Shown here: piece by piece, positions 1 to 64,000 of the stretch
Layout of the letters: the number at the start of each line of letters is the position of its first letter
Position numbering within the stretch: the first letter of the stretch is position 1
Assembly (NCBI GenBank): GCA_050258555.1
Contig: JBLMZA010000094.1
Coordinates: forward strand, 19,563 to 83,562
Direction: 5' to 3'
Length of the DNA: 64,000 bases
Source: Acidobacteriota bacterium
GTDB lineage: Bacteria; Bacteroidota; Ignavibacteria; UBA10030; UBA8401
Notes under the pieces: model-generated
Database searches by the model: none
Told to the model about the DNA's origin: nothing
The model's input: only the letters and a program-made list of their open reading frames with translations
Made by a program: the position numbers and the translations under genes

Positions 1-702
1 AAGACATTCCTCGGCACCGACTACGTGGGCCATGTGCTCGAAGCCGAGGGCGAGGAGAAGCTCGTCGTCAACATGCGCGCGCTGGACTGCGTCTCGTTCT
101 ATGAGAACTGTCTCGTGCTGGCGCGCTGCATCAAGATGAACGATCTGACGTTCGACGCCTACAAGAAGCAGCTGCAGTTCGTGCGCTACAGAGGCGGCGT
201 CATCAACGGCTATCCGAGCCGGCTGCACTACACGACCGACTACTGGTACGACAACGAGAAGAAGGGCGTGCTGAAGGTGGTGACGAAGCAGATCGCCGAC
301 GACAAGAACATCCAGAAGATGCCGAAGCCGATCAACTTCATGACCGAGCACCGCTCGAGCTACAAGCAGCTGGCCAACGAGGCGTTCTTCAACGAGGTGA
401 AGAAGCAGGAAGACGCGATCAACGCGCGCGAACTGGTCTTCCTTCCCAAAGGCAACGTGCACATGTTCGCCGACAAGATCAAGACGGGAAGCCTCATCGG
501 CATCACGACAAACCTGAAGGGCATGGATATCAAGCACACCGGCGTCGCCATCCGCATGGAATCGGGCGAGCTGCATTTCATGCACGCGCCGCTTGCGGGA
601 GCCAAGGTCCAGATCACACCCACCACGCTTCATGAGTATCTTGCGAAGTTCAAGGACGATACCGGCATCATCATCGCCGAAGCGCAGGAGCCCAAAGCGT
701 AA
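1..702 (+). CDS. hypothetical protein, C-terminal part of a gene that starts upstream of the window
   Basis: Frame 1 is open from nt 1 with no stop in 1-24, and the track ORF 25..702 is the same frame. The stop is TAA at 700-702. Codon usage matches neighbouring genes. I recognise no catalytic motif. Confidence 0.55.
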   Translation, partial: KTFLGTDYVGHVLEAEGEEKLVVNMRALDCVSFYENCLVLARCIKMNDLTFDAYKKQLQFVRYRGGVINGYPSRLHYTTDYWYDNEKKGVLKVVTKQIADDKNIQKMPKPINFMTEHRSSYKQLANEAFFNEVKKQEDAINARELVFLPKGNVHMFADKIKTGSLIGITTNLKGMDIKHTGVAIRMESGELHFMHAPLAGAKVQITPTTLHEYLAKFKDDTGIIIAEAQEPKA

Positions 703-721
703 TCGATTCTCGAGCGCCGTC

Positions 722-1879
722 TCAGGATCCCTGAGACGGTTCCGGAGGCGGCGCCTCGAATCCCGTGAAGAACTCCGTTTGTCCCGTCTGATAGAAGCGC
801 TTCAGGACGCGCGCCGCCGCTTTGTTGCGGCATGTGTAGTTGGTCGCTTCCGTTGCGCTTTGCGTACTCTCCCAATTCCACCAGAAGATGCCCGCGCACC
901 ACGGGCGGTTTCCGAAGTAGCGGAGGATCGCCGAATAATAGCACGCCTGCGCCGCTTCATCCTTCTTTGCCCCGGTTGATGCACCGGGCTCGTAGGCGGC
1001 CGGATTGGAGAGCGCGCCGGAAACGGACTGGCATCCGGCTTCCGTCAGGATCACCCGTCGTCCCCACCTGCTTGCCATTGCCGAGAGGCGCGCACCATGG
1101 AGATGCAGCAAACGCTCTGTTTCCGATTCCGAAGGCAGCGCGTCTGCATGCGGGCGCGAGGCGGGAAAATACCCGCTCACGCCGAGATAATCGAGCTCGC
1201 GCCAGAATCCGATCTGCTCGTATTCCCCTTCCGCACTCATCACGCCGCTCCAATTCGAGGAATAGGTCAGCATGCCGTGATAGACACTGCGGATCTTCCC
1301 AATGATCGACTGCCACTCGGAAGTATATTCGGGAACGGTTGCCGATGCGAGTTCGGTGCCGATGCAGAGCATCTCGATCCCTTCTTCCTCGGCAAAGGCC
1401 GCATAGCGCAGGATCATCGAAGCGTAGGCGTGAAACCATCGGCCGCTCGTATCAGGCCGGATCAGGCCGCGCCACTGTCCCGTATAGCAGTCGACCTGCG
1501 GCTTGAGCATGATCTTCAGCCCGTGCACGCGCGCATCGCGCACGGCCGTGCGCAGATCATCCATCGACGAGGTGGCATGCCATGCGCGTCCTGTAACGGG
1601 ATTGATGCCGGAGGCGTTCGGCGCGATATCGATGGATGCGGGCGACGACTGGAATTCGAAGACCGTCAGAGCGACCCATGTGCTTGCCGTCTGCGCGCGC
1701 AGTTCTTCGAGCGCCGAGCGTTCGGCGCCGCGCGTGAACCCGTCCGGGGCAAATGACGTATACCCGTATCCCTTGAAATACATGTCCGATTCCGGTCTGA
1801 CCGCACTGTCGACGCCGACGCACCCTGTCTCAAGAATAATGGCGGGAAAGAGAAAAAGAAGCAACACCCAAAAACGCAT
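722..1879 (-). CDS. TIM-barrel glycoside hydrolase-like lipoprotein (GH5/GH113-like)
   Basis: N-terminal signal peptide with a lipobox (LETGC). The motifs CIGTELASA, VILTEAGCQS and IFWWNWES are typical of (beta/alpha)8 clan GH-A hydrolases. The track ORF begins with GTG at 1885; the first ATG is 2 codons downstream at 1879. Confidence 0.55.
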   Translation of the reverse strand: MRFWVLLLFLFPAIILETGCVGVDSAVRPESDMYFKGYGYTSFAPDGFTRGAERSALEELRAQTASTWVALTVFEFQSSPASIDIAPNASGINPVTGRAWHATSSMDDLRTAVRDARVHGLKIMLKPQVDCYTGQWRGLIRPDTSGRWFHAYASMILRYAAFAEEEGIEMLCIGTELASATVPEYTSEWQSIIGKIRSVYHGMLTYSSNWSGVMSAEGEYEQIGFWRELDYLGVSGYFPASRPHADALPSESETERLLHLHGARLSAMASRWGRRVILTEAGCQSVSGALSNPAAYEPGASTGAKKDEAAQACYYSAILRYFGNRPWCAGIFWWNWESTQSATEATNYTCRNKAAARVLKRFYQTGQTEFFTGFEAPPPEPSQGS

Positions 1880-1982
1880 GCACACTCAAAAAGCAAAAGA
1901 AAAAGAAAACCTTTATATACAGAGATCATCGGCGTGGACTGGGAAATCTTGAGTGTGCAGCCCCCGGGGGAGGCGATCGCCG

Positions 1983-3707
1983 CTAGAGCGGAGAGGCGAC
2001 CACGGCCGATGCCTTCAGCGCGCGCAGCGATGTGCCGGCATCATCGAGCGCTTCCAGGAAAATAATATAGATGCCCATGCGCACCCGGGCGCCCGCGTCA
2101 TCGCATCCGTTCCAGATGATCGTGCCGGAGGATCCGGAGAATTCGGCGTTGGCTAAGAGCCGGACGAGCCTTCCCTGTGCATCGAAGATGCGCAGCCGGA
2201 TCGTCGATGCTCTCGAGGGCAGCATGTAACTGATCGCGCAATGATCATCCCTTCCGTCGCCGTCGGGCGAAAAGGGATTCGGCGCGCACTTGAGGGCGGC
2301 GTCGGAAGGAAGAAGCGACGCGAAGACCGAATTGGCGGCGCCCGGCGTGCCGCCCTGCGCCGAGGCCGACGTGCTCCAGCTTCGTGCATCGCAGGAGGCA
2401 AGCGACGGGTGGATCTTCTCGAGCGAGCGTCCGGCATTGTCGGATCGGCGTATATGCCATGCAGGCGAATAGCACAGACTGTCGATCACCGTTCCTTCGG
2501 CATCTGAAAGGATGATCGCTTCTCCGGTATTGGCGAGGCTGAGCGATGGCGCAACAAGCGCGAGTGCGGATGCCGCCGATCTCTCCATCTGTTCGATGAT
2601 CGCGGAATCCGATGCGATGAGGGCGTAGCCGTGCGGGGCGATGTTCCTGGCATGGGGCGCAAGCGCCACGACATGCCGGTTCTTTTTCGATGGAGGAGCG
2701 TCGGCGATCGTCCATCCTTCGAGCGAGAGGGGCAGAGAAGTCGTATTGACAAGCTCGATGTATTCGGGCCGATCGGGCGCGGGGTCGTACATGATCTCAT
2801 TGATCACAAGCGCGTGCAGGCCCGCGGAGGCCGAAAGAGTGAACGAGACGGTGTTGTTCGTCGTATCCTCATCATCGGAGGATGAAAGCCTGCAGTGCAT
2901 CCGATGCCTGCCCGGAAGAAGCGAGCGGTAGAAAAGCGTGACGGATAAGGAGTCGCCCGGATGCCCGTACGTGTGCGTGAATGTCTCTTCGGCCGCGCAC
3001 TCGTTGGCGCTCGAATCCCAGAGCATGAGCGTCGCCGTATATGCTCCGGATGAAAGCCGGCTTGTGACCGTGAATGTGCAGGCGATATCGGCTCCGGCAT
3101 CGATGCGCGAGGGAAGCGTCACAGAATCGCCGAGCGCCAGGTCGCATGCGGCGCGGAATGAGAGCGTGATCTCATCGAGCCTCAATGTGCCGGTGGAGCC
3201 CGTGCCGTTGCCGAGCGTCCGGAAGCGAAGGCGCACCGCGGATTTGTCGTCGAGCCATGAGGGAAGCGGAATCGTGCGCCGGATGTAATTCGATGACGAG
3301 GAAAGAAGCGTGAGCGTGTCGGAGAGCGGGATCCAGAGCGAGTCATCGGGCGCGAGCGCCGCTTCGATGAGCATGCCGGCATTGAAGGAGGAGCTTCTGC
3401 GCTCGTAAAATTCGAGCGCCTGCACTTTTTTTCCCGCAAAGGAAAGCACGGGAAGACCGAGCCACTGGGCGATGCGCGCATCGGTCGACATCACCGATGC
3501 CGGAGGCGAATAGGGCACCGATGTCGTCGTCTGAAAGTCGCCCGATATAAGCTTCGCCTTCGATGTGATCCAGCCTGCAGGCAAAAGCGGAACAGGCGTC
3601 GTATCGAAGGATTCATGAAACGGCTGTGCGGCGGCCTGAAGCGACAGATGGATGATCAGGCCGATGCCCGCCGCGGCCGCACGAACAATGCCCCCTGTGC
3701 GCTGCAT
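1983..3707 (-). CDS. secreted lamin-tail-domain (LTD) protein with T9SS/FlgD-Ig-like C-terminal domain
   Basis: The central segment ALVINEIMYDPAPDRPEYIELVNTT...GWTIAD has the LTD signature. The C-terminus PNPFSPDGDGRDD...IRLRIFDAQGRLVRLL...GIYII resembles a T9SS/FlgD-Ig sorting domain. There is an N-terminal hydrophobic signal. Confidence 0.6.
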   Translation of the reverse strand: MQRTGGIVRAAAAGIGLIIHLSLQAAAQPFHESFDTTPVPLLPAGWITSKAKLISGDFQTTTSVPYSPPASVMSTDARIAQWLGLPVLSFAGKKVQALEFYERRSSSFNAGMLIEAALAPDDSLWIPLSDTLTLLSSSSNYIRRTIPLPSWLDDKSAVRLRFRTLGNGTGSTGTLRLDEITLSFRAACDLALGDSVTLPSRIDAGADIACTFTVTSRLSSGAYTATLMLWDSSANECAAEETFTHTYGHPGDSLSVTLFYRSLLPGRHRMHCRLSSSDDEDTTNNTVSFTLSASAGLHALVINEIMYDPAPDRPEYIELVNTTSLPLSLEGWTIADAPPSKKNRHVVALAPHARNIAPHGYALIASDSAIIEQMERSAASALALVAPSLSLANTGEAIILSDAEGTVIDSLCYSPAWHIRRSDNAGRSLEKIHPSLASCDARSWSTSASAQGGTPGAANSVFASLLPSDAALKCAPNPFSPDGDGRDDHCAISYMLPSRASTIRLRIFDAQGRLVRLLANAEFSGSSGTIIWNGCDDAGARVRMGIYIIFLEALDDAGTSLRALKASAVVASPL

Positions 3708-3749
3708 GTCACATTCCCCCCTTCCTCACTCCTTGAATGCGTGCGCCGG

Positions 3750-5180
3750 CTACGTCCTCCAGAAGATATGCTTTTTCGTGCAGAATTGCACGAACAGTGC
3801 GAGAAGCAGCGTGATCACCGCTCCGCGCGCAAAGCCGAGCCACGGCGTCACGGCGAGCTCGGAGGACAGGCTCAAGAGCGATGTGGCCCCCAGGATCGGG
3901 ATGATGAAATTATTGACGCCGGCATAGGCGATCATCGGGTTCTGTCCGTTGTCGATCAAGAGCGAGAGCGCGCGTTTCTTTCCGAAGACGTCGATCACGA
4001 TGGAGAAGGCGATATAGAGGCAGATGGCCAGTCCCGATGTGATGAAATAATAGCTCATCGTGGCGCGGTCCTTTTTGATGCCGCCTTCATACGGTTCGAA
4101 GAAGAGTCCGAGCACGAGCCAGTAGATCGCCCAGGAAAAGAGTTCCTTGAAAAGCCGTTCAAGCGCGGTGCGCGGATTTCGGAGCAACAGCCATCCGGCT
4201 CCGCAAAGAATCATCGTGGCGATCGTGGTTTCGCCGGTCATGCGCGCCTTCATGCCCACAAGCAGCAGCGGAATGAAGGCGAGCATGAGCGCGAGCGCGG
4301 CAAGCGCCTTCAGGCGCGGCATGGCAGCAGAGGCATCCTCGGGCCGTCCCGACTCCATCCATTCCAGGAGCAGATCTCCGGCGATCATGCCGGGAATCAC
4401 GATGAAGAGGTATTGCAGGTAATAGAGCGTATAGATCCACGGGGCCGGCGTGAGCGTCCAGAAGTCATGCACCCAGCCCGGGACGGGAGCGGGCATATTC
4501 GAGAGCCGGATCGCCGCGAGGATGCCGAGCACGCCCAGGCGCAATAGCGGCCTTTGGCGCGTGAAGAGCCACAGGAGTGAGCCGAAGACCGCCATGTTCG
4601 TGAGCACGATGATGATGATATCCGATCGGGTCAGAAGAAATCCGCTTCCGTCGGGATAGCGCAGCGTGGCAAGCAAAAGGATGCCGAGTACCCATCCGAG
4701 CGCGCGCACGAGCCGTCGGCGCAGCACAGGCCACGCCTCAGGCAGGCGCATGAGCATGGGAAAGAGCAGCGCATACCCGTAGAGCGCCGTCATCCATGTG
4801 ACGAATGTCGGATGCGCCGAGATCACATGGGGACGGATGGCCATGACATAGAGCGCAAAAAATCCGAGCAGGAATCCGCGTTGAAGAATCGAGCCGGCGA
4901 CGCTCCAGACCGATGCGCCGCGCGAGAGGCGCCGGGAGAGGGCGAGCGGAAAGGCTGCGCCCATGGAAAATAAAAAGAAGGGAAAGACCAGGTCGACCCA
5001 GGTGATGCCGGGCAGCGTCGGGATGAACTGATGCAGGGGCGGCGGCACCTGTGCATGATACATCCAGTCGGGAAGCGTGTTGGTGAAAAACGGAAGCTGG
5101 CCCGAAAGAATCATCGCCAGGATTGCAAAGCCGCGCAGTGCATCGAGTGCGAAGGCGCGCGTGGAGGTGCCGGATGTCAT
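3750..5180 (-). CDS. HGSNAT/DUF1624-like membrane acyltransferase
   Basis: Multi-pass membrane protein whose N-terminus FALDALRGFAILAMIL is characteristic of heparan-alpha-glucosaminide N-acetyltransferase-like (DUF1624/DUF5009) proteins. The start was moved to the ATG at 5180 (MTSGTSTRAFALDALRG) from the track start 5369, so it no longer overlaps the divergent gene. Confidence 0.55.
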   Translation of the reverse strand: MTSGTSTRAFALDALRGFAILAMILSGQLPFFTNTLPDWMYHAQVPPPLHQFIPTLPGITWVDLVFPFFLFSMGAAFPLALSRRLSRGASVWSVAGSILQRGFLLGFFALYVMAIRPHVISAHPTFVTWMTALYGYALLFPMLMRLPEAWPVLRRRLVRALGWVLGILLLATLRYPDGSGFLLTRSDIIIIVLTNMAVFGSLLWLFTRQRPLLRLGVLGILAAIRLSNMPAPVPGWVHDFWTLTPAPWIYTLYYLQYLFIVIPGMIAGDLLLEWMESGRPEDASAAMPRLKALAALALMLAFIPLLLVGMKARMTGETTIATMILCGAGWLLLRNPRTALERLFKELFSWAIYWLVLGLFFEPYEGGIKKDRATMSYYFITSGLAICLYIAFSIVIDVFGKKRALSLLIDNGQNPMIAYAGVNNFIIPILGATSLLSLSSELAVTPWLGFARGAVITLLLALFVQFCTKKHIFWRT

Positions 5181-5321
5181 GGGTGTGTGAATGAAAAAAG
5201 GTGCACGTGGGATGAAAGGACCGTCATGGAACATTCCAGTGGAGCGGACCGTTACTATATCCAGCACCAAAATAAAATGAAAGACATGCAGAAGCAAGTG
5301 TGGAATTTTAAAGAATTCCTC

Positions 5322-5350
5322 TTGACATGGAAACAAAATCTTGCTATACT
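5322..5350 (+). promoter_or_regulatory. sigma-70-type promoter (TTGACA-17 nt-TATACT) upstream of the TonB-dependent receptor gene
   Basis: TTGACA at 5322-5327, a 17-nt spacer, and TATACT at 5345-5350. Both hexamers are at or near consensus. It lies in a 336-bp divergent intergenic region, about 165 nt upstream of the ATG at 5517. Confidence 0.45.
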
Positions 5351-5516
5351 TGCCAAGGTAGGTTTTCATACATTCCGGCCGGCAATCCCATCCCCTCAGA
5401 GCCTGTCTCTATCAACATTGCCCCGATCGACCTCGAAACCGGTGTTGCCGGCTTTCACCACACAATCGATTGTTCTTTTTTTTGTGATTCAACTATTCAT
5501 ACACAAAGGGTTCCGT

Positions 5517-8500
5517 ATGAAACGCATGGTTACTCCATTCTCGCGATGGTTTATTCTCTTTCTGCTTTTGTGTGCGGCCTCGTCCGGCGCGCTGGCGGCA
5601 AGCGGAAAGATCACCGGCCGCATCGTCGACCGTGAAACGCGCGAGCCGCTTCCGGCGGCGAACGTCGTCATCAGCCACTACATGTCGTCTTCCGGGCAGG
5701 AAGTCGCCATGGACCGTCCGCTCGGCGGTTCAAGCGACATCGAAGGATATTATTTCATCCTCAACGTGTCGCCGGGCACATACACGCTGCGCGTGAGCCA
5801 GGTTGGATATGCGCAGGTGATCAAGCGCAACATCCGCGTCGAATCGGACCGCACGATCACCGTTGACTTCGAATTGTCCTCGACGGCGATCGAAGTCAAT
5901 CAGGTCGTCGTCACCGCGCAACGCGATATCGTGAAGAAGGACGTCTCGGCCACGCAGGAAGTCGTCATTCCCACGAAGATGGAAGAGATGCCCGTCGTGC
6001 GCGTCGACGAATTCGTCGGCCGCCTCAAGGGCGTCGAGCTCGTGAGCGGTCCCGAAGGCAACGGCCTGTCGGTGCGCGGCGGCTCGATCCGCGAGACCGA
6101 CGTGCGCATGGACGGCATTTCGCTCCAGGATCCGCGCTCCGAAAATTCCTATATGGCGCTCAATTCGACGACGATCGAGGAAATTCAGGTCCTCACCGGC
6201 GGCTTCGAGGCCAAATACGGCGGCATCCGCTCCGGCCTTCTGAACGTCGTGACGAAGGACGGCTCGCGCGAGCGCTATACGATGTCGATCAAGGCCGATA
6301 TTGCGCCGGCCGGACAGCAGCGCTTCTTCGGCACCGATCCGTATTCCGATCAGTCGTGGATCTACCGGGTGTATGCGGGCGAGTATGCGATGCGCGGCAT
6401 CCGCACGCACGAGGATTCGATGGCCGTGCCGCAGGAGTTCTGGTCGTTCAAGGGCTGGACGCAGCGCATTCCGGGCACGACCAACGCCAACTTCCTGGAT
6501 TCGACGCAGAAGCGGGATCTCTGGCTCAGGACGCATCCCCAGTACAGCCACCGCCAGAAAATCGACATGTTCCTCGAGGGATCGATCACCGGTCCCTTCC
6601 CGGGCTTCGGCATCCCGATTCTGCGCGATTACGCCGATCGCACAAGCTTCATGCTCGGCTTCAAATACGAAAATTCGCAGCTGGCATTCCCGATCGGACC
6701 CCGGGACAACTATCTCGACTGGAACACGCAATTGAAGCTGACCTCGCAGCTCGCCGATAATCTGCGCCTGTCGATCAACGGCATGTATGCGAAGATCGAA
6801 TCCAATTCGGGCGGGGGCACATCGAACTACGGCGGCGCGCTCTCCGACGCATCGGCGTCGTTCAGCTACCTGAACTCGACCGAAAGCTCCGTGCGCCGTC
6901 AGGCCTCGCTTCTGGCCGGCACGGAAGGCCGCCAGCAGATGTTCAACAAGAGCCGCCTCCAGTACTACGAACAGAAATACTTCGTCGGCGGCGCGCGCCT
7001 CACGAACACCTTCTCGACGCGCGGCTTCTTCACGCTCGATTTCCAGATGGGTTACACCAATCAGGAGCTCGCGCCGTTTGCGCTCGATACGAGCCGCGCC
7101 GATGCATGGCTCACCTATACGCGCAACAACCGGACATACCGGTTTCTGAACGTGCCGGCGCTCGGCAGCCCGAACGGCTCCACGAACACGGGCACCGACG
7201 TGCTCGGCAATTACGTGCTCTACGGCGGCGCGCAGCATGCCGATTCGTCTCACTCGTACGTCTACCAGCTCAAGGGCGACATGACGATGCAGATCGGCCG
7301 CCATCATCAGTTCGAAGCCGGCTTTTCGGCGCGCCTGCAGGACATGTTCGTGTATTCCGGTTCGTGGTATCAGGCGCAGATCTCATTCACGCCCGATCTC
7401 TGGCAGTATTACAAGGCCACGCCGCTCGATATCGGCGCCTATGTGCAGGACAAGCTCGAATTCGAAGGCATGATCCTGAACGCGGGACTCCGTCTGGATT
7501 ATCTCAATCCGATGAAGAAGGGATTCCTGACCGGATTCCCCGTGACCGATGCCTATAAGAATTTTTACAACACGCTTTATCTCAACACGCCGGGCGCCTG
7601 GGGCAGCTACGAGCGCTGGCTGAATTTCCGTTCGCTCCTGGAGAATCCGCCGGGATGGCCGGAAACCGAGAACAAGGTCCAGGCCTACATTTCGCCGCGC
7701 CTGGGCGTGAGCTTCCCCATCACCGATGCAAGCAAGATGTACTTCAACTACGGACACTTCTATCAGCGTCCGCCCGCGGCCTTCATGTACAACCAGAACA
7801 TCTATATCGGCTCTGTGGCCGTGCCGACGCCGGATCTGAAGATGGCCCGCACGGTGTCCTACGAGTTCGGCTACGAGCAGATGCTCTTCAACGATTTCGT
7901 GGTGAACGTGGCGGCCTATTACAAGGATAACCGCAACGAGCCTCTGGCCCGCACGTTCGTGAACTATTACGGCGACAACACGGTGATCCAGTACTTCCCC
8001 GATGCGTATTCGGATATCCGCGGCGTCGAGCTGCGCCTGGAGCGCCCCGTGGGCACGTTCCTGACATTCTACGGCATGTACGACTATTCGCTCTATTCGG
8101 GCGGACAGTCCGGCCTTGCCAACGTGTACGAGAACCGCCTCCAGGCACGCACAGAGATCGAGACGCGTCCGGCATCGCTCTATACGAACGATCCGCGTCC
8201 GAGAGCGAACTTCACCGTCAACTTCCATACGCCCCGCGACTTCGGTCCGGAGCTCGGCGGCATGAACATTCTGGGCCGCTGGGTCTTCGATCTCTTCTTC
8301 GAGTGGCGTTCGAACGGGCGATACCTCTCGAATCCGGAAGTGTCCGATGTGAAGGACCGTATTTATATTGACGCCATCAATTACTGGAATATGGATTTCC
8401 GCGGCTCGAAGATGTTCGATATCGGCGTGGGCGAGCTCGAGCTCGTGCTGACAGTGAAGAACCTTACGAACAACAAGTGGCTCACGGTCGGCAACATGAC

Positions 8501-8657
8501 GCGCGATCAGCTCATTGCCTATAAGGCATCGCTGCAGCCGGGGGACAAGTGGGGACAGTACAAATCGGATGACAACCACATCAAGCTCGACTGGTGGGAG
8601 GCGCCCCTGTTCCTGAACCCGAGAATGATTCTGTTGGGCGCGCGCCTCAATTTCTAA
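5517..8657 (+). CDS. TonB-dependent outer-membrane receptor with N-terminal carboxypeptidase-regulatory-like domain
   Basis: Signal peptide followed by GKITGRIVD...PLPAANVVI (CarbopepD_reg-like). The plug region is ...VLTGGFEAKYGG and the barrel is long. The C-terminus ends ...LLGARLNF with a terminal Phe. The track ORF 5031..8657 has an N-terminal extension that would overlap the divergent gene; the ATG at 5517 is preceded by AAAGGG. Confidence 0.8.
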   Translation: MKRMVTPFSRWFILFLLLCAASSGALAASGKITGRIVDRETREPLPAANVVISHYMSSSGQEVAMDRPLGGSSDIEGYYFILNVSPGTYTLRVSQVGYAQVIKRNIRVESDRTITVDFELSSTAIEVNQVVVTAQRDIVKKDVSATQEVVIPTKMEEMPVVRVDEFVGRLKGVELVSGPEGNGLSVRGGSIRETDVRMDGISLQDPRSENSYMALNSTTIEEIQVLTGGFEAKYGGIRSGLLNVVTKDGSRERYTMSIKADIAPAGQQRFFGTDPYSDQSWIYRVYAGEYAMRGIRTHEDSMAVPQEFWSFKGWTQRIPGTTNANFLDSTQKRDLWLRTHPQYSHRQKIDMFLEGSITGPFPGFGIPILRDYADRTSFMLGFKYENSQLAFPIGPRDNYLDWNTQLKLTSQLADNLRLSINGMYAKIESNSGGGTSNYGGALSDASASFSYLNSTESSVRRQASLLAGTEGRQQMFNKSRLQYYEQKYFVGGARLTNTFSTRGFFTLDFQMGYTNQELAPFALDTSRADAWLTYTRNNRTYRFLNVPALGSPNGSTNTGTDVLGNYVLYGGAQHADSSHSYVYQLKGDMTMQIGRHHQFEAGFSARLQDMFVYSGSWYQAQISFTPDLWQYYKATPLDIGAYVQDKLEFEGMILNAGLRLDYLNPMKKGFLTGFPVTDAYKNFYNTLYLNTPGAWGSYERWLNFRSLLENPPGWPETENKVQAYISPRLGVSFPITDASKMYFNYGHFYQRPPAAFMYNQNIYIGSVAVPTPDLKMARTVSYEFGYEQMLFNDFVVNVAAYYKDNRNEPLARTFVNYYGDNTVIQYFPDAYSDIRGVELRLERPVGTFLTFYGMYDYSLYSGGQSGLANVYENRLQARTEIETRPASLYTNDPRPRANFTVNFHTPRDFGPELGGMNILGRWVFDLFFEWRSNGRYLSNPEVSDVKDRIYIDAINYWNMDFRGSKMFDIGVGELELVLTVKNLTNNKWLTVGNMTRDQLIAYKASLQPGDKWGQYKSDDNHIKLDWWEAPLFLNPRMILLGARLNF

Positions 8658-8721
8658 GAGTGCAATAACGGTCATCGCTTTTCATGCTGCAGCGGGGATC
8701 TTCCTGCCGCAGCATGAAGCA

Positions 8722-10125
8722 ATGAAGGCAATATTTTCAAACGAAGGGAAGAATGCCGCTGTGAAGAAAGCTTTACTCATCATGTCTGCGATCGTGCTCG
8801 TTCTGGGCGCGGGTGTGTCCCGTTTGAGCGCGCAGGCCGCAAAGAAAATGGTCGTTGGGTATTACTATCCCGGTTCGACGCCGAGCTACACCTATACGGC
8901 GATCCGCTACGACTGCCTCACGCATATCGCGCACGCGTTCATTCTGGCCACATCCACCGGCGCGCTCGATATGTCGGGTTTCACGCTCTACCCGCAGCTC
9001 AATCAGCGGGCGCATGAAAAGGGCGTGAAAGTCGTGGTCTCTGTGGGCGGATGGGGCAATGACAAGCCGTTTGCCGCCATGGCCGCCGACACCGCCGCAA
9101 GACGGAAGTTCGTGCAGAATCTGAAGAATTTCTGCGTCACGAACAATTACGACGGCGCCGATATCGACTGGGAATATCCGACCACGGCCGACAAGGCAAA
9201 CTACACCGCATTGATCCATGAGCTGCGCGCGGCGTTCAATACCGTGACGCCGCGGCTTTCGCTCTCGGCGGCCATGTCGGCCTATCCCGGATCGGGATAC
9301 GACTTCGCGGCCATCACGGGCGACTTCGACTGGATCGGCATGATGACCTACGACTTCTACGGCACCTGGACGCCGAAAGCCGGACCGAACTCACCGCTCT
9401 ACGGCACGTATGCGACGACCGACCAGGGATGGATCGACAACTCGGCCACGAACTATCTCGGCAAGGGCGTGCCGGCGTCGAAGCTTCTGATCGGCACGGC
9501 TTTCTACGGATGGAACTTCAAGACGGGCGCGCTCTATGCGGCGCAAAGCGGAGCGACACAGTCGCAATACCGGCTCTTCATCGCCAATCTGGCCAACGGC
9601 TGGACGCGCACCTGGGATGCCGCAACGCGCACACCCTATATGCAGGATGCGGCCAGGACGCAGCTCATCACATACGACGATTCGGCGTCGATCGTTGAAA
9701 AGTGCGAGTATGTGAAGGCGAAGAATTTGGCCGGAACGATCGTCTGGGCGATCGGGCAGGACTACACGTATCCGCGCGCGCCGCTGCTGGAAACCATCGG
9801 CAGAAGCTTCTTCAATGTCACAGAGGTGGCATCCGGCCAGGAAGAGGAAACGCAGGCGCCGGGCCGGTTCGAACTCGAGCAGAATTATCCGAATCCCTTC
9901 AATCCATCGACGACGATCGTCTTCGCCCTCGGCGCAAAGCAGCATGTGAAGCTGGAAATCTTCTCCGTGCTCGGAGAGAAAGTCGCCGCGCTGGTCGATG
10001 GCGAGCTGGAAGCCGGCTCGCACTCGGTCGAATGGAACGCCTCGCGCCAGCCAAGCGGAGCCTATTTCTGCCGGCTCACGGCGGGCGGATCGATGGGCGT
10101 GAAAACGATGGTGCTTCAGAAATAA
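8722..10125 (+). CDS. GH18 family chitinase-like glycoside hydrolase with T9SS C-terminal sorting domain
   Basis: Signal peptide. Canonical GH18 catalytic motif DGADIDWEYP. The C-terminal FELEQNYPNPFNPSTTIVFAL...GAYFCRL...VKTMVLQK is a Por_Secre_tail-type CTD. Confidence 0.8.
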   Translation: MKAIFSNEGKNAAVKKALLIMSAIVLVLGAGVSRLSAQAAKKMVVGYYYPGSTPSYTYTAIRYDCLTHIAHAFILATSTGALDMSGFTLYPQLNQRAHEKGVKVVVSVGGWGNDKPFAAMAADTAARRKFVQNLKNFCVTNNYDGADIDWEYPTTADKANYTALIHELRAAFNTVTPRLSLSAAMSAYPGSGYDFAAITGDFDWIGMMTYDFYGTWTPKAGPNSPLYGTYATTDQGWIDNSATNYLGKGVPASKLLIGTAFYGWNFKTGALYAAQSGATQSQYRLFIANLANGWTRTWDAATRTPYMQDAARTQLITYDDSASIVEKCEYVKAKNLAGTIVWAIGQDYTYPRAPLLETIGRSFFNVTEVASGQEEETQAPGRFELEQNYPNPFNPSTTIVFALGAKQHVKLEIFSVLGEKVAALVDGELEAGSHSVEWNASRQPSGAYFCRLTAGGSMGVKTMVLQK

Positions 10126-10243
10126 CGCGCATGCGCATGCCGTATGGCGCGCGCATGCAAGAGCAATGGAAACAAATGTGTGTCTGTTGGAAAAAAAAGT
10201 TCAAGCAATACATATTCGCACTTCACACCAGAGGGTGTTTACC

Positions 10244-12370
10244 ATGAATACTAAAAAACTACTGGCTCTTCTTGTACTGTTCGCATCGATGTCCGTTGTG
10301 GCGCAGGACCGCAAATACGATCCGCCGCCGATGCTGATGGATGTCGGCAACTTCAATCTGTCGTTCAACAAGCTCATGGGTGAAGGCGGACTGCAGACGC
10401 AGTTCAGCTGGATGCTCACGGGCGACGACCGGCAGAAGACCGAAATCTTCTACTGGCCCGCCGATCAGTGGCAGTCGAACATGCTCTATCAGATCTTCAA
10501 CCCCCTGGTGCTCGACGAAAACGGCATCATCAACCAGTTCGGCGCCAAGCGTCCGATGTATGTGTCGACGGGCAACGACGCGCTGACCAATCCGGGCACG
10601 ACCGACTGGGGGCGCGAAGTGCGCCGCTACCGTCCGCCGGTGATCACCGTCGACGGGATCCCCTTGACGCCTCCCTACAATTGGTCTGTCGACCCTTCGC
10701 TCAAGTCCGATATCAAGATCGAGTTCGAGGACGTGCTCGGACAGTTCGGCATCCGAAGCCATGTGGAAGTCTTCGCCTTCTCGACGCCGGGCTATGCCGA
10801 CTTCTTCATCTGGAAGGCGACGCACAAATTCACCGGCGAATTGAAGGTGCCGCGCCAGGCCGCGAAGACCGACTCGCTGCCCGATCAGACGATCCGCTTC
10901 TGGTGGCCGCTCGCATTCTCCTTCGGACCGTCGAAGGCCGGAGAGCGCATCGTGACGGGAAGCTTCACCTATGAGGGACAGGATGACCTGGACAGCTGGT
11001 TTTCCCGCCCCTCGCAGCTCGTGGCAAACCGTTCGCGCAACAATCTGATGGTTGCGTACTATTACGATTACAAGGCCTCGGGCGCTGCGGCTTATCCCAA
11101 CGGTTCGACCGATGATATGGGCGATCCCGACCGCGTGACCGGCATCCTGCACTCGCCCCAGGTTCCGGGCTACACGCTGCTCTATGCCGACAAGGCGTAT
11201 AACGAGAAGACGGATGATCCGGCGCAGCCCTATGCCATGCCCCATGCCGGCATTCAGGCCGATCTCTGGAACCGCCGCGATGTCGGACTGCTCCAGACCT
11301 ACAGAGGCGATGACACGCGCGGACGCTTCCCCCTGGATCCGATCACGGCCGGCCTCCTGACCAAGCCCGATTACGGTCCGATGCGCTTCATCACCGTCGG
11401 CCCGTACTCGCTCACGCTCAACCGCGCGCAGAAGCGCGCCGATTCCGTGACATTCGTCTACGCCGTGGGCGCAGGCTCGATGGGTGCGAAGATGGCCGAT
11501 TCAGTGGGACGCTTATGGATGAACAAGCAGTTGACCGATGCGCAGAAAGACACGATGTATCTCACGATGGGACGCGATTCGCTCTTCAGGGTGCTCGACC
11601 GCGCCAACCTGGCGTGGGACCGCATGAACCGCGGACTCGCGATTCCTGCCGCTCCGGCGCCGCCGGATATCGCCGTCACATCGGGTCCGGACCGCATCAC
11701 GGTTTCCTGGACGTATGATCCCGCCTACTATAAGGATGCCAACACGGGCGTCGATGACTGGTATGCCTGGAGGGTCTACCGCAAGCGCGGCGCGCTTCTG
11801 GTCAACGATCCGGCCGATCAGCGCAATGCCGACAAGTGGGAGCTCATCACGGAAATCCGCGACCGTGCAACCATGTCGTACGTCGATCAGACCGTGCAGC
11901 GCGGCGTCGATTATTATTATGCCGTCACGGCCGTGGATAACGGCACGCAGAACGACACGGGCATCGATACGGGCGTGAAGCTTGAAAGCTCGCGCTATGT
12001 GACGCGCTCGCTTCTGCCGGCTGTCTCATTCAAGCCGGGGCTTTCGGAATCGGGCAAGGTGCGCGTGGTGCCGAATCCGGCGACGATCGCCGCCGGCAGC
12101 TACAAGGGCACGGCGGGATTTTCCGGATCGGCCAACAAGATCCTGTTTGTGAACCTGCCGGTCAAATGCACGCTCCGGATCTTCACCGAGACGGGCGACC
12201 TGGTCAGGCAGTTCGAGCATTACGGCACGGCCGATGAGCAGTGGGACCAGCGCACCGACAACAACCAGTTCGTCACCTCCGGCATCTACATTCTTGCCGT
12301 GACCGACGCCCAGTCGCTCGAGGGAGCGAAGCTTGACAACCAGTTCGTGAAATTTGTGATCGTGCGCTGA
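10244..12370 (+). CDS. secreted protein with FN3-like domain and T9SS C-terminal domain (T9SS cargo)
   Basis: Signal peptide MNTKKLLALLVLFASMSVVAQ. FN3-like segment DIAVTSGPDRITVSWTYDP. The C-terminus VVPNPA...LRIFTETGDLV...WDQRTDNNQFVTSGIYIL...KFVIVR resembles a T9SS CTD. The start was moved to the ATG at 10244. Confidence 0.6.
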   Translation: MNTKKLLALLVLFASMSVVAQDRKYDPPPMLMDVGNFNLSFNKLMGEGGLQTQFSWMLTGDDRQKTEIFYWPADQWQSNMLYQIFNPLVLDENGIINQFGAKRPMYVSTGNDALTNPGTTDWGREVRRYRPPVITVDGIPLTPPYNWSVDPSLKSDIKIEFEDVLGQFGIRSHVEVFAFSTPGYADFFIWKATHKFTGELKVPRQAAKTDSLPDQTIRFWWPLAFSFGPSKAGERIVTGSFTYEGQDDLDSWFSRPSQLVANRSRNNLMVAYYYDYKASGAAAYPNGSTDDMGDPDRVTGILHSPQVPGYTLLYADKAYNEKTDDPAQPYAMPHAGIQADLWNRRDVGLLQTYRGDDTRGRFPLDPITAGLLTKPDYGPMRFITVGPYSLTLNRAQKRADSVTFVYAVGAGSMGAKMADSVGRLWMNKQLTDAQKDTMYLTMGRDSLFRVLDRANLAWDRMNRGLAIPAAPAPPDIAVTSGPDRITVSWTYDPAYYKDANTGVDDWYAWRVYRKRGALLVNDPADQRNADKWELITEIRDRATMSYVDQTVQRGVDYYYAVTAVDNGTQNDTGIDTGVKLESSRYVTRSLLPAVSFKPGLSESGKVRVVPNPATIAAGSYKGTAGFSGSANKILFVNLPVKCTLRIFTETGDLVRQFEHYGTADEQWDQRTDNNQFVTSGIYILAVTDAQSLEGAKLDNQFVKFVIVR

Positions 12371-12411
12371 CCTTGAAAGCGTGCATGCGAATAAAATTAT
12401 TGGAGACTTTT

Positions 12412-13422
12412 ATGAAACTCAGCATACGAACATGTTCTGCGGTCTTCCTGGCTTCGCTTCTGTGCGCAAGTGCGGGCGTATCGCAAATACAAAAAAAGGC
12501 GCAGGTCGGCTTCCGCTTCCTCGAAAATCCCACGGCCGCCGAAGCCGTGGGCCGGGGCGGCACCGGCATATTGACCACGATGAACTCGAACGCGCTCTTC
12601 TGGAATCCGGCTCTGACCGGCTGGCAAACGAGCGCGGTCGATCTGAGCCTGAATCACACGCGCTACATCGCCGACATCAACTACAGCGCGGGGGCGGCCA
12701 CATTCCGTCTCGGCTCATTCGGCGTCCTGGGCGCGAGCCTGCTCATGATGGATTACGGCACGTTCTACCAGACCTATGCCGTCGACAAGTCGGTCAATGA
12801 GCAGGGGTATGTGGAAACCGGCACATTCTCGCCGAAGTCGTACGCGCTCGGGCTCTCGTTTTCGCAGCAGGTGAGCGACCGCTTCAGCTACGGCGTACAA
12901 CTCAAGTACGTGGCCCAGGATCTGGGCGATGCCTGGGTGGCGCAGGATGTGAACATCGTCGAGCGCGGCTACAAGGCCAACGCCATGGCGCTCGATATCG
13001 GCGCCGTCTATGATTTCGCCTACAAGGGCATCAAGTTCGCCGCGACGATGCAGAACATCTCGAAGGAGATCCGCTATGAAAACGAATCCTTCCCGCTTCC
13101 CTTCGCCGTGAGCTTCGGCGCCTGCGTGCAGCCGCTGACGTTCATCGATGAATCGGATGCGATGAAGGCCTTGATGCTCACCGTCGAGAGCCGCCACCAG
13201 CGCGATTTCGGCGAGAAGCTCAAAGTCGGCGCCGAATACAAGGCGTACGAATTCTTTGCGCTGCGCGCCGGATACATGACGGGCTATGACGAGCGCGGAT
13301 TCACGGCCGGCCTCGGCATCACCTATCCGGTTTCGGGCGTGCCGCTCCGGGCCGACTACGCCTATGAGCCCTTCGGCGTTTTCGGCGGCGTGCATTATCT
13401 TTCGCTCGGCGTGAGCTATTAA
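12412..13422 (+). CDS. FadL/PorV-like outer-membrane beta-barrel protein
   Basis: Signal peptide. The N-terminal hatch-like segment ...AEAVGRGGTG...SNALFWNPALTGW carries the NPA motif typical of FadL/TodX/PorV-family barrels. The sequence has the alternating amphipathic pattern of beta strands and a C-terminal aromatic residue. It is a paralog of the protein at 45286..46236. The start was moved to the ATG at 12412. Confidence 0.5.
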   Translation: MKLSIRTCSAVFLASLLCASAGVSQIQKKAQVGFRFLENPTAAEAVGRGGTGILTTMNSNALFWNPALTGWQTSAVDLSLNHTRYIADINYSAGAATFRLGSFGVLGASLLMMDYGTFYQTYAVDKSVNEQGYVETGTFSPKSYALGLSFSQQVSDRFSYGVQLKYVAQDLGDAWVAQDVNIVERGYKANAMALDIGAVYDFAYKGIKFAATMQNISKEIRYENESFPLPFAVSFGACVQPLTFIDESDAMKALMLTVESRHQRDFGEKLKVGAEYKAYEFFALRAGYMTGYDERGFTAGLGITYPVSGVPLRADYAYEPFGVFGGVHYLSLGVSY

Positions 13423-13453
13423 GGGCGCACGCCCCGCTGTGCTGCATATTGAA

Positions 13454-13506
13454 TGTGACAGCTTTCTTCTGTATCATTGAAGGAATAAGGCTGTCACATT
13501 TTTTTT
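13454..13506 (+). terminator. rho-independent terminator candidate
   Basis: TGTGACAGC (13454-13462) pairs with GCTGTCACA (13490-13498); the loop contains an inner CTTC/GAAG pairing. An 8-nt T run follows at 13499-13506. Confidence 0.5.
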
Positions 13507-13523
13507 GTCGCCCGTGTGCTTTC

Positions 13524-14609
13524 ATGCGCCTACTTTTACGATCCATTCAAACGTATCCCCTGCGCTATCTGGCCCTTGTCGTTGCGGCGGCCTTCGCCCT
13601 GACGCTCTATCCCTTCAATTTTTTTCAGCGCAACCAGGTATCCTTTTCCGACGGCATGACATTCGCGCTTCCGGGCACGGCCTACACGCTCCATGCCCAC
13701 GAGGCGCTCTCGTTTCTCTATCAGTTCACCTTTTTTCTCCGTGTGACGCCGGCACTGGACGACGCCCCCCGCGTCATGCGCATCATGGGCTCGGGCCCGG
13801 ATTTCTACAATCAGAATTTCTCGATCGGACAGTACAGAAACCAGCTCGTCATCCAGTTCTTCAGCCGCGATTCGAAGCAGTTCAATGAAATCACCGTGCC
13901 CGAGGTGTTCCGGGAGAAGGAGCCCGTGTGGATCGCGCTCACATTCAACGGCACGACCGTGCGCTGCTATGTGGACGGAAGGAAGAAGGCCGAGCGCCGG
14001 ACCGGTCCCATGGCGCTCACGCAGTGGGATTCGACCTATCCGATCGTCTTCGGCACCGATCCGGCCGGGCTTCTGCAATGGGAAGGCACGGTGCATACGG
14101 CCGCGATTTACGACCGCGCCTTCAAGGCGTCGGAGGTGCGGAGGCCCGACTTGATTTTTAGAAAATATTCTTCTATCATCCACTATCACTTCGGCCGTCG
14201 CACAGGACAGTATGTGGCATCGCGGGGCACGGATCGTGATTCGGTGTTCGTGCCGGCGCTTTTCAAGCCCTACAACCGGAGCACACTGTTTGATCCATTT
14301 CGATTATTGGGGAGGCAGCGTTTGTATGTTCGCGATATCGTTGCCAATATTATTTTCTTCCTGCCTGTTGGATTATTTTCGGCATTGGCGCTCAGGCGCA
14401 GCATTACCAGGTTCGTCGTCGTCCTCCTGCTCTCGGCGGCAGCGGGCATGGCGTTGAGCATCAGCGTTGAGACGCTGCAGATATTTCTGTCAAGCCGTTT
14501 CTCGAGCATCGTCGATGTGCTGAGCAATACCGCCGGCACGGTCATCGGCGCGTGCATCACGCTTGTTCTTCCCCGGCGTGCGGGCTTCGGCGCTGAAGAA
14601 AAAAAATAA
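13524..14609 (+). CDS. membrane protein: N-terminal ConA-like/LamG lectin domain fused to C-terminal VanZ-like domain
   Basis: N-terminal transmembrane helix. The LamG-like signature is WIALTFNGTTVRCYVDGRKK...WEGTVHTAAIYDRAFKASEV. The C-terminus RDIVANIIFFLPVGLF...ETLQIFLSSRFSSIVDVLSNTAGTVIG matches the VanZ family. The start was moved to 13524 (MRLLL), downstream of the terminator T-run. Confidence 0.55.
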   Translation: MRLLLRSIQTYPLRYLALVVAAAFALTLYPFNFFQRNQVSFSDGMTFALPGTAYTLHAHEALSFLYQFTFFLRVTPALDDAPRVMRIMGSGPDFYNQNFSIGQYRNQLVIQFFSRDSKQFNEITVPEVFREKEPVWIALTFNGTTVRCYVDGRKKAERRTGPMALTQWDSTYPIVFGTDPAGLLQWEGTVHTAAIYDRAFKASEVRRPDLIFRKYSSIIHYHFGRRTGQYVASRGTDRDSVFVPALFKPYNRSTLFDPFRLLGRQRLYVRDIVANIIFFLPVGLFSALALRRSITRFVVVLLLSAAAGMALSISVETLQIFLSSRFSSIVDVLSNTAGTVIGACITLVLPRRAGFGAEEKK

Positions 14610-14721
14610 CGAGAAAAGAGACGTCACTCAGGCACCATTGACGCATGATTGTGTGTTAGAGACAGAGCGGAACGAGCATCACCGCCATCATCCAATCACA
14701 GCAGAAGGAACCAGGAAGCCT

Positions 14722-15741
14722 ATGATGACAAGCAGGGAAGTGCTGATGATCGATGCGGAACGCGAGATCGAACGGATCGCCCATACGATCAGAACAACCG
14801 TCCGCCAGAGTGTCCGGCGAAGAGGCGCCGTTGTCGGCGTCTCCGGAGGGATCGACAGCGCAGTCTGCGCGGCGCTCTGCGTGCGCGCCTTCGGCAGCGC
14901 CAATGTGCTGGCGCTGCTGATGCCGGAACGCGATTCGAGCGAGACCTCGAAACGGCTGGGCAGGGAGCTCGCCGAACGGTTTTCCATCCCGTGCATCGAG
15001 GAGGATATCACGCCCGTGCTCGAGGGCGCCGGATGCTACAGGCGCCAGCTTGAAGCGATCCGCAAAGTCTTTCCGGACTACGGCGAAGGATGGAAAAACA
15101 AAGTGGTGCTGCCGTCCATTCTGGACGGCGACCGGCTCAACGTGTCGCGCCTCACGGTGCAATCGCCCGACGGATCGTTCAGGACGGAGCGGCTGCCGAT
15201 GGATGAATATCTGCAGCTCATTGCCGCCACGAACTTCAAACAGCGCATCCGCGCGATGATGGAATACTATCATGCCGACCGGCTCAACTACGCCGTGTGC
15301 GGCACGCCCAACCGGCTTGAATACGACCAGGGTTTCTTCGTCAAAGGCGGCGACGGGCTCGCCGATTTCAAGCCGATTGCCCACCTCTATAAAACGCAAG
15401 TCTACCAGCTCGGCGCGGCGCTCGGCATTCCGGAGGGCATCCTGAAGCGCACACCCACCACCGACACGTATTCGCTTGAGCAGACGCAGGAGGAATTCTA
15501 CTTTGCGCTGCCCTATGAAAAGATGGATCTCTGCCTGTATTCCTATAACAACGACGTCGGTCCCGGCGAAGCGGCCGAAGCGCTCGGTCTTTCTTCCGAA
15601 CAGGTGCTGCGCGTCTACAGGGATATCGAAGCGAAGCGGCGCGCGACATTGGCGCTGCATCTTCCGGCTTTGACGATGGAGCCGGTCGAACCGATCACAT
15701 CCATGATCGAGGAGAGCAAGAAGGCGGTCTTCGCTTCCTGA
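14722..15741 (+). CDS. NadE-like PP-loop ATP pyrophosphatase (NAD synthetase family, putative amidating enzyme)
   Basis: The PP-loop motif VVGVSGGIDSAVCAAL (SGGxDS) is present and the overall layout is NadE-like. The start was moved to the ATG at 14722 (RBS AGGAAG), which removes the overlap with the upstream gene. Confidence 0.6.
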   Translation: MMTSREVLMIDAEREIERIAHTIRTTVRQSVRRRGAVVGVSGGIDSAVCAALCVRAFGSANVLALLMPERDSSETSKRLGRELAERFSIPCIEEDITPVLEGAGCYRRQLEAIRKVFPDYGEGWKNKVVLPSILDGDRLNVSRLTVQSPDGSFRTERLPMDEYLQLIAATNFKQRIRAMMEYYHADRLNYAVCGTPNRLEYDQGFFVKGGDGLADFKPIAHLYKTQVYQLGAALGIPEGILKRTPTTDTYSLEQTQEEFYFALPYEKMDLCLYSYNNDVGPGEAAEALGLSSEQVLRVYRDIEAKRRATLALHLPALTMEPVEPITSMIEESKKAVFAS

Positions 15742-15797
15742 GTTCCACGTTGATCCGATAGACAATCCATTCCAGACTATTTTTCATAAGGACCGGT

Positions 15798-16058
15798 ATG
15801 ATACAAGAACATGTGCGAGAACAGGTGCAGCAGTTCATACAGAAGAATTTCACGTTCGATGATACGCGCACGATCGACGGCTCGACGTCGCTTCTGGGCT
15901 CGGGCATCATCGATTCGACCGGCATTCTTGAACTCATCGGATTTCTGGAGACGACATACGGACTCAAATTCCAGGACAACGAGCTTGTGGGCGACAACTT
16001 CGATTCGATCGATCGGATCGTGCAGTTCCTTTCCACGAAAATGAACGGGACCCATTAA
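15798..16058 (+). CDS. acyl carrier protein / peptidyl carrier protein
   Basis: 86 aa. It carries the phosphopantetheine-attachment motif LGSGIIDSTGILELIGFLE, with the Ser in a DS context. Confidence 0.7.
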   Translation: MIQEHVREQVQQFIQKNFTFDDTRTIDGSTSLLGSGIIDSTGILELIGFLETTYGLKFQDNELVGDNFDSIDRIVQFLSTKMNGTH

Positions 16059-16173
16059 GGCGCGGGCCCGGCGGCGGCGTACAGAAGACGGATCACAAAG
16101 AAAAGAAACGAAGCGAAGGCGTACGGCAATCCAGCGGGCGGTGCATTCATTTTTTTTGGAAGGGATCTTGTCG

Positions 16174-17685
16174 ATGCTGATACATGAATACCTCTCACAA
16201 GCGGCCGAACGCATGCCGGAAAAAACGGCGCTGGTCTGCGGCAAGATGCGCGCCTCCTACCGCATGCTTCATGAGCGCGCGAAAAACTTCGCCGCATTCC
16301 TGCGCACGCAGGAGCTGGAAAAAGGCGACCGCGTGGCCGTCTATATCGATACGAGCATCGAAACGGTGACGGCGATCTTCGGCATTCTGGAAGCGGGAGG
16401 CTGCCTGGTGATCGTCAACCCCTCGACGCATTCCGAACGGCTCGGATTCATTCTCAACGACGCCGGAGCGAAGTTCGTCATTGCCTCGGTCGACAAGCTT
16501 GCCGTCGTCGAGCAGGCGGTCAAGCAGTGCCAGACATCGCCCGGGCTGATCCTGACCGGTCCGGTCGAAGACGACGACCGCTATATGAGCTTCGAGCAGG
16601 CCACCAATACGCTGCTTCCCTTCACGCCCGTCAAGGTGATCGACAACGATCTGGCGGCGATCATCTACACCTCCGGCTCGACAGGCAAGCCCAAGGGCGT
16701 CACGCATCTGCACCGCACGATCAACGTCGTGGTGGAAACCGTGGCCGACTACCTCTGCCACAGTGAAGAGGATGTGGTGCTCGGCGTGCTTCCGCTCTCA
16801 TCGAGCTACGGGCTCCTTCAGGTGCTCGTCACATTCTACACGTGCGGCAGGATCGTGCTCGAGCGCGGCTTCGGCTATCCGTATGAAATCATACAGCGCA
16901 TGAAGGAGGAAGGCGTCACCGGCTTTGCCGGCGCGCCGACGGTCTATGCGATCATCCTGAAGCTCGAGGGGCTCGAGCGCGAGGATTTTTCGCGCCTGCG
17001 CTACATCACCAATGCCGCGGCCGCGATGCCGGCGCCGTTCATTCCGCAATTGCGCAGGATCTTTCCTTCCACGAAGATCTACCTGATGCACGGGCTCACC
17101 GAATGCCTGCGCACGACATTCCTTCCGCCCGATGAAATCGACGCGAAGCCGACGTCCGTCGGGTGCGGCATGAAGAACGTCGAGTTGTGGCTCGAGGATC
17201 AGGCGGGCAACCGCGTGGCGAAGGGGCAGGTCGGCGAAATGATGGTGCGCGGATCGAACATCATGCAGGGCTACTGGAACGATCCCGAAGGCACATCCAG
17301 GGTCCTGAAGCCGGGCCGCTATCCATGGGAGAAGGTCTTGCGCACGCGCGATCTCTTCATCGAGGATGAGGAAGGGTACTTCCATTTCGTCTCGCGCGAG
17401 GATGAGCTCATCAAGAGCCGGGGCGAAAAAGTCTCTCCGGTCGAAGTCGAGGACGTGCTCTACCGGCTCGATGCGGTGCAGGAAACGCGCGTGATCGGCG
17501 TGCCCGACGGCGTGCTCGGGCAGGCAATCAGGGCCGAAATCGTGCTGAAGGAACATCACACGCTCACCGCCCAGGAAGTGAAGGCGCACTGCAGGAAGAA
17601 CATCGAGGATTTCAAGGTGCCGCACCACATCGAGTTCGTCCAGTCGCTGCCGAAGACGCAGGGAGGAAAGATCAAGCGCTCCTGA
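16174..17685 (+). CDS. AMP-dependent synthetase/ligase (acyl-CoA/acyl-ACP synthetase family)
   Basis: AMP-binding motif IIYTSGSTGKPKGV, plus the conserved YGLTE and ...GEK... C-terminal motifs. The start was moved to the ATG at 16174 (GGAAGGGA RBS). Confidence 0.8.
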   Translation: MLIHEYLSQAAERMPEKTALVCGKMRASYRMLHERAKNFAAFLRTQELEKGDRVAVYIDTSIETVTAIFGILEAGGCLVIVNPSTHSERLGFILNDAGAKFVIASVDKLAVVEQAVKQCQTSPGLILTGPVEDDDRYMSFEQATNTLLPFTPVKVIDNDLAAIIYTSGSTGKPKGVTHLHRTINVVVETVADYLCHSEEDVVLGVLPLSSSYGLLQVLVTFYTCGRIVLERGFGYPYEIIQRMKEEGVTGFAGAPTVYAIILKLEGLEREDFSRLRYITNAAAAMPAPFIPQLRRIFPSTKIYLMHGLTECLRTTFLPPDEIDAKPTSVGCGMKNVELWLEDQAGNRVAKGQVGEMMVRGSNIMQGYWNDPEGTSRVLKPGRYPWEKVLRTRDLFIEDEEGYFHFVSREDELIKSRGEKVSPVEVEDVLYRLDAVQETRVIGVPDGVLGQAIRAEIVLKEHHTLTAQEVKAHCRKNIEDFKVPHHIEFVQSLPKTQGGKIKRS

Positions 17686-17702
17686 TGCGGCCTTTGGCGG
17701 CG

Positions 17703-18074
17703 TTATTGGTTCGGCGTCGGCTCGGCGATCGATGTGATGAGGTTGATGAGCGTCTTGATCTCGAACGGCTTTTCCAGAAACGCGTAGGCTCCTTTCTCCT
17801 TCGCTTCGGTGACGACGGCCGGCGCCGTGTAGCCGGAGATCATGATGACCTTCGCGCCCGCATTGATCTTGCGCACCTCACCGAGCACGTCCATGCCGCT
17901 GGTGGTGGGCAGTCCGAGATCGAGAATGACGACATCGGGACGATGCTCCTTGTAGAGTTCGATGCTCCGGGGGCCGTCGGCGGTAATGAAAAGTTCGTGT
18001 CCCGCATGATGGAGTACATTGCTCAATGCGTTGAGCACGAGTTCGTCGTCGTCGATGATCAATATCTTTGCCAT
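17703..18074 (-). CDS. single-domain CheY-like response regulator receiver
   Basis: 123 aa. The sequence KILIIDDDELV...DVVILDLGLP...KVIMISGY...KPF contains the conserved Asp and Lys positions of receiver domains. Confidence 0.75.
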   Translation of the reverse strand: MAKILIIDDDELVLNALSNVLHHAGHELFITADGPRSIELYKEHRPDVVILDLGLPTTSGMDVLGEVRKINAGAKVIMISGYTAPAVVTEAKEKGAYAFLEKPFEIKTLINLITSIAEPTPNQ

Positions 18075-18141
18075 GGCAGTCGTTCCTTGGTCGTCTTGAT
18101 TGGTGTAGAAATATCTTCGTTCAAACGTTCCTCTCTCCTTC

Positions 18142-19374
18142 TCAGCGTTCCTCCATTTCGCGCGCGGTGCGCACCCATTCTCCCGAGCGTTCCTGGCGCG
18201 CCAGTTTCAGATACAGCTTCGCCTTCCACCAGACATACTGCGGAATCGTCGAAAGCGTGCGCGCCAGCGACGGATCTTCCGAGACCTTCACGCCTCCGCT
18301 CACATGCAGGATGCCCGAAAGCATCGCCGCACTCCAGGCAATCGTCCACCACAGCAGGCTCTGACTTCCGCCTGAGGCCCAGGCAAGAAGCGACAGGAGG
18401 GCGAGCGTGATCGATCCGGCCATCATCGTGACGAATGCCGGCATCACAAGGTCGATGAATGCGTCGCCGAGCACCCAGGAGCGCCGAAGAAGCGCCGCAG
18501 AAAGCAGCACACGGGCGTAGCGGCGGATCACCGGCAGGCGTCCGCCTTCCCAGCGCGCGCGCTGGCTTTCGGCGTTCGACGCCTCTTCCGGCATGACGGC
18601 AAGCGCGCATGCGCCGGGCACAAACACCGGCGCGTATCCCGCAAGAAGCATCTGCAAGCCGTATTCGAGATCCTCGGCCTTTGAAAACGCGCGCCACGGC
18701 ACATGTTCCATCGCCTGGCGTGTGAAGCACATGCCGTTTCCCTTCAACCCGGCGGAGAGTCCCATGGCTTTGCGCCCGAGCGGCCGCACATAATTATGGA
18801 GCACGAAGCTCAGGCGCAATGCCTCGGCTGTCCAGGATCCGGTGCGCGAGGGAGCCGCAAGGTCGCTCGTTTGCATCACGTGTGCGCCGCTTTCTATTGC
18901 AACATTGAGCATGGCCAGATAGTTGCCCGAAACAATCGTATCGGCATCGATCACGATGAGCGCGTCGAAATCCGCGGCAGAGGAGGCGCCAAGCAGACGC
19001 TCGAATGCCCAGCGCAGCGCGTGGCCCTTGCCCCGCTGCGCCGCGTCCGTGCGCTCCATGACGCGCGCGCCTTCCTCGCGTGCAAGCGCTGCGGTCGCAT
19101 CGGTGCAGTTATCGGCGATGACGACGCGCTCAAAAAGATGCCGGGGATAGTCGACCGATGCGAGGCTGCGAAGCGTCGTCCTGATCGATGAGGCTTCATT
19201 ATGCGCCGGCACAAGAAAGAGAAATTTCCTCAGACACCGTGTCTCCGGTTCGGCGGCCGCATTGCGGCTGCGACGTTTCTGAAACAGCGCGGCACCGGTG
19301 AGAAATGCCAGATACAGAAGCGGCATTCCGAAGAGGAGGAAGAAGATACCTTGGAATGTATGAACGATGAACAT
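18142..19374 (-). CDS. membrane-bound family 2 glycosyltransferase
   Basis: N-terminal transmembrane helix. GT2 motifs FLVPAHNEASSI, DADTIV and the RARWEGG region (QxxRW-like) are present. The start was moved to the ATG at 19374. Confidence 0.65.
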   Translation of the reverse strand: MFIVHTFQGIFFLLFGMPLLYLAFLTGAALFQKRRSRNAAAEPETRCLRKFLFLVPAHNEASSIRTTLRSLASVDYPRHLFERVVIADNCTDATAALAREEGARVMERTDAAQRGKGHALRWAFERLLGASSAADFDALIVIDADTIVSGNYLAMLNVAIESGAHVMQTSDLAAPSRTGSWTAEALRLSFVLHNYVRPLGRKAMGLSAGLKGNGMCFTRQAMEHVPWRAFSKAEDLEYGLQMLLAGYAPVFVPGACALAVMPEEASNAESQRARWEGGRLPVIRRYARVLLSAALLRRSWVLGDAFIDLVMPAFVTMMAGSITLALLSLLAWASGGSQSLLWWTIAWSAAMLSGILHVSGGVKVSEDPSLARTLSTIPQYVWWKAKLYLKLARQERSGEWVRTAREMEER

Positions 19375-19387
19375 GCGTCTCTCGTGC

Positions 19388-21076
19388 TTAATCGTGAGAA
19401 ATCTGTTGCCTGGTACTGTCATGCAATGCGAACGCCTGATCGGGGAGCGCGCGGACATAGAGCACAAAGTCCCCGACATGTTCCTTTGCCCGGTAATCGC
19501 GCATTTCCTCCTGGATGAAGCCCGAATGCAGAAAGTAGTCGTGCATCCGGAAGCCTTCGGGCATGGCCGAGCAGTGTTCGCCGTCGTGTATGAAGACGAG
19601 CGCCGGCTTCATCGTTTCGATGTCGGATCCGAGTTCGGAAAGAAACCGCCGCTCCTCATCGGGCATCGCTCGGCGGTCCCGATAGGGAAACGTGCCCGTC
19701 TCGGCGCTGCCGTAATAAAAGCCGGCCAGCGGAAAGCTCGTCAGGTAGCGGCTTGCCGAGCGCCGCCCGGTCTGTATGAGCGTGGGATAGGCCGGAAAGA
19801 GGACCGTGTTGATGAACAGCACGCGGTCTTCTTGCGCGGAATATGAGCGGATCGCCTGCCGGTACATGCGGAAGGATTCATACGTGACATAGGAGCGGTC
19901 GGCGATGAATGCGCGCACGGTCAGCGTGAAGAGTCCCAGAAGAATGAGAATCGATGCCGAGACGGCCCAAAGCTTCCGCGCGCGCACCTGTTCGCGCCGG
20001 TGCATGATTTCCTCATACAGCCAGAGCGCGGCAAAGAGCGAGAGCATGACAAACGAGATTTTGGCCGGAAGCGCATGATAGGAATATCCCTTCTGCTGCA
20101 TCCAATAGGAAAGGAACGACCCGATAAAGAGTCCCGTGAGCATCTCCAGGCGGAGCGAGGAGATGCCGCGCCGCCGAACGATGACGAAGGCGAGCACCGC
20201 GCCGAATACGAGCGAGACACTGCCGGCGATGACCGCGGGCTGCGTGAACATGTAATGGAAGAGATTCAGGTTGATCGTTCCGTAGTAATGCATGAAAAAC
20301 GGCATCCACCGCCCGAAAAGTTCCGCATGCACACGCTCGGGAAGAAACAGGAAATGCAGCGCATAGGACAGAGTGAACGCGCATGCGCTCAGCATTTCAG
20401 GCGCGACGAGCACGCGAGCGCGCCGTGTGCGCACCAGGGCGATCGCTTCGGGAATCAGAACGAGAAGGAAGAAGTACGGCTTCAGGCTGAGTCCGATGCC
20501 GGTCATGATGCCGATCACCATGGACGGCGCGGGCCGGACCCGGTCCCCGTAATAGCGGATCACGCGCACGATCACGAACGGAAAGACCATGATGATCACC
20601 AGATAATCGCGCTGCCCGAAATCGCCCGTCGCATAGACGAACAGCGAAGAGACGATCCATCCCGCAAGCAGCGCGGCGCGCGCCGCGGGCTTCAGGTTCA
20701 ATTCGCGCATGCGAAAAAGTGAAAACAGAAGAACGCTCGAGACAAGCAGCTGTCCGGCCACAAAGAGCGAAAAGGCCTGGGGCAGCAGGAGCCCGGTCGC
20801 CTTCGACACATAGACGGGCGCCATATTCATATAGAAGATCAGGGGCGGATTGATGTCGATGAAGTCGACATAGGGCAATCCGCCTTCGGTCAGAATCCGG
20901 GCGCACTCCAGCACATAGGCGCAGTCGTGGTTGATCTGCAAAGGCGAGCGCAGGATCATCCAGGCCAGCGGCAGAAAAAGCGCAAAGGGAAGGGCGTCGA
21001 TCCATGCATGCGGGACCGGCCCGGCCGTGTGGGGCGCCTTGATCGGCGCGCCGTATTCAGAGCCCGTGCGCATCAT
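19388..21076 (-). CDS. GT-C fold membrane glycosyltransferase (ArnT/PMT-like, polyprenyl-phosphate-sugar dependent)
   Basis: About 12 transmembrane segments and a large C-terminal soluble domain. The layout is typical of GT83/GT39 enzymes. The start overlaps the stop of the upstream polyprenyl-phosphate GT2 gene by 4 nt. Confidence 0.55.
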   Translation of the reverse strand: MMRTGSEYGAPIKAPHTAGPVPHAWIDALPFALFLPLAWMILRSPLQINHDCAYVLECARILTEGGLPYVDFIDINPPLIFYMNMAPVYVSKATGLLLPQAFSLFVAGQLLVSSVLLFSLFRMRELNLKPAARAALLAGWIVSSLFVYATGDFGQRDYLVIIMVFPFVIVRVIRYYGDRVRPAPSMVIGIMTGIGLSLKPYFFLLVLIPEAIALVRTRRARVLVAPEMLSACAFTLSYALHFLFLPERVHAELFGRWMPFFMHYYGTINLNLFHYMFTQPAVIAGSVSLVFGAVLAFVIVRRRGISSLRLEMLTGLFIGSFLSYWMQQKGYSYHALPAKISFVMLSLFAALWLYEEIMHRREQVRARKLWAVSASILILLGLFTLTVRAFIADRSYVTYESFRMYRQAIRSYSAQEDRVLFINTVLFPAYPTLIQTGRRSASRYLTSFPLAGFYYGSAETGTFPYRDRRAMPDEERRFLSELGSDIETMKPALVFIHDGEHCSAMPEGFRMHDYFLHSGFIQEEMRDYRAKEHVGDFVLYVRALPDQAFALHDSTRQQISHD

Positions 21077-22056
21077 AATGAATGGACCCTGCAGGAGGAA
21101 ACATCATAGACGGCACCGGTGTCGTCGTCATCGAAGCCGAGGGTCTGCTTCACAAGAAAGATCGGGCGCTTTCTCACCTCATCCAGGACGCGCCAGAGAT
21201 ATTCGCCGATGATGCCGATGCCGATGAGCTGGGCCCCGGAGGCGATCAGGACGACGACCATGAGCGAAGACCAGCCCTCGATCGCCACGCCGTGCACCAG
21301 GCGCAGTCCGATGATAAAGAGCGCGTAGAGAAGGCCGAACGCCGCAATGGTGAAGCCCATGCTGCTGACCACGCGCAGCGGAAAATACGAGAACGCCGTG
21401 AAGGAATCGATGAAGAGCTTGATCTTCTTGGCCACTGACCAGCGGGAGCGGCCCGCGGCCCGCGCCCGGCGCTCATAGGCGATGAGCTTGCGCTCATAGC
21501 CCGTCCAGAGCACCTGGATGATGAGATGGGAATTCTTTTCCTCCATCTTGAGAATCGCGTCGATCACTTTCCGGTCGATGAGCCCGTAGTCGCACCCGCC
21601 TTCGGGAATATTCTTCACGCCGAAGCGCCGCATGAGCCGGTAGAAGAGCGAAGCGAGCACTTTCGTCGCCCAGGGATCCTTGCGCGAGGAGCGCACGGCG
21701 AGCACGGCCGGGAAGCCTTCTTTCCATCCCCGGTAGAGTTCGTGGATGAGCGAGGGCGGATCCTGCAGATCGGCGCTGATGATGACGGCGCAGTCTCCCG
21801 TGGCATACGAAAGCCCGGCGAAGACGGCGATGCCCGAGCCGTGGTTTTTCGAGAGCTGCACGAGCTTCACTCGGCTGTCCTTCTTGGCGAAGCCCGCAAT
21901 GATCTCCGCCGAGTGATCGCCCGAGCCGTCATCGACGAAGATGAATTCGGCGTCTGCCGTATCGAGTATCCGCATCACATGGCGGAATTCCTCGTACAAG
22001 GCCGGCAGCGTCGGGGCATTGTAATAGACCGGAACAATGATCGAGAGTTTATCCAC
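21073..22056 (-). CDS. polyprenyl-phosphate glycosyltransferase (GT2; ArnC/DPM1/GtrB-like)
   Basis: Motifs LSIIVPVYYNAPTLP, FVDDGSGD and DADLQDPP, plus two C-terminal transmembrane helices as in ArnC/GtrB. The start was taken as the GTG at 22056 with an AAGGAG RBS 7-8 nt upstream; the track ORF extends to 22452. Confidence 0.65.
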   Translation of the reverse strand: MDKLSIIVPVYYNAPTLPALYEEFRHVMRILDTADAEFIFVDDGSGDHSAEIIAGFAKKDSRVKLVQLSKNHGSGIAVFAGLSYATGDCAVIISADLQDPPSLIHELYRGWKEGFPAVLAVRSSRKDPWATKVLASLFYRLMRRFGVKNIPEGGCDYGLIDRKVIDAILKMEEKNSHLIIQVLWTGYERKLIAYERRARAAGRSRWSVAKKIKLFIDSFTAFSYFPLRVVSSMGFTIAAFGLLYALFIIGLRLVHGVAIEGWSSLMVVVLIASGAQLIGIGIIGEYLWRVLDEVRKRPIFLVKQTLGFDDDDTGAVYDVSSCRVHSL

Positions 22057-22112
22057 AGCGGCACCTGCTCCTTTTCGTTCGCACTCTGCGTGTATTGTGT
22101 GTCGGCAACGGT

Positions 22113-23084
22113 TCAGTTGAGCACCTTCCGGAAGACGAACTCCGTCTTTCCCAGATGAAATCCCAAATGTTCGCACACCTTGATGATGCGGATGTTGGTG
22201 GCCTGCGTCGAGAAGAAGAGATGCTCGGCGCCTGCCTCCGCAAAATGATAAATGAGTTCCGAAAGCATCTTGACGGCCCATCCCTGAAGGGCGCCCGAAC
22301 TGGCGCCGAGCACCAATTGACTGATGGGACGCTCCCACGTCTGCCAGTCCTTTTTGAGATACCGCCCGGTGGCGACGGCCGTCGGCGCTCCGGGAAGATC
22401 GGGCACCATGACGATATCCGAGAACTCCTTCGAGAGCGAGACGCGTATCCACTGTTCCATAAGCCGGTCGGCATCCTCTCTGGAAATGAACGGATCGGCA
22501 TGGAAGCGGTCATAGATGTTGACCGTATCGCGCACCACCCCGGTGATCGAGGGAAGATCCTCGGGCCGGGCTTCGCGCGTCGGATAGCGCTTGATGTATT
22601 CAAAGTCGCAGATGGCGCGGTGGTAATACAAGCGCGGCTCGATCAGGCAGAAGCCGGCTTCGCCGAGCGCGCGCATGAGCGAGAGATCCCTCGGATCGAC
22701 CTGGGCAAACATGTAGCGGATGCCGTGCTCGCGCGCCTTCTGTTGCACGGCGCTGACGGCCGCGGCCAGCTCGGCGAAGGGACGGTATCCCGGCTGGGCC
22801 AGCGGATAAATGCCGTGGAGCCTGGCGATGCCGTAGCCGAAGAAGGCGCTGTCCCACGGGAGCTTCTCGGCCATGACGGCCAGCGGGCCTTCCTTCGGAT
22901 CTTCGAGAATGAAGCGCAGATCGTCCGCCTCGTCGATCACACGGCAGAGCGTATCGAGGAGGAGCTTTTTATCGCCCTCGGACGAGATGCCGCGGATGTA
23001 ATCGAGCGGCGACCAGGGCAGCGTCGATGCCAGGGCCTGCCGCACGTCCTCGTTCACTGCCGTAAAGTCTCTGATGCATTCCAT
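22113..23084 (-). CDS. WecD-like two-domain GNAT N-acyltransferase (nucleotide-amino-sugar acetyltransferase family)
   Basis: The segment KLPWDSAFFGYGIARL resembles the WecD/RffC N-terminus (..LTWENAFFG..). The C-terminus has a GNAT fold (Q/R..G.G motif). The start is the ATG at 23084 with an AAGGAGA RBS. Confidence 0.55.
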   Translation of the reverse strand: MECIRDFTAVNEDVRQALASTLPWSPLDYIRGISSEGDKKLLLDTLCRVIDEADDLRFILEDPKEGPLAVMAEKLPWDSAFFGYGIARLHGIYPLAQPGYRPFAELAAAVSAVQQKAREHGIRYMFAQVDPRDLSLMRALGEAGFCLIEPRLYYHRAICDFEYIKRYPTREARPEDLPSITGVVRDTVNIYDRFHADPFISREDADRLMEQWIRVSLSKEFSDIVMVPDLPGAPTAVATGRYLKKDWQTWERPISQLVLGASSGALQGWAVKMLSELIYHFAEAGAEHLFFSTQATNIRIIKVCEHLGFHLGKTEFVFRKVLN

Positions 23085-23122
23085 GGGATTCTCCTTCGTC
23101 TTCGATCTCTCTTGTTCCCCAT

Positions 23123-23911
23123 TCACTGCCAATAATATTCCGGGCGCCGGTCTGCAAAGAGATGGTTGCGCTCGGTCACGAATTTGTTGTCCGCCGCCTC
23201 CGGAATGATCTCGCACACGGCCGCTTCAACGGCGTCCGAAGACGAGCGGTGCAGGACGTCTCCGCGCGGAGAGGTGATCTGGCTCCGGCCGATGAATGTG
23301 AGCGGTCCGCCGGCCCGGTCCTCGGTGCCGATGCGGTTGGCCGTGGCGGCAAAGACGCGGTTTTCAAGCGAGCGCACGGGCATGGCCATCGGACAGTGGG
23401 GAAGCACGAGATTCGACGGATGGGCGATCACCTGCGCGCCCTTGAGCGCGAGCGTTCTGGCGCTTTCGGGAAAATACCAGTCGAAGCAGATCATCATGCC
23501 GATCCTGCCGCAGGGCGTTGCTTCGACGCGAAAGCCGAGATTGCCCGGCGTGAAGCATTCCTTCTCCCGGTCGAAGAGGTGTGTCTTTCTGTAGAGCGAT
23601 GCGAAACCGTCGTAGCCGATCAGGGCCGCGGAGTTATACAGCGTGCCGTTGTCGTCTTCGGCGAAGCCGAAGGCGATGAAGCAGTGCGCCTCCCGGGCGA
23701 AGTCGAAGAGCCTGGAGAATGTGGGGCCGGTCCGGAAGGCCTCCGAAAGCGATCGGGCCTCTTCGGCTGTTTCGAAATTATATCCGGAGGCGAAGAGCTC
23801 CGGCAGCACATAAAGATCGGCCGGCGCCTGGCGCATGAGCTCGAGGGCCTGGATGCAGTTGGCGTCCTTTTCCCCGAAGACGGGATCGGTTTGTATGGTG
23901 GCAAGTTTCAT
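23123..23911 (-). CDS. carbon-nitrogen hydrolase (nitrilase superfamily)
   Basis: The Glu-Lys-Cys catalytic triad context is present (YVLPELF, YRKTHLF, MMICFDWYFPE). The start was moved to the ATG at 23911, giving a 4-nt overlap with the upstream LmbE gene. Confidence 0.7.
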   Translation of the reverse strand: MKLATIQTDPVFGEKDANCIQALELMRQAPADLYVLPELFASGYNFETAEEARSLSEAFRTGPTFSRLFDFAREAHCFIAFGFAEDDNGTLYNSAALIGYDGFASLYRKTHLFDREKECFTPGNLGFRVEATPCGRIGMMICFDWYFPESARTLALKGAQVIAHPSNLVLPHCPMAMPVRSLENRVFAATANRIGTEDRAGGPLTFIGRSQITSPRGDVLHRSSSDAVEAAVCEIIPEAADNKFVTERNHLFADRRPEYYWQ

Positions 23912-24558
23912 AGGACAAGCTTTCGTGTGTAAAATGCCTCGGCATACCGGCTGCCGCCCGATTCCATGCCGCGGATGCGCAGCACCGAGCGAAGCAGGTC
24001 CTCGGTGAGCCAGTGCTTCGAGACTTGCGAGGCGAATGTCTCCATGATCGTCTGGCATTTGAACGCGGTCTCGGCCTCATCGAGCGTGACAAAGAGATTG
24101 GGCGAACCGAAGTCGCCGTCGTATTTCGGGATCTCGTATTCCCAGATGAGATGGCTCCGGAACGTGTTCCATGTGAGGTCCGAAATCACGCGGTGATCCT
24201 GATGGCGGTCCGACCGGGAATGCGTGAAGATGAGATCGGGAGCGATGCGGGCCTTGAGCGATTCGAAATATTCCTTGATCGCTGCCGCTTCGTACGGGAA
24301 GAATCCGTCTCTGAACTCCAGAATTTCGATGCGGGCATCACCGGCGCTCTGCGTGAAGGCGGATGCGCCTTTGCGCGCTTCGTCGATGCGGCTGCCATTG
24401 GCGCTGAAGACGATCCAGGTGATGCGGGTCCCGGGATGCCGGGAGAGGAGCTTCAGGATCGCGCCTCCGCATCCGATTTCAATATCGTCCGAATGCGCTC
24501 CCAGACAAAGGATGGAAAGCGGCCGGCCGGCGGGAATGTCAAGTGAACATGTGAGCAT
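23908..24558 (-). CDS. PIG-L/LmbE family deacetylase
   Basis: N-terminal ILCLGAHSDDIEIGCGG (AHPDDE-type zinc site), and HRSDRHQDH downstream. Confidence 0.75.
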   Translation of the reverse strand: MLTCSLDIPAGRPLSILCLGAHSDDIEIGCGGAILKLLSRHPGTRITWIVFSANGSRIDEARKGASAFTQSAGDARIEILEFRDGFFPYEAAAIKEYFESLKARIAPDLIFTHSRSDRHQDHRVISDLTWNTFRSHLIWEYEIPKYDGDFGSPNLFVTLDEAETAFKCQTIMETFASQVSKHWLTEDLLRSVLRIRGMESGGSRYAEAFYTRKLVL

Positions 24559-24566
24559 GTGTGCAT

Positions 24567-25781
24567 TTATCGTTTCGGTGATGAAAAGACATCGTCGAAC
24601 TGTTCAACGACCTCAGTATAATAGCGCTTGAATATTCCGGTGTCAAGCCTCCACGCGCACGAAGCACGCTCGGCTTCGAGACGCTCGAATGCGCATTCGA
24701 GCGCCTCGGGCGTGATCGTTCTGATTTCCATGACGTGTCTGCCTTGTCCGGCGCGCTCCATCAGATCGTCGATCTTGGGATGATAGGAGAGCGCCACAAC
24801 CGGCTTTCCCTTCAGAAGCGAAAAAAGGACCGCATGAAAGCGCGAAGCGACCACAAGATCGAGCGAGGCGATATGTTCCATCAGCTCGTCGGGTGAAGCG
24901 GCGCTCAGCGTCGTCGGCATGGCCCCGCCCGCTGAATGCGCCGCCATGATCGCGCGGATATCGTCATCCAGGCGTTCATCGCCCAGCTGGCTGTGGAAGA
25001 AGACGACCTCGATCTTCTTCCGGCACAGAAAGAGACAGAACTCCGCCATGATGCGGATATACGCTTCGTAGCTCATCGTCCGGGCGTCGAAGCGCGTCGA
25101 CCATTCGTGGCGCGGCAGGGGATTGATGCCGACTCTCCGCAGGCGGCTCTTTGCGGCGCCGGCATGCAGCCCGGAAGCCGAGGGCAGAAGAGCGAATGCC
25201 ATGTCGGGGCACAGGCGTGATGCTTTCCGCATGCCGATTTTCTTCATCCACGCAAGCGACGCTTCGTCCCTGAACGAGCGATAGGAGGCGCGCGAGAGCG
25301 AGAAGCGGAAGAACCATTTTCCGAGTTCGGTCACGAAGGGGCCCGCCCCGACGCTCAGATACATCATGCGCGTGCCGGTCAGGGCGCAGAGCGCCGCCCA
25401 GCGGAAATGCGTGAAGGGATAGGTCCAGGGCCCGTGCTCTTTGTCGTAGATGCCGCCCGAGCCGGCCACCACCAGAAGCGTGATCGAGCGAAGGGCGCGG
25501 TAGGACTTCCAGAGAAAGGCGATTTCCGCGGGCGCGGCTTCGAGCGCTTTGCGGAATCGCGAGCGGCCGGATTTCGACGAGCCCGTGCGGCGGATCGGGA
25601 TCGCTTCGATGCCGTGGCGCTTCATTGTCTCGTCGGGATTGAGCGAAATGCCGAGAAGCTTCGCTTCGGGCATGCGGCGACGGATCTCGCGAGCCAGGAG
25701 CGAGACGACCGCTTCATCGCCCAGATTGCCTGCGCCGTAATACCCGAAGAGCGCGATTGTCTGTGGAAGAGCCTGCTTCAT
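24567..25781 (-). CDS. polysaccharide pyruvyl transferase (CsaB/WcaK family)
   Basis: N-terminal GYYGAGNLGDEA signature and a C-terminal glycosyltransferase-B-like fold (VVASRFHAVLFS). Confidence 0.65.
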   Translation of the reverse strand: MKQALPQTIALFGYYGAGNLGDEAVVSLLAREIRRRMPEAKLLGISLNPDETMKRHGIEAIPIRRTGSSKSGRSRFRKALEAAPAEIAFLWKSYRALRSITLLVVAGSGGIYDKEHGPWTYPFTHFRWAALCALTGTRMMYLSVGAGPFVTELGKWFFRFSLSRASYRSFRDEASLAWMKKIGMRKASRLCPDMAFALLPSASGLHAGAAKSRLRRVGINPLPRHEWSTRFDARTMSYEAYIRIMAEFCLFLCRKKIEVVFFHSQLGDERLDDDIRAIMAAHSAGGAMPTTLSAASPDELMEHIASLDLVVASRFHAVLFSLLKGKPVVALSYHPKIDDLMERAGQGRHVMEIRTITPEALECAFERLEAERASCAWRLDTGIFKRYYTEVVEQFDDVFSSPKR

Positions 25782-27127
25782 CGCTGTCCGATGCCTGCTT
25801 CGTGTGATGCCGGGTGTGTGTTGTATGTCCGGAAGACCGGCTGAACCGGGCGTCCGATGAGATAGCCGTCAATGCCTTGCTCGAGCGCGCGTGCATAGAT
25901 CTCCAGACTCTCATCGATCGCCTCGATCGTGCGGTCGATGTCGTCCTCGGTATGGGAATAACTCACCACAAGCGAAGGGGCGATGATGCCGCGCTTCAGA
26001 AGCTCCTGCAAAAAGAGCGTGCGGAAGGGCTGCGACGGCTTCTTTTCCCCGTCGCGCGTGCCGAAGACGAGGCAGGCCGGCCTGCCGAGCACCGAGACGT
26101 AGTCTGTGAGCCCGTAGGCGCGGATGGCCGCTTCGAAGCCGCGTTTGAGGCGCTCGCCGCGGATGCAGAGCGTTTCGATCACGGGCTCACGCTTGTAAAT
26201 ATTCATGACGGCGATGCCGGCGGCCAAGGCGTGATTTTCGGCGCCGTGCGTGGTCGAATTCAAAAAGACGCGCGGCCGTGCGGTCTGCGTCAGTCCGCCG
26301 AGCTCCATGATCTCGCGCTTTCCTGCAAGCGCTGAAAGCGAGAAGCCGTTCGAGAGCGCCTTGCCGAATGTCGAGAGATCCGGATCGAGTCCGTACATCG
26401 TCTGCGCCCCGTTCAGGTGCCAGCGGAAGCCCGTGATCATCTCGTCCAGAATGAAGAGCGCGCCTTCCTGGCGGCAGAGCGCCTGAAGCTCCTGGAGGAA
26501 ATTGTTCAGGGGCGGCCGTTCCTTTTCCGCTTCAAGAATGACGCAGGCGATCTTTTTCGGATGCTTGGCAAACATCATCCGCGCGCTTTCGATGTCGTTG
26601 TAGCGGAATTTCAGCGTGAGGCATTTGACCGATTCCGGGATGCCCGCATCCATCGCCGTGGTGCCCATGAACCAGTCGTCGACCGAAAAGAAGGGCTGAT
26701 CGCCGCAGACGGCCACCAGGTCGCGTCCGGTCCAGGCCCGTGCGAGCTTCACGGCGCCATTGTTGGCATCGGAGCCGTTCTTGGCGAATTTCACCATCTC
26801 GGCCCCGGGGATGAGCGAGAGGAATTCTTCGGCCGCCTCGAGTTCGATCACGCCCGGCCGCGCATAGTTGGAGCCCTTGAGCATCTGGGCTACGGCCGCT
26901 TCGATGACCGGCTGATAGGCATGCCCGAGCGTGACGGCGCGAAGTCCCATGCCGTATTCGATGAATTCATTTCCGTCGGCATCCCAGACATGGCACCCTT
27001 TCCCGTGCGTGATATAGGGCGGCATGAATTCCGGATACTGGTCGTCTCCCTTGGCGTAGGTGTGCGAACCGCCCGGGATGAGCTCGTGGAATTTCTTCTG
27101 CAGCTGAAGCGATCGTTCGAATGTCAT
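25778..27127 (-). CDS. class III (GSA/HemL-like) PLP-dependent aminotransferase
   Basis: The aminotransferase-III PLP Lys context is present (GSDANNGAVKLAR, ILDEMITGFR, DLSTFGKALSNG). There is a 4-nt overlap with the flanking genes. Confidence 0.75.
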   Translation of the reverse strand: MTFERSLQLQKKFHELIPGGSHTYAKGDDQYPEFMPPYITHGKGCHVWDADGNEFIEYGMGLRAVTLGHAYQPVIEAAVAQMLKGSNYARPGVIELEAAEEFLSLIPGAEMVKFAKNGSDANNGAVKLARAWTGRDLVAVCGDQPFFSVDDWFMGTTAMDAGIPESVKCLTLKFRYNDIESARMMFAKHPKKIACVILEAEKERPPLNNFLQELQALCRQEGALFILDEMITGFRWHLNGAQTMYGLDPDLSTFGKALSNGFSLSALAGKREIMELGGLTQTARPRVFLNSTTHGAENHALAAGIAVMNIYKREPVIETLCIRGERLKRGFEAAIRAYGLTDYVSVLGRPACLVFGTRDGEKKPSQPFRTLFLQELLKRGIIAPSLVVSYSHTEDDIDRTIEAIDESLEIYARALEQGIDGYLIGRPVQPVFRTYNTHPASHEAGIGQR

Positions 27128-27939
27128 ATATGCTCCGCAAGAATGTGTTTCGGCGCGCGGCCGTTGGAATGCTTCCAGACTTCCCAGGGCGCGTTGCCCT
27201 GGCTGTCCATATCCGAAAGTTCCTGCTGCTCCTTGAACGTGTCCATGGCCCAGTACCGGTCGTAGCGGTAGCCCATGAGCTGGTTTTCGGCGATGAGGCG
27301 CCGGAAGGGCTCGATCACGAGCTCCTCGCCCGGACGCATATAGTCGAAGATCTGTTTGCGGAAGACGAAGAAGCCGCCGTTGACGACGATGCCCGCATCG
27401 CGCACGTACTGGATATCGGTGACGCGGTTTTCGCCGTCGAATTTGACCACATGAAAGCTCTGCGAGGGCACGGGACAGATCATCGAGGCGATCTTGCCGC
27501 TTTCTGTGAAGGCGTCGATCATCTCGGGAAGCTTCATGTCGGTCAATCCGTCCGAGTAATTGGCAAGGAACATTTCTTCGCCTTCAAGCAGGTGGCGCAC
27601 CTTCATCAGGCGTTCTCCGATATTCGAGTGCAGCCCGGTGTCGACAAACGTGATCTTCCAGTCGTCGATGTCGCTTTTGAGAAGCTGGAGATCCTTGCCG
27701 CCTCTGGAGTAGACGAAATCGTTCGATGTGTACTCGTTGTAGTTGAGGAAATAATTCTTGATCATATCCGCCTTGTAGCCCAGGCAGAGAATGAAATCCT
27801 TGTGCCCGAAGTGGGCATAGTATTTCATGACATGCCACAGGATGGGCCTGTAGCCGATGTTGACCAGGGGCTTCGGAATGTGTTCGGAATATTCCCTGAG
27901 CCTGGTTCCCATGCCTCCGCAGAAAATGACGACCTTCAT
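27124..27939 (-). CDS. rfbF: glucose-1-phosphate cytidylyltransferase
   Basis: MKVVIFCGGMGTRLREYSEHIPKPLVNIGYRPILWHVM... is a near-textbook RfbF/DdhA sequence of 271 aa. Confidence 0.85.
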   Translation of the reverse strand: MKVVIFCGGMGTRLREYSEHIPKPLVNIGYRPILWHVMKYYAHFGHKDFILCLGYKADMIKNYFLNYNEYTSNDFVYSRGGKDLQLLKSDIDDWKITFVDTGLHSNIGERLMKVRHLLEGEEMFLANYSDGLTDMKLPEMIDAFTESGKIASMICPVPSQSFHVVKFDGENRVTDIQYVRDAGIVVNGGFFVFRKQIFDYMRPGEELVIEPFRRLIAENQLMGYRYDRYWAMDTFKEQQELSDMDSQGNAPWEVWKHSNGRAPKHILAEHI

Positions 27940-27958
27940 GGCGTGTGTCTCCCTTCTC

Positions 27959-29233
27959 TCAAAGTGTCTGCTGTTCGTTCCACAGTTGGTCGATGAGACG
28001 GCCCGAGGGGAGCGTCACATCCGAAAATGTAATCGGCGTATCTTTGCTGATTCTGTGCCGCGTGCGGCATCCTTCCGAAAGCCCCATGGGAAGAAGCCCT
28101 TCGCCGCGCGCCGGGCCGGCATTCTCGATCACGCCGTATGTGCAAAAGCCTCCGACGCCGTCCAGGAAATCGCCCTCGTTCAGATCCTTCTTCGCCACCG
28201 TGACGACTTCCGTGACGGGCGCGCCCAGGGGCGATGTGGTCGCATCGGCAAAGAGCGCCGCGCGCGCCACCGAGCCCGCCAGCTGGATGTGGGGCAGATG
28301 GTACGGCGTATAGAACACATAGAAGGGGCCGCTGCCCATCTTCAGATAGGCAAGATGCTTCTGCTTGACCGGGTGCGGCTCATGCACGATGACGAAGGCG
28401 CCCGTGTGCGGCTCTGCCCCGAGCGCATAGTCGACAAGCCCGTGCGCAAGCAGCTGTTCGGAGGGAAGGAGCGAGGCGATTTCGCGCACGTGCGTGCAGC
28501 GCGGGCCGTACATGCCGCGCTTTCCGACGGCGAAGCCCGTGGCATTCGAAAGGATCGCGGCTTCCATGGCGAGCTTGGTGCCGTCGGCGAAGCTGGTGAC
28601 GATCGCGGAATTCTGCCCGTACTGGTCGGCAAAGGCCTGCTGCGTGGTCGGCGTGCGGTACGGATCGATCATGCCTTTGAGATTGCCGGCGCCCACAGGA
28701 TTGAGGCCGAGCGAGCGCACATAGCGCAGAAGGTTCATGGCCACGCCGGGCTCGTCTCCGTCCACATTCGTCACGACGACGCCGGCCTTGTCCGCATGGA
28801 ATTTCAGAATGGGGCCGAGCGTCGAATCCAGTTCGGCGTTGATCAAGACGACATGCTTGCCGTGCCTGATCGCATCCATCGCCGTGCGGGCTCCGTATTC
28901 GAGCGAGCCCGTGGCTTCGATGATCACATCGATCTCCTCCGACCGGCACAAGAGCGCCGGATCGTCCGTGACGGCGGCGCGGCCGCGCCGGACGGCTTCA
29001 TCGAGCTGCAGGACGGAGCAGACATTCTGGATATCGGTGATGCCGTTTTCCTCGAACGCCCGGCGGGCCTTTTCGATTGTCCGGTTGGCAATTGCGCCCA
29101 GGCGCATGCCCGGAAGCGGCGTGAGCATCTGCAGCGCGATCATGCGTCCCATGACGCCCGAGCCCGAGAGTCCGATTCTGATCGGGCGGCGGGATGCTTC
29201 GCGCTCTTCCAATTTTTTGTCGACAATCACCAT
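27959..29233 (-). CDS. NAD(P)-binding oxidoreductase with C-terminal SAF domain (COG4091, homoserine-dehydrogenase-like family)
   Basis: N-terminal Rossmann motif IGLSGSGVMG. Length and layout match predicted homoserine-DH-like SAF-domain proteins. The assignment is by resemblance only. Confidence 0.45.
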   Translation of the reverse strand: MVIVDKKLEEREASRRPIRIGLSGSGVMGRMIALQMLTPLPGMRLGAIANRTIEKARRAFEENGITDIQNVCSVLQLDEAVRRGRAAVTDDPALLCRSEEIDVIIEATGSLEYGARTAMDAIRHGKHVVLINAELDSTLGPILKFHADKAGVVVTNVDGDEPGVAMNLLRYVRSLGLNPVGAGNLKGMIDPYRTPTTQQAFADQYGQNSAIVTSFADGTKLAMEAAILSNATGFAVGKRGMYGPRCTHVREIASLLPSEQLLAHGLVDYALGAEPHTGAFVIVHEPHPVKQKHLAYLKMGSGPFYVFYTPYHLPHIQLAGSVARAALFADATTSPLGAPVTEVVTVAKKDLNEGDFLDGVGGFCTYGVIENAGPARGEGLLPMGLSEGCRTRHRISKDTPITFSDVTLPSGRLIDQLWNEQQTL

Positions 29234-29239
29234 TGTCTC

Positions 29240-29794
29240 CTATATCCTTTCTTTCGTCATGGTAAGCGGTGTGTACAAGGGCCAGGAGCTGTCCGCTTCG
29301 GAGATCACCGAGACCGGCAGCGGCCACTCGATAGAGAATGCCGGATCATCGAAGCGCACGCCCGAGGCATAGAGCGGCGCATACATCTGCGAGACCTGAT
29401 AGGTCAGTTCCGCATGGTCCGTCAGGGACTGAAAGCCGTGCGCGAATCCTTCGGGCACATAGAGCGCGCGGTGATTGTCTTCGCTCAAATGCTCTGCGAC
29501 CCACTGCATGTATGTGGGCGATTCCGGCCGGAGATCGATCATGACATCGAGAATTTCTCCGCGCGTGCAGCGCACGAGCTTCGCTTCCTCGTACGGGGCG
29601 GTTTGAAAATGCATGCCGCGCACGGTGCCTTTTTTGTGATTGAGCGACACATTCGACTGCCGCACGCAGGGATTGAGTCCGTGCGAGGTGAATTCATCGG
29701 CGCAGAAGGACCGGGCAAAGAATCCGCGTTCATCCGCATGCGGCGCTAGTTCGATCAGATAGGCGCCTGTGAGGCGCGTTTCATGGAAGATCAT
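29240..29794 (-). CDS. NDP-4-keto-6-deoxyhexose 3,5-epimerase (RmlC-like cupin)
   Basis: 184 aa. The motifs GAYLIE...DERGFF...RGMHFQ...KLVRCTRGEILDV...YVPEGFAHGF are RmlC-family. Confidence 0.7.
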   Translation of the reverse strand: MIFHETRLTGAYLIELAPHADERGFFARSFCADEFTSHGLNPCVRQSNVSLNHKKGTVRGMHFQTAPYEEAKLVRCTRGEILDVMIDLRPESPTYMQWVAEHLSEDNHRALYVPEGFAHGFQSLTDHAELTYQVSQMYAPLYASGVRFDDPAFSIEWPLPVSVISEADSSWPLYTPLTMTKERI

Positions 29795-30864
29795 GGATGC
29801 TCCAATAGTTCGTAGCGCGTGATGTGCAGCTCGGTCAGATCGCGCACATCATGCTTGTGATAATAGGCTTTGTACCACTCGACGACGAATTCCAATGTCT
29901 GCGCCAGGCGCATGCGCGGCTTCCAGTCCAGGTGCGTTCTTGCCTTCGATGAATCAAGCCGGAGCATGCCGGCTTCGTGCACGCGTTGGGCCTCCGCCGC
30001 CTCGAGCCTCCAGGAAGCGTCATCGCCCCAGAAGCGCGTGAGCGTGTCGGCGATCCAGGAGACCGGCCTGGCATCATCGTCTGCCGGGCCGAAATTCCAT
30101 GCCTGCGAAAAGCGCGCAGGCTCGTGATAGAGACGTTCGGCCAATGTCAGGTAGCCCCTGAGCGGTTCGAGCACGAACTGCCAGGGCCGCACCGCATGCG
30201 GATTGCGGATGACGACCGCCCGGCGTTCCATGAAGCCGCGCATGATGTCGGGCACGAGCTGGTGCGTGGTCCAGTCGCCGCCTCCGAGCACATTGCCCGC
30301 TCTGGCCGTGGCGATGCCGATGCCGCCGGCGCGCGTGGAAAAGAAGGACTGACGGTAGGCCGATGTGACGAGTTCCGAGCAGGCCTTCGAGTTCGAATAG
30401 GGATCGTAGCCGCCGAGCGCATCGGTTTCCCGGTAGGCCCATTCCCATTCCCTGTTCTCGTAGCACTTGTCTGTGGTGACGTTGACCACGGCGCGCACGC
30501 TGTCTGTCCGGCGCACGGCTTCAAAGAGATTGACCGTGCCCATGACGTTCGTCTCGTAGGTCTCGAACGGAGCGTCGTAGCCTGTGCGCACGACGGTCTG
30601 CGCCGCCATATGGATGATGATCTCGGGCCGGGCCTCGCGCACGGCGCGAAGGAAGGCTTCGCCGTCGCGCACGTCTCCATGGAGCGAGCGCACGGCATCT
30701 TCCGCATGAGCCAGATGAAAAAGGCTGGGCGATGTCGGCGCCTCGAGCGCAAAGCCCGTCACATCGGCGCCGAGCCTGGAAAGCCAGAGGCAGAGCCAGC
30801 TGCCCTTGAATCCGGTGTGCCCCGTCACGAGCACGCGCTTCGATTTCCAGAAATCTGCATTCAT
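29791..30864 (-). CDS. rfbG: CDP-glucose 4,6-dehydratase
   Basis: N-terminal VLVTGHTGFKGSWL, the YDPYSNSKAC catalytic YxxxK context, and a length of 357 aa. Confidence 0.8.
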   Translation of the reverse strand: MNADFWKSKRVLVTGHTGFKGSWLCLWLSRLGADVTGFALEAPTSPSLFHLAHAEDAVRSLHGDVRDGEAFLRAVREARPEIIIHMAAQTVVRTGYDAPFETYETNVMGTVNLFEAVRRTDSVRAVVNVTTDKCYENREWEWAYRETDALGGYDPYSNSKACSELVTSAYRQSFFSTRAGGIGIATARAGNVLGGGDWTTHQLVPDIMRGFMERRAVVIRNPHAVRPWQFVLEPLRGYLTLAERLYHEPARFSQAWNFGPADDDARPVSWIADTLTRFWGDDASWRLEAAEAQRVHEAGMLRLDSSKARTHLDWKPRMRLAQTLEFVVEWYKAYYHKHDVRDLTELHITRYELLEHP

Positions 30865-31793
30865 GGTTTTTCAATGAGTGTGAGAGGCCGCGGCGCGCGA
30901 ACGACTTCGCCTTTGACGATCATGCCGAGCACATCGATGATGTTCCATGCAAAGCTCTTCCAGTACCAGCTGCACCAGCGAACGACGAGTCCGTAGCAGG
31001 CCATGCGTTCCTTCAGGGGAAGGGGGAACATGCCCACGGTCCGGAAAAATTCGGCGGCCATGCGCCAGCGCGGAAAGACGATCGATCCCTGCTTCGAGGG
31101 ATCGAGGAAATAAATGTATCCTCTGTATGTCCGGAACTGATAATGCCCGCGGCTCTTGTGATCGCGATTGTAATACAGCGGCTCCGGAATCCGGTGGATT
31201 CTGCCGAGCATGCCCAGACGCGCCAGAAGCACGCCGTCGGCGTGTCCGTAGACGGGCAGCAATGGCTTCGGCATCCGGTCCAGGGCCGATTTGCGTATGA
31301 CGGCGAACAGATCGTAGCACTTCGTGTTGTTCAAGAGCGCATAGAAACGCTTGCGCGGGCTTGAAGAATCGGCGTCGATATCCTCATGGCTTTCGCCGGT
31401 GACCGTGCCTTCTTCATCGATAATGAGGAAGCGCGACGAGCAGGCGACCGTGTCCTGATCGCGCTCGAGCACGTCGACGCAGCGCTCGATGAACGAAGGG
31501 TCGTAGAGATCGTCGTGCGGCGAAAACTTGAAATAGGTGCCGAGTGCAAGCTCATACACGCGGTTGAAGTTCTTCAACAGCCCCTGGTTCGTCTCGAACC
31601 GGTAATAGCGGATGCGGCTGTCGAGCGCGCCATGGCGCTCGCAGATTTCGCGCGTGCGGTCCGTCGAGCCGTTGTCGGAAATGACGATCTCAAGATCGCC
31701 GTATGTCTGCGTGCGCGCGCACGTGAGCGCCTCTTCCAGATAGGCCTCTCCGTTGTAGACCGGTATGCCGATTGTGACCATGGGTGTCTTCAT
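30861..31793 (-). CDS. family 2 glycosyltransferase
   Basis: VTIGIPVYNGEAYL...ISDNGSTD...GT2 DxD context. 4-nt overlaps on both sides. Confidence 0.7.
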   Translation of the reverse strand: MKTPMVTIGIPVYNGEAYLEEALTCARTQTYGDLEIVISDNGSTDRTREICERHGALDSRIRYYRFETNQGLLKNFNRVYELALGTYFKFSPHDDLYDPSFIERCVDVLERDQDTVACSSRFLIIDEEGTVTGESHEDIDADSSSPRKRFYALLNNTKCYDLFAVIRKSALDRMPKPLLPVYGHADGVLLARLGMLGRIHRIPEPLYYNRDHKSRGHYQFRTYRGYIYFLDPSKQGSIVFPRWRMAAEFFRTVGMFPLPLKERMACYGLVVRWCSWYWKSFAWNIIDVLGMIVKGEVVRAPRPLTLIEKP

Positions 31794-32920
31794 CGCGTGT
31801 GCCTTCCATTCTGTCCGTCAGCGGCCTGTTTCAGGTATTTGATCGTCCGTTCGATATTCGGGCGGAGGCTGAAGCGTTCTTCCACGATCTTTCGGCCCCT
31901 GAGACCGAACTCGCGCCGCATCATGCAGTTGTCTGTGAGCTCGAAGAGTCTTCCTGCGAACGCCGCTTCGTCATCCACCGGAATGATGAAGCCCGAAGCT
32001 CCGTGCTCGACGATCTCGCGCATCGCGCCCACATCGGTCGTGATCACCGGCAGCTGCATGGCCATCGCCTCCAGATTCACCCACGAGTGGAAGTCGGCGC
32101 GCGTCGGCAGCACGAAGATATCGGCGTCATGATAGAGCGCGATCATCTCGGGGCTGTTGGGCGCGATATCATGGTGGACCGTGACATTGGGCGGCAATTC
32201 CGTGAGCGCCGTTTGCGTCACGATGTCGAACCGGCACTGGGCGAACTGCGGTCGCTGTGCCGCACGCAGCACGAGATCTCCGCCTTTGCGCAAAAAATGT
32301 CCGCCCACAAAGAGGATCCGCAACGGGCGCGAAGCGTTCACCGGTCGGAGGCCGTTGTTCCAGAATTCGAGATTGATGCCCGGAGGCACGACCTCGATGC
32401 GCGTTTCGCTGATGCCGTAATCCCGGATGAGCGATTGCTTCACCCAATCGGAAAAGGGAAGGATGAAGCTGGCATCGTTGAAGACCGCGCGCGTGAGCAG
32501 CTTCTTTGCCTGGCGGATGAACGGGTATGCCCGGTTGAGCTTCTTTTCATACCAGCGCGCGTAACGGTCATGCAGCACGGGCGTGGCATCGGTCGTGATC
32601 ACCATCGGCACGCGCTTCCGGAATCCGAAGAGCCAGAGGGGCAGCATCTGGTGATGGAAGAGCGCCGCATCGAAGCGCATGCCCGAGCGCTCGAGGGCCT
32701 GCACACGCCGGCGCGTGACGACTCCGCCTTTGACGCTCCAGTTGAGCGACAGGGGCCAGAACCGGGCATACCACTCTTTCGGTTCCCACTCGATGGGCAG
32801 CCACACGGCATCGATCTCCTCCATCGATGAGACGATATCGTAGAGGTTCTTGTAGTATGTCGCGTTGCCGCTGAACATGGCTACAGAAAATAACAACCGG
32901 TATTTTTTCGTCTCCGACAT
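31790..32920 (-). CDS. family 4 (GT-B) glycosyltransferase
   Basis: C-terminal EAMAMQLPVITTDVGAMREIVEHGASGFI is the GT4 EX7E region. Confidence 0.7.
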   Translation of the reverse strand: MSETKKYRLLFSVAMFSGNATYYKNLYDIVSSMEEIDAVWLPIEWEPKEWYARFWPLSLNWSVKGGVVTRRRVQALERSGMRFDAALFHHQMLPLWLFGFRKRVPMVITTDATPVLHDRYARWYEKKLNRAYPFIRQAKKLLTRAVFNDASFILPFSDWVKQSLIRDYGISETRIEVVPPGINLEFWNNGLRPVNASRPLRILFVGGHFLRKGGDLVLRAAQRPQFAQCRFDIVTQTALTELPPNVTVHHDIAPNSPEMIALYHDADIFVLPTRADFHSWVNLEAMAMQLPVITTDVGAMREIVEHGASGFIIPVDDEAAFAGRLFELTDNCMMRREFGLRGRKIVEERFSLRPNIERTIKYLKQAADGQNGRHTR

Positions 32921-32962
32921 GGATTTGTTGTCCCCCTATAGTGCTGCTTTGAACATTCGGCA

Positions 32963-33904
32963 TCAGCGCTGAGCGCGCACTTCCAGTGCTTCGCGCGCGG
33001 CGATGCCGTGCCGCTCCAGAAGCGAAAGCGTCGTATCCATCACCTGCTCGAAGCCGATGCAGGTCACGGCCTCTTCTTCGAACCCTTTGCCGAAGAAATA
33101 CCGCTCGAGCTTCGGCGAGACGATCTTTGTGAGCAGTCCGTAATCGAAAATTTCCCAGGGACTCGTGCACGGGAAAATCGCCAGACAGGGCTTCGAGAGC
33201 CCGAGCGCCAGGTGCATCGGCAGGCTGTCGGGCGCGATCACGAACCGGTGATTGCGGATATCGGCCAGGTGCTCGATGAGCGTGGGACGCACCGGAAGCA
33301 CATTCACTTTGTAGGAGCCTGAAAGCTCGTCCACAAGCGCCTGCATGGCATACCAGTTTTTCATGGGCCAGCGTTTGCCGGCCGTGAGCGCCACGGCGAT
33401 GTCGCCTTCGAGCGCCGACGGCGGAATCTCATCGGGCATCACATAGGGCTCGCCCTGAAACGTGAGGCCGAGTCCCTCGAAGATGATCTCCTGATAGGAG
33501 CGGTGGTTGGCGTACTTCAGCCGGTTGGCCTCCTGGATTCCATAGCGGCTGATGAGCCCCATATCGAACCAGCCGGAGGCGCTGTCGGTATAGTGAAGCC
33601 TTCCGTCTTGATCGGGATAGGCGCCGAAGATCGCATCGTAGCGGATATGCGCCATTGCGCGCACGAGATAGTCCGCATCGTCCTCGAGAGAAATGACAAG
33701 ATCGTAGCGGCGGGCACCGAGCGCTTCTGGCTCCTCATAGATCGAACGGAGGCGGGACTCGGGAAGCAGCATCCGGTTTTCTTTCGAAACGAGCCAGTCG
33801 ATTTCCCACCCGGAAAAAGGATGGAGGAGCGTCGTGGTGCGCACGACGTCTCCGGCGGCGCCGCATTTGATGATCAGTACTTGGTTCATAGTCTGTCTGC
33901 TCAA
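32963..33904 (-). CDS. family 9 glycosyltransferase (heptosyltransferase-like)
   Basis: N-terminal VLIIKCGAAGDVVRTT matches the GT9 K..GA.GDV signature, and the fold is GT-B. Confidence 0.6.
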   Translation of the reverse strand: MSRQTMNQVLIIKCGAAGDVVRTTTLLHPFSGWEIDWLVSKENRMLLPESRLRSIYEEPEALGARRYDLVISLEDDADYLVRAMAHIRYDAIFGAYPDQDGRLHYTDSASGWFDMGLISRYGIQEANRLKYANHRSYQEIIFEGLGLTFQGEPYVMPDEIPPSALEGDIAVALTAGKRWPMKNWYAMQALVDELSGSYKVNVLPVRPTLIEHLADIRNHRFVIAPDSLPMHLALGLSKPCLAIFPCTSPWEIFDYGLLTKIVSPKLERYFFGKGFEEEAVTCIGFEQVMDTTLSLLERHGIAAREALEVRAQR

Positions 33905-33942
33905 TCTGTGTGTAGTGATGGATGAATGTGTGTGTGTGACTG

Positions 33943-35157
33943 TTACGATGCTTCTTCTATCGGAAGCTGCATGCCGGAAGCCTCGAGCAGCACCGCTTCG
34001 AGCGCCTCGCCCTTGGCGCGCCAGTTGTTTTCCTTCGAGACTGTCTGGTAGGCGTTCAGCGCGAGCTGCGTCCTGAGCGTCGCATCAGAGAACAGGCGCA
34101 CAACCGCGTCGGCAAACGCCTCGGGTGTATCGGCGATGAGGGCCGAATGCCCGTGCGTGAGATTGATGCCTTCCACGCCGATCGCGGTCGAGACGATCGG
34201 ACAGCGCATCGCCATCGCTTCAAGCGCCTTGCCGCGCACGCCCCCGCCGATCTGCAGCGGGATGATGAAGACGCTTGAGCGCGCGATGAAGGGCCGCACG
34301 TCCTCGACAAAGCCGGTCACCGTGACGCGATCTGATCGGAAGGCCTGCAGCCGCGCGCTCGGATTCTTTCCCACCACATACACATGCGCATCGGGCACGC
34401 GCGCCGTGATCAGCGGGAAGATTTCTTCCAGGAAATAGAGTATGCCCGTATCGTTCGGATGATAGGACATGAGCCCGGTGAAGACCATGGCATGAGGCTC
34501 GGGCGATGCATCGAGGTGTTCGAAGAACACCGGGTCGACGCCGTTCTGGATCACGCTCACCGGCGTTGAGGGAAGCCATGCGCGCAGAATGGCCGCATCG
34601 CGCTCGGTCGTGGCCGTCATGGCGCTGAAGCGCCGGCAGTTGCGCTTTTCGTCGCGTTCGCCGTAGCGGTAGGCCAGATAGTGAAACAGCTTCCAGAATC
34701 CGGGGCCCGTGTTCCGATACGTCCTGTAGATGAGATCGCTTTCCACATTGTGGGCGTCGCTCACGACCGGCACGCCCGAGGGGAAGCGGAAAAATCCGAA
34801 GCCCTGGGTCGTGCAGTAGATCACATCGAAGCGCTTCTGACGGGCAAGGCGCGTGAGCGCCTGCTGCATCGGCTTTCTATAGAGCTGCCGGAACGTGCTG
34901 CGGCCCGTGGCAAGCAGCCAGAAGGCTTCGAAGGCATGGAAGATCCTCGGGCGGCGCTTGTCGATGAACGTCACGCTCTCGCACAGGTGTCCGTAGTGGG
35001 CGCGGAAGAGCCGCTCCTCGTCGCTTGTGCCGTAGGAAAGCACGGTCACCCGGTGGCGCCGGGCAAGCTCGCGGAAGAGCGGAAGGTTGCGCTTCGTTCC
35101 CCCCAGGTCGTAGGGAGGAGGAAGCGGGGCATAGGGAAACATCATCAGTATATTCAT
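33943..35157 (-). CDS. family 4 glycosyltransferase
   Basis: GGT.R...L...G in the N-terminal part and EAMAMRCPIVSTAIGVEG in the C-terminal part. Confidence 0.7.
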   Translation of the reverse strand: MNILMMFPYAPLPPPYDLGGTKRNLPLFRELARRHRVTVLSYGTSDEERLFRAHYGHLCESVTFIDKRRPRIFHAFEAFWLLATGRSTFRQLYRKPMQQALTRLARQKRFDVIYCTTQGFGFFRFPSGVPVVSDAHNVESDLIYRTYRNTGPGFWKLFHYLAYRYGERDEKRNCRRFSAMTATTERDAAILRAWLPSTPVSVIQNGVDPVFFEHLDASPEPHAMVFTGLMSYHPNDTGILYFLEEIFPLITARVPDAHVYVVGKNPSARLQAFRSDRVTVTGFVEDVRPFIARSSVFIIPLQIGGGVRGKALEAMAMRCPIVSTAIGVEGINLTHGHSALIADTPEAFADAVVRLFSDATLRTQLALNAYQTVSKENNWRAKGEALEAVLLEASGMQLPIEEAS

Positions 35158-36266
35158 TGAGCCAGTCGTGGTTGTGTCGTATGTGTGTGTGAAGCCGGAC
35201 GGACCGCATGGCGCTCGATCGCGCTTTCCACGATCGACTTCACGCGCGAGACCCAGTCTTCAAGCTTGTGATATTGCCGTGCATGCTCGAGCGCGGCGCG
35301 GCCCATGCGCTCGGCGACATCGGGATTGTTCCACAGGTATTCGATCGCTTCGCGCATCGCGCGCTCATCGTTCACCGGCACGAACAGTCCCGTTTTCCCG
35401 TGCTCGATGATGTCGACCTGCCCCTTCGTCTTCGAACAGATGACGGGCTTTCCCATGGCCATCGCTTCCAGAATGCTCGTCGAGCCGTTGTCGGTATCGG
35501 TCGAAAGCACGGGCATCACAAGAAAGCGGGACCGTGCATAGAGCTCTCTGAGCGCGCAGAAGTCCTTCTTCCCGGCCGTGATCAGGGGATACCGGCTCTG
35601 CGCATCGCGCAGTGTGTCGATCCAGGGGTCGTGCTTGCCCTGGACGATATTGGCGGCGATATGCAGCCGGATGCCCGTGGGCGCCGCGGCGCGGATGAGC
35701 GTTTCATAGTCGCGCATCTCGCGGCCGACCGAGCAGATCATATCGGTGGAAGCCTGCGGCATCGGACGCCAGAACGCGGTATCGACCGGCCAGCGCAGAA
35801 GCGGCACTTTCTCCTCCGGAATGCCGAGCACGGATGCGGCATGCTCGCGCTGCACGCTCGACATGAGGATGATCGCATCGAAGTGCGACTGTGCCAGAGA
35901 CAGGAGCCGGGAGGTTTTCGGCTTCGAGATCCAGGAGAAGATGCCGACATGCGGCATGCGCACGCCTCGCGCCTTCTGGAGGGCGGCAAAGGGAATGCCG
36001 ATCTTTTCATTCCAGGAGATGACGGCATCGTAGCGCCGCGCGATCGCGAGGGCTTCAACGAGCTGCGATGTCCACACGGGCATCGTCCGGTAGAGCGTCC
36101 GGCGAAAGGCCGGCGCGCGATCGAGGCAGCGCTCGTTCAGAAGCTCCGTTTCGAGCTCGCGGTTGAAGAACGATGCCCGCGGATGCCGGTCCTCTTTCTC
36201 CAGACGCACGAGCTCATCCCATTCCGGACGCAGCTGATGTGCGCCGACCAGCGTCAGTGTTCTCAT
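35154..36266 (-). CDS. family 4 glycosyltransferase
   Basis: C-terminal ILEAMAMGKPVICSKTKGQVDIIEHGKTGLFV. The start was moved to the ATG at 36266 (GGGAGA RBS); the track ORF extends to 36404. Confidence 0.65.
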   Translation of the reverse strand: MRTLTLVGAHQLRPEWDELVRLEKEDRHPRASFFNRELETELLNERCLDRAPAFRRTLYRTMPVWTSQLVEALAIARRYDAVISWNEKIGIPFAALQKARGVRMPHVGIFSWISKPKTSRLLSLAQSHFDAIILMSSVQREHAASVLGIPEEKVPLLRWPVDTAFWRPMPQASTDMICSVGREMRDYETLIRAAAPTGIRLHIAANIVQGKHDPWIDTLRDAQSRYPLITAGKKDFCALRELYARSRFLVMPVLSTDTDNGSTSILEAMAMGKPVICSKTKGQVDIIEHGKTGLFVPVNDERAMREAIEYLWNNPDVAERMGRAALEHARQYHKLEDWVSRVKSIVESAIERHAVRPASHTHTTQPRLAQ

Positions 36267-37198
36267 GTTCCTGTCTCCCGATGTTCCATCTGATAGTGAA
36301 CGTCCTCGGGCGCCTCGGGCGCCTGAGCGGTGCGTGCGCCGCCGTGCATCCTGCGCCGGAAGGCATGAAGCGTGCCCTGCAGCGCCTTCTTCATGAGCCA
36401 CCACAGCCAGCGGTAATGCACATAGACCGACTGCAGCTGGAACCAGAAGGCGATCCGGCTTTTCGAATCGTTCATCCGGATGCGCCGCACTTCCAGGTGA
36501 TCGCTTCCGAAAATCGGCGGACCGGTGAAGGCGCCGCAGGCGATCGTGTAGCCCGCATCGCGCGCCATCTGCTTGATAGCCTCATTGGCCAGTCCGTAGG
36601 GATAGGAAAGCGTCCGCACGGGCGCATTGAGCAGAATCTCCAGCCCGATGCGCGCTTCGTACAATTCGTTCCAGGATTCCGATTCGGCAACGCCGGTGAG
36701 CCGCACATGGTGCATGGAATGGGCGCCGATTTCAAAGCCGGCTTCATGGAGCTCCAGAATCTCTTCCTCGCGCAACAGCTCGTAGACAGGAGAGATGCCG
36801 CGGTCCCATTCATTCGTCCTGATCGAGCGGCTGCCGAGCACGAAGACCACGCCGCGCATGCCGAACTCCCTCATCACCGGATAGGCGTATGTGAACACGT
36901 CGCGGTAGCCGTCGTCGAACGTGATGATGACGGGCTTGCGCGGAAGGCTCAGGGCGCCCTGGCAGTAGAGCGCGTAGTCCTGGAATGTGATCGTGCTGTA
37001 GCCCCACTGCTCCAGGAGTTCCAGGTGCCGGCGGAATGTGTCACGGGCGATCGTGACGCCGGTCGTTTCGCAGGCCGGACGCTCCGGTCCGATCCGGTGA
37101 TAGAAGAGCACGCGGATGTTATCCGGATCTCCGTTGCGCGGATGCTGCGCGCGTGCGGGAAGCATGTCCTTCCTGTATGTCTCCATAGAGTTCTTCAT
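36263..37198 (-). CDS. polysaccharide deacetylase (CE4/NodB homology)
   Basis: VIITFDDGYRDVFTYAYP...GVVFVLG..., with the His-His-Asp metal site context. Confidence 0.75.
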   Translation of the reverse strand: MKNSMETYRKDMLPARAQHPRNGDPDNIRVLFYHRIGPERPACETTGVTIARDTFRRHLELLEQWGYSTITFQDYALYCQGALSLPRKPVIITFDDGYRDVFTYAYPVMREFGMRGVVFVLGSRSIRTNEWDRGISPVYELLREEEILELHEAGFEIGAHSMHHVRLTGVAESESWNELYEARIGLEILLNAPVRTLSYPYGLANEAIKQMARDAGYTIACGAFTGPPIFGSDHLEVRRIRMNDSKSRIAFWFQLQSVYVHYRWLWWLMKKALQGTLHAFRRRMHGGARTAQAPEAPEDVHYQMEHRETGT

Positions 37199-37206
37199 GC
37201 CGGTGC

Positions 37207-38697
37207 CTACGATTCGGCGCGGGAGAATCCCGGCCGCAGATTCACACGGCCGATGATCGAGCGCGCCAGCGCCTTATCAGAAGCCGTAAATGTTTTCATG
37301 AGCAGGAGCGAGACCGCATACGAGGCCGTCGCCAGTGCAGCCGAGGCGACCCACGTGACCGATGCGAGTGCAAGCAGCTCAAGGATGATGATCATCACCA
37401 CGCCCGAGGCGAGCGTCTTCACCTGCGCTCCGATGCGCGCATGTTCAAAGAGGCGCGACGGAATGAGCGCGAGCATGTTGATCATGACAAAGAGCTCGGT
37501 GATGAGCGTGGCGATGGCGGAGCCGATGCCGCCGTTGCCTGCCGAGTGCTGTGCAAAGGGGATGAGAAGATAATTCAATCCCACATTGACGAAGATGGCC
37601 AGGAACGCCGTGCGCGACATCGCTTTCTGCTTGTCCGACGAGAGAAGCACCGTTCCCAGCACGAAATCGATATAGAGCAGCACGACGCCCACAGAAAATA
37701 TTTTCAGGATGAGCACCGAGGGCTCATAGGAGCTGCGTCCGAAAAACAGATGGATGATCTCGGGCGCGAACGAGAAGGCGCCGATGGCCATCGGGACGGC
37801 GGTCATCATGATCGCATCCAGGCTTTTCTGCAGCATGAGGCTCTCGGCCTGGCTGTCGGTGTTCCATTTCCTGCTCATGACCGGAAAGACCGCCACGGTG
37901 AAGATCACCGGCACGACCATGAGCGAATCGAAAAAGCGGTAGGCCGCCGCATACCAGCCCACGACCTGTTCGGGCGTCATGAGCGAGAGCATCACGGTGT
38001 CGATCCGGTAATAGATGACGCCGAAGACGGTGTTGAGAAAATACGGCAGCCCTTCCTTCAGGAGCACGACGGCCTTCTTCCAGTCCACCTTCGGCATCGA
38101 ATCAAAAAGCGCCGGCCGAAAGCGCGTCATCACGAGTGAGGCGCTCACGGTGCCCGAGACGGCGATGAGGGCATAGCCCACGGGACCGACGCCGAAGAGG
38201 AGCGCCGCAATGCCCACGGCCGCAGTCAGCACGGTTTCAGAGACCGCGCCGTAGGACGGATACTTCATGAGATCGGCCCCGCGGTAGCAGTTGCCGATCA
38301 CGCTGTTGTAGCCGCTGGCAAGCGTGCCGAGTCCGAAGATCGCAACGATGAGAATCACCTCCGCCGGATAGCCGACGGCGAAGGCATACCCGAGCATGAG
38401 CGTGAAGGAGGCGGCCCAGAGGAATGCGCGCGCGCCGAGCGAGTTCACGTAGATCGATGCGGTCTCTTCGGGATTTTTGGCCACGGCCTTCATGATCGAA
38501 TAATTGCCGCCGAATTCGATCAGCAGCGCGAAGATGCCGGCTATCGACTGTCCCAGGTAGAGCCGCCCGTAGCCCACCGCTCCCAGACAGCGCGGAAGGA
38601 ACATCATCAGGACCAGCGTGGATGATGTCGTAATGACGCGCGTGAATGAAAGCACCGCCACGTTCTTTGTTACGGATTTTGCCGCCGTGCTGACCAT
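37207..38697 (-). CDS. wzx: Wzx-like polysaccharide flippase (MOP superfamily)
   Basis: About 12-14 transmembrane helices. The N-terminal KNVAVLSFTRVITTSSTLVLMMFL is typical of the polysaccharide biosynthesis protein family. Confidence 0.7.
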   Translation of the reverse strand: MVSTAAKSVTKNVAVLSFTRVITTSSTLVLMMFLPRCLGAVGYGRLYLGQSIAGIFALLIEFGGNYSIMKAVAKNPEETASIYVNSLGARAFLWAASFTLMLGYAFAVGYPAEVILIVAIFGLGTLASGYNSVIGNCYRGADLMKYPSYGAVSETVLTAAVGIAALLFGVGPVGYALIAVSGTVSASLVMTRFRPALFDSMPKVDWKKAVVLLKEGLPYFLNTVFGVIYYRIDTVMLSLMTPEQVVGWYAAAYRFFDSLMVVPVIFTVAVFPVMSRKWNTDSQAESLMLQKSLDAIMMTAVPMAIGAFSFAPEIIHLFFGRSSYEPSVLILKIFSVGVVLLYIDFVLGTVLLSSDKQKAMSRTAFLAIFVNVGLNYLLIPFAQHSAGNGGIGSAIATLITELFVMINMLALIPSRLFEHARIGAQVKTLASGVVMIIILELLALASVTWVASAALATASYAVSLLLMKTFTASDKALARSIIGRVNLRPGFSRAES

Positions 38698-39488
38698 CGG
38701 AGCGTTTCTTCTGTGTGTGTGAAAAATTTCTCGCGAACGATTGCGAATGCGAATTCAGGAAGCGTGAGCATGCGCTTCCAGCGTTTCGGCTCGCGCATGA
38801 GCCTGTAGAGCCATTCCAGACCCGCTCGCTGCATCCAGAGCGGAGCGCGTCTGGCCTTCCCGGCAATGAAGTCGAACGTGCCGCCGACGCCGATGGCCAG
38901 CGGCATCATAAGACGCGACTGCGTGCGGGCGATCCACAGGTCCTGCTTGGGCGGACCGTAGGCGACCAGCAGCACCTGCGCGCCCGAACGCTCGATCATG
39001 CCGCAGATCTCGTCTTCTTCCTCCACAGCGGGGGATCCGGCATAGGTCCCGGCGATCACAAGGCCGGGATTGCGCTCGGTGAGTATCCTCGCCGCTTCCT
39101 CGGCCACGCCGGGCGCGGCGCCAAGGAGGAAGAACCGGATGCCGTGCCGCGCGGCAAGCGAGGCAAAGCGCGGGATCGAATCCGATCCCGTGATGCGCTC
39201 TGCGACCGGCCTGCCCAGGATCCGCGAGCCCCAGAGGATGCCCATGCCGTCGGCCACGCAGAGCGAGGCGCGGCGCAGCACCGAGAAGAACTCGGGATTC
39301 TTCCGCGCGATCATGATGAATTCCGGATTCACGGTCATCACATGATGGGGTGAGCCGCTTAAGGCCATCTCGACAAAGAGGTCCATCGTCTCTTCCATCG
39401 AGACGTCATGGATCGGGATGCCAAGAATGTCGACGGCCCTGACCGAGGCCGCGCGCGAACGAGTCTGTGTACGCAGGGCGTTGTTCAT
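38670..39488 (-). CDS. WecB/TagA/CpsF family glycosyltransferase (GT26)
   Basis: ILGIPIHDVSMEETM...VNPEFIM...GPPKQDLWI...EWLYRLMREPKR are WecG/TagA signatures. The start was moved to the ATG at 39488; the track ORF extends to 39713. Confidence 0.7.
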   Translation of the reverse strand: MNNALRTQTRSRAASVRAVDILGIPIHDVSMEETMDLFVEMALSGSPHHVMTVNPEFIMIARKNPEFFSVLRRASLCVADGMGILWGSRILGRPVAERITGSDSIPRFASLAARHGIRFFLLGAAPGVAEEAARILTERNPGLVIAGTYAGSPAVEEEDEICGMIERSGAQVLLVAYGPPKQDLWIARTQSRLMMPLAIGVGGTFDFIAGKARRAPLWMQRAGLEWLYRLMREPKRWKRMLTLPEFAFAIVREKFFTHTEETLRWSARRQNP

Positions 39489-39492
39489 TGTC

Positions 39493-40194
39493 TTATGCCG
39501 CGTGTTTGTTTTTCTGAAGGATGATGCAGAATGCCGCCGCCTCATCCGTTCCGATCCTGCCGAATGTGAGCGCGCTGAAGAGCCGGTCGACGGCGCTCCA
39601 GACGGCGTAGAACACGACGCGCCGCTTTTCCGGATGATCGAAGCCGAACGTCTTCGACGACACGACCGACATGCCATGCTTGCGCGCCAGGCGCTCGATG
39701 CGCTTCGGGGCAATCGCCCAGCGGTGAAATGTCACAAACGGATAATTCTCATCCTGTCCCGCCCAGTCGTATCCGGCGATCTTCCGGGCGTAGAAGACGT
39801 GGAACCAGTGCGGCGTGAATTTCGTGATGAGTCCCCGAAGCGTGAACACGTTCGGCGAAGCCATCAGGACGATGCCGCCTTCGTTGACGGTGCGGAAGAA
39901 GTTGATGAGCGCCTTCTCGGGCTCGGGCAGATGCTCGAGCACGTCCCAGCAGACGACCATGTCGTAGGCGTTCTCCGGAAGCCGGTAGGTCTGGATGTCA
40001 CCGACGATCTTCTCGTGCATGTGCGAGTTGCGCTCGAGCTGCTTCAGCGAAATGTCGATGCCGCTTAAGATCGTGCCTTCGGGAAATTGGATGTGGCTTG
40101 CGGAGCCGCAGCCCGCTTCGAGCACGCGCCGGGGATTGCGTCCCGCAAGCAACTGGTCGATGCGCTGTTCGAGTTCAGGGTTGCCTTCGTTCAT
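39493..40194 (-). CDS. class I SAM-dependent methyltransferase
   Basis: Motif I VLEAGCGSA, plus DMVVCWDVLEHL. The start was moved to the ATG at 40194. Confidence 0.7.
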   Translation of the reverse strand: MNEGNPELEQRIDQLLAGRNPRRVLEAGCGSASHIQFPEGTILSGIDISLKQLERNSHMHEKIVGDIQTYRLPENAYDMVVCWDVLEHLPEPEKALINFFRTVNEGGIVLMASPNVFTLRGLITKFTPHWFHVFYARKIAGYDWAGQDENYPFVTFHRWAIAPKRIERLARKHGMSVVSSKTFGFDHPEKRRVVFYAVWSAVDRLFSALTFGRIGTDEAAAFCIILQKNKHAA

Positions 40195-41771
40195 GAGCGT
40201 GTATCCTTTCGTCGGTTGAAAAATGAGTGAACGGTTGTATGCACTTTCTCCTTGGACCACCGGTCGAGAATCTGGATCACTCCCATGAGCGTGCCGAGCA
40301 CGATCATATTGCGGCTGAATGTGAGCTGCATATCGACATAGGAGACGACCATCTGGTTGATGACCGAGATGACGCACATGGCCGAGACGGCCTTCAGGTA
40401 CGGATCATCCATCCGGTGAAAGACAATCGAGCCCTGCGCCACGAGCGCATTGAAGAAAAACCAGAAGAAAAATCCGCCGACGGCCCCCGATTTCACGAAG
40501 ATCCAGAAAATCTGGTTGTGCGGAATGTATTCCGAGAGCGGGAAATCCCCACCCCACGGCCTGAGCGGACGGTCATAGGCCTGGCCGAAGCCGATGCCGC
40601 TGAAGGGCGCGCGGCGGAATGTGACGGCGAGATTGTAATTCTCGGCTTTCCGGTACATCGTCGATTCGACATCCTTGCCGCCTCTGACGCCGGGCTCATC
40701 CATCACGGTGGACTTGAACTGCTGGGCCACATAGCCCAGGCGGCTGTAGCTGTTCCAGAACGCGGCCGTGTAGAGTGAAAAGAGCACGAGAAAGAGCGCC
40801 AGAAACTTCACTGCCGCACGAAGCGGCCCGGAGGGAAGCAGAAACAGCACGCCGACGGCCGAAGCCATTCCGGAGGCGTATGTGGCCCGGCGCTGTCCGG
40901 CAATGAATCCGACAACCAGCGGCAGGAATGCGGCCAGGAGCGCCGTTTTCTGGCGGCTCTTCACTCCCAGCACGAGGAATGTGCCCAGAAGAATGAAAAG
41001 CAGCACCATGAAGAGCGGATCCTCGTGATTGGTGAATGTCTCGATGATCGCAGGCCAGACGCCGAATGAGAAACCGTTTGCGGCATAGTAGGCGGCGCCC
41101 TGGACGGCCTTGATCGTGATGCCCGCAATCAGGACGCCCACGAGCACTTCAAGCTGTGAGCGCGTGCGGATCACCTGCGGCGTGAACCAATAGAGAATCG
41201 CCAGATACAGAAGCGCCCGCACTTCCCAGACGACGACGATCGGATCGGCGCCCGAGGCCAGACCGTGCACGGAGGCCGCAAGAAGCGATGCGAAGCCGAG
41301 CACGGCCGGCACCTTCATGGGAACCGGCATGAAGCCGTATTCGGGATCGACTGCCGCGCGCACCGCCCAGACAAGCACGACGAATGCGATGTGCAGCTCC
41401 ATGAGCGAGACGATCATATAGCGCGGCATGCCGGGAATGAGATTGATGTTGGCGAAATAATTCGCGGCGCCGGTGAAGGGCATGACGTACTTCACGCTGT
41501 GCTGATCGAAAAAGAGCACCGCAAAAATCACGATGTAGAATCCCCACTCGATGCGGAAGAGTGTGAGCGAGAGCACCGCATAGACAAGCACGAGGGCCGC
41601 GCCGGCGGCGACATTGCCGTCTGTCACGATCAGCGTCACGGCAAGCAGGCACGAGAGCACGAGCGAGAGCGCGAGCCAGAGCGAATGCACGAGCCGCTCG
41701 GCGCGCGCATTGGGCGAAAGAAGCCGCCCTGCGGCAATCGAAGAGGAAGATGTCAGTGTGCCTGATGCCAT
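40191..41771 (-). CDS. O-antigen ligase/polymerase family membrane protein (Wzy-like)
   Basis: About 10-12 transmembrane helices with a large periplasmic loop in the Wzy_C position. It lies between the flippase and PCP genes. The track start at 41813 is TTG; the first ATG is at 41771. Confidence 0.55.
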   Translation of the reverse strand: MASGTLTSSSSIAAGRLLSPNARAERLVHSLWLALSLVLSCLLAVTLIVTDGNVAAGAALVLVYAVLSLTLFRIEWGFYIVIFAVLFFDQHSVKYVMPFTGAANYFANINLIPGMPRYMIVSLMELHIAFVVLVWAVRAAVDPEYGFMPVPMKVPAVLGFASLLAASVHGLASGADPIVVVWEVRALLYLAILYWFTPQVIRTRSQLEVLVGVLIAGITIKAVQGAAYYAANGFSFGVWPAIIETFTNHEDPLFMVLLFILLGTFLVLGVKSRQKTALLAAFLPLVVGFIAGQRRATYASGMASAVGVLFLLPSGPLRAAVKFLALFLVLFSLYTAAFWNSYSRLGYVAQQFKSTVMDEPGVRGGKDVESTMYRKAENYNLAVTFRRAPFSGIGFGQAYDRPLRPWGGDFPLSEYIPHNQIFWIFVKSGAVGGFFFWFFFNALVAQGSIVFHRMDDPYLKAVSAMCVISVINQMVVSYVDMQLTFSRNMIVLGTLMGVIQILDRWSKEKVHTTVHSFFNRRKDTRS

Positions 41772-41809
41772 ACGAGTATGAGAGTTCCTGTCGTTTAACA
41801 GTGTGCCGG

Positions 41810-41977
41810 TCAAAAGCCCGGCGGCTTTTCCATCATGTAGAATGCCGTGATGAAGACGGCGAGCTGCGCCAGCGTCAGCAGCGTGACGATCATATATTCC
41901 TTCATGCCCATGTGCGTGCTGCGCTTTCCGATGAAGATGCCGAATGCCATGAGCATCACGACCGCAAGAATCGTCAT
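41810..41977 (-). CDS. small 55-aa two-helix membrane protein (not in ORF track; below size cutoff)
   Basis: The ATG at 41977 is preceded by a strong SD GAGGAGG with an 8-nt spacer. The product MTILAVVMLMAFGIFIGKRSTHMGMKEYMIVTLLTLAQLAVFITAFYMMEKPPGF has two hydrophobic helices. The stop is TGA at 41810-41812. It sits between the BY-kinase-like and Wzy-like genes on the operon strand. Confidence 0.35.
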   Translation of the reverse strand: MTILAVVMLMAFGIFIGKRSTHMGMKEYMIVTLLTLAQLAVFITAFYMMEKPPGF

Positions 41978-42004
41978 GTGTGCCGCCTCCTCGAGAAAAA
42001 ACGT

Positions 42005-42826
42005 CTATAACAGATTATGCTTATCCACGCGGTTGAAGACGAATCCGAGCACCTGGCTCTCGTTGAGCGTCGAAAGAAGCCGCTCGACTTCCCGCTCCTT
42101 CGTCTTGCCGGCGTTGACCACGACGATCACGCCGCCGAGCGCGGAGGTGAAGAGCGTCGGTATGGCCGATTCGGTGATCGAGGGAAGATCGACGATCACA
42201 AGCTCGTACGCGTTCTCGAGCGAGAAGAGCACGTTGCGGAATTCCGTCAGCTGCTCGAGGCCCACCGTCGGCTTCAGCGCCTGGGGTGAGGCCGACTTCA
42301 TGCTGTTGATGCGCATCGATTCAAGCGCGTTGTCGGCCGCGCTTCCTGCCGAGAGCACATGCAGATGGTTGATGCGCGTTTTGGCCACGGTGATCTTCGG
42401 CTGATAGAGACTCTCCAGCAGCCCCGGCGCCAGCGGCGTGCCGAAGATCTCGTGGCACTTCGGGCGGCGGATGTTGAGATCGATGAGGAGCGTTTCGCGC
42501 TGATTGGCCATGGCCAGCGATGCGGCCAGATTGGCCGCCACGAGCGTCTTGCCTTCCCCGGGATTGGGACTGGTGATGCCGATCGTCAGCTTCCCGTGCG
42601 AATATTCCTTCGGCAGAAGCGAATACTTGAAGTGATCGTAGAACTGATGATTCACCGTCGAGGCGTCGATCTTGCGCCCGGTGACATGGGAATACACAAT
42701 GGACTTTTCCAGACGCACCAGGCTCCGCGGAATCGCTTCGGCTTCCGCGGCCGGGTTCTCCTCGAAAGCCGCTTCGGACGCAGTCCCTTCGGGCTGTATG
42801 TAGGCATCGAATGGTTTCATGGACAT
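42005..42826 (-). CDS. BY-kinase-like P-loop ATPase (CpsD/Wzc C-terminal domain homolog) lacking a C-terminal tyrosine cluster
   Basis: Walker A ITSPNPGEGKTLVAANLAASLA, Walker A' LLIDLNIRRP and Walker B LVIVDLPS are present. The C-terminus ...NRVDKHNLL has no Tyr residues. Confidence 0.7.
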   Translation of the reverse strand: MSMKPFDAYIQPEGTASEAAFEENPAAEAEAIPRSLVRLEKSIVYSHVTGRKIDASTVNHQFYDHFKYSLLPKEYSHGKLTIGITSPNPGEGKTLVAANLAASLAMANQRETLLIDLNIRRPKCHEIFGTPLAPGLLESLYQPKITVAKTRINHLHVLSAGSAADNALESMRINSMKSASPQALKPTVGLEQLTEFRNVLFSLENAYELVIVDLPSITESAIPTLFTSALGGVIVVVNAGKTKEREVERLLSTLNESQVLGFVFNRVDKHNLL

Positions 42827-42842
42827 GGATTCTCTTTCCTTC

Positions 42843-44252
42843 TCATTCTTTCAGGCGCGAGCGTTCGGGCAGAAACGCGATAATGGGCTTCTGATAGATC
42901 TCGATGGCGCGCGTTGTGCGGATCGTCGTATCAAAGAGTTCGGATAAAATCGCCGTGATGATTCCCAGCAGCAGTCCAAGGCCGACTCCGCCGCCCACAA
43001 TGAGCGCCCGGCTCGGCTTCGAGGGCTGCAGCGGAAGAAGCGGCGGGTCGATGATCGTGAACTGATTGTTGGCCGACTTGCCGATGGCCTGCTGTATCTG
43101 CGCCTCTTCAAGCTTCACCTTCATGCCGTCATAGAGCCGCTGGTAGACGGCGACATCGGACTCTTTTTCCTGTCCCGATGTGCGCGAGGCCCCCAAAATC
43201 TCGCTCATCATCTGCGTGCGCGTGCGGCGCAGATCGGCGGTATGGTTGTCCTGTTTCGCGATTTCCGTCTGCAGTCCGCCGATCATGCGCTCGAGCATTT
43301 CCATGATCGAGGCCTGGACTTTCGCCACTTCCGGATGCTGCATCGTGTAGCGCTCGAGTGCGTCGTCATGCCGCGTGACAAGCGTGCGCAGCTCGCCCGC
43401 ATACGGGATGTCGAGCCTGGAGAGTTCGAAAAGCGTCTGGCGAGCGGACTTCGAGCCCAGGTCTTCGGGCAGCTCGCGGATCATCGCAAGGTCGTGCTTC
43501 AATTCCTTCGTGCGTCCGTCGCTTTCCCGCATCTGGCGCTCGACGTCGTTCAGATAGGCGTTCGCTCCCGGAGTGTCCTGCATCCGGTCGCGCAGTTTCG
43601 GCATCAATTGCTCCTGGCTCTGCTCGAGCTTCTGCCGGAATTCCTCGAGCTTCTGCTCATAGAAGCGCACGGTCACTTCATTGCGCTGATTGTTCGCGAG
43701 CGAGGTGGCCTGGATGAAGAGATCGGCCAGGACCGCTGCGCCGCGCTGCGCGCGGGCAGGATCGTTGTCGGCATAGACGATCGAAAATGATTCGCGCGCC
43801 TGGCGCTGAATCTTGATATTGGACGTGCGGTCATCCACCAGTTTGCGCCGGGAGCGTTCGCTCAGGTTCCGGTATTCGACGCCCAGACTGTCCATGAGCA
43901 TCTCGATTGTCTTGCGGCTGAAGATGATCTCATCGATGAAGCGCAGCGGATCATCCTCCATCTGGTAGACGGGAGCGGCCGATGTCATGCCGCTGATCGG
44001 ATTGGCCACTTCATTGCGCTGCACGAGAATCGACGTCGAGGATTCATACATCCTGGGCAGCTGGAATGCGGCGCCGACGGCGAGCGCCGTCACGACAAGC
44101 GGCGGAATCACCAGAAGCTTGATGCGCCGCCGGATGAGTCCGGAAATGTCACGAAGCGAAAACTGGGATGTCTGCACGATGGATTGTTCCTTTGCGAATA
44201 AATTCTTTTGTATGGCTGCGTTGTGTGAAGACAGTACGCCCAACCTGACCAC
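42843..44252 (-). CDS. polysaccharide co-polymerase (PCP; Wzz/GumC/Wzc N-terminal periplasmic domain) protein
   Basis: N-terminal transmembrane helix (LLVIPPLVVTALAVGAAF), a long coiled-coil periplasmic region, and a C-terminal transmembrane helix (ALIVGGGVGLGLLLGIITAIL). The start is GTG or TTG and is uncertain. Confidence 0.7.
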   Translation of the reverse strand: MVRLGVLSSHNAAIQKNLFAKEQSIVQTSQFSLRDISGLIRRRIKLLVIPPLVVTALAVGAAFQLPRMYESSTSILVQRNEVANPISGMTSAAPVYQMEDDPLRFIDEIIFSRKTIEMLMDSLGVEYRNLSERSRRKLVDDRTSNIKIQRQARESFSIVYADNDPARAQRGAAVLADLFIQATSLANNQRNEVTVRFYEQKLEEFRQKLEQSQEQLMPKLRDRMQDTPGANAYLNDVERQMRESDGRTKELKHDLAMIRELPEDLGSKSARQTLFELSRLDIPYAGELRTLVTRHDDALERYTMQHPEVAKVQASIMEMLERMIGGLQTEIAKQDNHTADLRRTRTQMMSEILGASRTSGQEKESDVAVYQRLYDGMKVKLEEAQIQQAIGKSANNQFTIIDPPLLPLQPSKPSRALIVGGGVGLGLLLGIITAILSELFDTTIRTTRAIEIYQKPIIAFLPERSRLKE

Positions 44253-44541
44253 TGTCGTTCAATTAGTATGCCAAAGCGCGGAAGGACGCCGGCGCTCGTG
44301 AATTCACGGGAAATGCGCGGATCATCATCGGCACGCATGCCGTGATGTGTGTAAAAAGGAAGCAGCTTCGTGCGGCGCGTGTGTAGAATCGGGACAGACC
44401 GGGCCTGCGCACGGCGCCGAAAGCACGGAAGCCGGGCCGGAAATCTGTTTGGCACATTTCTTGAACAGCTTCAGTCATGTGCTTCAAGCCACCGCCATCG
44501 ATGTTTCTCTCACTCATGTGTTTTTTTAGAAAGGTGCGAGC

Positions 44542-45252
44542 GTGCAACAGTATCGACAGTCTCTGCGTACGGCAATCTTCATGCTTCTTCTGGCGCTGTT
44601 CCTGACCGGCTGCTTCAGCCGCAGCGCGGTGCAGGATGAAGCCCTGTTGAAGGCGAATCAATCGCAGTCCGCCAATATCCTCTCCGGCTCCTATGTGCTC
44701 AGGCAGGGAGACCAGGTGAAGCTCTGGGTGATCGAGTATCCCGAATTTGATACGACGGCCGTGATCAGCGAGACGGGCACGATTCCGGTGAAACTGCTCG
44801 GCGAGGTGCATCTGGAGGGATTGACCAAAAACGAGGCGATCGCCATGCTGCGCGAGCGCATCGGCGTCTATGCCCGCAGCCGCAGCCTGAGCCTGGGGAT
44901 GACCGTGCTGACCGGGACGAGCGCGAAGCTCGTCATTCTGGGCGCTGTGGCGCGACAAGATACATTCGCGCTCACATCTCCCATTTCGCTGCTTGAGGCG
45001 ATTGCCGCCTCGGGCGGCACGCAGCCCGATTCCGATCTCCGGCGCATCAAGGTCTTCCGGCGTGATTCGGATGCGGGCCCGGTCGAGGTCGATCTGACGC
45101 GCTATTTTGCCACGGGCAATATTCGGGAAGTGCCCACCATCGGTCCCGGCGACATTGTGTATGTGCCGCGGGAGGAGAATTTCATCCGCGAGTTTTCGGG
45201 ATATCTGCGCGATACGCTTTTCCTCTTCGGGTTATTTTCGATTTCGCGCTAG
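44542..45252 (+). CDS. short Wza-like outer-membrane polysaccharide export (OPX) lipoprotein lacking the C-terminal OM-spanning helix
   Basis: Lipobox LTGC. Poly_export motif YVLRQGDQVKLWV. SLBB-like segment PGDIVYVP. Only 236 aa (E. coli Wza is 379 aa). GTG start at 44542 with an AAAGG RBS. Confidence 0.7.
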   Translation: MQQYRQSLRTAIFMLLLALFLTGCFSRSAVQDEALLKANQSQSANILSGSYVLRQGDQVKLWVIEYPEFDTTAVISETGTIPVKLLGEVHLEGLTKNEAIAMLRERIGVYARSRSLSLGMTVLTGTSAKLVILGAVARQDTFALTSPISLLEAIAASGGTQPDSDLRRIKVFRRDSDAGPVEVDLTRYFATGNIREVPTIGPGDIVYVPREENFIREFSGYLRDTLFLFGLFSISR

Positions 45253-45285
45253 CGCGTGTGTATGCGGACGACAGGAGAACAATCA

Positions 45286-46236
45286 ATGTATTCGAAGCTC
45301 AGACCATTCATGCGACTGCGGTGTTCAATCAGACAGGCGGCAATGCTCCTGTGTATCTCATGGTGTGTAAATTTGCTCCATGCGCAGGAAGCCTCCGAGC
45401 TCTCATTCCGCTACGGGCTGGCGTCGGCGCGCAGCGTCGCGCTCGGAGAAGCCCTGGTGGCCGATACGCGCGATCTTTCAAGCGCGATCGCCAATCCCGC
45501 CAGTCTGCTCTTTCTGGAGCGCCTTTCGGTCTCCGCCACCGCCGGCATGAGGACCGATAACCGATCGCTGCGTTCGGCCGTCTCGATGCCGATAGCGGCC
45601 ACAGACCGCTTTGTGCTGGCCATTGGAGGCGAGGGGGCATTTTTCGATGCCGATGACTGGTCGGCGCAGAAAGGGAAGATGGCGGGCTTTGAAGCGTCCT
45701 CTGCCGTGCGGCTCTTCGGAGCATTCAGCTTCGGCATGATCTATGACTTCCGCTACACCGAATTCGGCGCCACGCGCCTTTCCAGCCACTCGGGCGGCAT
45801 GGGACTGATGTATTCGGTCCTTCCTGCGCTTTCCTACGGGGTTTCATTCACGGGATTCGGCTCGGGCATCCAATTGAAGCGCGCCGCGGACGGCGCTCCC
45901 TTCCTGGTGAAGGAATCGAATATCCCGCGCTCGGTCACATTCGGCGCGTCGTGGCGATATCCGGCCACGTATGGAAGGAAACTCGTTGAAGTGCATCTCT
46001 CGAACCAGAGCATCAGCGGGGTGGAGCGCCTGGTCTACCGCCTTGGCGCCGAATTTTTCCCGTGGAAATTTCTTGTCGTGCGCGGAGGCATCGTCTCCGG
46101 ACCCGTGACGGCCATGGGCCGCGCGGGCATCGGCATACACACGGGCGTCGTTGATATCGATTACGGTGTGGCCTCCAGCACGGCCGCCGAGCGTCTGCAT
46201 GTGCTGAGCATTGTTGTACCGCTGGAATTCCCTTGA
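45286..46236 (+). CDS. FadL/PorV-like outer-membrane beta-barrel protein (candidate polysaccharide-export porin)
   Basis: Signal peptide. The N-terminus ...ALGEALVADTRDLSSAIANPASLLF has a hatch-like NPA motif, and the sequence shows the amphipathic beta-strand pattern. It is a paralog of 12412..13422 (shared RAG..G..AG.GI...DY...H.LS..V C-terminus). The ATG at 45286 has a GGAGA RBS. Confidence 0.5.
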   Translation: MYSKLRPFMRLRCSIRQAAMLLCISWCVNLLHAQEASELSFRYGLASARSVALGEALVADTRDLSSAIANPASLLFLERLSVSATAGMRTDNRSLRSAVSMPIAATDRFVLAIGGEGAFFDADDWSAQKGKMAGFEASSAVRLFGAFSFGMIYDFRYTEFGATRLSSHSGGMGLMYSVLPALSYGVSFTGFGSGIQLKRAADGAPFLVKESNIPRSVTFGASWRYPATYGRKLVEVHLSNQSISGVERLVYRLGAEFFPWKFLVVRGGIVSGPVTAMGRAGIGIHTGVVDIDYGVASSTAAERLHVLSIVVPLEFP

Positions 46237-46275
46237 ACGAGCGACATTCACTCTACGCCACTATATCCGGCACTT

Positions 46276-47070
46276 ATGGAATCCATACATTCAATCGTCG
46301 ATCAGGATCTTGATATCGTCCGCAGCGCCGCCATGCAGGAAGTGCTCAGGACGATGGAACGCATTGCAGCCAGCGACCTTTCCGTCATCATCGTCGGAGA
46401 ACAGGGAACAGGAAAGGAGTGGGCCGCGCGCTTCATTCACCGCATCAGCAGCCGCGCGCACGGACCGTTTTTGCCGTTCGATTGCGGTGCGCTCTCGGCC
46501 GAAGCGATGGAAAAGGAACTCTTCGGGTACGAGGCCGTCACGCGCGATGGCGTGATCTACCGGCGCGGCGCCTTGGAGGAAGCCGACGGCGGCACGCTGC
46601 TCGTCAATGAGCTCTCCTCGCTGCCCCTGCCGGCACAGATGAAGATGGCCCGCGCGCTCGAATACCAGACCATGACGCGCGTGGGGGGCGATGCGATCAT
46701 ACACATCCATACGCGCATCATCGGAACGCTCTCGCGCCACCCGGAAGCGCTCATGGAAGAAGGCGCGCTCATGAAGGACATGTATTACCGCATCAGTCCG
46801 ATCGTCATCGAACTGCCGGCCCTCAGGGACCGAAGAGAGGATATACCGCTTTTGATCAGAAAATTTTTGCGCGAACTGCGCACGCGCTACAATTCTCCGG
46901 TCGTGGGCATCGCGCCCGATGCCGCCGAGCTCTGCCAGGCCTACAACTGGCCCGGCAACATCCGGCATCTGAAAAATGCGATCGAATACGCCGCGGTGAT
47001 GTCGTCCGGAAAATGGATTGAAGCCGAGCATCTGCCGGCGTATCTGCGGCAGGCGAAAGACGGAGTTTAA
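46276..47070 (+). CDS. sigma-54-activator-like AAA+ protein, degenerate (no GAFTGA, Walker B D-to-N, no HTH, no receiver)
   Basis: Walker A GEQGTGKE. ELFGYEAVTRDG replaces ELFGHEKGAFTGA. GGTLLVNEL replaces GGTLFLDEI. PGNIRHL is retained. The protein ends at 264 aa with no Fis-type HTH. Confidence 0.6.
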   Translation: MESIHSIVDQDLDIVRSAAMQEVLRTMERIAASDLSVIIVGEQGTGKEWAARFIHRISSRAHGPFLPFDCGALSAEAMEKELFGYEAVTRDGVIYRRGALEEADGGTLLVNELSSLPLPAQMKMARALEYQTMTRVGGDAIIHIHTRIIGTLSRHPEALMEEGALMKDMYYRISPIVIELPALRDRREDIPLLIRKFLRELRTRYNSPVVGIAPDAAELCQAYNWPGNIRHLKNAIEYAAVMSSGKWIEAEHLPAYLRQAKDGV

Positions 47071-47106
47071 GAACATTCTAATCGAAATTAGAAACTTCTA
47101 ATTTGC
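47071..47106 (+). repeat. 36-bp AT-rich palindromic element, copy A (GAACATTCTAATCGAAATTAGAAACTTCTAATTTGC)
   Basis: Immediately after the stop of 46276..47070 and 172 nt upstream of the ATG at 47278. It contains the 18-bp perfect palindrome AATTAGAAACTTCTAATT. 34 of 36 positions match the reverse complement of copy B. Confidence 0.8.
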
Positions 47107-47130
47107 ATCGCCCGGGGAATTCGTCTAAGT

Positions 47131-47161
47131 TGGTGCTGTCGAAACATGTACGACAGCACCA
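47131..47161 (+). promoter_or_regulatory. perfect 11-bp inverted repeat TGGTGCTGTCG-N9-CGACAGCACCA (candidate operator/UAS)
   Basis: Arms at 47131-47141 and 47151-47161. It resembles the NtrC-type TGCACC/GGTGCA half-site logic. It lies 117 nt upstream of the wecA-like start. Confidence 0.4.
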
Positions 47162-47277
47162 TAGAGAATTCATGCGGCAGCGTCGGCAACCACCAGAAAG
47201 AGGCGACACGTCAAGGGCTTCTTTTTTTTCGCGTTCGGGGGGCGGGCTGTTGGTATCGTGTCAATGAGGAGGGTGTG

Positions 47278-49302
47278 ATGGTCATGCATTTGTTGATTGC
47301 CTTTGCGGCATCGGTTGTGATGTCGCTCGTGCTGACGCCGGCAGTGATGAAGCTTGCCTCGGCAGTCGGAGCGATGGATTATCCCAACGCGCGCAAGGTC
47401 CACACGACGGCGATGCCGAGGCTGGGCGGCGCCGCCATCTGCGCGAGCTTCTTCATTTCGTTTTTCGTGCTGGCGGTGATCGAGCCCGCGGTCTTCCTCG
47501 ACTCCTGGCTCTCGACGGCCGAAGGCATCTCGCTTGCCGCCGTGCTGCTTCTGGTGCTCTCGCTCGGCATCTGGGATGATATCGAGCCGCTCATGCCCTC
47601 GCAGAAATTCGTCGTGCAGCTGCTCTTGAGCACGATCATCTATCTGGCGGGATTCCGCATCTCCGTCATCAGCCTTCCTCTGGTGAGCGAGCCCGTGGCG
47701 GTCGGCTTCCTTGATTATCCGCTGACGATGATGTGGATGATCGGCATCACCAATGCCATCAATCTCATCGACGGGCTGGACGGCCTGGCCAGCGGCGTCT
47801 CCACCATCGCCTTTCTCACGGTCTTTCCCATTGCCATGTTCAATGGCGATATGGGCACCGCCTGCATGGCGCTTCTGCTTTCGGGCGCGCTTCTGGGCTT
47901 CCTGCGCTACAACTTCAATCCCGCGCGCATCTTCCTGGGCGACTCGGGAAGCCTCTTCCTGGGCTTTGCGCTGTCGGTGCTTTCCATACACAGTTCGACC
48001 AAGGGATCGGCCGCGTTCGCCATTGTCGTGCCGATTCTCGCGCTCGGACTGCCGATCATGGACACGTTCTTATCGATGGCGCGCCGGCTCCTGCGCTCGT
48101 TCCTTCCCGATCAGCCGAAGACCGAGTCGCTCGTGCATAAGCTGAAGTCGATGTTCCAGCCGGATAAAAGCCACATCCATCACCGCCTCATTGCGCGCGG
48201 ACTCTCGCACCGCAACGCCGTGCTGGTGCTCTACGCGATCTCGTGCGCGCTCGGACTGGGCGCCTTTTTGCTCACGGTCTCGAGCAGCCGCATTGCCGGC
48301 TTCGTGCTGGCGGCCGTCGGCGCCGCCACGGTGATCGGCGTGCGCCAGCTGCGCTACAAGGAGATGGCCGTGCTCCAGAACGGCGTCCTCCTTCCGCTCT
48401 ATGACAGGCCGATCATGAACCGGGAGGCGCTCCTGGTGTTTTTCGATGTGGCGTTCATCGTCGTCTCCTTCGGCGCTTCGAGCTATATTGCCGGAAAGCT
48501 CTATGCCATCCCGCAGTCCGACGCCGCGTTCATGGAACTGACGGCCGGCGTCACCATCGTGCAGCTGGCGATCTTCTGGGCCTCGGGCCTCTACCGCGGC
48601 ACATTCCGGCTCATCGGACTCGGCGATGTGCTCCGCACAATGAAAAGCACGTCGCTTGCCGCGCTTGGGACCGGCTTTGGCATCTGGATGCTGTCGGCGC
48701 CGCTGAGGGCCGATCAGGTGGTGATGCTGGTGCTCGATTTTTATTTCCTCATGACGTTCGTCGTGGGATTCCGCGTGTCGTTCCGCGTGCTGCAGTATCT
48801 GTCGCATCAGGATATCCGGGAAGGCCGCCATGTGCTGCTCTACGGCGCAGATCAGAGCGGCATCGTGACGCTCGAGCGGATTCTGGATTCGAATGCGACG
48901 ACCGATACGCCGATCGGATTTCTGGATGATGACACGACGCTCGAGGGCAAATCGCTCAACGGGTATCCGATCTTCGGAGGCCATTGGAAGCTCCCGTATC
49001 TCATGCGCACCATCGGCGTCGATGAGATCGTGCTGTGCTCCGATTCGATCAAGGAGGAGTCGCTCCGGCGGCTTCGCGCCGCGGCCGGAGAATACCGCAT
49101 TCCGATCAAGCGGCTTCGCATCCTGATCGAGGAATACCATGCCGAGGAGCGCAAAGGCGCGGTCGGGCAGACAGCCGCCATTGTGGTTGGTCCGGAGGCG
49201 GATGCGCGCGAGGACGAGGCGCATGCGGGCGTGACGGAGCAGCGGGTGCATCGGCTTGGAAAAGGCGTGAAGGTGCCGCACATGAAATCGAAATTCGCAT
49301 AG
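47278..49302 (+). CDS. polyprenyl-phosphate N-acetylhexosamine-1-phosphate transferase (WecA/MraY family) fused to a C-terminal 4TM + Rossmann-like (CoA_binding_3-type) module
   Basis: The WecA signatures NAINLIDGLDGLA and DKSHIHHRL are in the first ~350 aa. Four more transmembrane helices follow, then RHVLLYGADQSG...PIGFLDDD...GYPIFGG, which resembles the non-catalytic N-terminal module of WbaP/CapD-type proteins. The ATG at 47278 has a GGAGGG RBS. Confidence 0.65.
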   Translation: MVMHLLIAFAASVVMSLVLTPAVMKLASAVGAMDYPNARKVHTTAMPRLGGAAICASFFISFFVLAVIEPAVFLDSWLSTAEGISLAAVLLLVLSLGIWDDIEPLMPSQKFVVQLLLSTIIYLAGFRISVISLPLVSEPVAVGFLDYPLTMMWMIGITNAINLIDGLDGLASGVSTIAFLTVFPIAMFNGDMGTACMALLLSGALLGFLRYNFNPARIFLGDSGSLFLGFALSVLSIHSSTKGSAAFAIVVPILALGLPIMDTFLSMARRLLRSFLPDQPKTESLVHKLKSMFQPDKSHIHHRLIARGLSHRNAVLVLYAISCALGLGAFLLTVSSSRIAGFVLAAVGAATVIGVRQLRYKEMAVLQNGVLLPLYDRPIMNREALLVFFDVAFIVVSFGASSYIAGKLYAIPQSDAAFMELTAGVTIVQLAIFWASGLYRGTFRLIGLGDVLRTMKSTSLAALGTGFGIWMLSAPLRADQVVMLVLDFYFLMTFVVGFRVSFRVLQYLSHQDIREGRHVLLYGADQSGIVTLERILDSNATTDTPIGFLDDDTTLEGKSLNGYPIFGGHWKLPYLMRTIGVDEIVLCSDSIKEESLRRLRAAAGEYRIPIKRLRILIEEYHAEERKGAVGQTAAIVVGPEADAREDEAHAGVTEQRVHRLGKGVKVPHMKSKFA

Positions 49303-49303
49303 C

Positions 49304-51241
49304 ATGAACACCTTTAACACCATAGTGCTGCATGTGGCGGCCTTCTTTGCGCTGTGCGCGGCGCCGTTCGAGGTCTCCGCACAGGCACGCCCGATGTGGA
49401 TCACGGCCTATTATCCCTGGTGGTACTACAACCAGATGCCGGTCGAAGAGGTGGATTTCTCGCTCATGACGCATGTCGTGGTCTTCTCGGCCAATCCCTC
49501 GCGCACGCCGCCCTATCTTGACGTGCTTGTGAATGCACGCGACAGCGCCAATGTCGTCAACGGCGTCGACTGCGGACGTCCGGGCGATTATCTGCGGCAG
49601 CTTGTCCGGCGCGCGCACGAGAAGGGCGTCAAGGTCGTGCTCTCGGTGGGCGGCATCTGGGGGGAAGGCGCCGATGCCATGCATTACATCGCCGGCGATG
49701 ACGCGCGCATCGAGACATTCGTGCGCGCCTCGTGCGCGTTTGCCCGGCGCTGGAATCTGGACGGCATCGAACTCGACTGGGAATTTCCGCAGTTTGCCGA
49801 CAAGTGGCGCCACAACAAACTCATCTACCGCTTCCGCTCGGAACTCGATGGGTGGACTCCGCGCGGGATCTTCATCGCCGCCGTCCACGAGTCCCCGCTT
49901 CCGGCATACGACAAAAATGCGATGTGCGCGGCCTTCGACCAGATCAATCCGATGACCTATGAACTCTACCGGGGCGATTACTCCAAGAACCTCACCGGAT
50001 ACAACGGTCCCATCGAGCAGTCGTCGCGCTACGCGCCGTATATCGGCACCTCGATCAACCAGAAGGGACACGGTCCGCGCTCATGGATCGACGATGGCTA
50101 TCCGGCATCGAAGATCGGGCTGAGCGTCTCGTTTACGACGACCGTCTTCACGGGCGTCGAGCCTCCGGTCGAACCCTCGCGCCCCTACAAGGAACATCAA
50201 TGGGGCAATGTGCGCGACATTCCGCGGCGCGGCCGCCACTGGGATCACTCGTCACAGGTCCCATGGTTCGCCGACGGAACGACATTCATTTCCTATGAAG
50301 ACACGGCGAGCTCACGGCTCAAAGTCGAGTATGCCAGAGCGCTCGGTCTCGGCGGCGTCATGGTCTACGAACTCGGAGCGGGCTATCTTCCTTCCGAAAA
50401 ACCGGGCCGAAGGGACGTGCTGCTCCAGGCCGTTTCGCGCGCGGCACGCTCAACGACCCGGCCGCTCGGCGATCTCACGCCCAAGACCGCCGACCGCGAG
50501 GCGCCGAAGGTCTCGATCCTGTCTCCCAAAGACCGGGCGCGCGTCACCGGTCCGGTCACATTCAAAGCCGACGCGAAGGATAACCGCGGCGTTGCCGCGC
50601 TGCGTTTCTTCATAGACGGCGTCGCCTACGGATCCGTCTCTGAAGATGTGCCCGCGGTCTCGCCGCCTCTGAACACATGGAGACTCTCCAACGGCACGCA
50701 CACGATCCGCGCTGAGGCGGTCGATGATGCGAATAACAAGGGCAGTGCGCAGATCACGATCACAGTCGCCAATTCTGGCGCGCCGCCCTCGTTCGAGGAC
50801 CTCGTCGTGTATGACGAGAAACTCCGCGCTCCGTTTATCGATGCCTCCTGGGGCGTGAAGAATTCATTCGCCGATGTGTCGCATGCGCGGACGGGAAGCC
50901 GCGCCATCAAAGTCGAATACGGAGCGCACGGCGCGCTCTGGCTCCAGTATGGCGCCTGGGGAGAGGAACAGAAACTCTATCCGACCGACTATACCGAATT
51001 GGCGTTCGACGCCTTTCCTTCGGAATCGTTCACGCTCGAGATTGTCTTTTCCAACAACACGTCTGAGACGCTGAGGCTTGAAGCCGGAAAGTGGAATTCG
51101 TGCGCGGTGCCGGTCACGGGCTCCGGAGCGTTCACGAAATTCTACTTCCGGCGCGATCTTCCCGGCAGCGCGACCGTGTATTATGACAACATCCGGCTGA
51201 AAGCCGCTCAGCCGTTGACACATGCCGCACGGGGAAAATAA
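49304..51241 (+). CDS. secreted GH18-family protein with variant catalytic motif (DGIELDWE) plus Ig-like and C-terminal beta-sandwich domains
   Basis: Signal peptide. GH18 (beta/alpha)8 motifs SVGGIWG...LDGIELDWEFP...MTYELY. A Big-like segment follows, then a galactose-binding-like C-terminus. The start is 2 nt after the upstream stop. Confidence 0.7.
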   Translation: MNTFNTIVLHVAAFFALCAAPFEVSAQARPMWITAYYPWWYYNQMPVEEVDFSLMTHVVVFSANPSRTPPYLDVLVNARDSANVVNGVDCGRPGDYLRQLVRRAHEKGVKVVLSVGGIWGEGADAMHYIAGDDARIETFVRASCAFARRWNLDGIELDWEFPQFADKWRHNKLIYRFRSELDGWTPRGIFIAAVHESPLPAYDKNAMCAAFDQINPMTYELYRGDYSKNLTGYNGPIEQSSRYAPYIGTSINQKGHGPRSWIDDGYPASKIGLSVSFTTTVFTGVEPPVEPSRPYKEHQWGNVRDIPRRGRHWDHSSQVPWFADGTTFISYEDTASSRLKVEYARALGLGGVMVYELGAGYLPSEKPGRRDVLLQAVSRAARSTTRPLGDLTPKTADREAPKVSILSPKDRARVTGPVTFKADAKDNRGVAALRFFIDGVAYGSVSEDVPAVSPPLNTWRLSNGTHTIRAEAVDDANNKGSAQITITVANSGAPPSFEDLVVYDEKLRAPFIDASWGVKNSFADVSHARTGSRAIKVEYGAHGALWLQYGAWGEEQKLYPTDYTELAFDAFPSESFTLEIVFSNNTSETLRLEAGKWNSCAVPVTGSGAFTKFYFRRDLPGSATVYYDNIRLKAAQPLTHAARGK

Positions 51242-51263
51242 TCATGTTCAGAAAGGATATGCC

Positions 51264-53579
51264 GTGACAGTGTTGCGCCCCCGCGTTCTGACCCTGCTGA
51301 TGTGTACCCTCTGCCTGCTGCCGCAACCGGAGACGCTTTCGGCCGAGGGCAAATGGTTTACCACGTATTATTCGACCTGGTCGATGATGCCTTTGGGCAC
51401 ATCCGAACTCGCGCTGCCGCCGTGGGAAATCGACTGGACGGGGCTCACGCATGTCGTGCTCTTTGATAACGGCAATGTGACGAAGTCTCCGCCCTATTGG
51501 GCGTACATGTTCGGTCCGCCTCCGAAGCGTCCTTCGGATACGGAATCCGATTCGGTCTCGGTCGAGTTCAACGGCGTCGCTTTCCCCGGAAGCGGCGCGG
51601 TGCATTATATGGACTCGCTTGTGGCGATCGCGCACCGGCGCGGGGTGAAGGTCGTGATCACGATCCAGGCTGTGAATCCCGTCAACCTGAATTACGTCGC
51701 GGCGGATTCGCTCCGCACGGAAGTGTTCGTCAATACGGTCGCCTCCTGGGCCGAGCGCAAAGGCTTCGACGGCGTCGAGCTTGATTGGGAAGGGTGGGCT
51801 TCGCCGCTGCCTCCGGCCTCGACGGTGAACCGCTTTGTGCGCATGCTCTACCGGCGCATCCATTCGATGAAAACCCGATCGGGCGCGCCCGGGCTGATCA
51901 TGATTTCCGCCGGAAGCGGCCATGAGGACCTCTATGATCCGTCGCAGGACTTTATGGTCGACCAGTTCAACCTTCAGCTCTATGATTATTCCTATGCCTG
52001 GTATGCGAAGATCGGATCGAACGCCTCATGGTATCTGGCGCCGCTGCACAGAGGCACGGTCGATCCGACATTCGAGGGACAGGCCTACGACACGCGCGGC
52101 CCGCTGCAGTGGGTGGCGGCGGGACATGACGCGAAAAGGATCGGCCTCGGCGTTCCGATCTTCGGAACGATCCTCAGGAATGTGGACGGGCTCTTTCAGA
52201 AGATGGCGTCCGACGGCGATTACGGCAATGCGCACTATCAGACCGTGGAAGCGCTGAAGGAAATCGGCGGCGTCGAGGAATGGGATGATGCGCGCAAGGT
52301 GCATTCGATACGCGGCACGGCGCTGCGCTCGAACGGGCGCCCGGTCTATTATCAGTCGGACGGAGTGAATGCCGGACAAAAATTCTTTGCATCGGGCGAG
52401 ACGCCCATGAGCCTGCGCGAGAAGATCAGCTGGATGAACCAGAATAATTTCGGCGGCATCATGACGTATGAGTTCGTCTCGGACCTCGACTGGAGGCAGA
52501 CGCTCGCCTCGGGAAAACGGCATCCGCTGCACCGCGTGATCGCATCGTCGCTGAGTTCGGGACCGCAGCATGTTCCGCCCTCGGGCGTGATCGAGGCGCT
52601 TCCGGCGCATCTTCCGTCCTCGGGCGGCGAGGTGACGCTGAAGTGGAATTCCACTGATGCCGTCTCGGCTGCGATCGATCAGGGGGTGGGCGTTGTCGCA
52701 CTCAACGGGTCGCGCACCGTCAGCGTCACGCAGACGACGACGTTCACGCTCATGCTTGCCGGTGGCGCAGGCGCGTCTGCGCGTGCTAGCGCTGCCGTGA
52801 CCGTCAGTGCGCCTCCTCCGGTCGGCATGCTGCGCTGCGAGCCCGCCGCGCTTTCGGCGGGAGGCGGGAAGGTGACGCTCGTATGGACATCGACCGACGC
52901 CGTGCGGGCGTCGATCGATCACGGGATCGGCGACGTGGCGGTGAACGGATCTCTTTCCGTTTCCGTAAAGTCGTCGACCGACTTCACGCTCACGCTCGCG
53001 AATGCGGACGGCATGACGAGCCAATACCGCGCCTCGGTGCGTGTCGACACGATCGCCGTCCATACCGTCGGGCTTCTTCGCGGATGGAACATGATCTCCA
53101 GTTATGTGCTGCCGGACAGCGTGCAGCTCGCGCGCATCGGCATGGAGCTGGACAGCACACAGTGTGTGCTCAAGGACGGTCAAGGCGGCGTCTATTGGCC
53201 GCGCTATGCAATCAATACGCTCGGCTCCTGGGATCCGCGCAAAGGCTATCTTTTTTTTACGGAGACCGACCGCCAGCTGAAGCTGAGCGGGACGCTCATC
53301 GATCCGGTCTCGCATCCGCTGGCGCTCTCGCGCGGCATGAACATGGTGCCGTATCTGAAGAGAACTCCGATGGATGCGCTGTCAGCCTTCGGCATGCTCT
53401 CCGACTCTCTCATCATCGTTTCCGATATGCGCGGACGGCTCTATTGGCCGTCGAAGAAGATCTTCACGCTCGAGACGCTCATGCCGGGTGAGGCCTATCT
53501 TGTCTATGTCTCGGCGCCGGCCACGTTTATCTATCCGGAAGACGCGCTGCCTTCGGCATCGGTCGGGAGGGAGCGATAA
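51264..53579 (+). CDS. secreted GH18-family protein with variant catalytic motif (DGVELDWE), two tandem Ig-like repeats and a C-terminal domain
   Basis: GTG at 51264 with an AAAGGA RBS gives the signal peptide VTVLRPRVLTLLMCTLCLL. The protein repeats ...GGEVTLKWNSTDAVSAAIDQGVG...NGS.TVSV...TFTL (about aa 430-560). Confidence 0.7.
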   Translation: MTVLRPRVLTLLMCTLCLLPQPETLSAEGKWFTTYYSTWSMMPLGTSELALPPWEIDWTGLTHVVLFDNGNVTKSPPYWAYMFGPPPKRPSDTESDSVSVEFNGVAFPGSGAVHYMDSLVAIAHRRGVKVVITIQAVNPVNLNYVAADSLRTEVFVNTVASWAERKGFDGVELDWEGWASPLPPASTVNRFVRMLYRRIHSMKTRSGAPGLIMISAGSGHEDLYDPSQDFMVDQFNLQLYDYSYAWYAKIGSNASWYLAPLHRGTVDPTFEGQAYDTRGPLQWVAAGHDAKRIGLGVPIFGTILRNVDGLFQKMASDGDYGNAHYQTVEALKEIGGVEEWDDARKVHSIRGTALRSNGRPVYYQSDGVNAGQKFFASGETPMSLREKISWMNQNNFGGIMTYEFVSDLDWRQTLASGKRHPLHRVIASSLSSGPQHVPPSGVIEALPAHLPSSGGEVTLKWNSTDAVSAAIDQGVGVVALNGSRTVSVTQTTTFTLMLAGGAGASARASAAVTVSAPPPVGMLRCEPAALSAGGGKVTLVWTSTDAVRASIDHGIGDVAVNGSLSVSVKSSTDFTLTLANADGMTSQYRASVRVDTIAVHTVGLLRGWNMISSYVLPDSVQLARIGMELDSTQCVLKDGQGGVYWPRYAINTLGSWDPRKGYLFFTETDRQLKLSGTLIDPVSHPLALSRGMNMVPYLKRTPMDALSAFGMLSDSLIIVSDMRGRLYWPSKKIFTLETLMPGEAYLVYVSAPATFIYPEDALPSASVGRER

Positions 53580-53580
53580 G

Positions 53581-54615
53581 ATGAAGATGACTGTGCAGTT
53601 AATCGTGCTGGCCGCGGCGGCCGCGTTTTCCGGGGCGGAGGTCATCGCGCAGACGGCGCACTATTCCTTCGCGAAGAATACGGGACTCTATGCGACGGTG
53701 GCCATTCCTGCTTCGATCGCGCCCACATGCGACGGCATGCCGCTTGCGATCGGAGACGAGATCGGCGTCTTCACGGCATCGGGCGTCTGCGCCGGCGCGT
53801 CGGTCTGGACCGGTTTGAATATCGCGCTCAATGTCTGGCCGGACGACCCCTATACGCCGGCTGTCGACGGCATGCAGGCGGGGGAAGAGATGGCATACCG
53901 CATCTGGCGGAAGGGCTCCAATACGGAATACCCGATCGCGCAGGCTTCGTATCAATCGGGAGGCGGCGCGTTTTCGTTCAACGGATTGTATGTGCTGGCG
54001 TCGCTCGCGGCGTACTCCTCCGTGCTGCCGAATGCGCCCACGCTGCGTTCGCCCGCAGACGGGGCGACGGGCGTGCCGCTCACGGCGGTGCTCCAATGGG
54101 ATGCGGTCGATGGCGCGACGGAGTATCTCGTGCATCTTTCAGCAGACTCGGCCTTTGCATCGCTGCTCGATCCGGCTATCGTGTCTGAGACGCAGAAGCG
54201 CACGCCGCCGCTTCAATCCGGATCCACGTATTACTGGCGCGTAAGAAGCGGAAATATGGCCGGTGTGAGCGCATTTTCAGGCACCTTCAGGTTTTCAACG
54301 CTGACGGTGACCGGACTCTCGGACGAGGATCGGGCGACGAGGCGTCAGGCACGCGAATTCCGGCTCGAGCAGAATTATCCCAATCCCTTCAATCCGGAAA
54401 CGCAGATCGCGTTTTCCCTTCCGCGGAGCGTGCAGGCGAAGCTTTCCATTTATGACGTGCTGGGGCGCGAAGTGGCGGTGCTCATCGATGCGCGGCTCGA
54501 TGCGGGATGGTATACGATCGGGTGGAATGCCTCCGGGCGCGCAAGCGGGGTCTACCTCTGCAGGCTCCGCGCCGGCACATACACCTCCGTGCGCATGATG
54601 ATGCTCGCGCGGTAG
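53581..54615 (+). CDS. secreted FN3-like protein with T9SS C-terminal sorting domain
   Basis: The ATG at 53581 has a GGGAGGGAG RBS. Signal peptide. The FN3-like segment is PNAPTLRSPADGATGVP...YYWRVRS. The C-terminus FRLEQNYPNPFNPETQIAFSLP...GVYLCRL...MMMLAR is Por_Secre_tail-like. Confidence 0.6.
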   Translation: MKMTVQLIVLAAAAAFSGAEVIAQTAHYSFAKNTGLYATVAIPASIAPTCDGMPLAIGDEIGVFTASGVCAGASVWTGLNIALNVWPDDPYTPAVDGMQAGEEMAYRIWRKGSNTEYPIAQASYQSGGGAFSFNGLYVLASLAAYSSVLPNAPTLRSPADGATGVPLTAVLQWDAVDGATEYLVHLSADSAFASLLDPAIVSETQKRTPPLQSGSTYYWRVRSGNMAGVSAFSGTFRFSTLTVTGLSDEDRATRRQAREFRLEQNYPNPFNPETQIAFSLPRSVQAKLSIYDVLGREVAVLIDARLDAGWYTIGWNASGRASGVYLCRLRAGTYTSVRMMMLAR

Positions 54616-54653
54616 CCCCTTCCGTTGCAGCGCGGCTCTTTCCCGGCGCACGC

Positions 54654-55691
54654 TCAGGAAATATTGAGCGCGTTCAGTTTGTTGTGCAGCGTCTTGCGGC
54701 TGATGCCGAGAATCTTGGCTGCGGCCGATTTGTTCTGCTCGACCGAAGCGAGCGTCTGATTGATCACGATGCGCTCCACGGTTTCAAGCGATGTGCCCAG
54801 GGGGATCGAGACGGTGAGCGGCCGCGGCTTGTTCTTCGAGATGCGCTCGGGCAGGTGCCGGATGGAAATCATGCGTTCGGGGCACATGAGCACGAGTCCT
54901 TCGATGAGGTTGCGCAGTTCGCGCACATTGCCCGGCCAGTCGAAGTTCGAGAGCATCTCCATCGCCTCGGGAGCGATGCTCTTGCGCGGCTGCTCGTATT
55001 TTTTGCCGAAGTAGGAAAGGAAGTGATTGGCAAGCAGCGGCACATCTTCCCTGCGGGCGCGAAGGGGCGGCACCACCAGTTCGATCACGCTCAGACGGTA
55101 GAAGAGGTCCTCCCTGAATTCGCCCGCTTCGATCGCCCTGGGGATATCCTTATTGGTGGCGGCCACGACACGCACATCGACCGTGACTTCCTCTTTGCCG
55201 CCGAGGCGCCGGAAGGCCTTGGTCTCGATGGCGCGCAGGAGCTTCGCCTGCGTCTGCGGATGCATCTCGGCGATCTCATCGAGAAAGAGCGTGCCGCCGT
55301 CGGCAAGCTCGAAGCATCCGGATTTCTTTGAGATGGCGCCTGTGAAGGCTTCCTTCTCATGGCCGAAGAGCTCGTTGTCGATCACGTCCTTGGGAAGCGC
55401 TGCGGCGTTGATGGCGATAAAGGGGGCGCCGGCCCGGTTGCTGGCGGCATGGATGTACTGGGCGATCACTTCCTTGCCCGAGCCGCTTTCGCCCGTGACG
55501 AGCACCGATGCCGGCGAGTTGGCGATCAGTTCGATTGTCGAGATCATGTCGCGGATCACCGGGCTTTCCGAGAGGAACACGGGCAGTGAACGATCGGAAG
55601 CCGGGACGCCCTGCGCCTGGCGCGTGGCGGAGAGCTCGTGATGCATCATGGGAGCGCCTTTCCGCATTTGAAGAGGTGATTGTGCACTCAT
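54654..55691 (-). CDS. sigma-54-dependent transcriptional activator (AAA+ plus Fis-type HTH, no N-terminal sensory/receiver domain)
   Basis: GESGSGKE, ELFGHEKEAFTGA, GGTLFLDEIAEM and GNVRELRN are all present. The C-terminal HTH is AAKILGISRKTLHNKL. The start was taken as the ATG at 55691; the track start at 55712 is TTG. Confidence 0.8.
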   Translation of the reverse strand: MSAQSPLQMRKGAPMMHHELSATRQAQGVPASDRSLPVFLSESPVIRDMISTIELIANSPASVLVTGESGSGKEVIAQYIHAASNRAGAPFIAINAAALPKDVIDNELFGHEKEAFTGAISKKSGCFELADGGTLFLDEIAEMHPQTQAKLLRAIETKAFRRLGGKEEVTVDVRVVAATNKDIPRAIEAGEFREDLFYRLSVIELVVPPLRARREDVPLLANHFLSYFGKKYEQPRKSIAPEAMEMLSNFDWPGNVRELRNLIEGLVLMCPERMISIRHLPERISKNKPRPLTVSIPLGTSLETVERIVINQTLASVEQNKSAAAKILGISRKTLHNKLNALNIS

Positions 55692-55761
55692 ATATCCGGA
55701 ACCTGGTTTCAAGAAACATGTGTATACGGCGCGCGCTGCTCGGCCCTGTGAACGACGGCTC

Positions 55762-56496
55762 TTAGTGATCCATCGCCTCGGTATGCTCGCGCTGTATGGA
55801 TTTGATCTTGTTCTGCATTTCCTCTTCGATTGTGCGCGTATCCCCTGCTCTCTTGAAGCGTTCCACCATCACATTCGACAACTCGATGAGAGACCTGCTG
55901 ACTAAAGAAATGAGATTGTATTCCTGTTTCAGTTCGCTGTTGGCTTTCTCCAGATAGGCTCTGCCTTCTTCATTGCTGATGAAGCCCTGGAGCTCGTGCG
56001 TGCGCTCGTCGATGTTGAGCGAGATGACCGAAAGGTTCGTGTTGACGATGTGCGCAATCGATGTGACCGTATCGCGCAGCATCTCCAGCGAGGGGATCTG
56101 CCTGTCCTTCTCCCTGCGAAAGAGCGAGCGCTCATAGACGCCCTCGATCACCACCGGCAAGTGGGCTTCGCTGAAGGAATCCTTGCGCACGTAATCGTAG
56201 GCGCCGAGCGTGAGCGCCTCGAGCGCCGATGCTTCCATCTCCGGGCGGTTCACCAGAAGCACCACGGGCACATCGGCCATGCGCTCCTGCATCCACTCGA
56301 AGAGGCTCATGCCGTTGCCGGCGGCCATGGAGTGATCCAGAAGCACGACATCGGCGTGCGTCTCCGGCAGCAGTGCGAGCGCTTCGGCGCCCGACGTGCA
56401 GAGCTCGACACGGTAACCCTTGGTTGTGAGTGCGTGCTGACAGTGCCGGCGAAACTCTTCGTCGTCATCGATCAGCAGCACATGGAGTGACGGCAT
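55762..56496 (-). CDS. response regulator: receiver domain plus uncharacterized ~110-aa C-terminal helical domain
   Basis: Receiver: HVLLIDDDEEF...DVVLLDHSM...VVLLVN...KDSF. No recognised output domain can be identified in the C-terminal part. Confidence 0.65.
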   Translation of the reverse strand: MPSLHVLLIDDDEEFRRHCQHALTTKGYRVELCTSGAEALALLPETHADVVLLDHSMAAGNGMSLFEWMQERMADVPVVLLVNRPEMEASALEALTLGAYDYVRKDSFSEAHLPVVIEGVYERSLFRREKDRQIPSLEMLRDTVTSIAHIVNTNLSVISLNIDERTHELQGFISNEEGRAYLEKANSELKQEYNLISLVSRSLIELSNVMVERFKRAGDTRTIEEEMQNKIKSIQREHTEAMDH

Positions 56497-56546
56497 CCAG
56501 TATTCCCTTTATCTACATGAAATGATAACGAGAATCGGACGGCCAG

Positions 56547-56582
56547 GCAAATTAGAAGTTTCTAATTTGAATTAGAATGTTC
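56547..56582 (-). repeat. 36-bp AT-rich palindromic element, copy B (reverse complement of copy A with 2 mismatches)
   Basis: On the plus strand it reads GCAAATTAGAAGTTTCTAATTTGAATTAGAATGTTC. It lies 51-86 nt upstream of the RR gene start at 56496, in the same orientation relative to that gene as copy A is to the wecA-like gene. Confidence 0.8.
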
Positions 56583-56603
56583 TAAACATGAAGAGGGGAA
56601 GGG

Positions 56604-59600
56604 TCAGAGCGCGTCCGTGGAAAGCGGACAATCGAGCGGAAGCAGAATGCGGAATGTCGTGCCCTTGCCGGGCACGCTTTCAACCGAGATCGAACCCTGA
56701 TGGAGTTCAACGATCCATTTCACGAGCGTGAGTCCGAGTCCGATGCCGTCCGTCTTGTACTGGTCGGAGCCGGCACGGTAATAGGGATCGAAGATGCGGG
56801 CGAGTTTTTCGGGCGGAATGCCTTCTCCGGTATCCTCGAAATACAGCCGCGCCGTCGCTGCCTCGAGCGTATAGCCGAAGCGGATCTGCCGGTGCGCCGG
56901 CGTGTGCTTCAGCGCGTTATCCAGGAGATTGAAGAGCACCTGGCGCAGACGCGGCACATCGGCCATGATGAAGGCCTTCGGGCACTTCCGAAGGACGATC
57001 GTGATGTCCTTCGGGCGCGTCAGAAAGAGCGCTTCGTCGTAGAATTCCTGCATGATCGTATGGAGCGCGGTGCGCGCCGGACGGAGTTCGAACGAGCCGG
57101 CCTGCATTTTGCTCAGATTCAGCAGGTCTCCCACAATGTTCGTGAGGTTGAGCATTTCGTCGTAGACCGAGGCGATCGTCTGGCGGAGCTTCTTGGGCGG
57201 CGTGCCCTGCGTGAGCGTCTCTTCGAGCTGGTTGCGGATCACCGCCAGCGGCGTTCGGAGCTCGTGTGCGGCAAGCGTCGAAAATTTCAGCGCGTTGTTC
57301 ATCGATGTGCGCAGCGCCTCTTCGGCTTCCTTGCGCTTCTTGATCGAGCGCACGCTGACAAAGAAATATTCCACATCGCCGAATTCCATGCGGTTGATTG
57401 TGGCTTCGACCGGGATGTGCTCGCCGCTTTTGGTGCGCTGCACGGTGTCGAAGTTCAGCGCGTTTTCGCCGCAGGCCTCGCAGGCGCGCCATTGCTCCCA
57501 GAGATGCTCGATGGAGGCGCCGGGCTCGATGTCGCCGAGCGAGAGCGAAAGGAATTCTTCGCGCGTATAGTCCAGCTGACGGCAGGCGGCGTGGTTGACG
57601 TAGACGAACGAACCCGTGTTGCTGATCCAGAAGACCGAATCGGAGGAGTGATCGACCGAGAACTGCGTCAATTGCAGCGAATGCTCCGTGCGCTTGCGCT
57701 CGGTGATGTCCTGCAGGATGCCCTCGTAATGTGTCACTTCCCCGGTCGAGTTGCGGATGATATTGGTGCGGTTGTTGACCCAGCGCGTCTCGCCCGTCTT
57801 GCACAGGATGCGGAAGTCGCCGCTCACGTGGTAGTGACCGAGCGAGGTATGCTTCGAGACCGTATCGAGCACGGCCTTCACGTCCTTCGGATGGATGATC
57901 GAGAGAAAGCTGATGGCGCCGCCCATGAGTTCGCTTTGCGTGTAGCCGAAGATCGTGATGTTGTTCGACACGTATTCGACCGCGAAGTCGCGCGACGGAT
58001 TCCAGATGAAGATCACCGTATTCGTGTTCTCGATGACGAGATTGGCGCGGCGCATCTGCTCGATCGAACGCCGGCGTTCGGTATTGTCGCGGTTGACGCC
58101 CACAAGGCCGATGATGGCGCCCGAGGCGTCATGAAGGGGATATTTGGAAATCAGGATCGAGCGCTGGATGAGCCCGGTCTCCGGATGATACCGGTTGATT
58201 TCGACGTTCAAGAGCGGAATGCCGGTGGCGATGATCTTCTGCTCCTCGCGCAGGTGCTGCTCGGCCAGGGGCGTCTTGAAGAGATCGACGTCCGTCTTGC
58301 CCAGGATGTCGTCGACCGAATGCACGCCGCACATCCTGAGCGCCGTCTTATTGGCAAGGATCATCCGGCAGTCGCGGTCCTTCACATAGACCTCGTCCGG
58401 AATGGCTTCGATGATCGTGCGCAAGAGATTGCGCTCCCGGTAGAGCGCCTCTTCGGCTTTCTTGCGCTCGGTGATGTCGAAGGCGACGCCGAGCGTGCCG
58501 ATCGTGCGCGCCTGCTTATCCCTGAGGGGCTCGACGTGCGCTTCAAAGGTCCGGCCGTTGATCGTGACGTCGTAATTGAGGCTCTCGCCCTGCAGCGCCC
58601 GGCGGTGCGCCGCAATGGGGGGATAGTTCGGGTCGCTCGTGTTGAAGAATTCCTGGATGGCAAGGCCGTCCAGCTGATGGGGCTCGACGCCGATGGTGCG
58701 GAAGCCGACCCCCTGCATCGATGTGAAGCGCAGATCCAGATCCGTCGTCCACAATTGCGCGGGCATCTGCGTGACCACGAGCCGGTAGCGCTCCTCGCTC
58801 TGGCGCAGCGCATCCTCGGCGCGCTTCTTCTCCGTGATGTCGCGCATGATGACGGTGAAATAGCGCCGCCCCTCGGCGATCGTCTTCGAGACCGAGGCCT
58901 CGAAGGGGAATTCTTCGCCCGTGGCGCGCAGCGCGCGCGCCTTGGTCATCATGCCGTTGAAGTGCTGAAATTCGTCGCCGAGCGCATCGAAGGCGCGTAT
59001 GTAGCCGTCGTGCTTCTCGCGCAGCGGGGCGGGAATGAAGCGGTTGATCGACTGGCCGATCACCTCCTGCGCGCTGCACTTGAAGATGTGCTCGGCCGAC
59101 TGATTGAAGAGCACGATGCGCTGCTGTTCATCGATCGTGATGATGGCGTCCATGGCCGAGGCGATGACGCTCGAGAGCTGCGCCTGGCTCCGGTGCATCC
59201 GCTCCTCGGCCTCATGCTTCGCGGTGATGTCGCGCGATCCGACGACGGCGCCGATCGTGTCGCCCCTCATCCCGGCGATGCGGCTGATATTGCACTCGAG
59301 CCAGATCTGGCGCCCGGAGCGGCTGCGGAAGCGCACTTCGACGGTGACGCGCTTTCCCTCGGTGAGTGCGCGCGCAAGCGCGGGCTTCAGGCGCTCGACG
59401 TCCTCCGGATGCACGAACTCATAGGCGCTTCGGCCCAGAAGCTCCGATACTTCGTAGCCGAGCACGGCGGTGTGCGAGGGACTCACGTAGCGGAACGTGC
59501 AGTCCGGGTCGACCTCCCCGACCATATCGAGCATGCTTTCGGTGATCAGGCGCAGCCGGCGCTCGCTCTCCTTGAGCCGGCGCTCCATGCCGTGCTTGTA

Positions 59601-59963
59601 GAGCGCCATCTCGATGGTGGTGTGCAGCTCTTTGGGCTCGAAGGGCTTGAGCAGATAGCCGTAGGGGGTGGTTTCTTTGGCGCGCTGCAGCGTGGTCTCA
59701 TCGGAAAATGCGGACACGAAGATGACCGGAATGTCGTAGCGGCGCATCACCTGCTCGGCCACCTCGATGCCGTCGGTCTGCCCGCTCAGTTTGATGTCCA
59801 TCAGGATGACATCGGGAGCCAGCGCCGAGACCGCTTCGAGCGCCGCTTCGGACGAGCGCGCGATGCCCGAGACCGCGTAGCCGAAGCTTTTCAGGTCCGA
59901 TTCGATCTCTTTGGCGACGATCAGTTCATCTTCGACGATGAGTATGTGGGCGCGTTCGATCAT
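56604..59963 (-). CDS. hybrid sensor histidine kinase: N-terminal receiver, PAS/PAC array (about 5-6 domains), HisKA, HATPase_c
   Basis: Receiver: ILIVEDE...DVILMDIKL...KPF. The PAS domains are separated by linkers repeating the ERR..E/SE.RYR pattern. H-box LAAHELRTPL. N/G boxes NLLDNALKHT...DTGEGIP...GLGLTLV. Confidence 0.8.
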   Translation of the reverse strand: MIERAHILIVEDELIVAKEIESDLKSFGYAVSGIARSSEAALEAVSALAPDVILMDIKLSGQTDGIEVAEQVMRRYDIPVIFVSAFSDETTLQRAKETTPYGYLLKPFEPKELHTTIEMALYKHGMERRLKESERRLRLITESMLDMVGEVDPDCTFRYVSPSHTAVLGYEVSELLGRSAYEFVHPEDVERLKPALARALTEGKRVTVEVRFRSRSGRQIWLECNISRIAGMRGDTIGAVVGSRDITAKHEAEERMHRSQAQLSSVIASAMDAIITIDEQQRIVLFNQSAEHIFKCSAQEVIGQSINRFIPAPLREKHDGYIRAFDALGDEFQHFNGMMTKARALRATGEEFPFEASVSKTIAEGRRYFTVIMRDITEKKRAEDALRQSEERYRLVVTQMPAQLWTTDLDLRFTSMQGVGFRTIGVEPHQLDGLAIQEFFNTSDPNYPPIAAHRRALQGESLNYDVTINGRTFEAHVEPLRDKQARTIGTLGVAFDITERKKAEEALYRERNLLRTIIEAIPDEVYVKDRDCRMILANKTALRMCGVHSVDDILGKTDVDLFKTPLAEQHLREEQKIIATGIPLLNVEINRYHPETGLIQRSILISKYPLHDASGAIIGLVGVNRDNTERRRSIEQMRRANLVIENTNTVIFIWNPSRDFAVEYVSNNITIFGYTQSELMGGAISFLSIIHPKDVKAVLDTVSKHTSLGHYHVSGDFRILCKTGETRWVNNRTNIIRNSTGEVTHYEGILQDITERKRTEHSLQLTQFSVDHSSDSVFWISNTGSFVYVNHAACRQLDYTREEFLSLSLGDIEPGASIEHLWEQWRACEACGENALNFDTVQRTKSGEHIPVEATINRMEFGDVEYFFVSVRSIKKRKEAEEALRTSMNNALKFSTLAAHELRTPLAVIRNQLEETLTQGTPPKKLRQTIASVYDEMLNLTNIVGDLLNLSKMQAGSFELRPARTALHTIMQEFYDEALFLTRPKDITIVLRKCPKAFIMADVPRLRQVLFNLLDNALKHTPAHRQIRFGYTLEAATARLYFEDTGEGIPPEKLARIFDPYYRAGSDQYKTDGIGLGLTLVKWIVELHQGSISVESVPGKGTTFRILLPLDCPLSTDAL

Positions 59964-60002
59964 GCGTATTGTGTCTGCCAGCGTTCTCTCTATAATAGTG
60001 GA

Positions 60003-61133
60003 TCAGCGGACCGGAATCATGATCCGGTAGGCCGTGCCCGAGCCGGATGGCCCGCACTCGAGGGTGATCGAGGCGCCGAGCTGCTGACCGAGCATCGAGA
60101 TGAGCTGCAGGCCGAGCGTTTCGGCCCGATCGAGCCTGGTGCCCTCCGGCATGCCGCATCCGTCGTCGCTGATGCAGAGTGTGACGCTCCCGCCTTCCGG
60201 TGTCTGCCCGGCGCTGAGGTGAATCGTCCCCGGCCTCTCGCCGGAGAATGCATGCTTGAGCGAATTGGTGACGATCTCGTTGATGAGCAGGCCGAGATGA
60301 ATCATGACGTCGATGTCGAGCGTGATCTCGCCCAGCTCGTGCGTGAAGCGCACGTTGTTTGCCCGGGGGCCAAGCGAGCCGATCAGATGGCCGATGAGCG
60401 TGACAAGGTAATCCGGAACGTCGATGCGCGCGAGGCCTTTCGACTGATAGAGCTTCTCGTGTATGAGCGCCATGCTCTTGATGCGGTTCTTCGATTCGCG
60501 GAAGATCTTCGCCACCGATTCGTCATGGATGTGGTGCGCCTGAAGCCCGAGCATGCTCGAGATGAGCTGGAGGTTGTTCTTGACGCGGTGATGAATCTCC
60601 TTGATGAGCGTCTCTTTTTCGCGGAGCGAGGCGCGGAAGAAGGCTTCCATGCGCACGCGCTCGGTGATGTCGTGCGCGTTGACGATGATGCCCTGCAATC
60701 CCGGATCGGTCAGACAATTGGTGACGGTGCCTTCCATGTGCTGATAGCGCCCGTCCATGCGCCGGATCCGGAACTCGCGGTGGATCGTGGCGCCGGGCCG
60801 CTCAAGGAACATGGCGATCGAGCGCAGGACGCGCTTCCGGTCGGAGGGATGGAGGAATGAGCGGAAGTTCTTCCCGATGATGTCCTTGAGCTCGTAGTCG
60901 AGCACGCGCTCCCATGCGGGACTGCAGTACTCGATGTCGCCCCGCCGGTTCATCACCGCGATCACGTCGCTGGCATGTTCGATCAGGCTCCGGAAATGGC
61001 GCTCGCTGATTTTCAGGCTGCGGCACTCGATCTCGAGCTGCGCGACTTTCGCCTGCAGCGCGGCGGCCGACTGATAGAGATCGGGCAGCGCGGAGGCCGG
61101 GGACGGATGTATCGTCGTGCGGATCTCCATCAT
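60003..61133 (-). CDS. sensor histidine kinase, PAS-PAS-HisKA_2-HATPase_c (HWE/HisKA_2-type H-box)
   Basis: H-box EIHHRVKNNLQLISSML. HATPase: LLINEIVTNSLKHAF...DDGCGMPEG...LGLQLISML. 4-nt overlap with the upstream OmpR-family gene. Confidence 0.75.
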   Translation of the reverse strand: MMEIRTTIHPSPASALPDLYQSAAALQAKVAQLEIECRSLKISERHFRSLIEHASDVIAVMNRRGDIEYCSPAWERVLDYELKDIIGKNFRSFLHPSDRKRVLRSIAMFLERPGATIHREFRIRRMDGRYQHMEGTVTNCLTDPGLQGIIVNAHDITERVRMEAFFRASLREKETLIKEIHHRVKNNLQLISSMLGLQAHHIHDESVAKIFRESKNRIKSMALIHEKLYQSKGLARIDVPDYLVTLIGHLIGSLGPRANNVRFTHELGEITLDIDVMIHLGLLINEIVTNSLKHAFSGERPGTIHLSAGQTPEGGSVTLCISDDGCGMPEGTRLDRAETLGLQLISMLGQQLGASITLECGPSGSGTAYRIMIPVR

Positions 61134-61828
61134 TCCTCTTTGATGATGAAGCCTTCGCCGCGGACCGTGTGAATTAACTTCTTGGAAAAGTCCTTGTCGA
61201 TCGAATCGCGCAGATAGCTCATATACACATCGACGATGTTGGTGCCGGTTTCAAACTTGTAGCCCCAGACCTGCTCGGCGATGCGCTTGCGGGTCAGGAT
61301 CGTGTTCTTGTTGCGCAGGAAAAATTCGAGAAGCGCAAACTCCGTCTGCGTCAGCGAGATGACCTTGTCGCTGCGCTTGACGACGCGCTTGATCACATCC
61401 ATGGTCAGATCGCCGGCCTGGAGGATGTTCGTCCTCAAGAGGCCCGAGCGGCGGAGGATCGCCTGTATGCGCGCAAAGAGCTCGCCCGAATCGAACGGCT
61501 TCGTGAGGTAGTCGTCGGCGCCGATTTCGAGTCCCTGAATGCGGTCGTCGATGCCGTCGCGCGCCGAGAGAATCAGCACGGGCGTCGTATAGGATTGCGC
61601 GCGCAGCTCGCGCAGCACTTCCAGCCCCGATTTCTGCGGAAGGTTCAGATCGAGCAGCACCAGATGGAATTCCCGCGAGGTGATCATCTGCGATGCCGTC
61701 ACGCCGTCAAATGCAAGGTCCACATCGTAGCCCGCACGCACCAGCTGCCGTTCCACCGAGCGGGCGAGCCGCTTTTCGTCTTCAACCAGCAGGATGGAAA
61801 TATTCAGTTTTGTCGGTGTGTTTGCCAT
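61130..61828 (-). CDS. OmpR/PhoB-family response regulator (receiver plus winged-helix DNA-binding domain)
   Basis: ILLVEDE...LVLLDLNLP...LILSARD...YLTKPF in the receiver. LTQTEFALLEFFLRN...VWGY...VDVYMSYLRDSIDK is the Trans_reg_C domain. Confidence 0.85.
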   Translation of the reverse strand: MANTPTKLNISILLVEDEKRLARSVERQLVRAGYDVDLAFDGVTASQMITSREFHLVLLDLNLPQKSGLEVLRELRAQSYTTPVLILSARDGIDDRIQGLEIGADDYLTKPFDSGELFARIQAILRRSGLLRTNILQAGDLTMDVIKRVVKRSDKVISLTQTEFALLEFFLRNKNTILTRKRIAEQVWGYKFETGTNIVDVYMSYLRDSIDKDFSKKLIHTVRGEGFIIKEE

Positions 61829-62018
61829 GAAGTCCTTCCCCTTGTGAAGAAATTATGAATTCTTCTTCCGCCTCTTCGTCATGCAGCTTCCCATCCCCTC
61901 TGTCGCACGTACTTAAAATGATAGCAAAGTTGGAGAAAAGAAACAAGTCGGTTTTTCCCATTCGGCATGCCTTCCGTTTCCGGACAAGGGGCCGGAGGCA
62001 TCCGATGCGCTCACGCAA

Positions 62019-62091
62019 ATCCCGCAATTGATCCCTGCGGCGCAATCAGGCCGCCGGTACGGTCACGAAAAATCCGCAGTTTATCCCGCAA
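62019..62091. promoter_or_regulatory. cluster of direct repeats ATCC(C)GCA(A), four copies in two pairs spaced 11-12 bp, in a divergent intergenic region
   Basis: ATCCCGCAA at 62019-62027; ATCCCTGCGG at 62031-62040; ATCCGCAG at 62072-62079; ATCCCGCAA at 62083-62091. Confidence 0.4.
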
Positions 62092-62167
62092 CGGTGCCAT
62101 CCGTCCCAAAATTGTTTTGAAAGGCTGCAGGAGGCCGTATTTTACGATTGTAATAATCCACACATTG

Positions 62168-62196
62168 TTGATCATATTTTTTTTTCAGCGTATAAA
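62168..62196 (+). promoter_or_regulatory. sigma-70-like promoter (TTGATC-17 nt-TATAAA) for the CI-like HTH gene
   Basis: TTGATC at 62168-62173, a 17-nt T-rich spacer, and TATAAA at 62191-62196. The ATG at 62224 has a GGAGGAA RBS. Confidence 0.4.
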
Positions 62197-62223
62197 ATTT
62201 TTTTTTGCGACTTGGAGGAATGA

Positions 62224-62568
62224 ATGAACGGCCCTGATAAAAAAGAAGTGGCTCGGAAATTACGCGCATTCGGTATCGCGAAGTACGGATCGATCAAGGA
62301 TTTTGCCGCCGCGCTTGGAATGAATCCCGTGACACTGCAGTCGGGATATCTGAACAGCCGCAGCCTGCCCGGTGCGGGCCTGCTCCTGAAGCTGATGCAT
62401 CTCGGATGCGACATCCACTGGCTTCTTGCCGGCGAGAATCGAAGTCCCGCCCGATGGGTCGAACAGGAGCGCACGCGCAGGCTCGAAGAAGAAAATGCAA
62501 GACTCAGATCGGTCGTGCGCGGATCGATCTCGAGGTTTTCACAAGTACTGGATAATCCGCCGGGGTGA
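62224..62568 (+). CDS. phage CI-repressor-like helix-turn-helix DNA-binding protein
   Basis: 114 aa. The N-terminus KDFAAALGMNPVTLQSGYLNSRSLPGAGLLLKLMHLGCDIHWLLAGE matches the Phage_CI_repr-type HTH (the ...WLLTGE signature). A coiled-coil tail follows. Confidence 0.55.
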   Translation: MNGPDKKEVARKLRAFGIAKYGSIKDFAAALGMNPVTLQSGYLNSRSLPGAGLLLKLMHLGCDIHWLLAGENRSPARWVEQERTRRLEEENARLRSVVRGSISRFSQVLDNPPG

Positions 62569-62585
62569 CCGCAGAGACACAGCAC

Positions 62586-62605
62586 AGCGGCACTCCGCTC
62601 TTTTT
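62586..62605 (+). terminator. weak rho-independent terminator candidate
   Basis: AGCGG-cact-CCGCT forms a 5-bp GC stem, followed by CTTTTTC. Confidence 0.3.
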
Positions 62606-62661
62606 CACACATGGGATCCTGACACACACGCATCCCGTTAAGCCCCCCCTCTGGAGGATCT

Positions 62662-64000
62662 ATGCATGAACATCAACGCTTGATACCACGCCTCATATTG
62701 ATCTGCCTCGTGCTTGCGGCATTCTGTGCGCCGCAGCTGAAGGCGGCGCCGGAAGCCGGCGAGATCCGCGGCTCGGTCGTCGACGCCGCCACCGGCGAAA
62801 GCCTTCCCGGCGTCAACGTGCTGGTCGCCGGCACGACGCGCGGCAGCATCACCGACATCAACGGCAACTTTGTCATCGGGAACATGCCCCTTGGCACCTA
62901 TACGGTCACGGTCAGCTTTGTGGGCTATAAGCCGACGTCGAAGCAGACCACGCTCGGCGCCGGCAGGAACCTTCCCCTGGATTTCCGGCTTGCCGCATCG
63001 AGCGTGCAGATGAACACCGTCATCGTCACCGGACAGGGCGTGGCCACCGAAAAGCGGAAGCTCGCCTCGACGGTCGAGACCGTCTCGGCCCGCGAGATCG
63101 AAGCCGCGCCGGTCCGTTCCGTGGACCAGCTCCTGCAGGGACGCGTGCCCGGCATGACGTCCTTCTCGCCCTCGGGTATGCCCGGCAGCGGCGCGCGCAT
63201 GGCCACACGCGGCGTCAAAAGCGCGCTCTCGGCCACCACGCCCGTCATCTACGTCGACGGCATCCGCCTCGATAACCGGGAGAACTACCGGCTCTCCTTC
63301 GGCACGGGCGGACAGGTCACCTCGTCGCTCGCCGATATCGTCACCGGAGAAATCGACCGCATCGAAGTCCTGAAGGGAGGAGCGGCCTCGACGCTCTACG
63401 GATCGGAAGCCGCCAACGGCGTGATACAGATCTTCACGAAGAAAGGCATTCCGGGGCCGCCGCGCTGGCGCTTCAACGCCACAAGCGGGTATGATGCGGC
63501 CGATATGAAGTTCATCACGTATCAGTACACGAAGGACCATGCCTTCCAGAACGGACTCTATCAATCCTATAGCGCCAATGTCACCGGCGGATCGGACATC
63601 ATCACATACACGGCCTCCGGACGCGTCTCGCAGGGACTGGGCACCGTTCCGCACGATAAGCTGAAGGACCAGCAGTATGTGCTGGCTTCCGGCGTGCGCG
63701 CACTCCTCTCGAACGAATCGAACCTCGAACTCTCGGCAAGCTATTCGCACAGCCTCTATAGCCGCATGATCAACGACAACGCCGGAGGAGCGCTCTTGAG
63801 CGATTTGGAGATCGAAGGGTATTTCGATCCCGCCGAGACGTCGAATCCCGACAGCCTCCTGAGATACTATTTCATGCCGGATCTGACCGAGCGTTCGAAC
63901 CGCTTCATCAACGCCATCAACTTCAACTATGCGCCGAGCGCCGGATGGAACAACAAGTTCACGCTCGGCATCGATTACCGCAAGAGCGAAGACCGGCAGC
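62662..64000 (+). CDS. TonB-dependent receptor, SusC/RagA-like (N-terminal part; continues beyond window)
   Basis: The ATG at 62662 is preceded by GGAGGA. Signal peptide. CarbopepD_reg-like segment GEIRGSVVDAATGESLPGVNVLVAGT...TYTVTVSFVGY. Plug domain segment IEVLKGGAASTLYGSEAANGVIQIF. The frame stays open to the window end. It is missing from the track because it has no in-window stop; the track ORF 62638..63750 (minus) is its antisense shadow. Confidence 0.75.
   Translation, partial: MHEHQRLIPRLILICLVLAAFCAPQLKAAPEAGEIRGSVVDAATGESLPGVNVLVAGTTRGSITDINGNFVIGNMPLGTYTVTVSFVGYKPTSKQTTLGAGRNLPLDFRLAASSVQMNTVIVTGQGVATEKRKLASTVETVSAREIEAAPVRSVDQLLQGRVPGMTSFSPSGMPGSGARMATRGVKSALSATTPVIYVDGIRLDNRENYRLSFGTGGQVTSSLADIVTGEIDRIEVLKGGAASTLYGSEAANGVIQIFTKKGIPGPPRWRFNATSGYDAADMKFITYQYTKDHAFQNGLYQSYSANVTGGSDIITYTASGRVSQGLGTVPHDKLKDQQYVLASGVRALLSNESNLELSASYSHSLYSRMINDNAGGALLSDLEIEGYFDPAETSNPDSLLRYYFMPDLTERSNRFINAINFNYAPSAGWNNKFTLGIDYRKSEDRQ

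Follow-up and report, generated by a model that had tools for sequence, protein, structure and literature searches.

Inverted copies of a tandem palindromic box precede two convergent operons and may form promoter modules for a CusR-like response regulator

The window analysed here, a stretch of DNA of 64 kb, carries two near-identical elements, called below copy A and copy B, which lie in inverted orientation on either side of a block of 9.5 kb. All the genes between 45.2 and 61.8 kb could be assigned with Pfam and NCBIfam, and encode regulators, kinases, a GT4 enzyme, GH18 proteins, T9SS cargo and a PorV-like protein. The genes around the two copies are listed below.

46276-47070, plus strand: AAA+ protein whose core resembles that of sigma-54 activators; it has no receiver, HTH or GAFTGA loop, and its gene stops within the copy A distal box
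47278-54615, plus strand: copy A operon (WecA-like GT4/CoA_binding_3 fusion, GH18, GH18, T9SS-sorted protein)
47278-49302, plus strand: WecA-like GT4 fused to CoA_binding_3, first gene of the copy A operon
49304-51241, plus strand: GH18, copy A operon
51222-53579, plus strand: GH18, copy A operon
ending at 54615, plus strand: T9SS-sorted protein, last in the copy A operon
54654-55649, minus strand: sigma-54 activator, second gene behind copy B; AAA+ with EAFTGA, Walker B FLDE and HTH_8, without receiver
55762-56496, minus strand: response regulator of 244 aa, first gene behind copy B; NtrC1-like receiver and two-helix hairpin, lacking any DNA-binding domain
56604-59963, minus strand: hybrid histidine kinase (REC, 5 PAS, HisKA, HATPase), whose end is 18 nt away from the copy B distal box
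60003-61133, minus strand: PAS and HisKA_2 histidine kinase, whose start overlaps the stop of the OmpR-type regulator gene; candidate cognate kinase
61130-61828, minus strand: CusR/CopR-like response regulator (OmpR/PhoB family, heavy-metal subfamily), proposed to bind the boxes
62224-62568, divergent to the OmpR-type regulator gene: CI/XRE-like protein with no Pfam match

Each copy is thus placed before the first gene of one of two facing operons (47278 and 56496), as the first-pass annotation had described. Its statement that copy B adjoins a bEBP gene was wrong, as the gene of the 244-aa response regulator intervenes. The AAA+ gene at 46276-47070 is regarded here as a neighbour, with no demonstrated part in the mechanism.

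Copy A (47071-47106) and the reverse complement of copy B (56547-56582) are identical at 34 of 36 positions. A repeat search of the window widened the inverted pair to 47067-47112 and 56541-56586 (46 nt, 89% identity) and returned it as the best inverted repeat of the 64 kb. The description of the copies as an AT-rich island of more than chance similarity was confirmed, the 36-mer having a GC content of 28% in a window of about 60%, and the 18-mer matching only in copies A and B when up to 3 mismatches were allowed (0.01 matches expected, 100 shuffles). Moreover, all 6 TTCTAAT heptamers of the window lie inside the two copies. By contrast, the internal structure that had been proposed, a perfect 18-bp palindrome plus a third half-site, had to be revised. 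The 18-mer is palindromic over 8+8 positions, its central dinucleotide being non-palindromic (2 mismatches on the opposite strand), and the similarity reported for the flank, GTTTA[A]G, is real but is not a mere flank: it is a fourth half-site, so that each copy consists of two full 14-bp palindromes, TTAGAA-NN-TTCTAA, arranged in tandem with their centres 20 bp (two helical turns) apart. Both mismatches between the copies (CG versus TC) fall in the 6-nt spacer that separates the two boxes, and the upstream AAA+ gene has its TAA stop in the first half-site of the copy A distal box. The boxes are directly followed by TTTG, from which a spacer of 20 nt leads to a TAnnnTnn box, and only 50 nt separate the copy B module from the start codon. 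The elements are as follows.

47068-47081, plus strand: copy A distal box TAAGAAcaTTCTAA, 1 mismatch to TTAGAAnnTTCTAA, predicted centre at about -62.5
47088-47101, plus strand: copy A proximal box TTAGAAacTTCTAA, predicted centre at about -42.5
47102-47105, plus strand: copy A TTTG, putative -33 element, invariant in 6 of 6 close copies; TTTG in 17 of the 22 sites described below
47126-47133, plus strand: copy A putative -7-like box TAAGTTGG, exactly 20 nt past TTTG
56572-56585, minus strand: copy B distal box TTAGAAcaTTCTAA, perfect
56552-56565, minus strand: copy B proximal box TTAGAAacTTCTAA, perfect
56548-56551, minus strand: copy B TTTG, -33-like
56520-56527, minus strand: copy B -7-like box TATCATTT

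The close relatives do not keep these genes without the element. In loci L007, L010 and L011, whose proteins are about 44-81% identical to those of the window and in which the most conserved gene agrees at about 59% of its third codon positions, the boxes are nearly unchanged at both orthologous intergenic positions, with flanks that are unalignable. The module is conserved under selection. A search with the 21-base invariant pattern yielded 9 metagenome contigs, and these pattern-found contigs together with the loci fetched through the regulator protein described below gave 22 promoter sites, the relatives' loci being inspected over about 10 kb per side. The consensus of the 22 sites is TTAGAAnnTTCTAAtnnAnATTAGAaanTTCTAATTTG, with TTAGAA-NN-TTCTAA in AAA/TTT flanks, and the genes most commonly found directly downstream of the boxes encode receiver/hairpin regulators. 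When a 22-base pattern was run against 185,579 species genomes, a single match was obtained, in a 26%-GC Bacilli MAG (L006), which we judge to be chance or unrelated; relatives of the source species bearing the exact motif are evidently absent from this collection.

Two near-identical inverted copies that bracket a gene block could also be terminal inverted repeats, marking the ends of 9.5 kb of mobile or invertible DNA, as had been suggested, but this origin is highly improbable. The earlier remark that no recombinase or transposase is present agrees with the Pfam/NCBIfam assignments over 45.2-61.8 kb, where no transposase, integrase or invertase was found in or beside the block, and the two outer flanks (...ACGGAGT and CATGAAG...) form no direct repeat. 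Orientation, gene order and both elements are retained in relatives at 44-80% protein identity, orientation and order being identical in L001-L005, L007, L010 and L011, and five contigs from five sequencing runs (different samples) display one and the same kinase/box/regulator junction. In other genomes the element also occurs singly, before unrelated operons; a scan of a viral collection gave no match, and the species genomes gave only the chance-like match mentioned above. With a conserved order, no recombinase and the same junction in five contigs, terminal inverted repeats are unsupported. The inverted orientation is accounted for by two convergent operons that each carry the same promoter module, and the best reading of the copies is ordinary gene regulation, not mobile or invertible DNA.

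Sigma-A promoters of Bacteroidota carry TTTG at -33 and TAnnTTTG at -7, with about 19-21 nt between them. In 18 of the 22 sites, TA is located exactly 20 nt past TTTG. The string TTG-N20-TATCATT has 3 matches in the window, with 0.47 expected, all of them intergenic and facing a gene: beyond that of copy B, they lie at 61916-61946, before the OmpR-type regulator gene, and at 13449-13479, at another gene start. The -7 boxes TATCATTT and TAAGTTGG match the Bacteroides TAnnTTTG consensus only in part, and where the loci are cus-like, a perfect TATCTTTG is found at 23-24 nt from TTTG instead of 20 nt. From this arrangement we infer that the boxes abut a sigma-A-type, Bacteroidota-like -33/-7 promoter in fixed register. 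A riboswitch or attenuator in the 158-nt leader of copy A was dropped, because an Rfam search of this leader gave no match and its folding was not better than that of shuffles (z = -0.77).

A spacing of two turns between tandem dyads is typical of sigma-54 enhancer sites. Accordingly spaced, dyad-symmetric and in helical phase beside sigma-54 activator genes, the boxes resemble the tandem sites of NtrC/DctD-type UAS, and they could be the UAS of the local sigma-54 activator (54654-55649), which would then regulate itself and the GT4/GH18 operon from sigma-54 promoters. This activator, encoded behind copy B, is intact as judged by the motifs listed above, its HTH does not differ between the window, L007, L010 and L011, and in L019 a receiver-regulator gene and then a bEBP gene stand behind the boxes. 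However, a -24/-12 element of the GG-N10-GC type (TGGCACNNNNNTTGCW, TGGCAC-N5-TTGC-like, up to 2 mismatches) was not found near either copy (47.0-47.3 kb and 56.4-56.6 kb). Instead of lying 80-150 bp upstream of such an element, the boxes are in invariant register with TTTG-N20-TA, at a distance of zero from the putative promoter elements; this register, together with the lack of a downstream -24/-12 element, is not the layout of a sigma-54 enhancer. In addition, tblastn detected the bEBP only in L007, L010, L011 and L019 and not in the box-bearing L014, L016, L017 and L021-L024 (about 10 kb per side), so that boxes are also present at loci without it. As the activator HTH is 100% conserved among the four close relatives, conservation in this clade cannot separate the activator from the OmpR-type regulator as candidate binders. 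Control of the boxes by the sigma-54 activator is considered unlikely. A sigma-54 promoter inside the element itself, with TTGC as the -12, was ruled out by inspection, no GG being present at the required distance.

The only regulator gene found beside all the box-bearing loci is that of the OmpR-type regulator (61130-61828), which in the window lies outside the interval flagged by the first-pass annotation. A homologue accompanies the boxes in every locus with enough flank: it adjoins them in the motif-found loci L007, L010, L014, L016 and L017, and in the regulator-found loci L021-L024 (65-73% identity) boxes occur within about 2-6 kb of the gene, shuffles giving at most 0.2 boxes per locus; in L021-L023 these boxes are directly upstream of REC-hairpin regulator genes. 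In L016 and L017, where the homologues are 45% identical, the boxes precede a regulator/kinase/OEP/CusB-like (HlyD) operon, with an RND-type pump judging from the ORF start, and the OmpR-type protein is the sole regulator in view. It is also better conserved than any other protein of the locus (93-95% in close relatives), and its recognition helix, GTN[IL][VI]DVY[MI][SN]YLR, is preserved down to the 45%-identical homologues. Guilt by association thus designates this CusR/CopR-like regulator as the most likely binder. The proposal of an operator that co-regulates both operons is supported by phylogenetic footprinting as far as the site is concerned; the binders named with it, the CI-like protein and the bEBP, are not the preferred ones.

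The best NCBIfam match of the regulator is TIGR01387 (heavy-metal subfamily), at 223.7 bits and thus below the cutoff of 279.2, and many of its 70-75% homologues are labelled CusR by JGI. The genes around it in the window concern polysaccharides and not metal efflux: metal-efflux targets were seen only in L016 and L017, and not in the window, where the boxes precede the REC/bEBP and GT4/GH18/T9SS-cargo operons. Classical cusRS is autoregulated; the regulator's own promoter in the window has no box.

Palindromic 14-mers would fit any dimeric HTH protein, and another regulator might bind them. This could be the CI/XRE-like protein (62224-62568), some global factor whose gene lies elsewhere, or the receiver/hairpin protein, if it contacts DNA in an unconventional way. 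The CI-like gene, divergent to that of the OmpR-type regulator, has a 75%-identical counterpart in L007, but this is the only one among the fetched loci, none being seen in L010 or the other box-bearing loci; for this reason the CI-like protein, which has no Pfam match, was rejected. Receiver/hairpin genes stand most often directly behind the boxes, as autoregulation would give, yet the protein was not found in the box-bearing L016, L017 and L024. It was also discarded on its predicted structure, a receiver and two long helices with no HTH (mean pLDDT 76.7); a fold search with this model matched receiver domains only. A binder other than the OmpR-type regulator or the sigma-54 activator is improbable.

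In class II activation by PhoB, the sites are just upstream of, or replace, the -35 element of a housekeeping-sigma promoter, and the bound winged-helix regulator contacts RNA polymerase. The boxes resemble pho boxes in lying immediately upstream of the putative promoter, in their multiplicity and in their helical phase. Pho boxes, however, are direct repeats bound head-to-tail, whereas the half-sites here are inverted as in the CusR/CopR group, and the putative promoter is of the Bacteroidota -33/-7 type.

The E. coli CusR box, AAAATGACAAnnTTGTCATTTT, and the Pseudomonas CusR/CopR/CzcR palindrome, ATTCATnnATGTAAT, both defined by experiment, are of the form 6-nn-6 with A/T flanks (PMC11195947). 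As candidate binding sites, the boxes of the window (AAATTAGAAnnTTCTAATTT) are likewise 6-nn-6 inverted repeats in A/T-rich flanks, have the outer ...TAAT half-site ending in common with the Pseudomonas site, occupy promoter regions beside an OmpR-family gene whose best match is the heavy-metal subfamily, and provide one site type for two operons; in L016-L018 they lie between divergent genes, before a cus-like regulator/kinase/efflux operon. They differ in the core half-site (TTAGAA versus TGACAA or ATTCAT), and in being paired in tandem at a 20-bp spacing and joined to the putative -33 element. The systems differ as well: in the window the boxes precede polysaccharide and regulator genes, cytoplasmic PAS kinases take the place of metal sensors, and the regulator scores below the subfamily cutoff. 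A literature search on the half-sites returned only primer matches (PMC3646045) and no description of the motif.

It is quite probable that each copy is an activator-dependent promoter module by which the regulator 61130-61828 co-activates both operons. One of the adjacent PAS kinases would phosphorylate the regulator, which would then occupy the two boxes as a pair of dimers, with centres near -42.5 and -62.5 relative to the predicted transcription start, and attract RNA polymerase in the manner of PhoB- and CusR-type activators. Copy B would drive the operon of the receiver/coiled-coil regulator and the sigma-54 activator, and copy A the convergent operon of the WecA-like GT4, the two GH18 proteins and the T9SS cargo; since the same module stands before both, they would be switched on together. 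The sigma-54 activator produced from copy B would then probably act on the -24/-12-like promoters at 44258-44465, which lie between the divergent wzz and wza genes, and the outcome would be a cascade for exopolysaccharide production.

More tentatively, such a cascade may possibly be conserved and have three tiers in uncultivated Ignavibacteria/Bacteroidota-like bacteria: a CusR-like regulator of the OmpR family, no longer linked to metal efflux, would act, via tandem TTAGAAnnTTCTAA boxes, on a split NtrC-like pair, of which one partner is a receiver/coiled-coil protein carrying an invariant His and the other a sigma-54 activator made up of AAA+ and HTH with no receiver, and this pair on the sigma-54 wza/wzz promoters, thereby controlling a GlcNAc-based exopolysaccharide and T9SS cargo. 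If this is true, the motif permits regulon reconstruction across a poorly known group.

The kind of mechanism considered here is already known, and none new is revealed. An apparent structural oddity, inverted repeats around 9.5 kb, becomes readable as regulatory logic, and a precise candidate motif-regulator pair is obtained for a lineage known only from metagenomes, in which a CusR-like regulator family would be linked to exopolysaccharide and T9SS genes. The consensus TTAGAAnnTTCTAA-N6-TTAGAAnnTTCTAATTTG-N20-TA can be used to predict both regulon and promoter type. As a separate observation, an AAA+ paralogue devoid of GAFTGA adjoins the locus of the split NtrC-like pair.

The element occurs twice when read from the sequence, as copy A (47071-47106) and, in reverse complement, as copy B (56547-56582), and the copies differ at only 2 of 36 positions, both within the 6-nt spacer that separates two palindromes. 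In a repeat search no other inverted repeat of the window ranked above this pair, which extends to 46 nt at 89% (47067-47112 and 56541-56586). The 18-mer had no further match in 64 kb at up to 3 mismatches (0.01 expected), and the heptamer TTCTAAT occurs six times in the window, never outside copies A and B. The GC content of the element is 28%, compared with about 60% in the surrounding DNA. The near-identical 36-bp inverted pair reported in the first-pass annotation (34/36 identical) is therefore real and not a product of chance. Its internal structure had to be redrawn: the supposed perfect 18-bp palindrome consists of 8+8 nt around a non-palindromic central dinucleotide, and the "similar flank" GTTTA(A)G, listed besides a third half-site, is a fourth half-site. 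Each copy thus carries two full 14-bp palindromes, TTAGAA-NN-TTCTAA (the boxes), whose starts are 20 bp apart. The surrounding genes are as follows.

Genes around copies A and B (window coordinates)
42005-42826, minus strand: CbiA/AAA_31 (ParA-type) ATPase
42843-44252, minus strand: Wzz/GNVR chain-length protein
44542-45252, plus strand: Wza-like exporter
45256-46236, plus strand: PorV/PorQ-like protein (weak match)
46276-47070, plus strand: AAA+ sigma-54-activator core without receiver or HTH; copy A comes next
47278-49302, plus strand: WecA-like GT4 fused to CoA_binding_3
49304-53579, plus strand: two GH18 proteins
ending at 54615, plus strand: protein with T9SS sorting domain
54654-55649, minus strand: sigma-54 activator (bEBP), AAA+ and HTH_8, no receiver
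55762-56496, minus strand: 244-aa response regulator; copy B comes next
56604-59963, minus strand: hybrid PAS histidine kinase
60003-61133, minus strand: PAS/HisKA_2 kinase
61130-61828, minus strand: OmpR-family response regulator

Three close relatives (L007, L010 and L011) were reached via homologues of the 244-aa regulator (60-66% identity). All retain the order kinase, regulator, bEBP, convergent T9SS-cargo, GH18, GH18 and GT4, and L007 also keeps the AAA+-only gene. Identity among the proteins of the locus is 44-81%, and in the gene with the strongest conservation third codon positions agree at only about 59%. The same genes occur together with the element, which is present at both orthologous intergenic positions. 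In a six-way alignment the flanks were unalignable, and the invariant columns read T.AGA...TTCTAA...A.ATTAG....TTCTAATTTG, followed by GA.T and TA at fixed distances. By its alignment pattern, this conserved element amid unalignable flanks is a classical phylogenetic footprint.

Of the two readings offered earlier, the footprint upholds that of a cis-regulatory site, without the binders proposed for it, and not that of terminal inverted repeats. The idea that copies A and B are the ends of a mobile or invertible segment is not supported, although rare inversion is conceivable. No recombinase was found, as already noted at first pass, and flanking direct repeats are lacking; synteny is kept in divergent relatives, five contigs from as many sequencing runs share one and the same kinase/box/regulator junction, and the module is found singly before other operons elsewhere. 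The two operons converge, and each has a copy pointing in the same sense towards its first gene, which alone explains the inverted orientation.

Bacteroidota housekeeping promoters carry TTTG (-33) and TAnnTTTG (-7), about 19-21 nt apart, and the TTTG and TAnnnTnn beside the boxes are therefore read as a predicted promoter. The consensus of 22 aligned promoter sites is TTAGAAnnTTCTAAtnnAnATTAGAaanTTCTAATTTG, with TA exactly 20 nt past TTTG in 18 of them. TTG-N20-TATCATT, which likely represents the organism's strong housekeeping-promoter consensus, is found at three places in the window (0.47 expected), each of them intergenic and facing a gene.

Occurrences of TTG-N20-TATCATT
56520-56550, minus strand: at copy B
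61916-61946, minus strand: before the OmpR-type regulator gene
13449-13479, plus strand

From the predicted promoter, the box centres would fall near -42.5 and -62.5, where activators in contact with RNA polymerase usually sit. We regard the element as almost certainly a cis-regulatory promoter module. A perfect 10-bp inverted repeat, GGTGCTGTCG-N9-CGACAGCACC (47132-47160, plus strand), coincides in part with the start site and -7 box predicted for the GT4 operon; it might serve as a second operator or form a 5' hairpin. L007 lacks it, Rfam gave no match, and the complete leader shows no folding advantage over shuffled sequences.

Four local candidates for binding the boxes were examined: the 244-aa regulator, a CI-like protein, the sigma-54 activator and the OmpR-family regulator. 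In its predicted structure, the 244-aa regulator combines a receiver closest to that of NtrC1 with two long helices (residues 110-170 and 176-243) and has no HTH, making it an unlikely binder. The CI-like protein (62224-62568), one of the binders first suggested, has no Pfam match and is not favoured, its counterpart being present only in L007 among all loci fetched. Regarding the other, the sigma-54 activator, the protein is intact (EAFTGA, FLDE, HTH_8) and its HTH is identical across four close relatives. It is nevertheless not favoured either, as there is no -24/-12 element near copy A or copy B, the boxes adjoin the -33 element instead of lying 80-150 bp upstream, and no bEBP was found in seven box-carrying loci (L014, L016, L017 and L021-L024).

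No protein of the locus is as conserved as the OmpR-type regulator, with identities of 95% to L007 and 93% to L010 against 44-79% for its neighbours. Its closest solved relative is DrrD, a canonical OmpR/PhoB-family protein, and its best NCBIfam match is TIGR01387 (heavy-metal subfamily), with a score below the cutoff. Wherever a locus found by motif has sufficient flank (L007, L010, L014, L016 and L017), a homologue adjoins the boxes, and the recognition helix GTN[IL][VI]DVY[MI][SN]YLR is retained even where identity has dropped to 45%, in L016 and L017. In a reverse test, six homologues (65-90% identity) were sought via the protein alone; four gave DNA (L021-L024), and in all four boxes lie about 2-6 kb or less from the regulator gene, against at most 0.2 matches per locus in shuffles. 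In L021-L023 these boxes are directly upstream of receiver/hairpin regulator genes, that is, homologues of the 244-aa regulator. Conservation, two-way co-occurrence and box geometry together lead us to assign the boxes, with fair confidence, to the OmpR-type regulator (61130-61828) as its putative binding sites.

Scanning JGI metagenomes with the 21 invariant bases matched nine contigs. The element precedes distant homologues of the receiver/hairpin regulator in L012, L014/L020 and L019, the last with a bEBP gene next, and a GT4 gene (52% identical) in L015. In three 40%-GC contigs (L016-L018) it is fully symmetric and upstream of an OmpR-type regulator gene, which is followed by a kinase gene in L016 and L017; L017 additionally encodes OEP, a CusB-like HlyD and, by reading of the ORF start, an RND-type pump. 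A one-genome-per-species scan gave a single, chance-like match in a 26%-GC Bacilli MAG, and a viral collection gave none. In this Bacilli MAG (L006, 1045-1071), as in L013 (833-862; 30%-GC 1-kb contig), the same half-site layout stands upstream of a gene, probably by chance in AT-rich DNA or as an unrelated operator.

Boxes have been defined experimentally in the heavy-metal subfamily, AAAATGACAAnnTTGTCATTTT for E. coli CusR and ATTCATnnATGTAAT for Pseudomonas CusR/CopR/CzcR (PMC11195947). The box here, AAATTAGAAnnTTCTAATTT, has the same geometry, and the element may be likened to a CusR/CopR box that is placed at the -35 region in the manner of PhoB. It is no established member of the cus/cop regulon family: the half-sites have another sequence, the window's targets are genes for polysaccharide and regulatory functions, and the regulator scores under the subfamily cutoff. 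No description of the motif came up in literature searches, and the operator/regulator pair, with its predicted binding, appears previously undescribed, in an uncultivated lineage. It is mechanistically ordinary and useful for regulon prediction.

We propose that the adjacent PAS kinases would sense signals and phosphorylate the OmpR-type regulator, two dimers of which would occupy the tandem boxes and activate sigma-A transcription of the two facing operons. Expression from copy B would then supply the receiver/hairpin protein along with the receiver-less sigma-54 activator, a pair that resembles a split NtrC1. In a second tier, the bEBP (54654-55649) might act on two sigma-54-like promoters, speculative candidate targets that face outward between the divergent Wzz/GNVR and Wza-like export genes.

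Sigma-54-like promoters
44450-44465, plus strand: TGGCAC-N5-TTGAA
44273-44258, minus strand: TGGCAT-N5-TTGAA

The response-regulator family of 55762-56496 (minus strand), with paralogues in L014, L019 and L021-L023, joins an NtrC1-like receiver to a two-helix hairpin. The hairpin bears a conserved SIAH(I/V)VN motif, its His kept in most members, and is possibly a DHp/Spo0B-like phosphotransfer or partner-switch domain. In relatives, one to three such genes stand beside the OmpR-type regulator/kinase pair, usually behind a TTAGAAnnTTCTAA box. In the AAA+ paralogue (46276-47070, plus strand), AVTRDGV stands in place of the GAFTGA loop and the Walker B sequence is LLVNE (D to N). With 78% identity retained in L007, the protein is more probably functional, as a non-activating partner or decoy, than a decaying pseudogene.

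The source is a metagenome-assembled genome labelled Acidobacteriota at NCBI, the closest relative being labelled Bacteroidota. Despite its label, the genome codes for proteins with T9SS C-terminal sorting domains and for a PorV-like protein, both of which indicate the Bacteroidota/FCB group, and it uses Bacteroidota-type promoter elements; the phylum label looks doubtful. Finally, a 56-nt direct repeat (9874-9929 and 54364-54419; 80% identity) probably reflects protein-level conservation of the sorting domain in two cargo genes, since its second copy lies within the T9SS sorting-domain part of the 53374-54615 gene.
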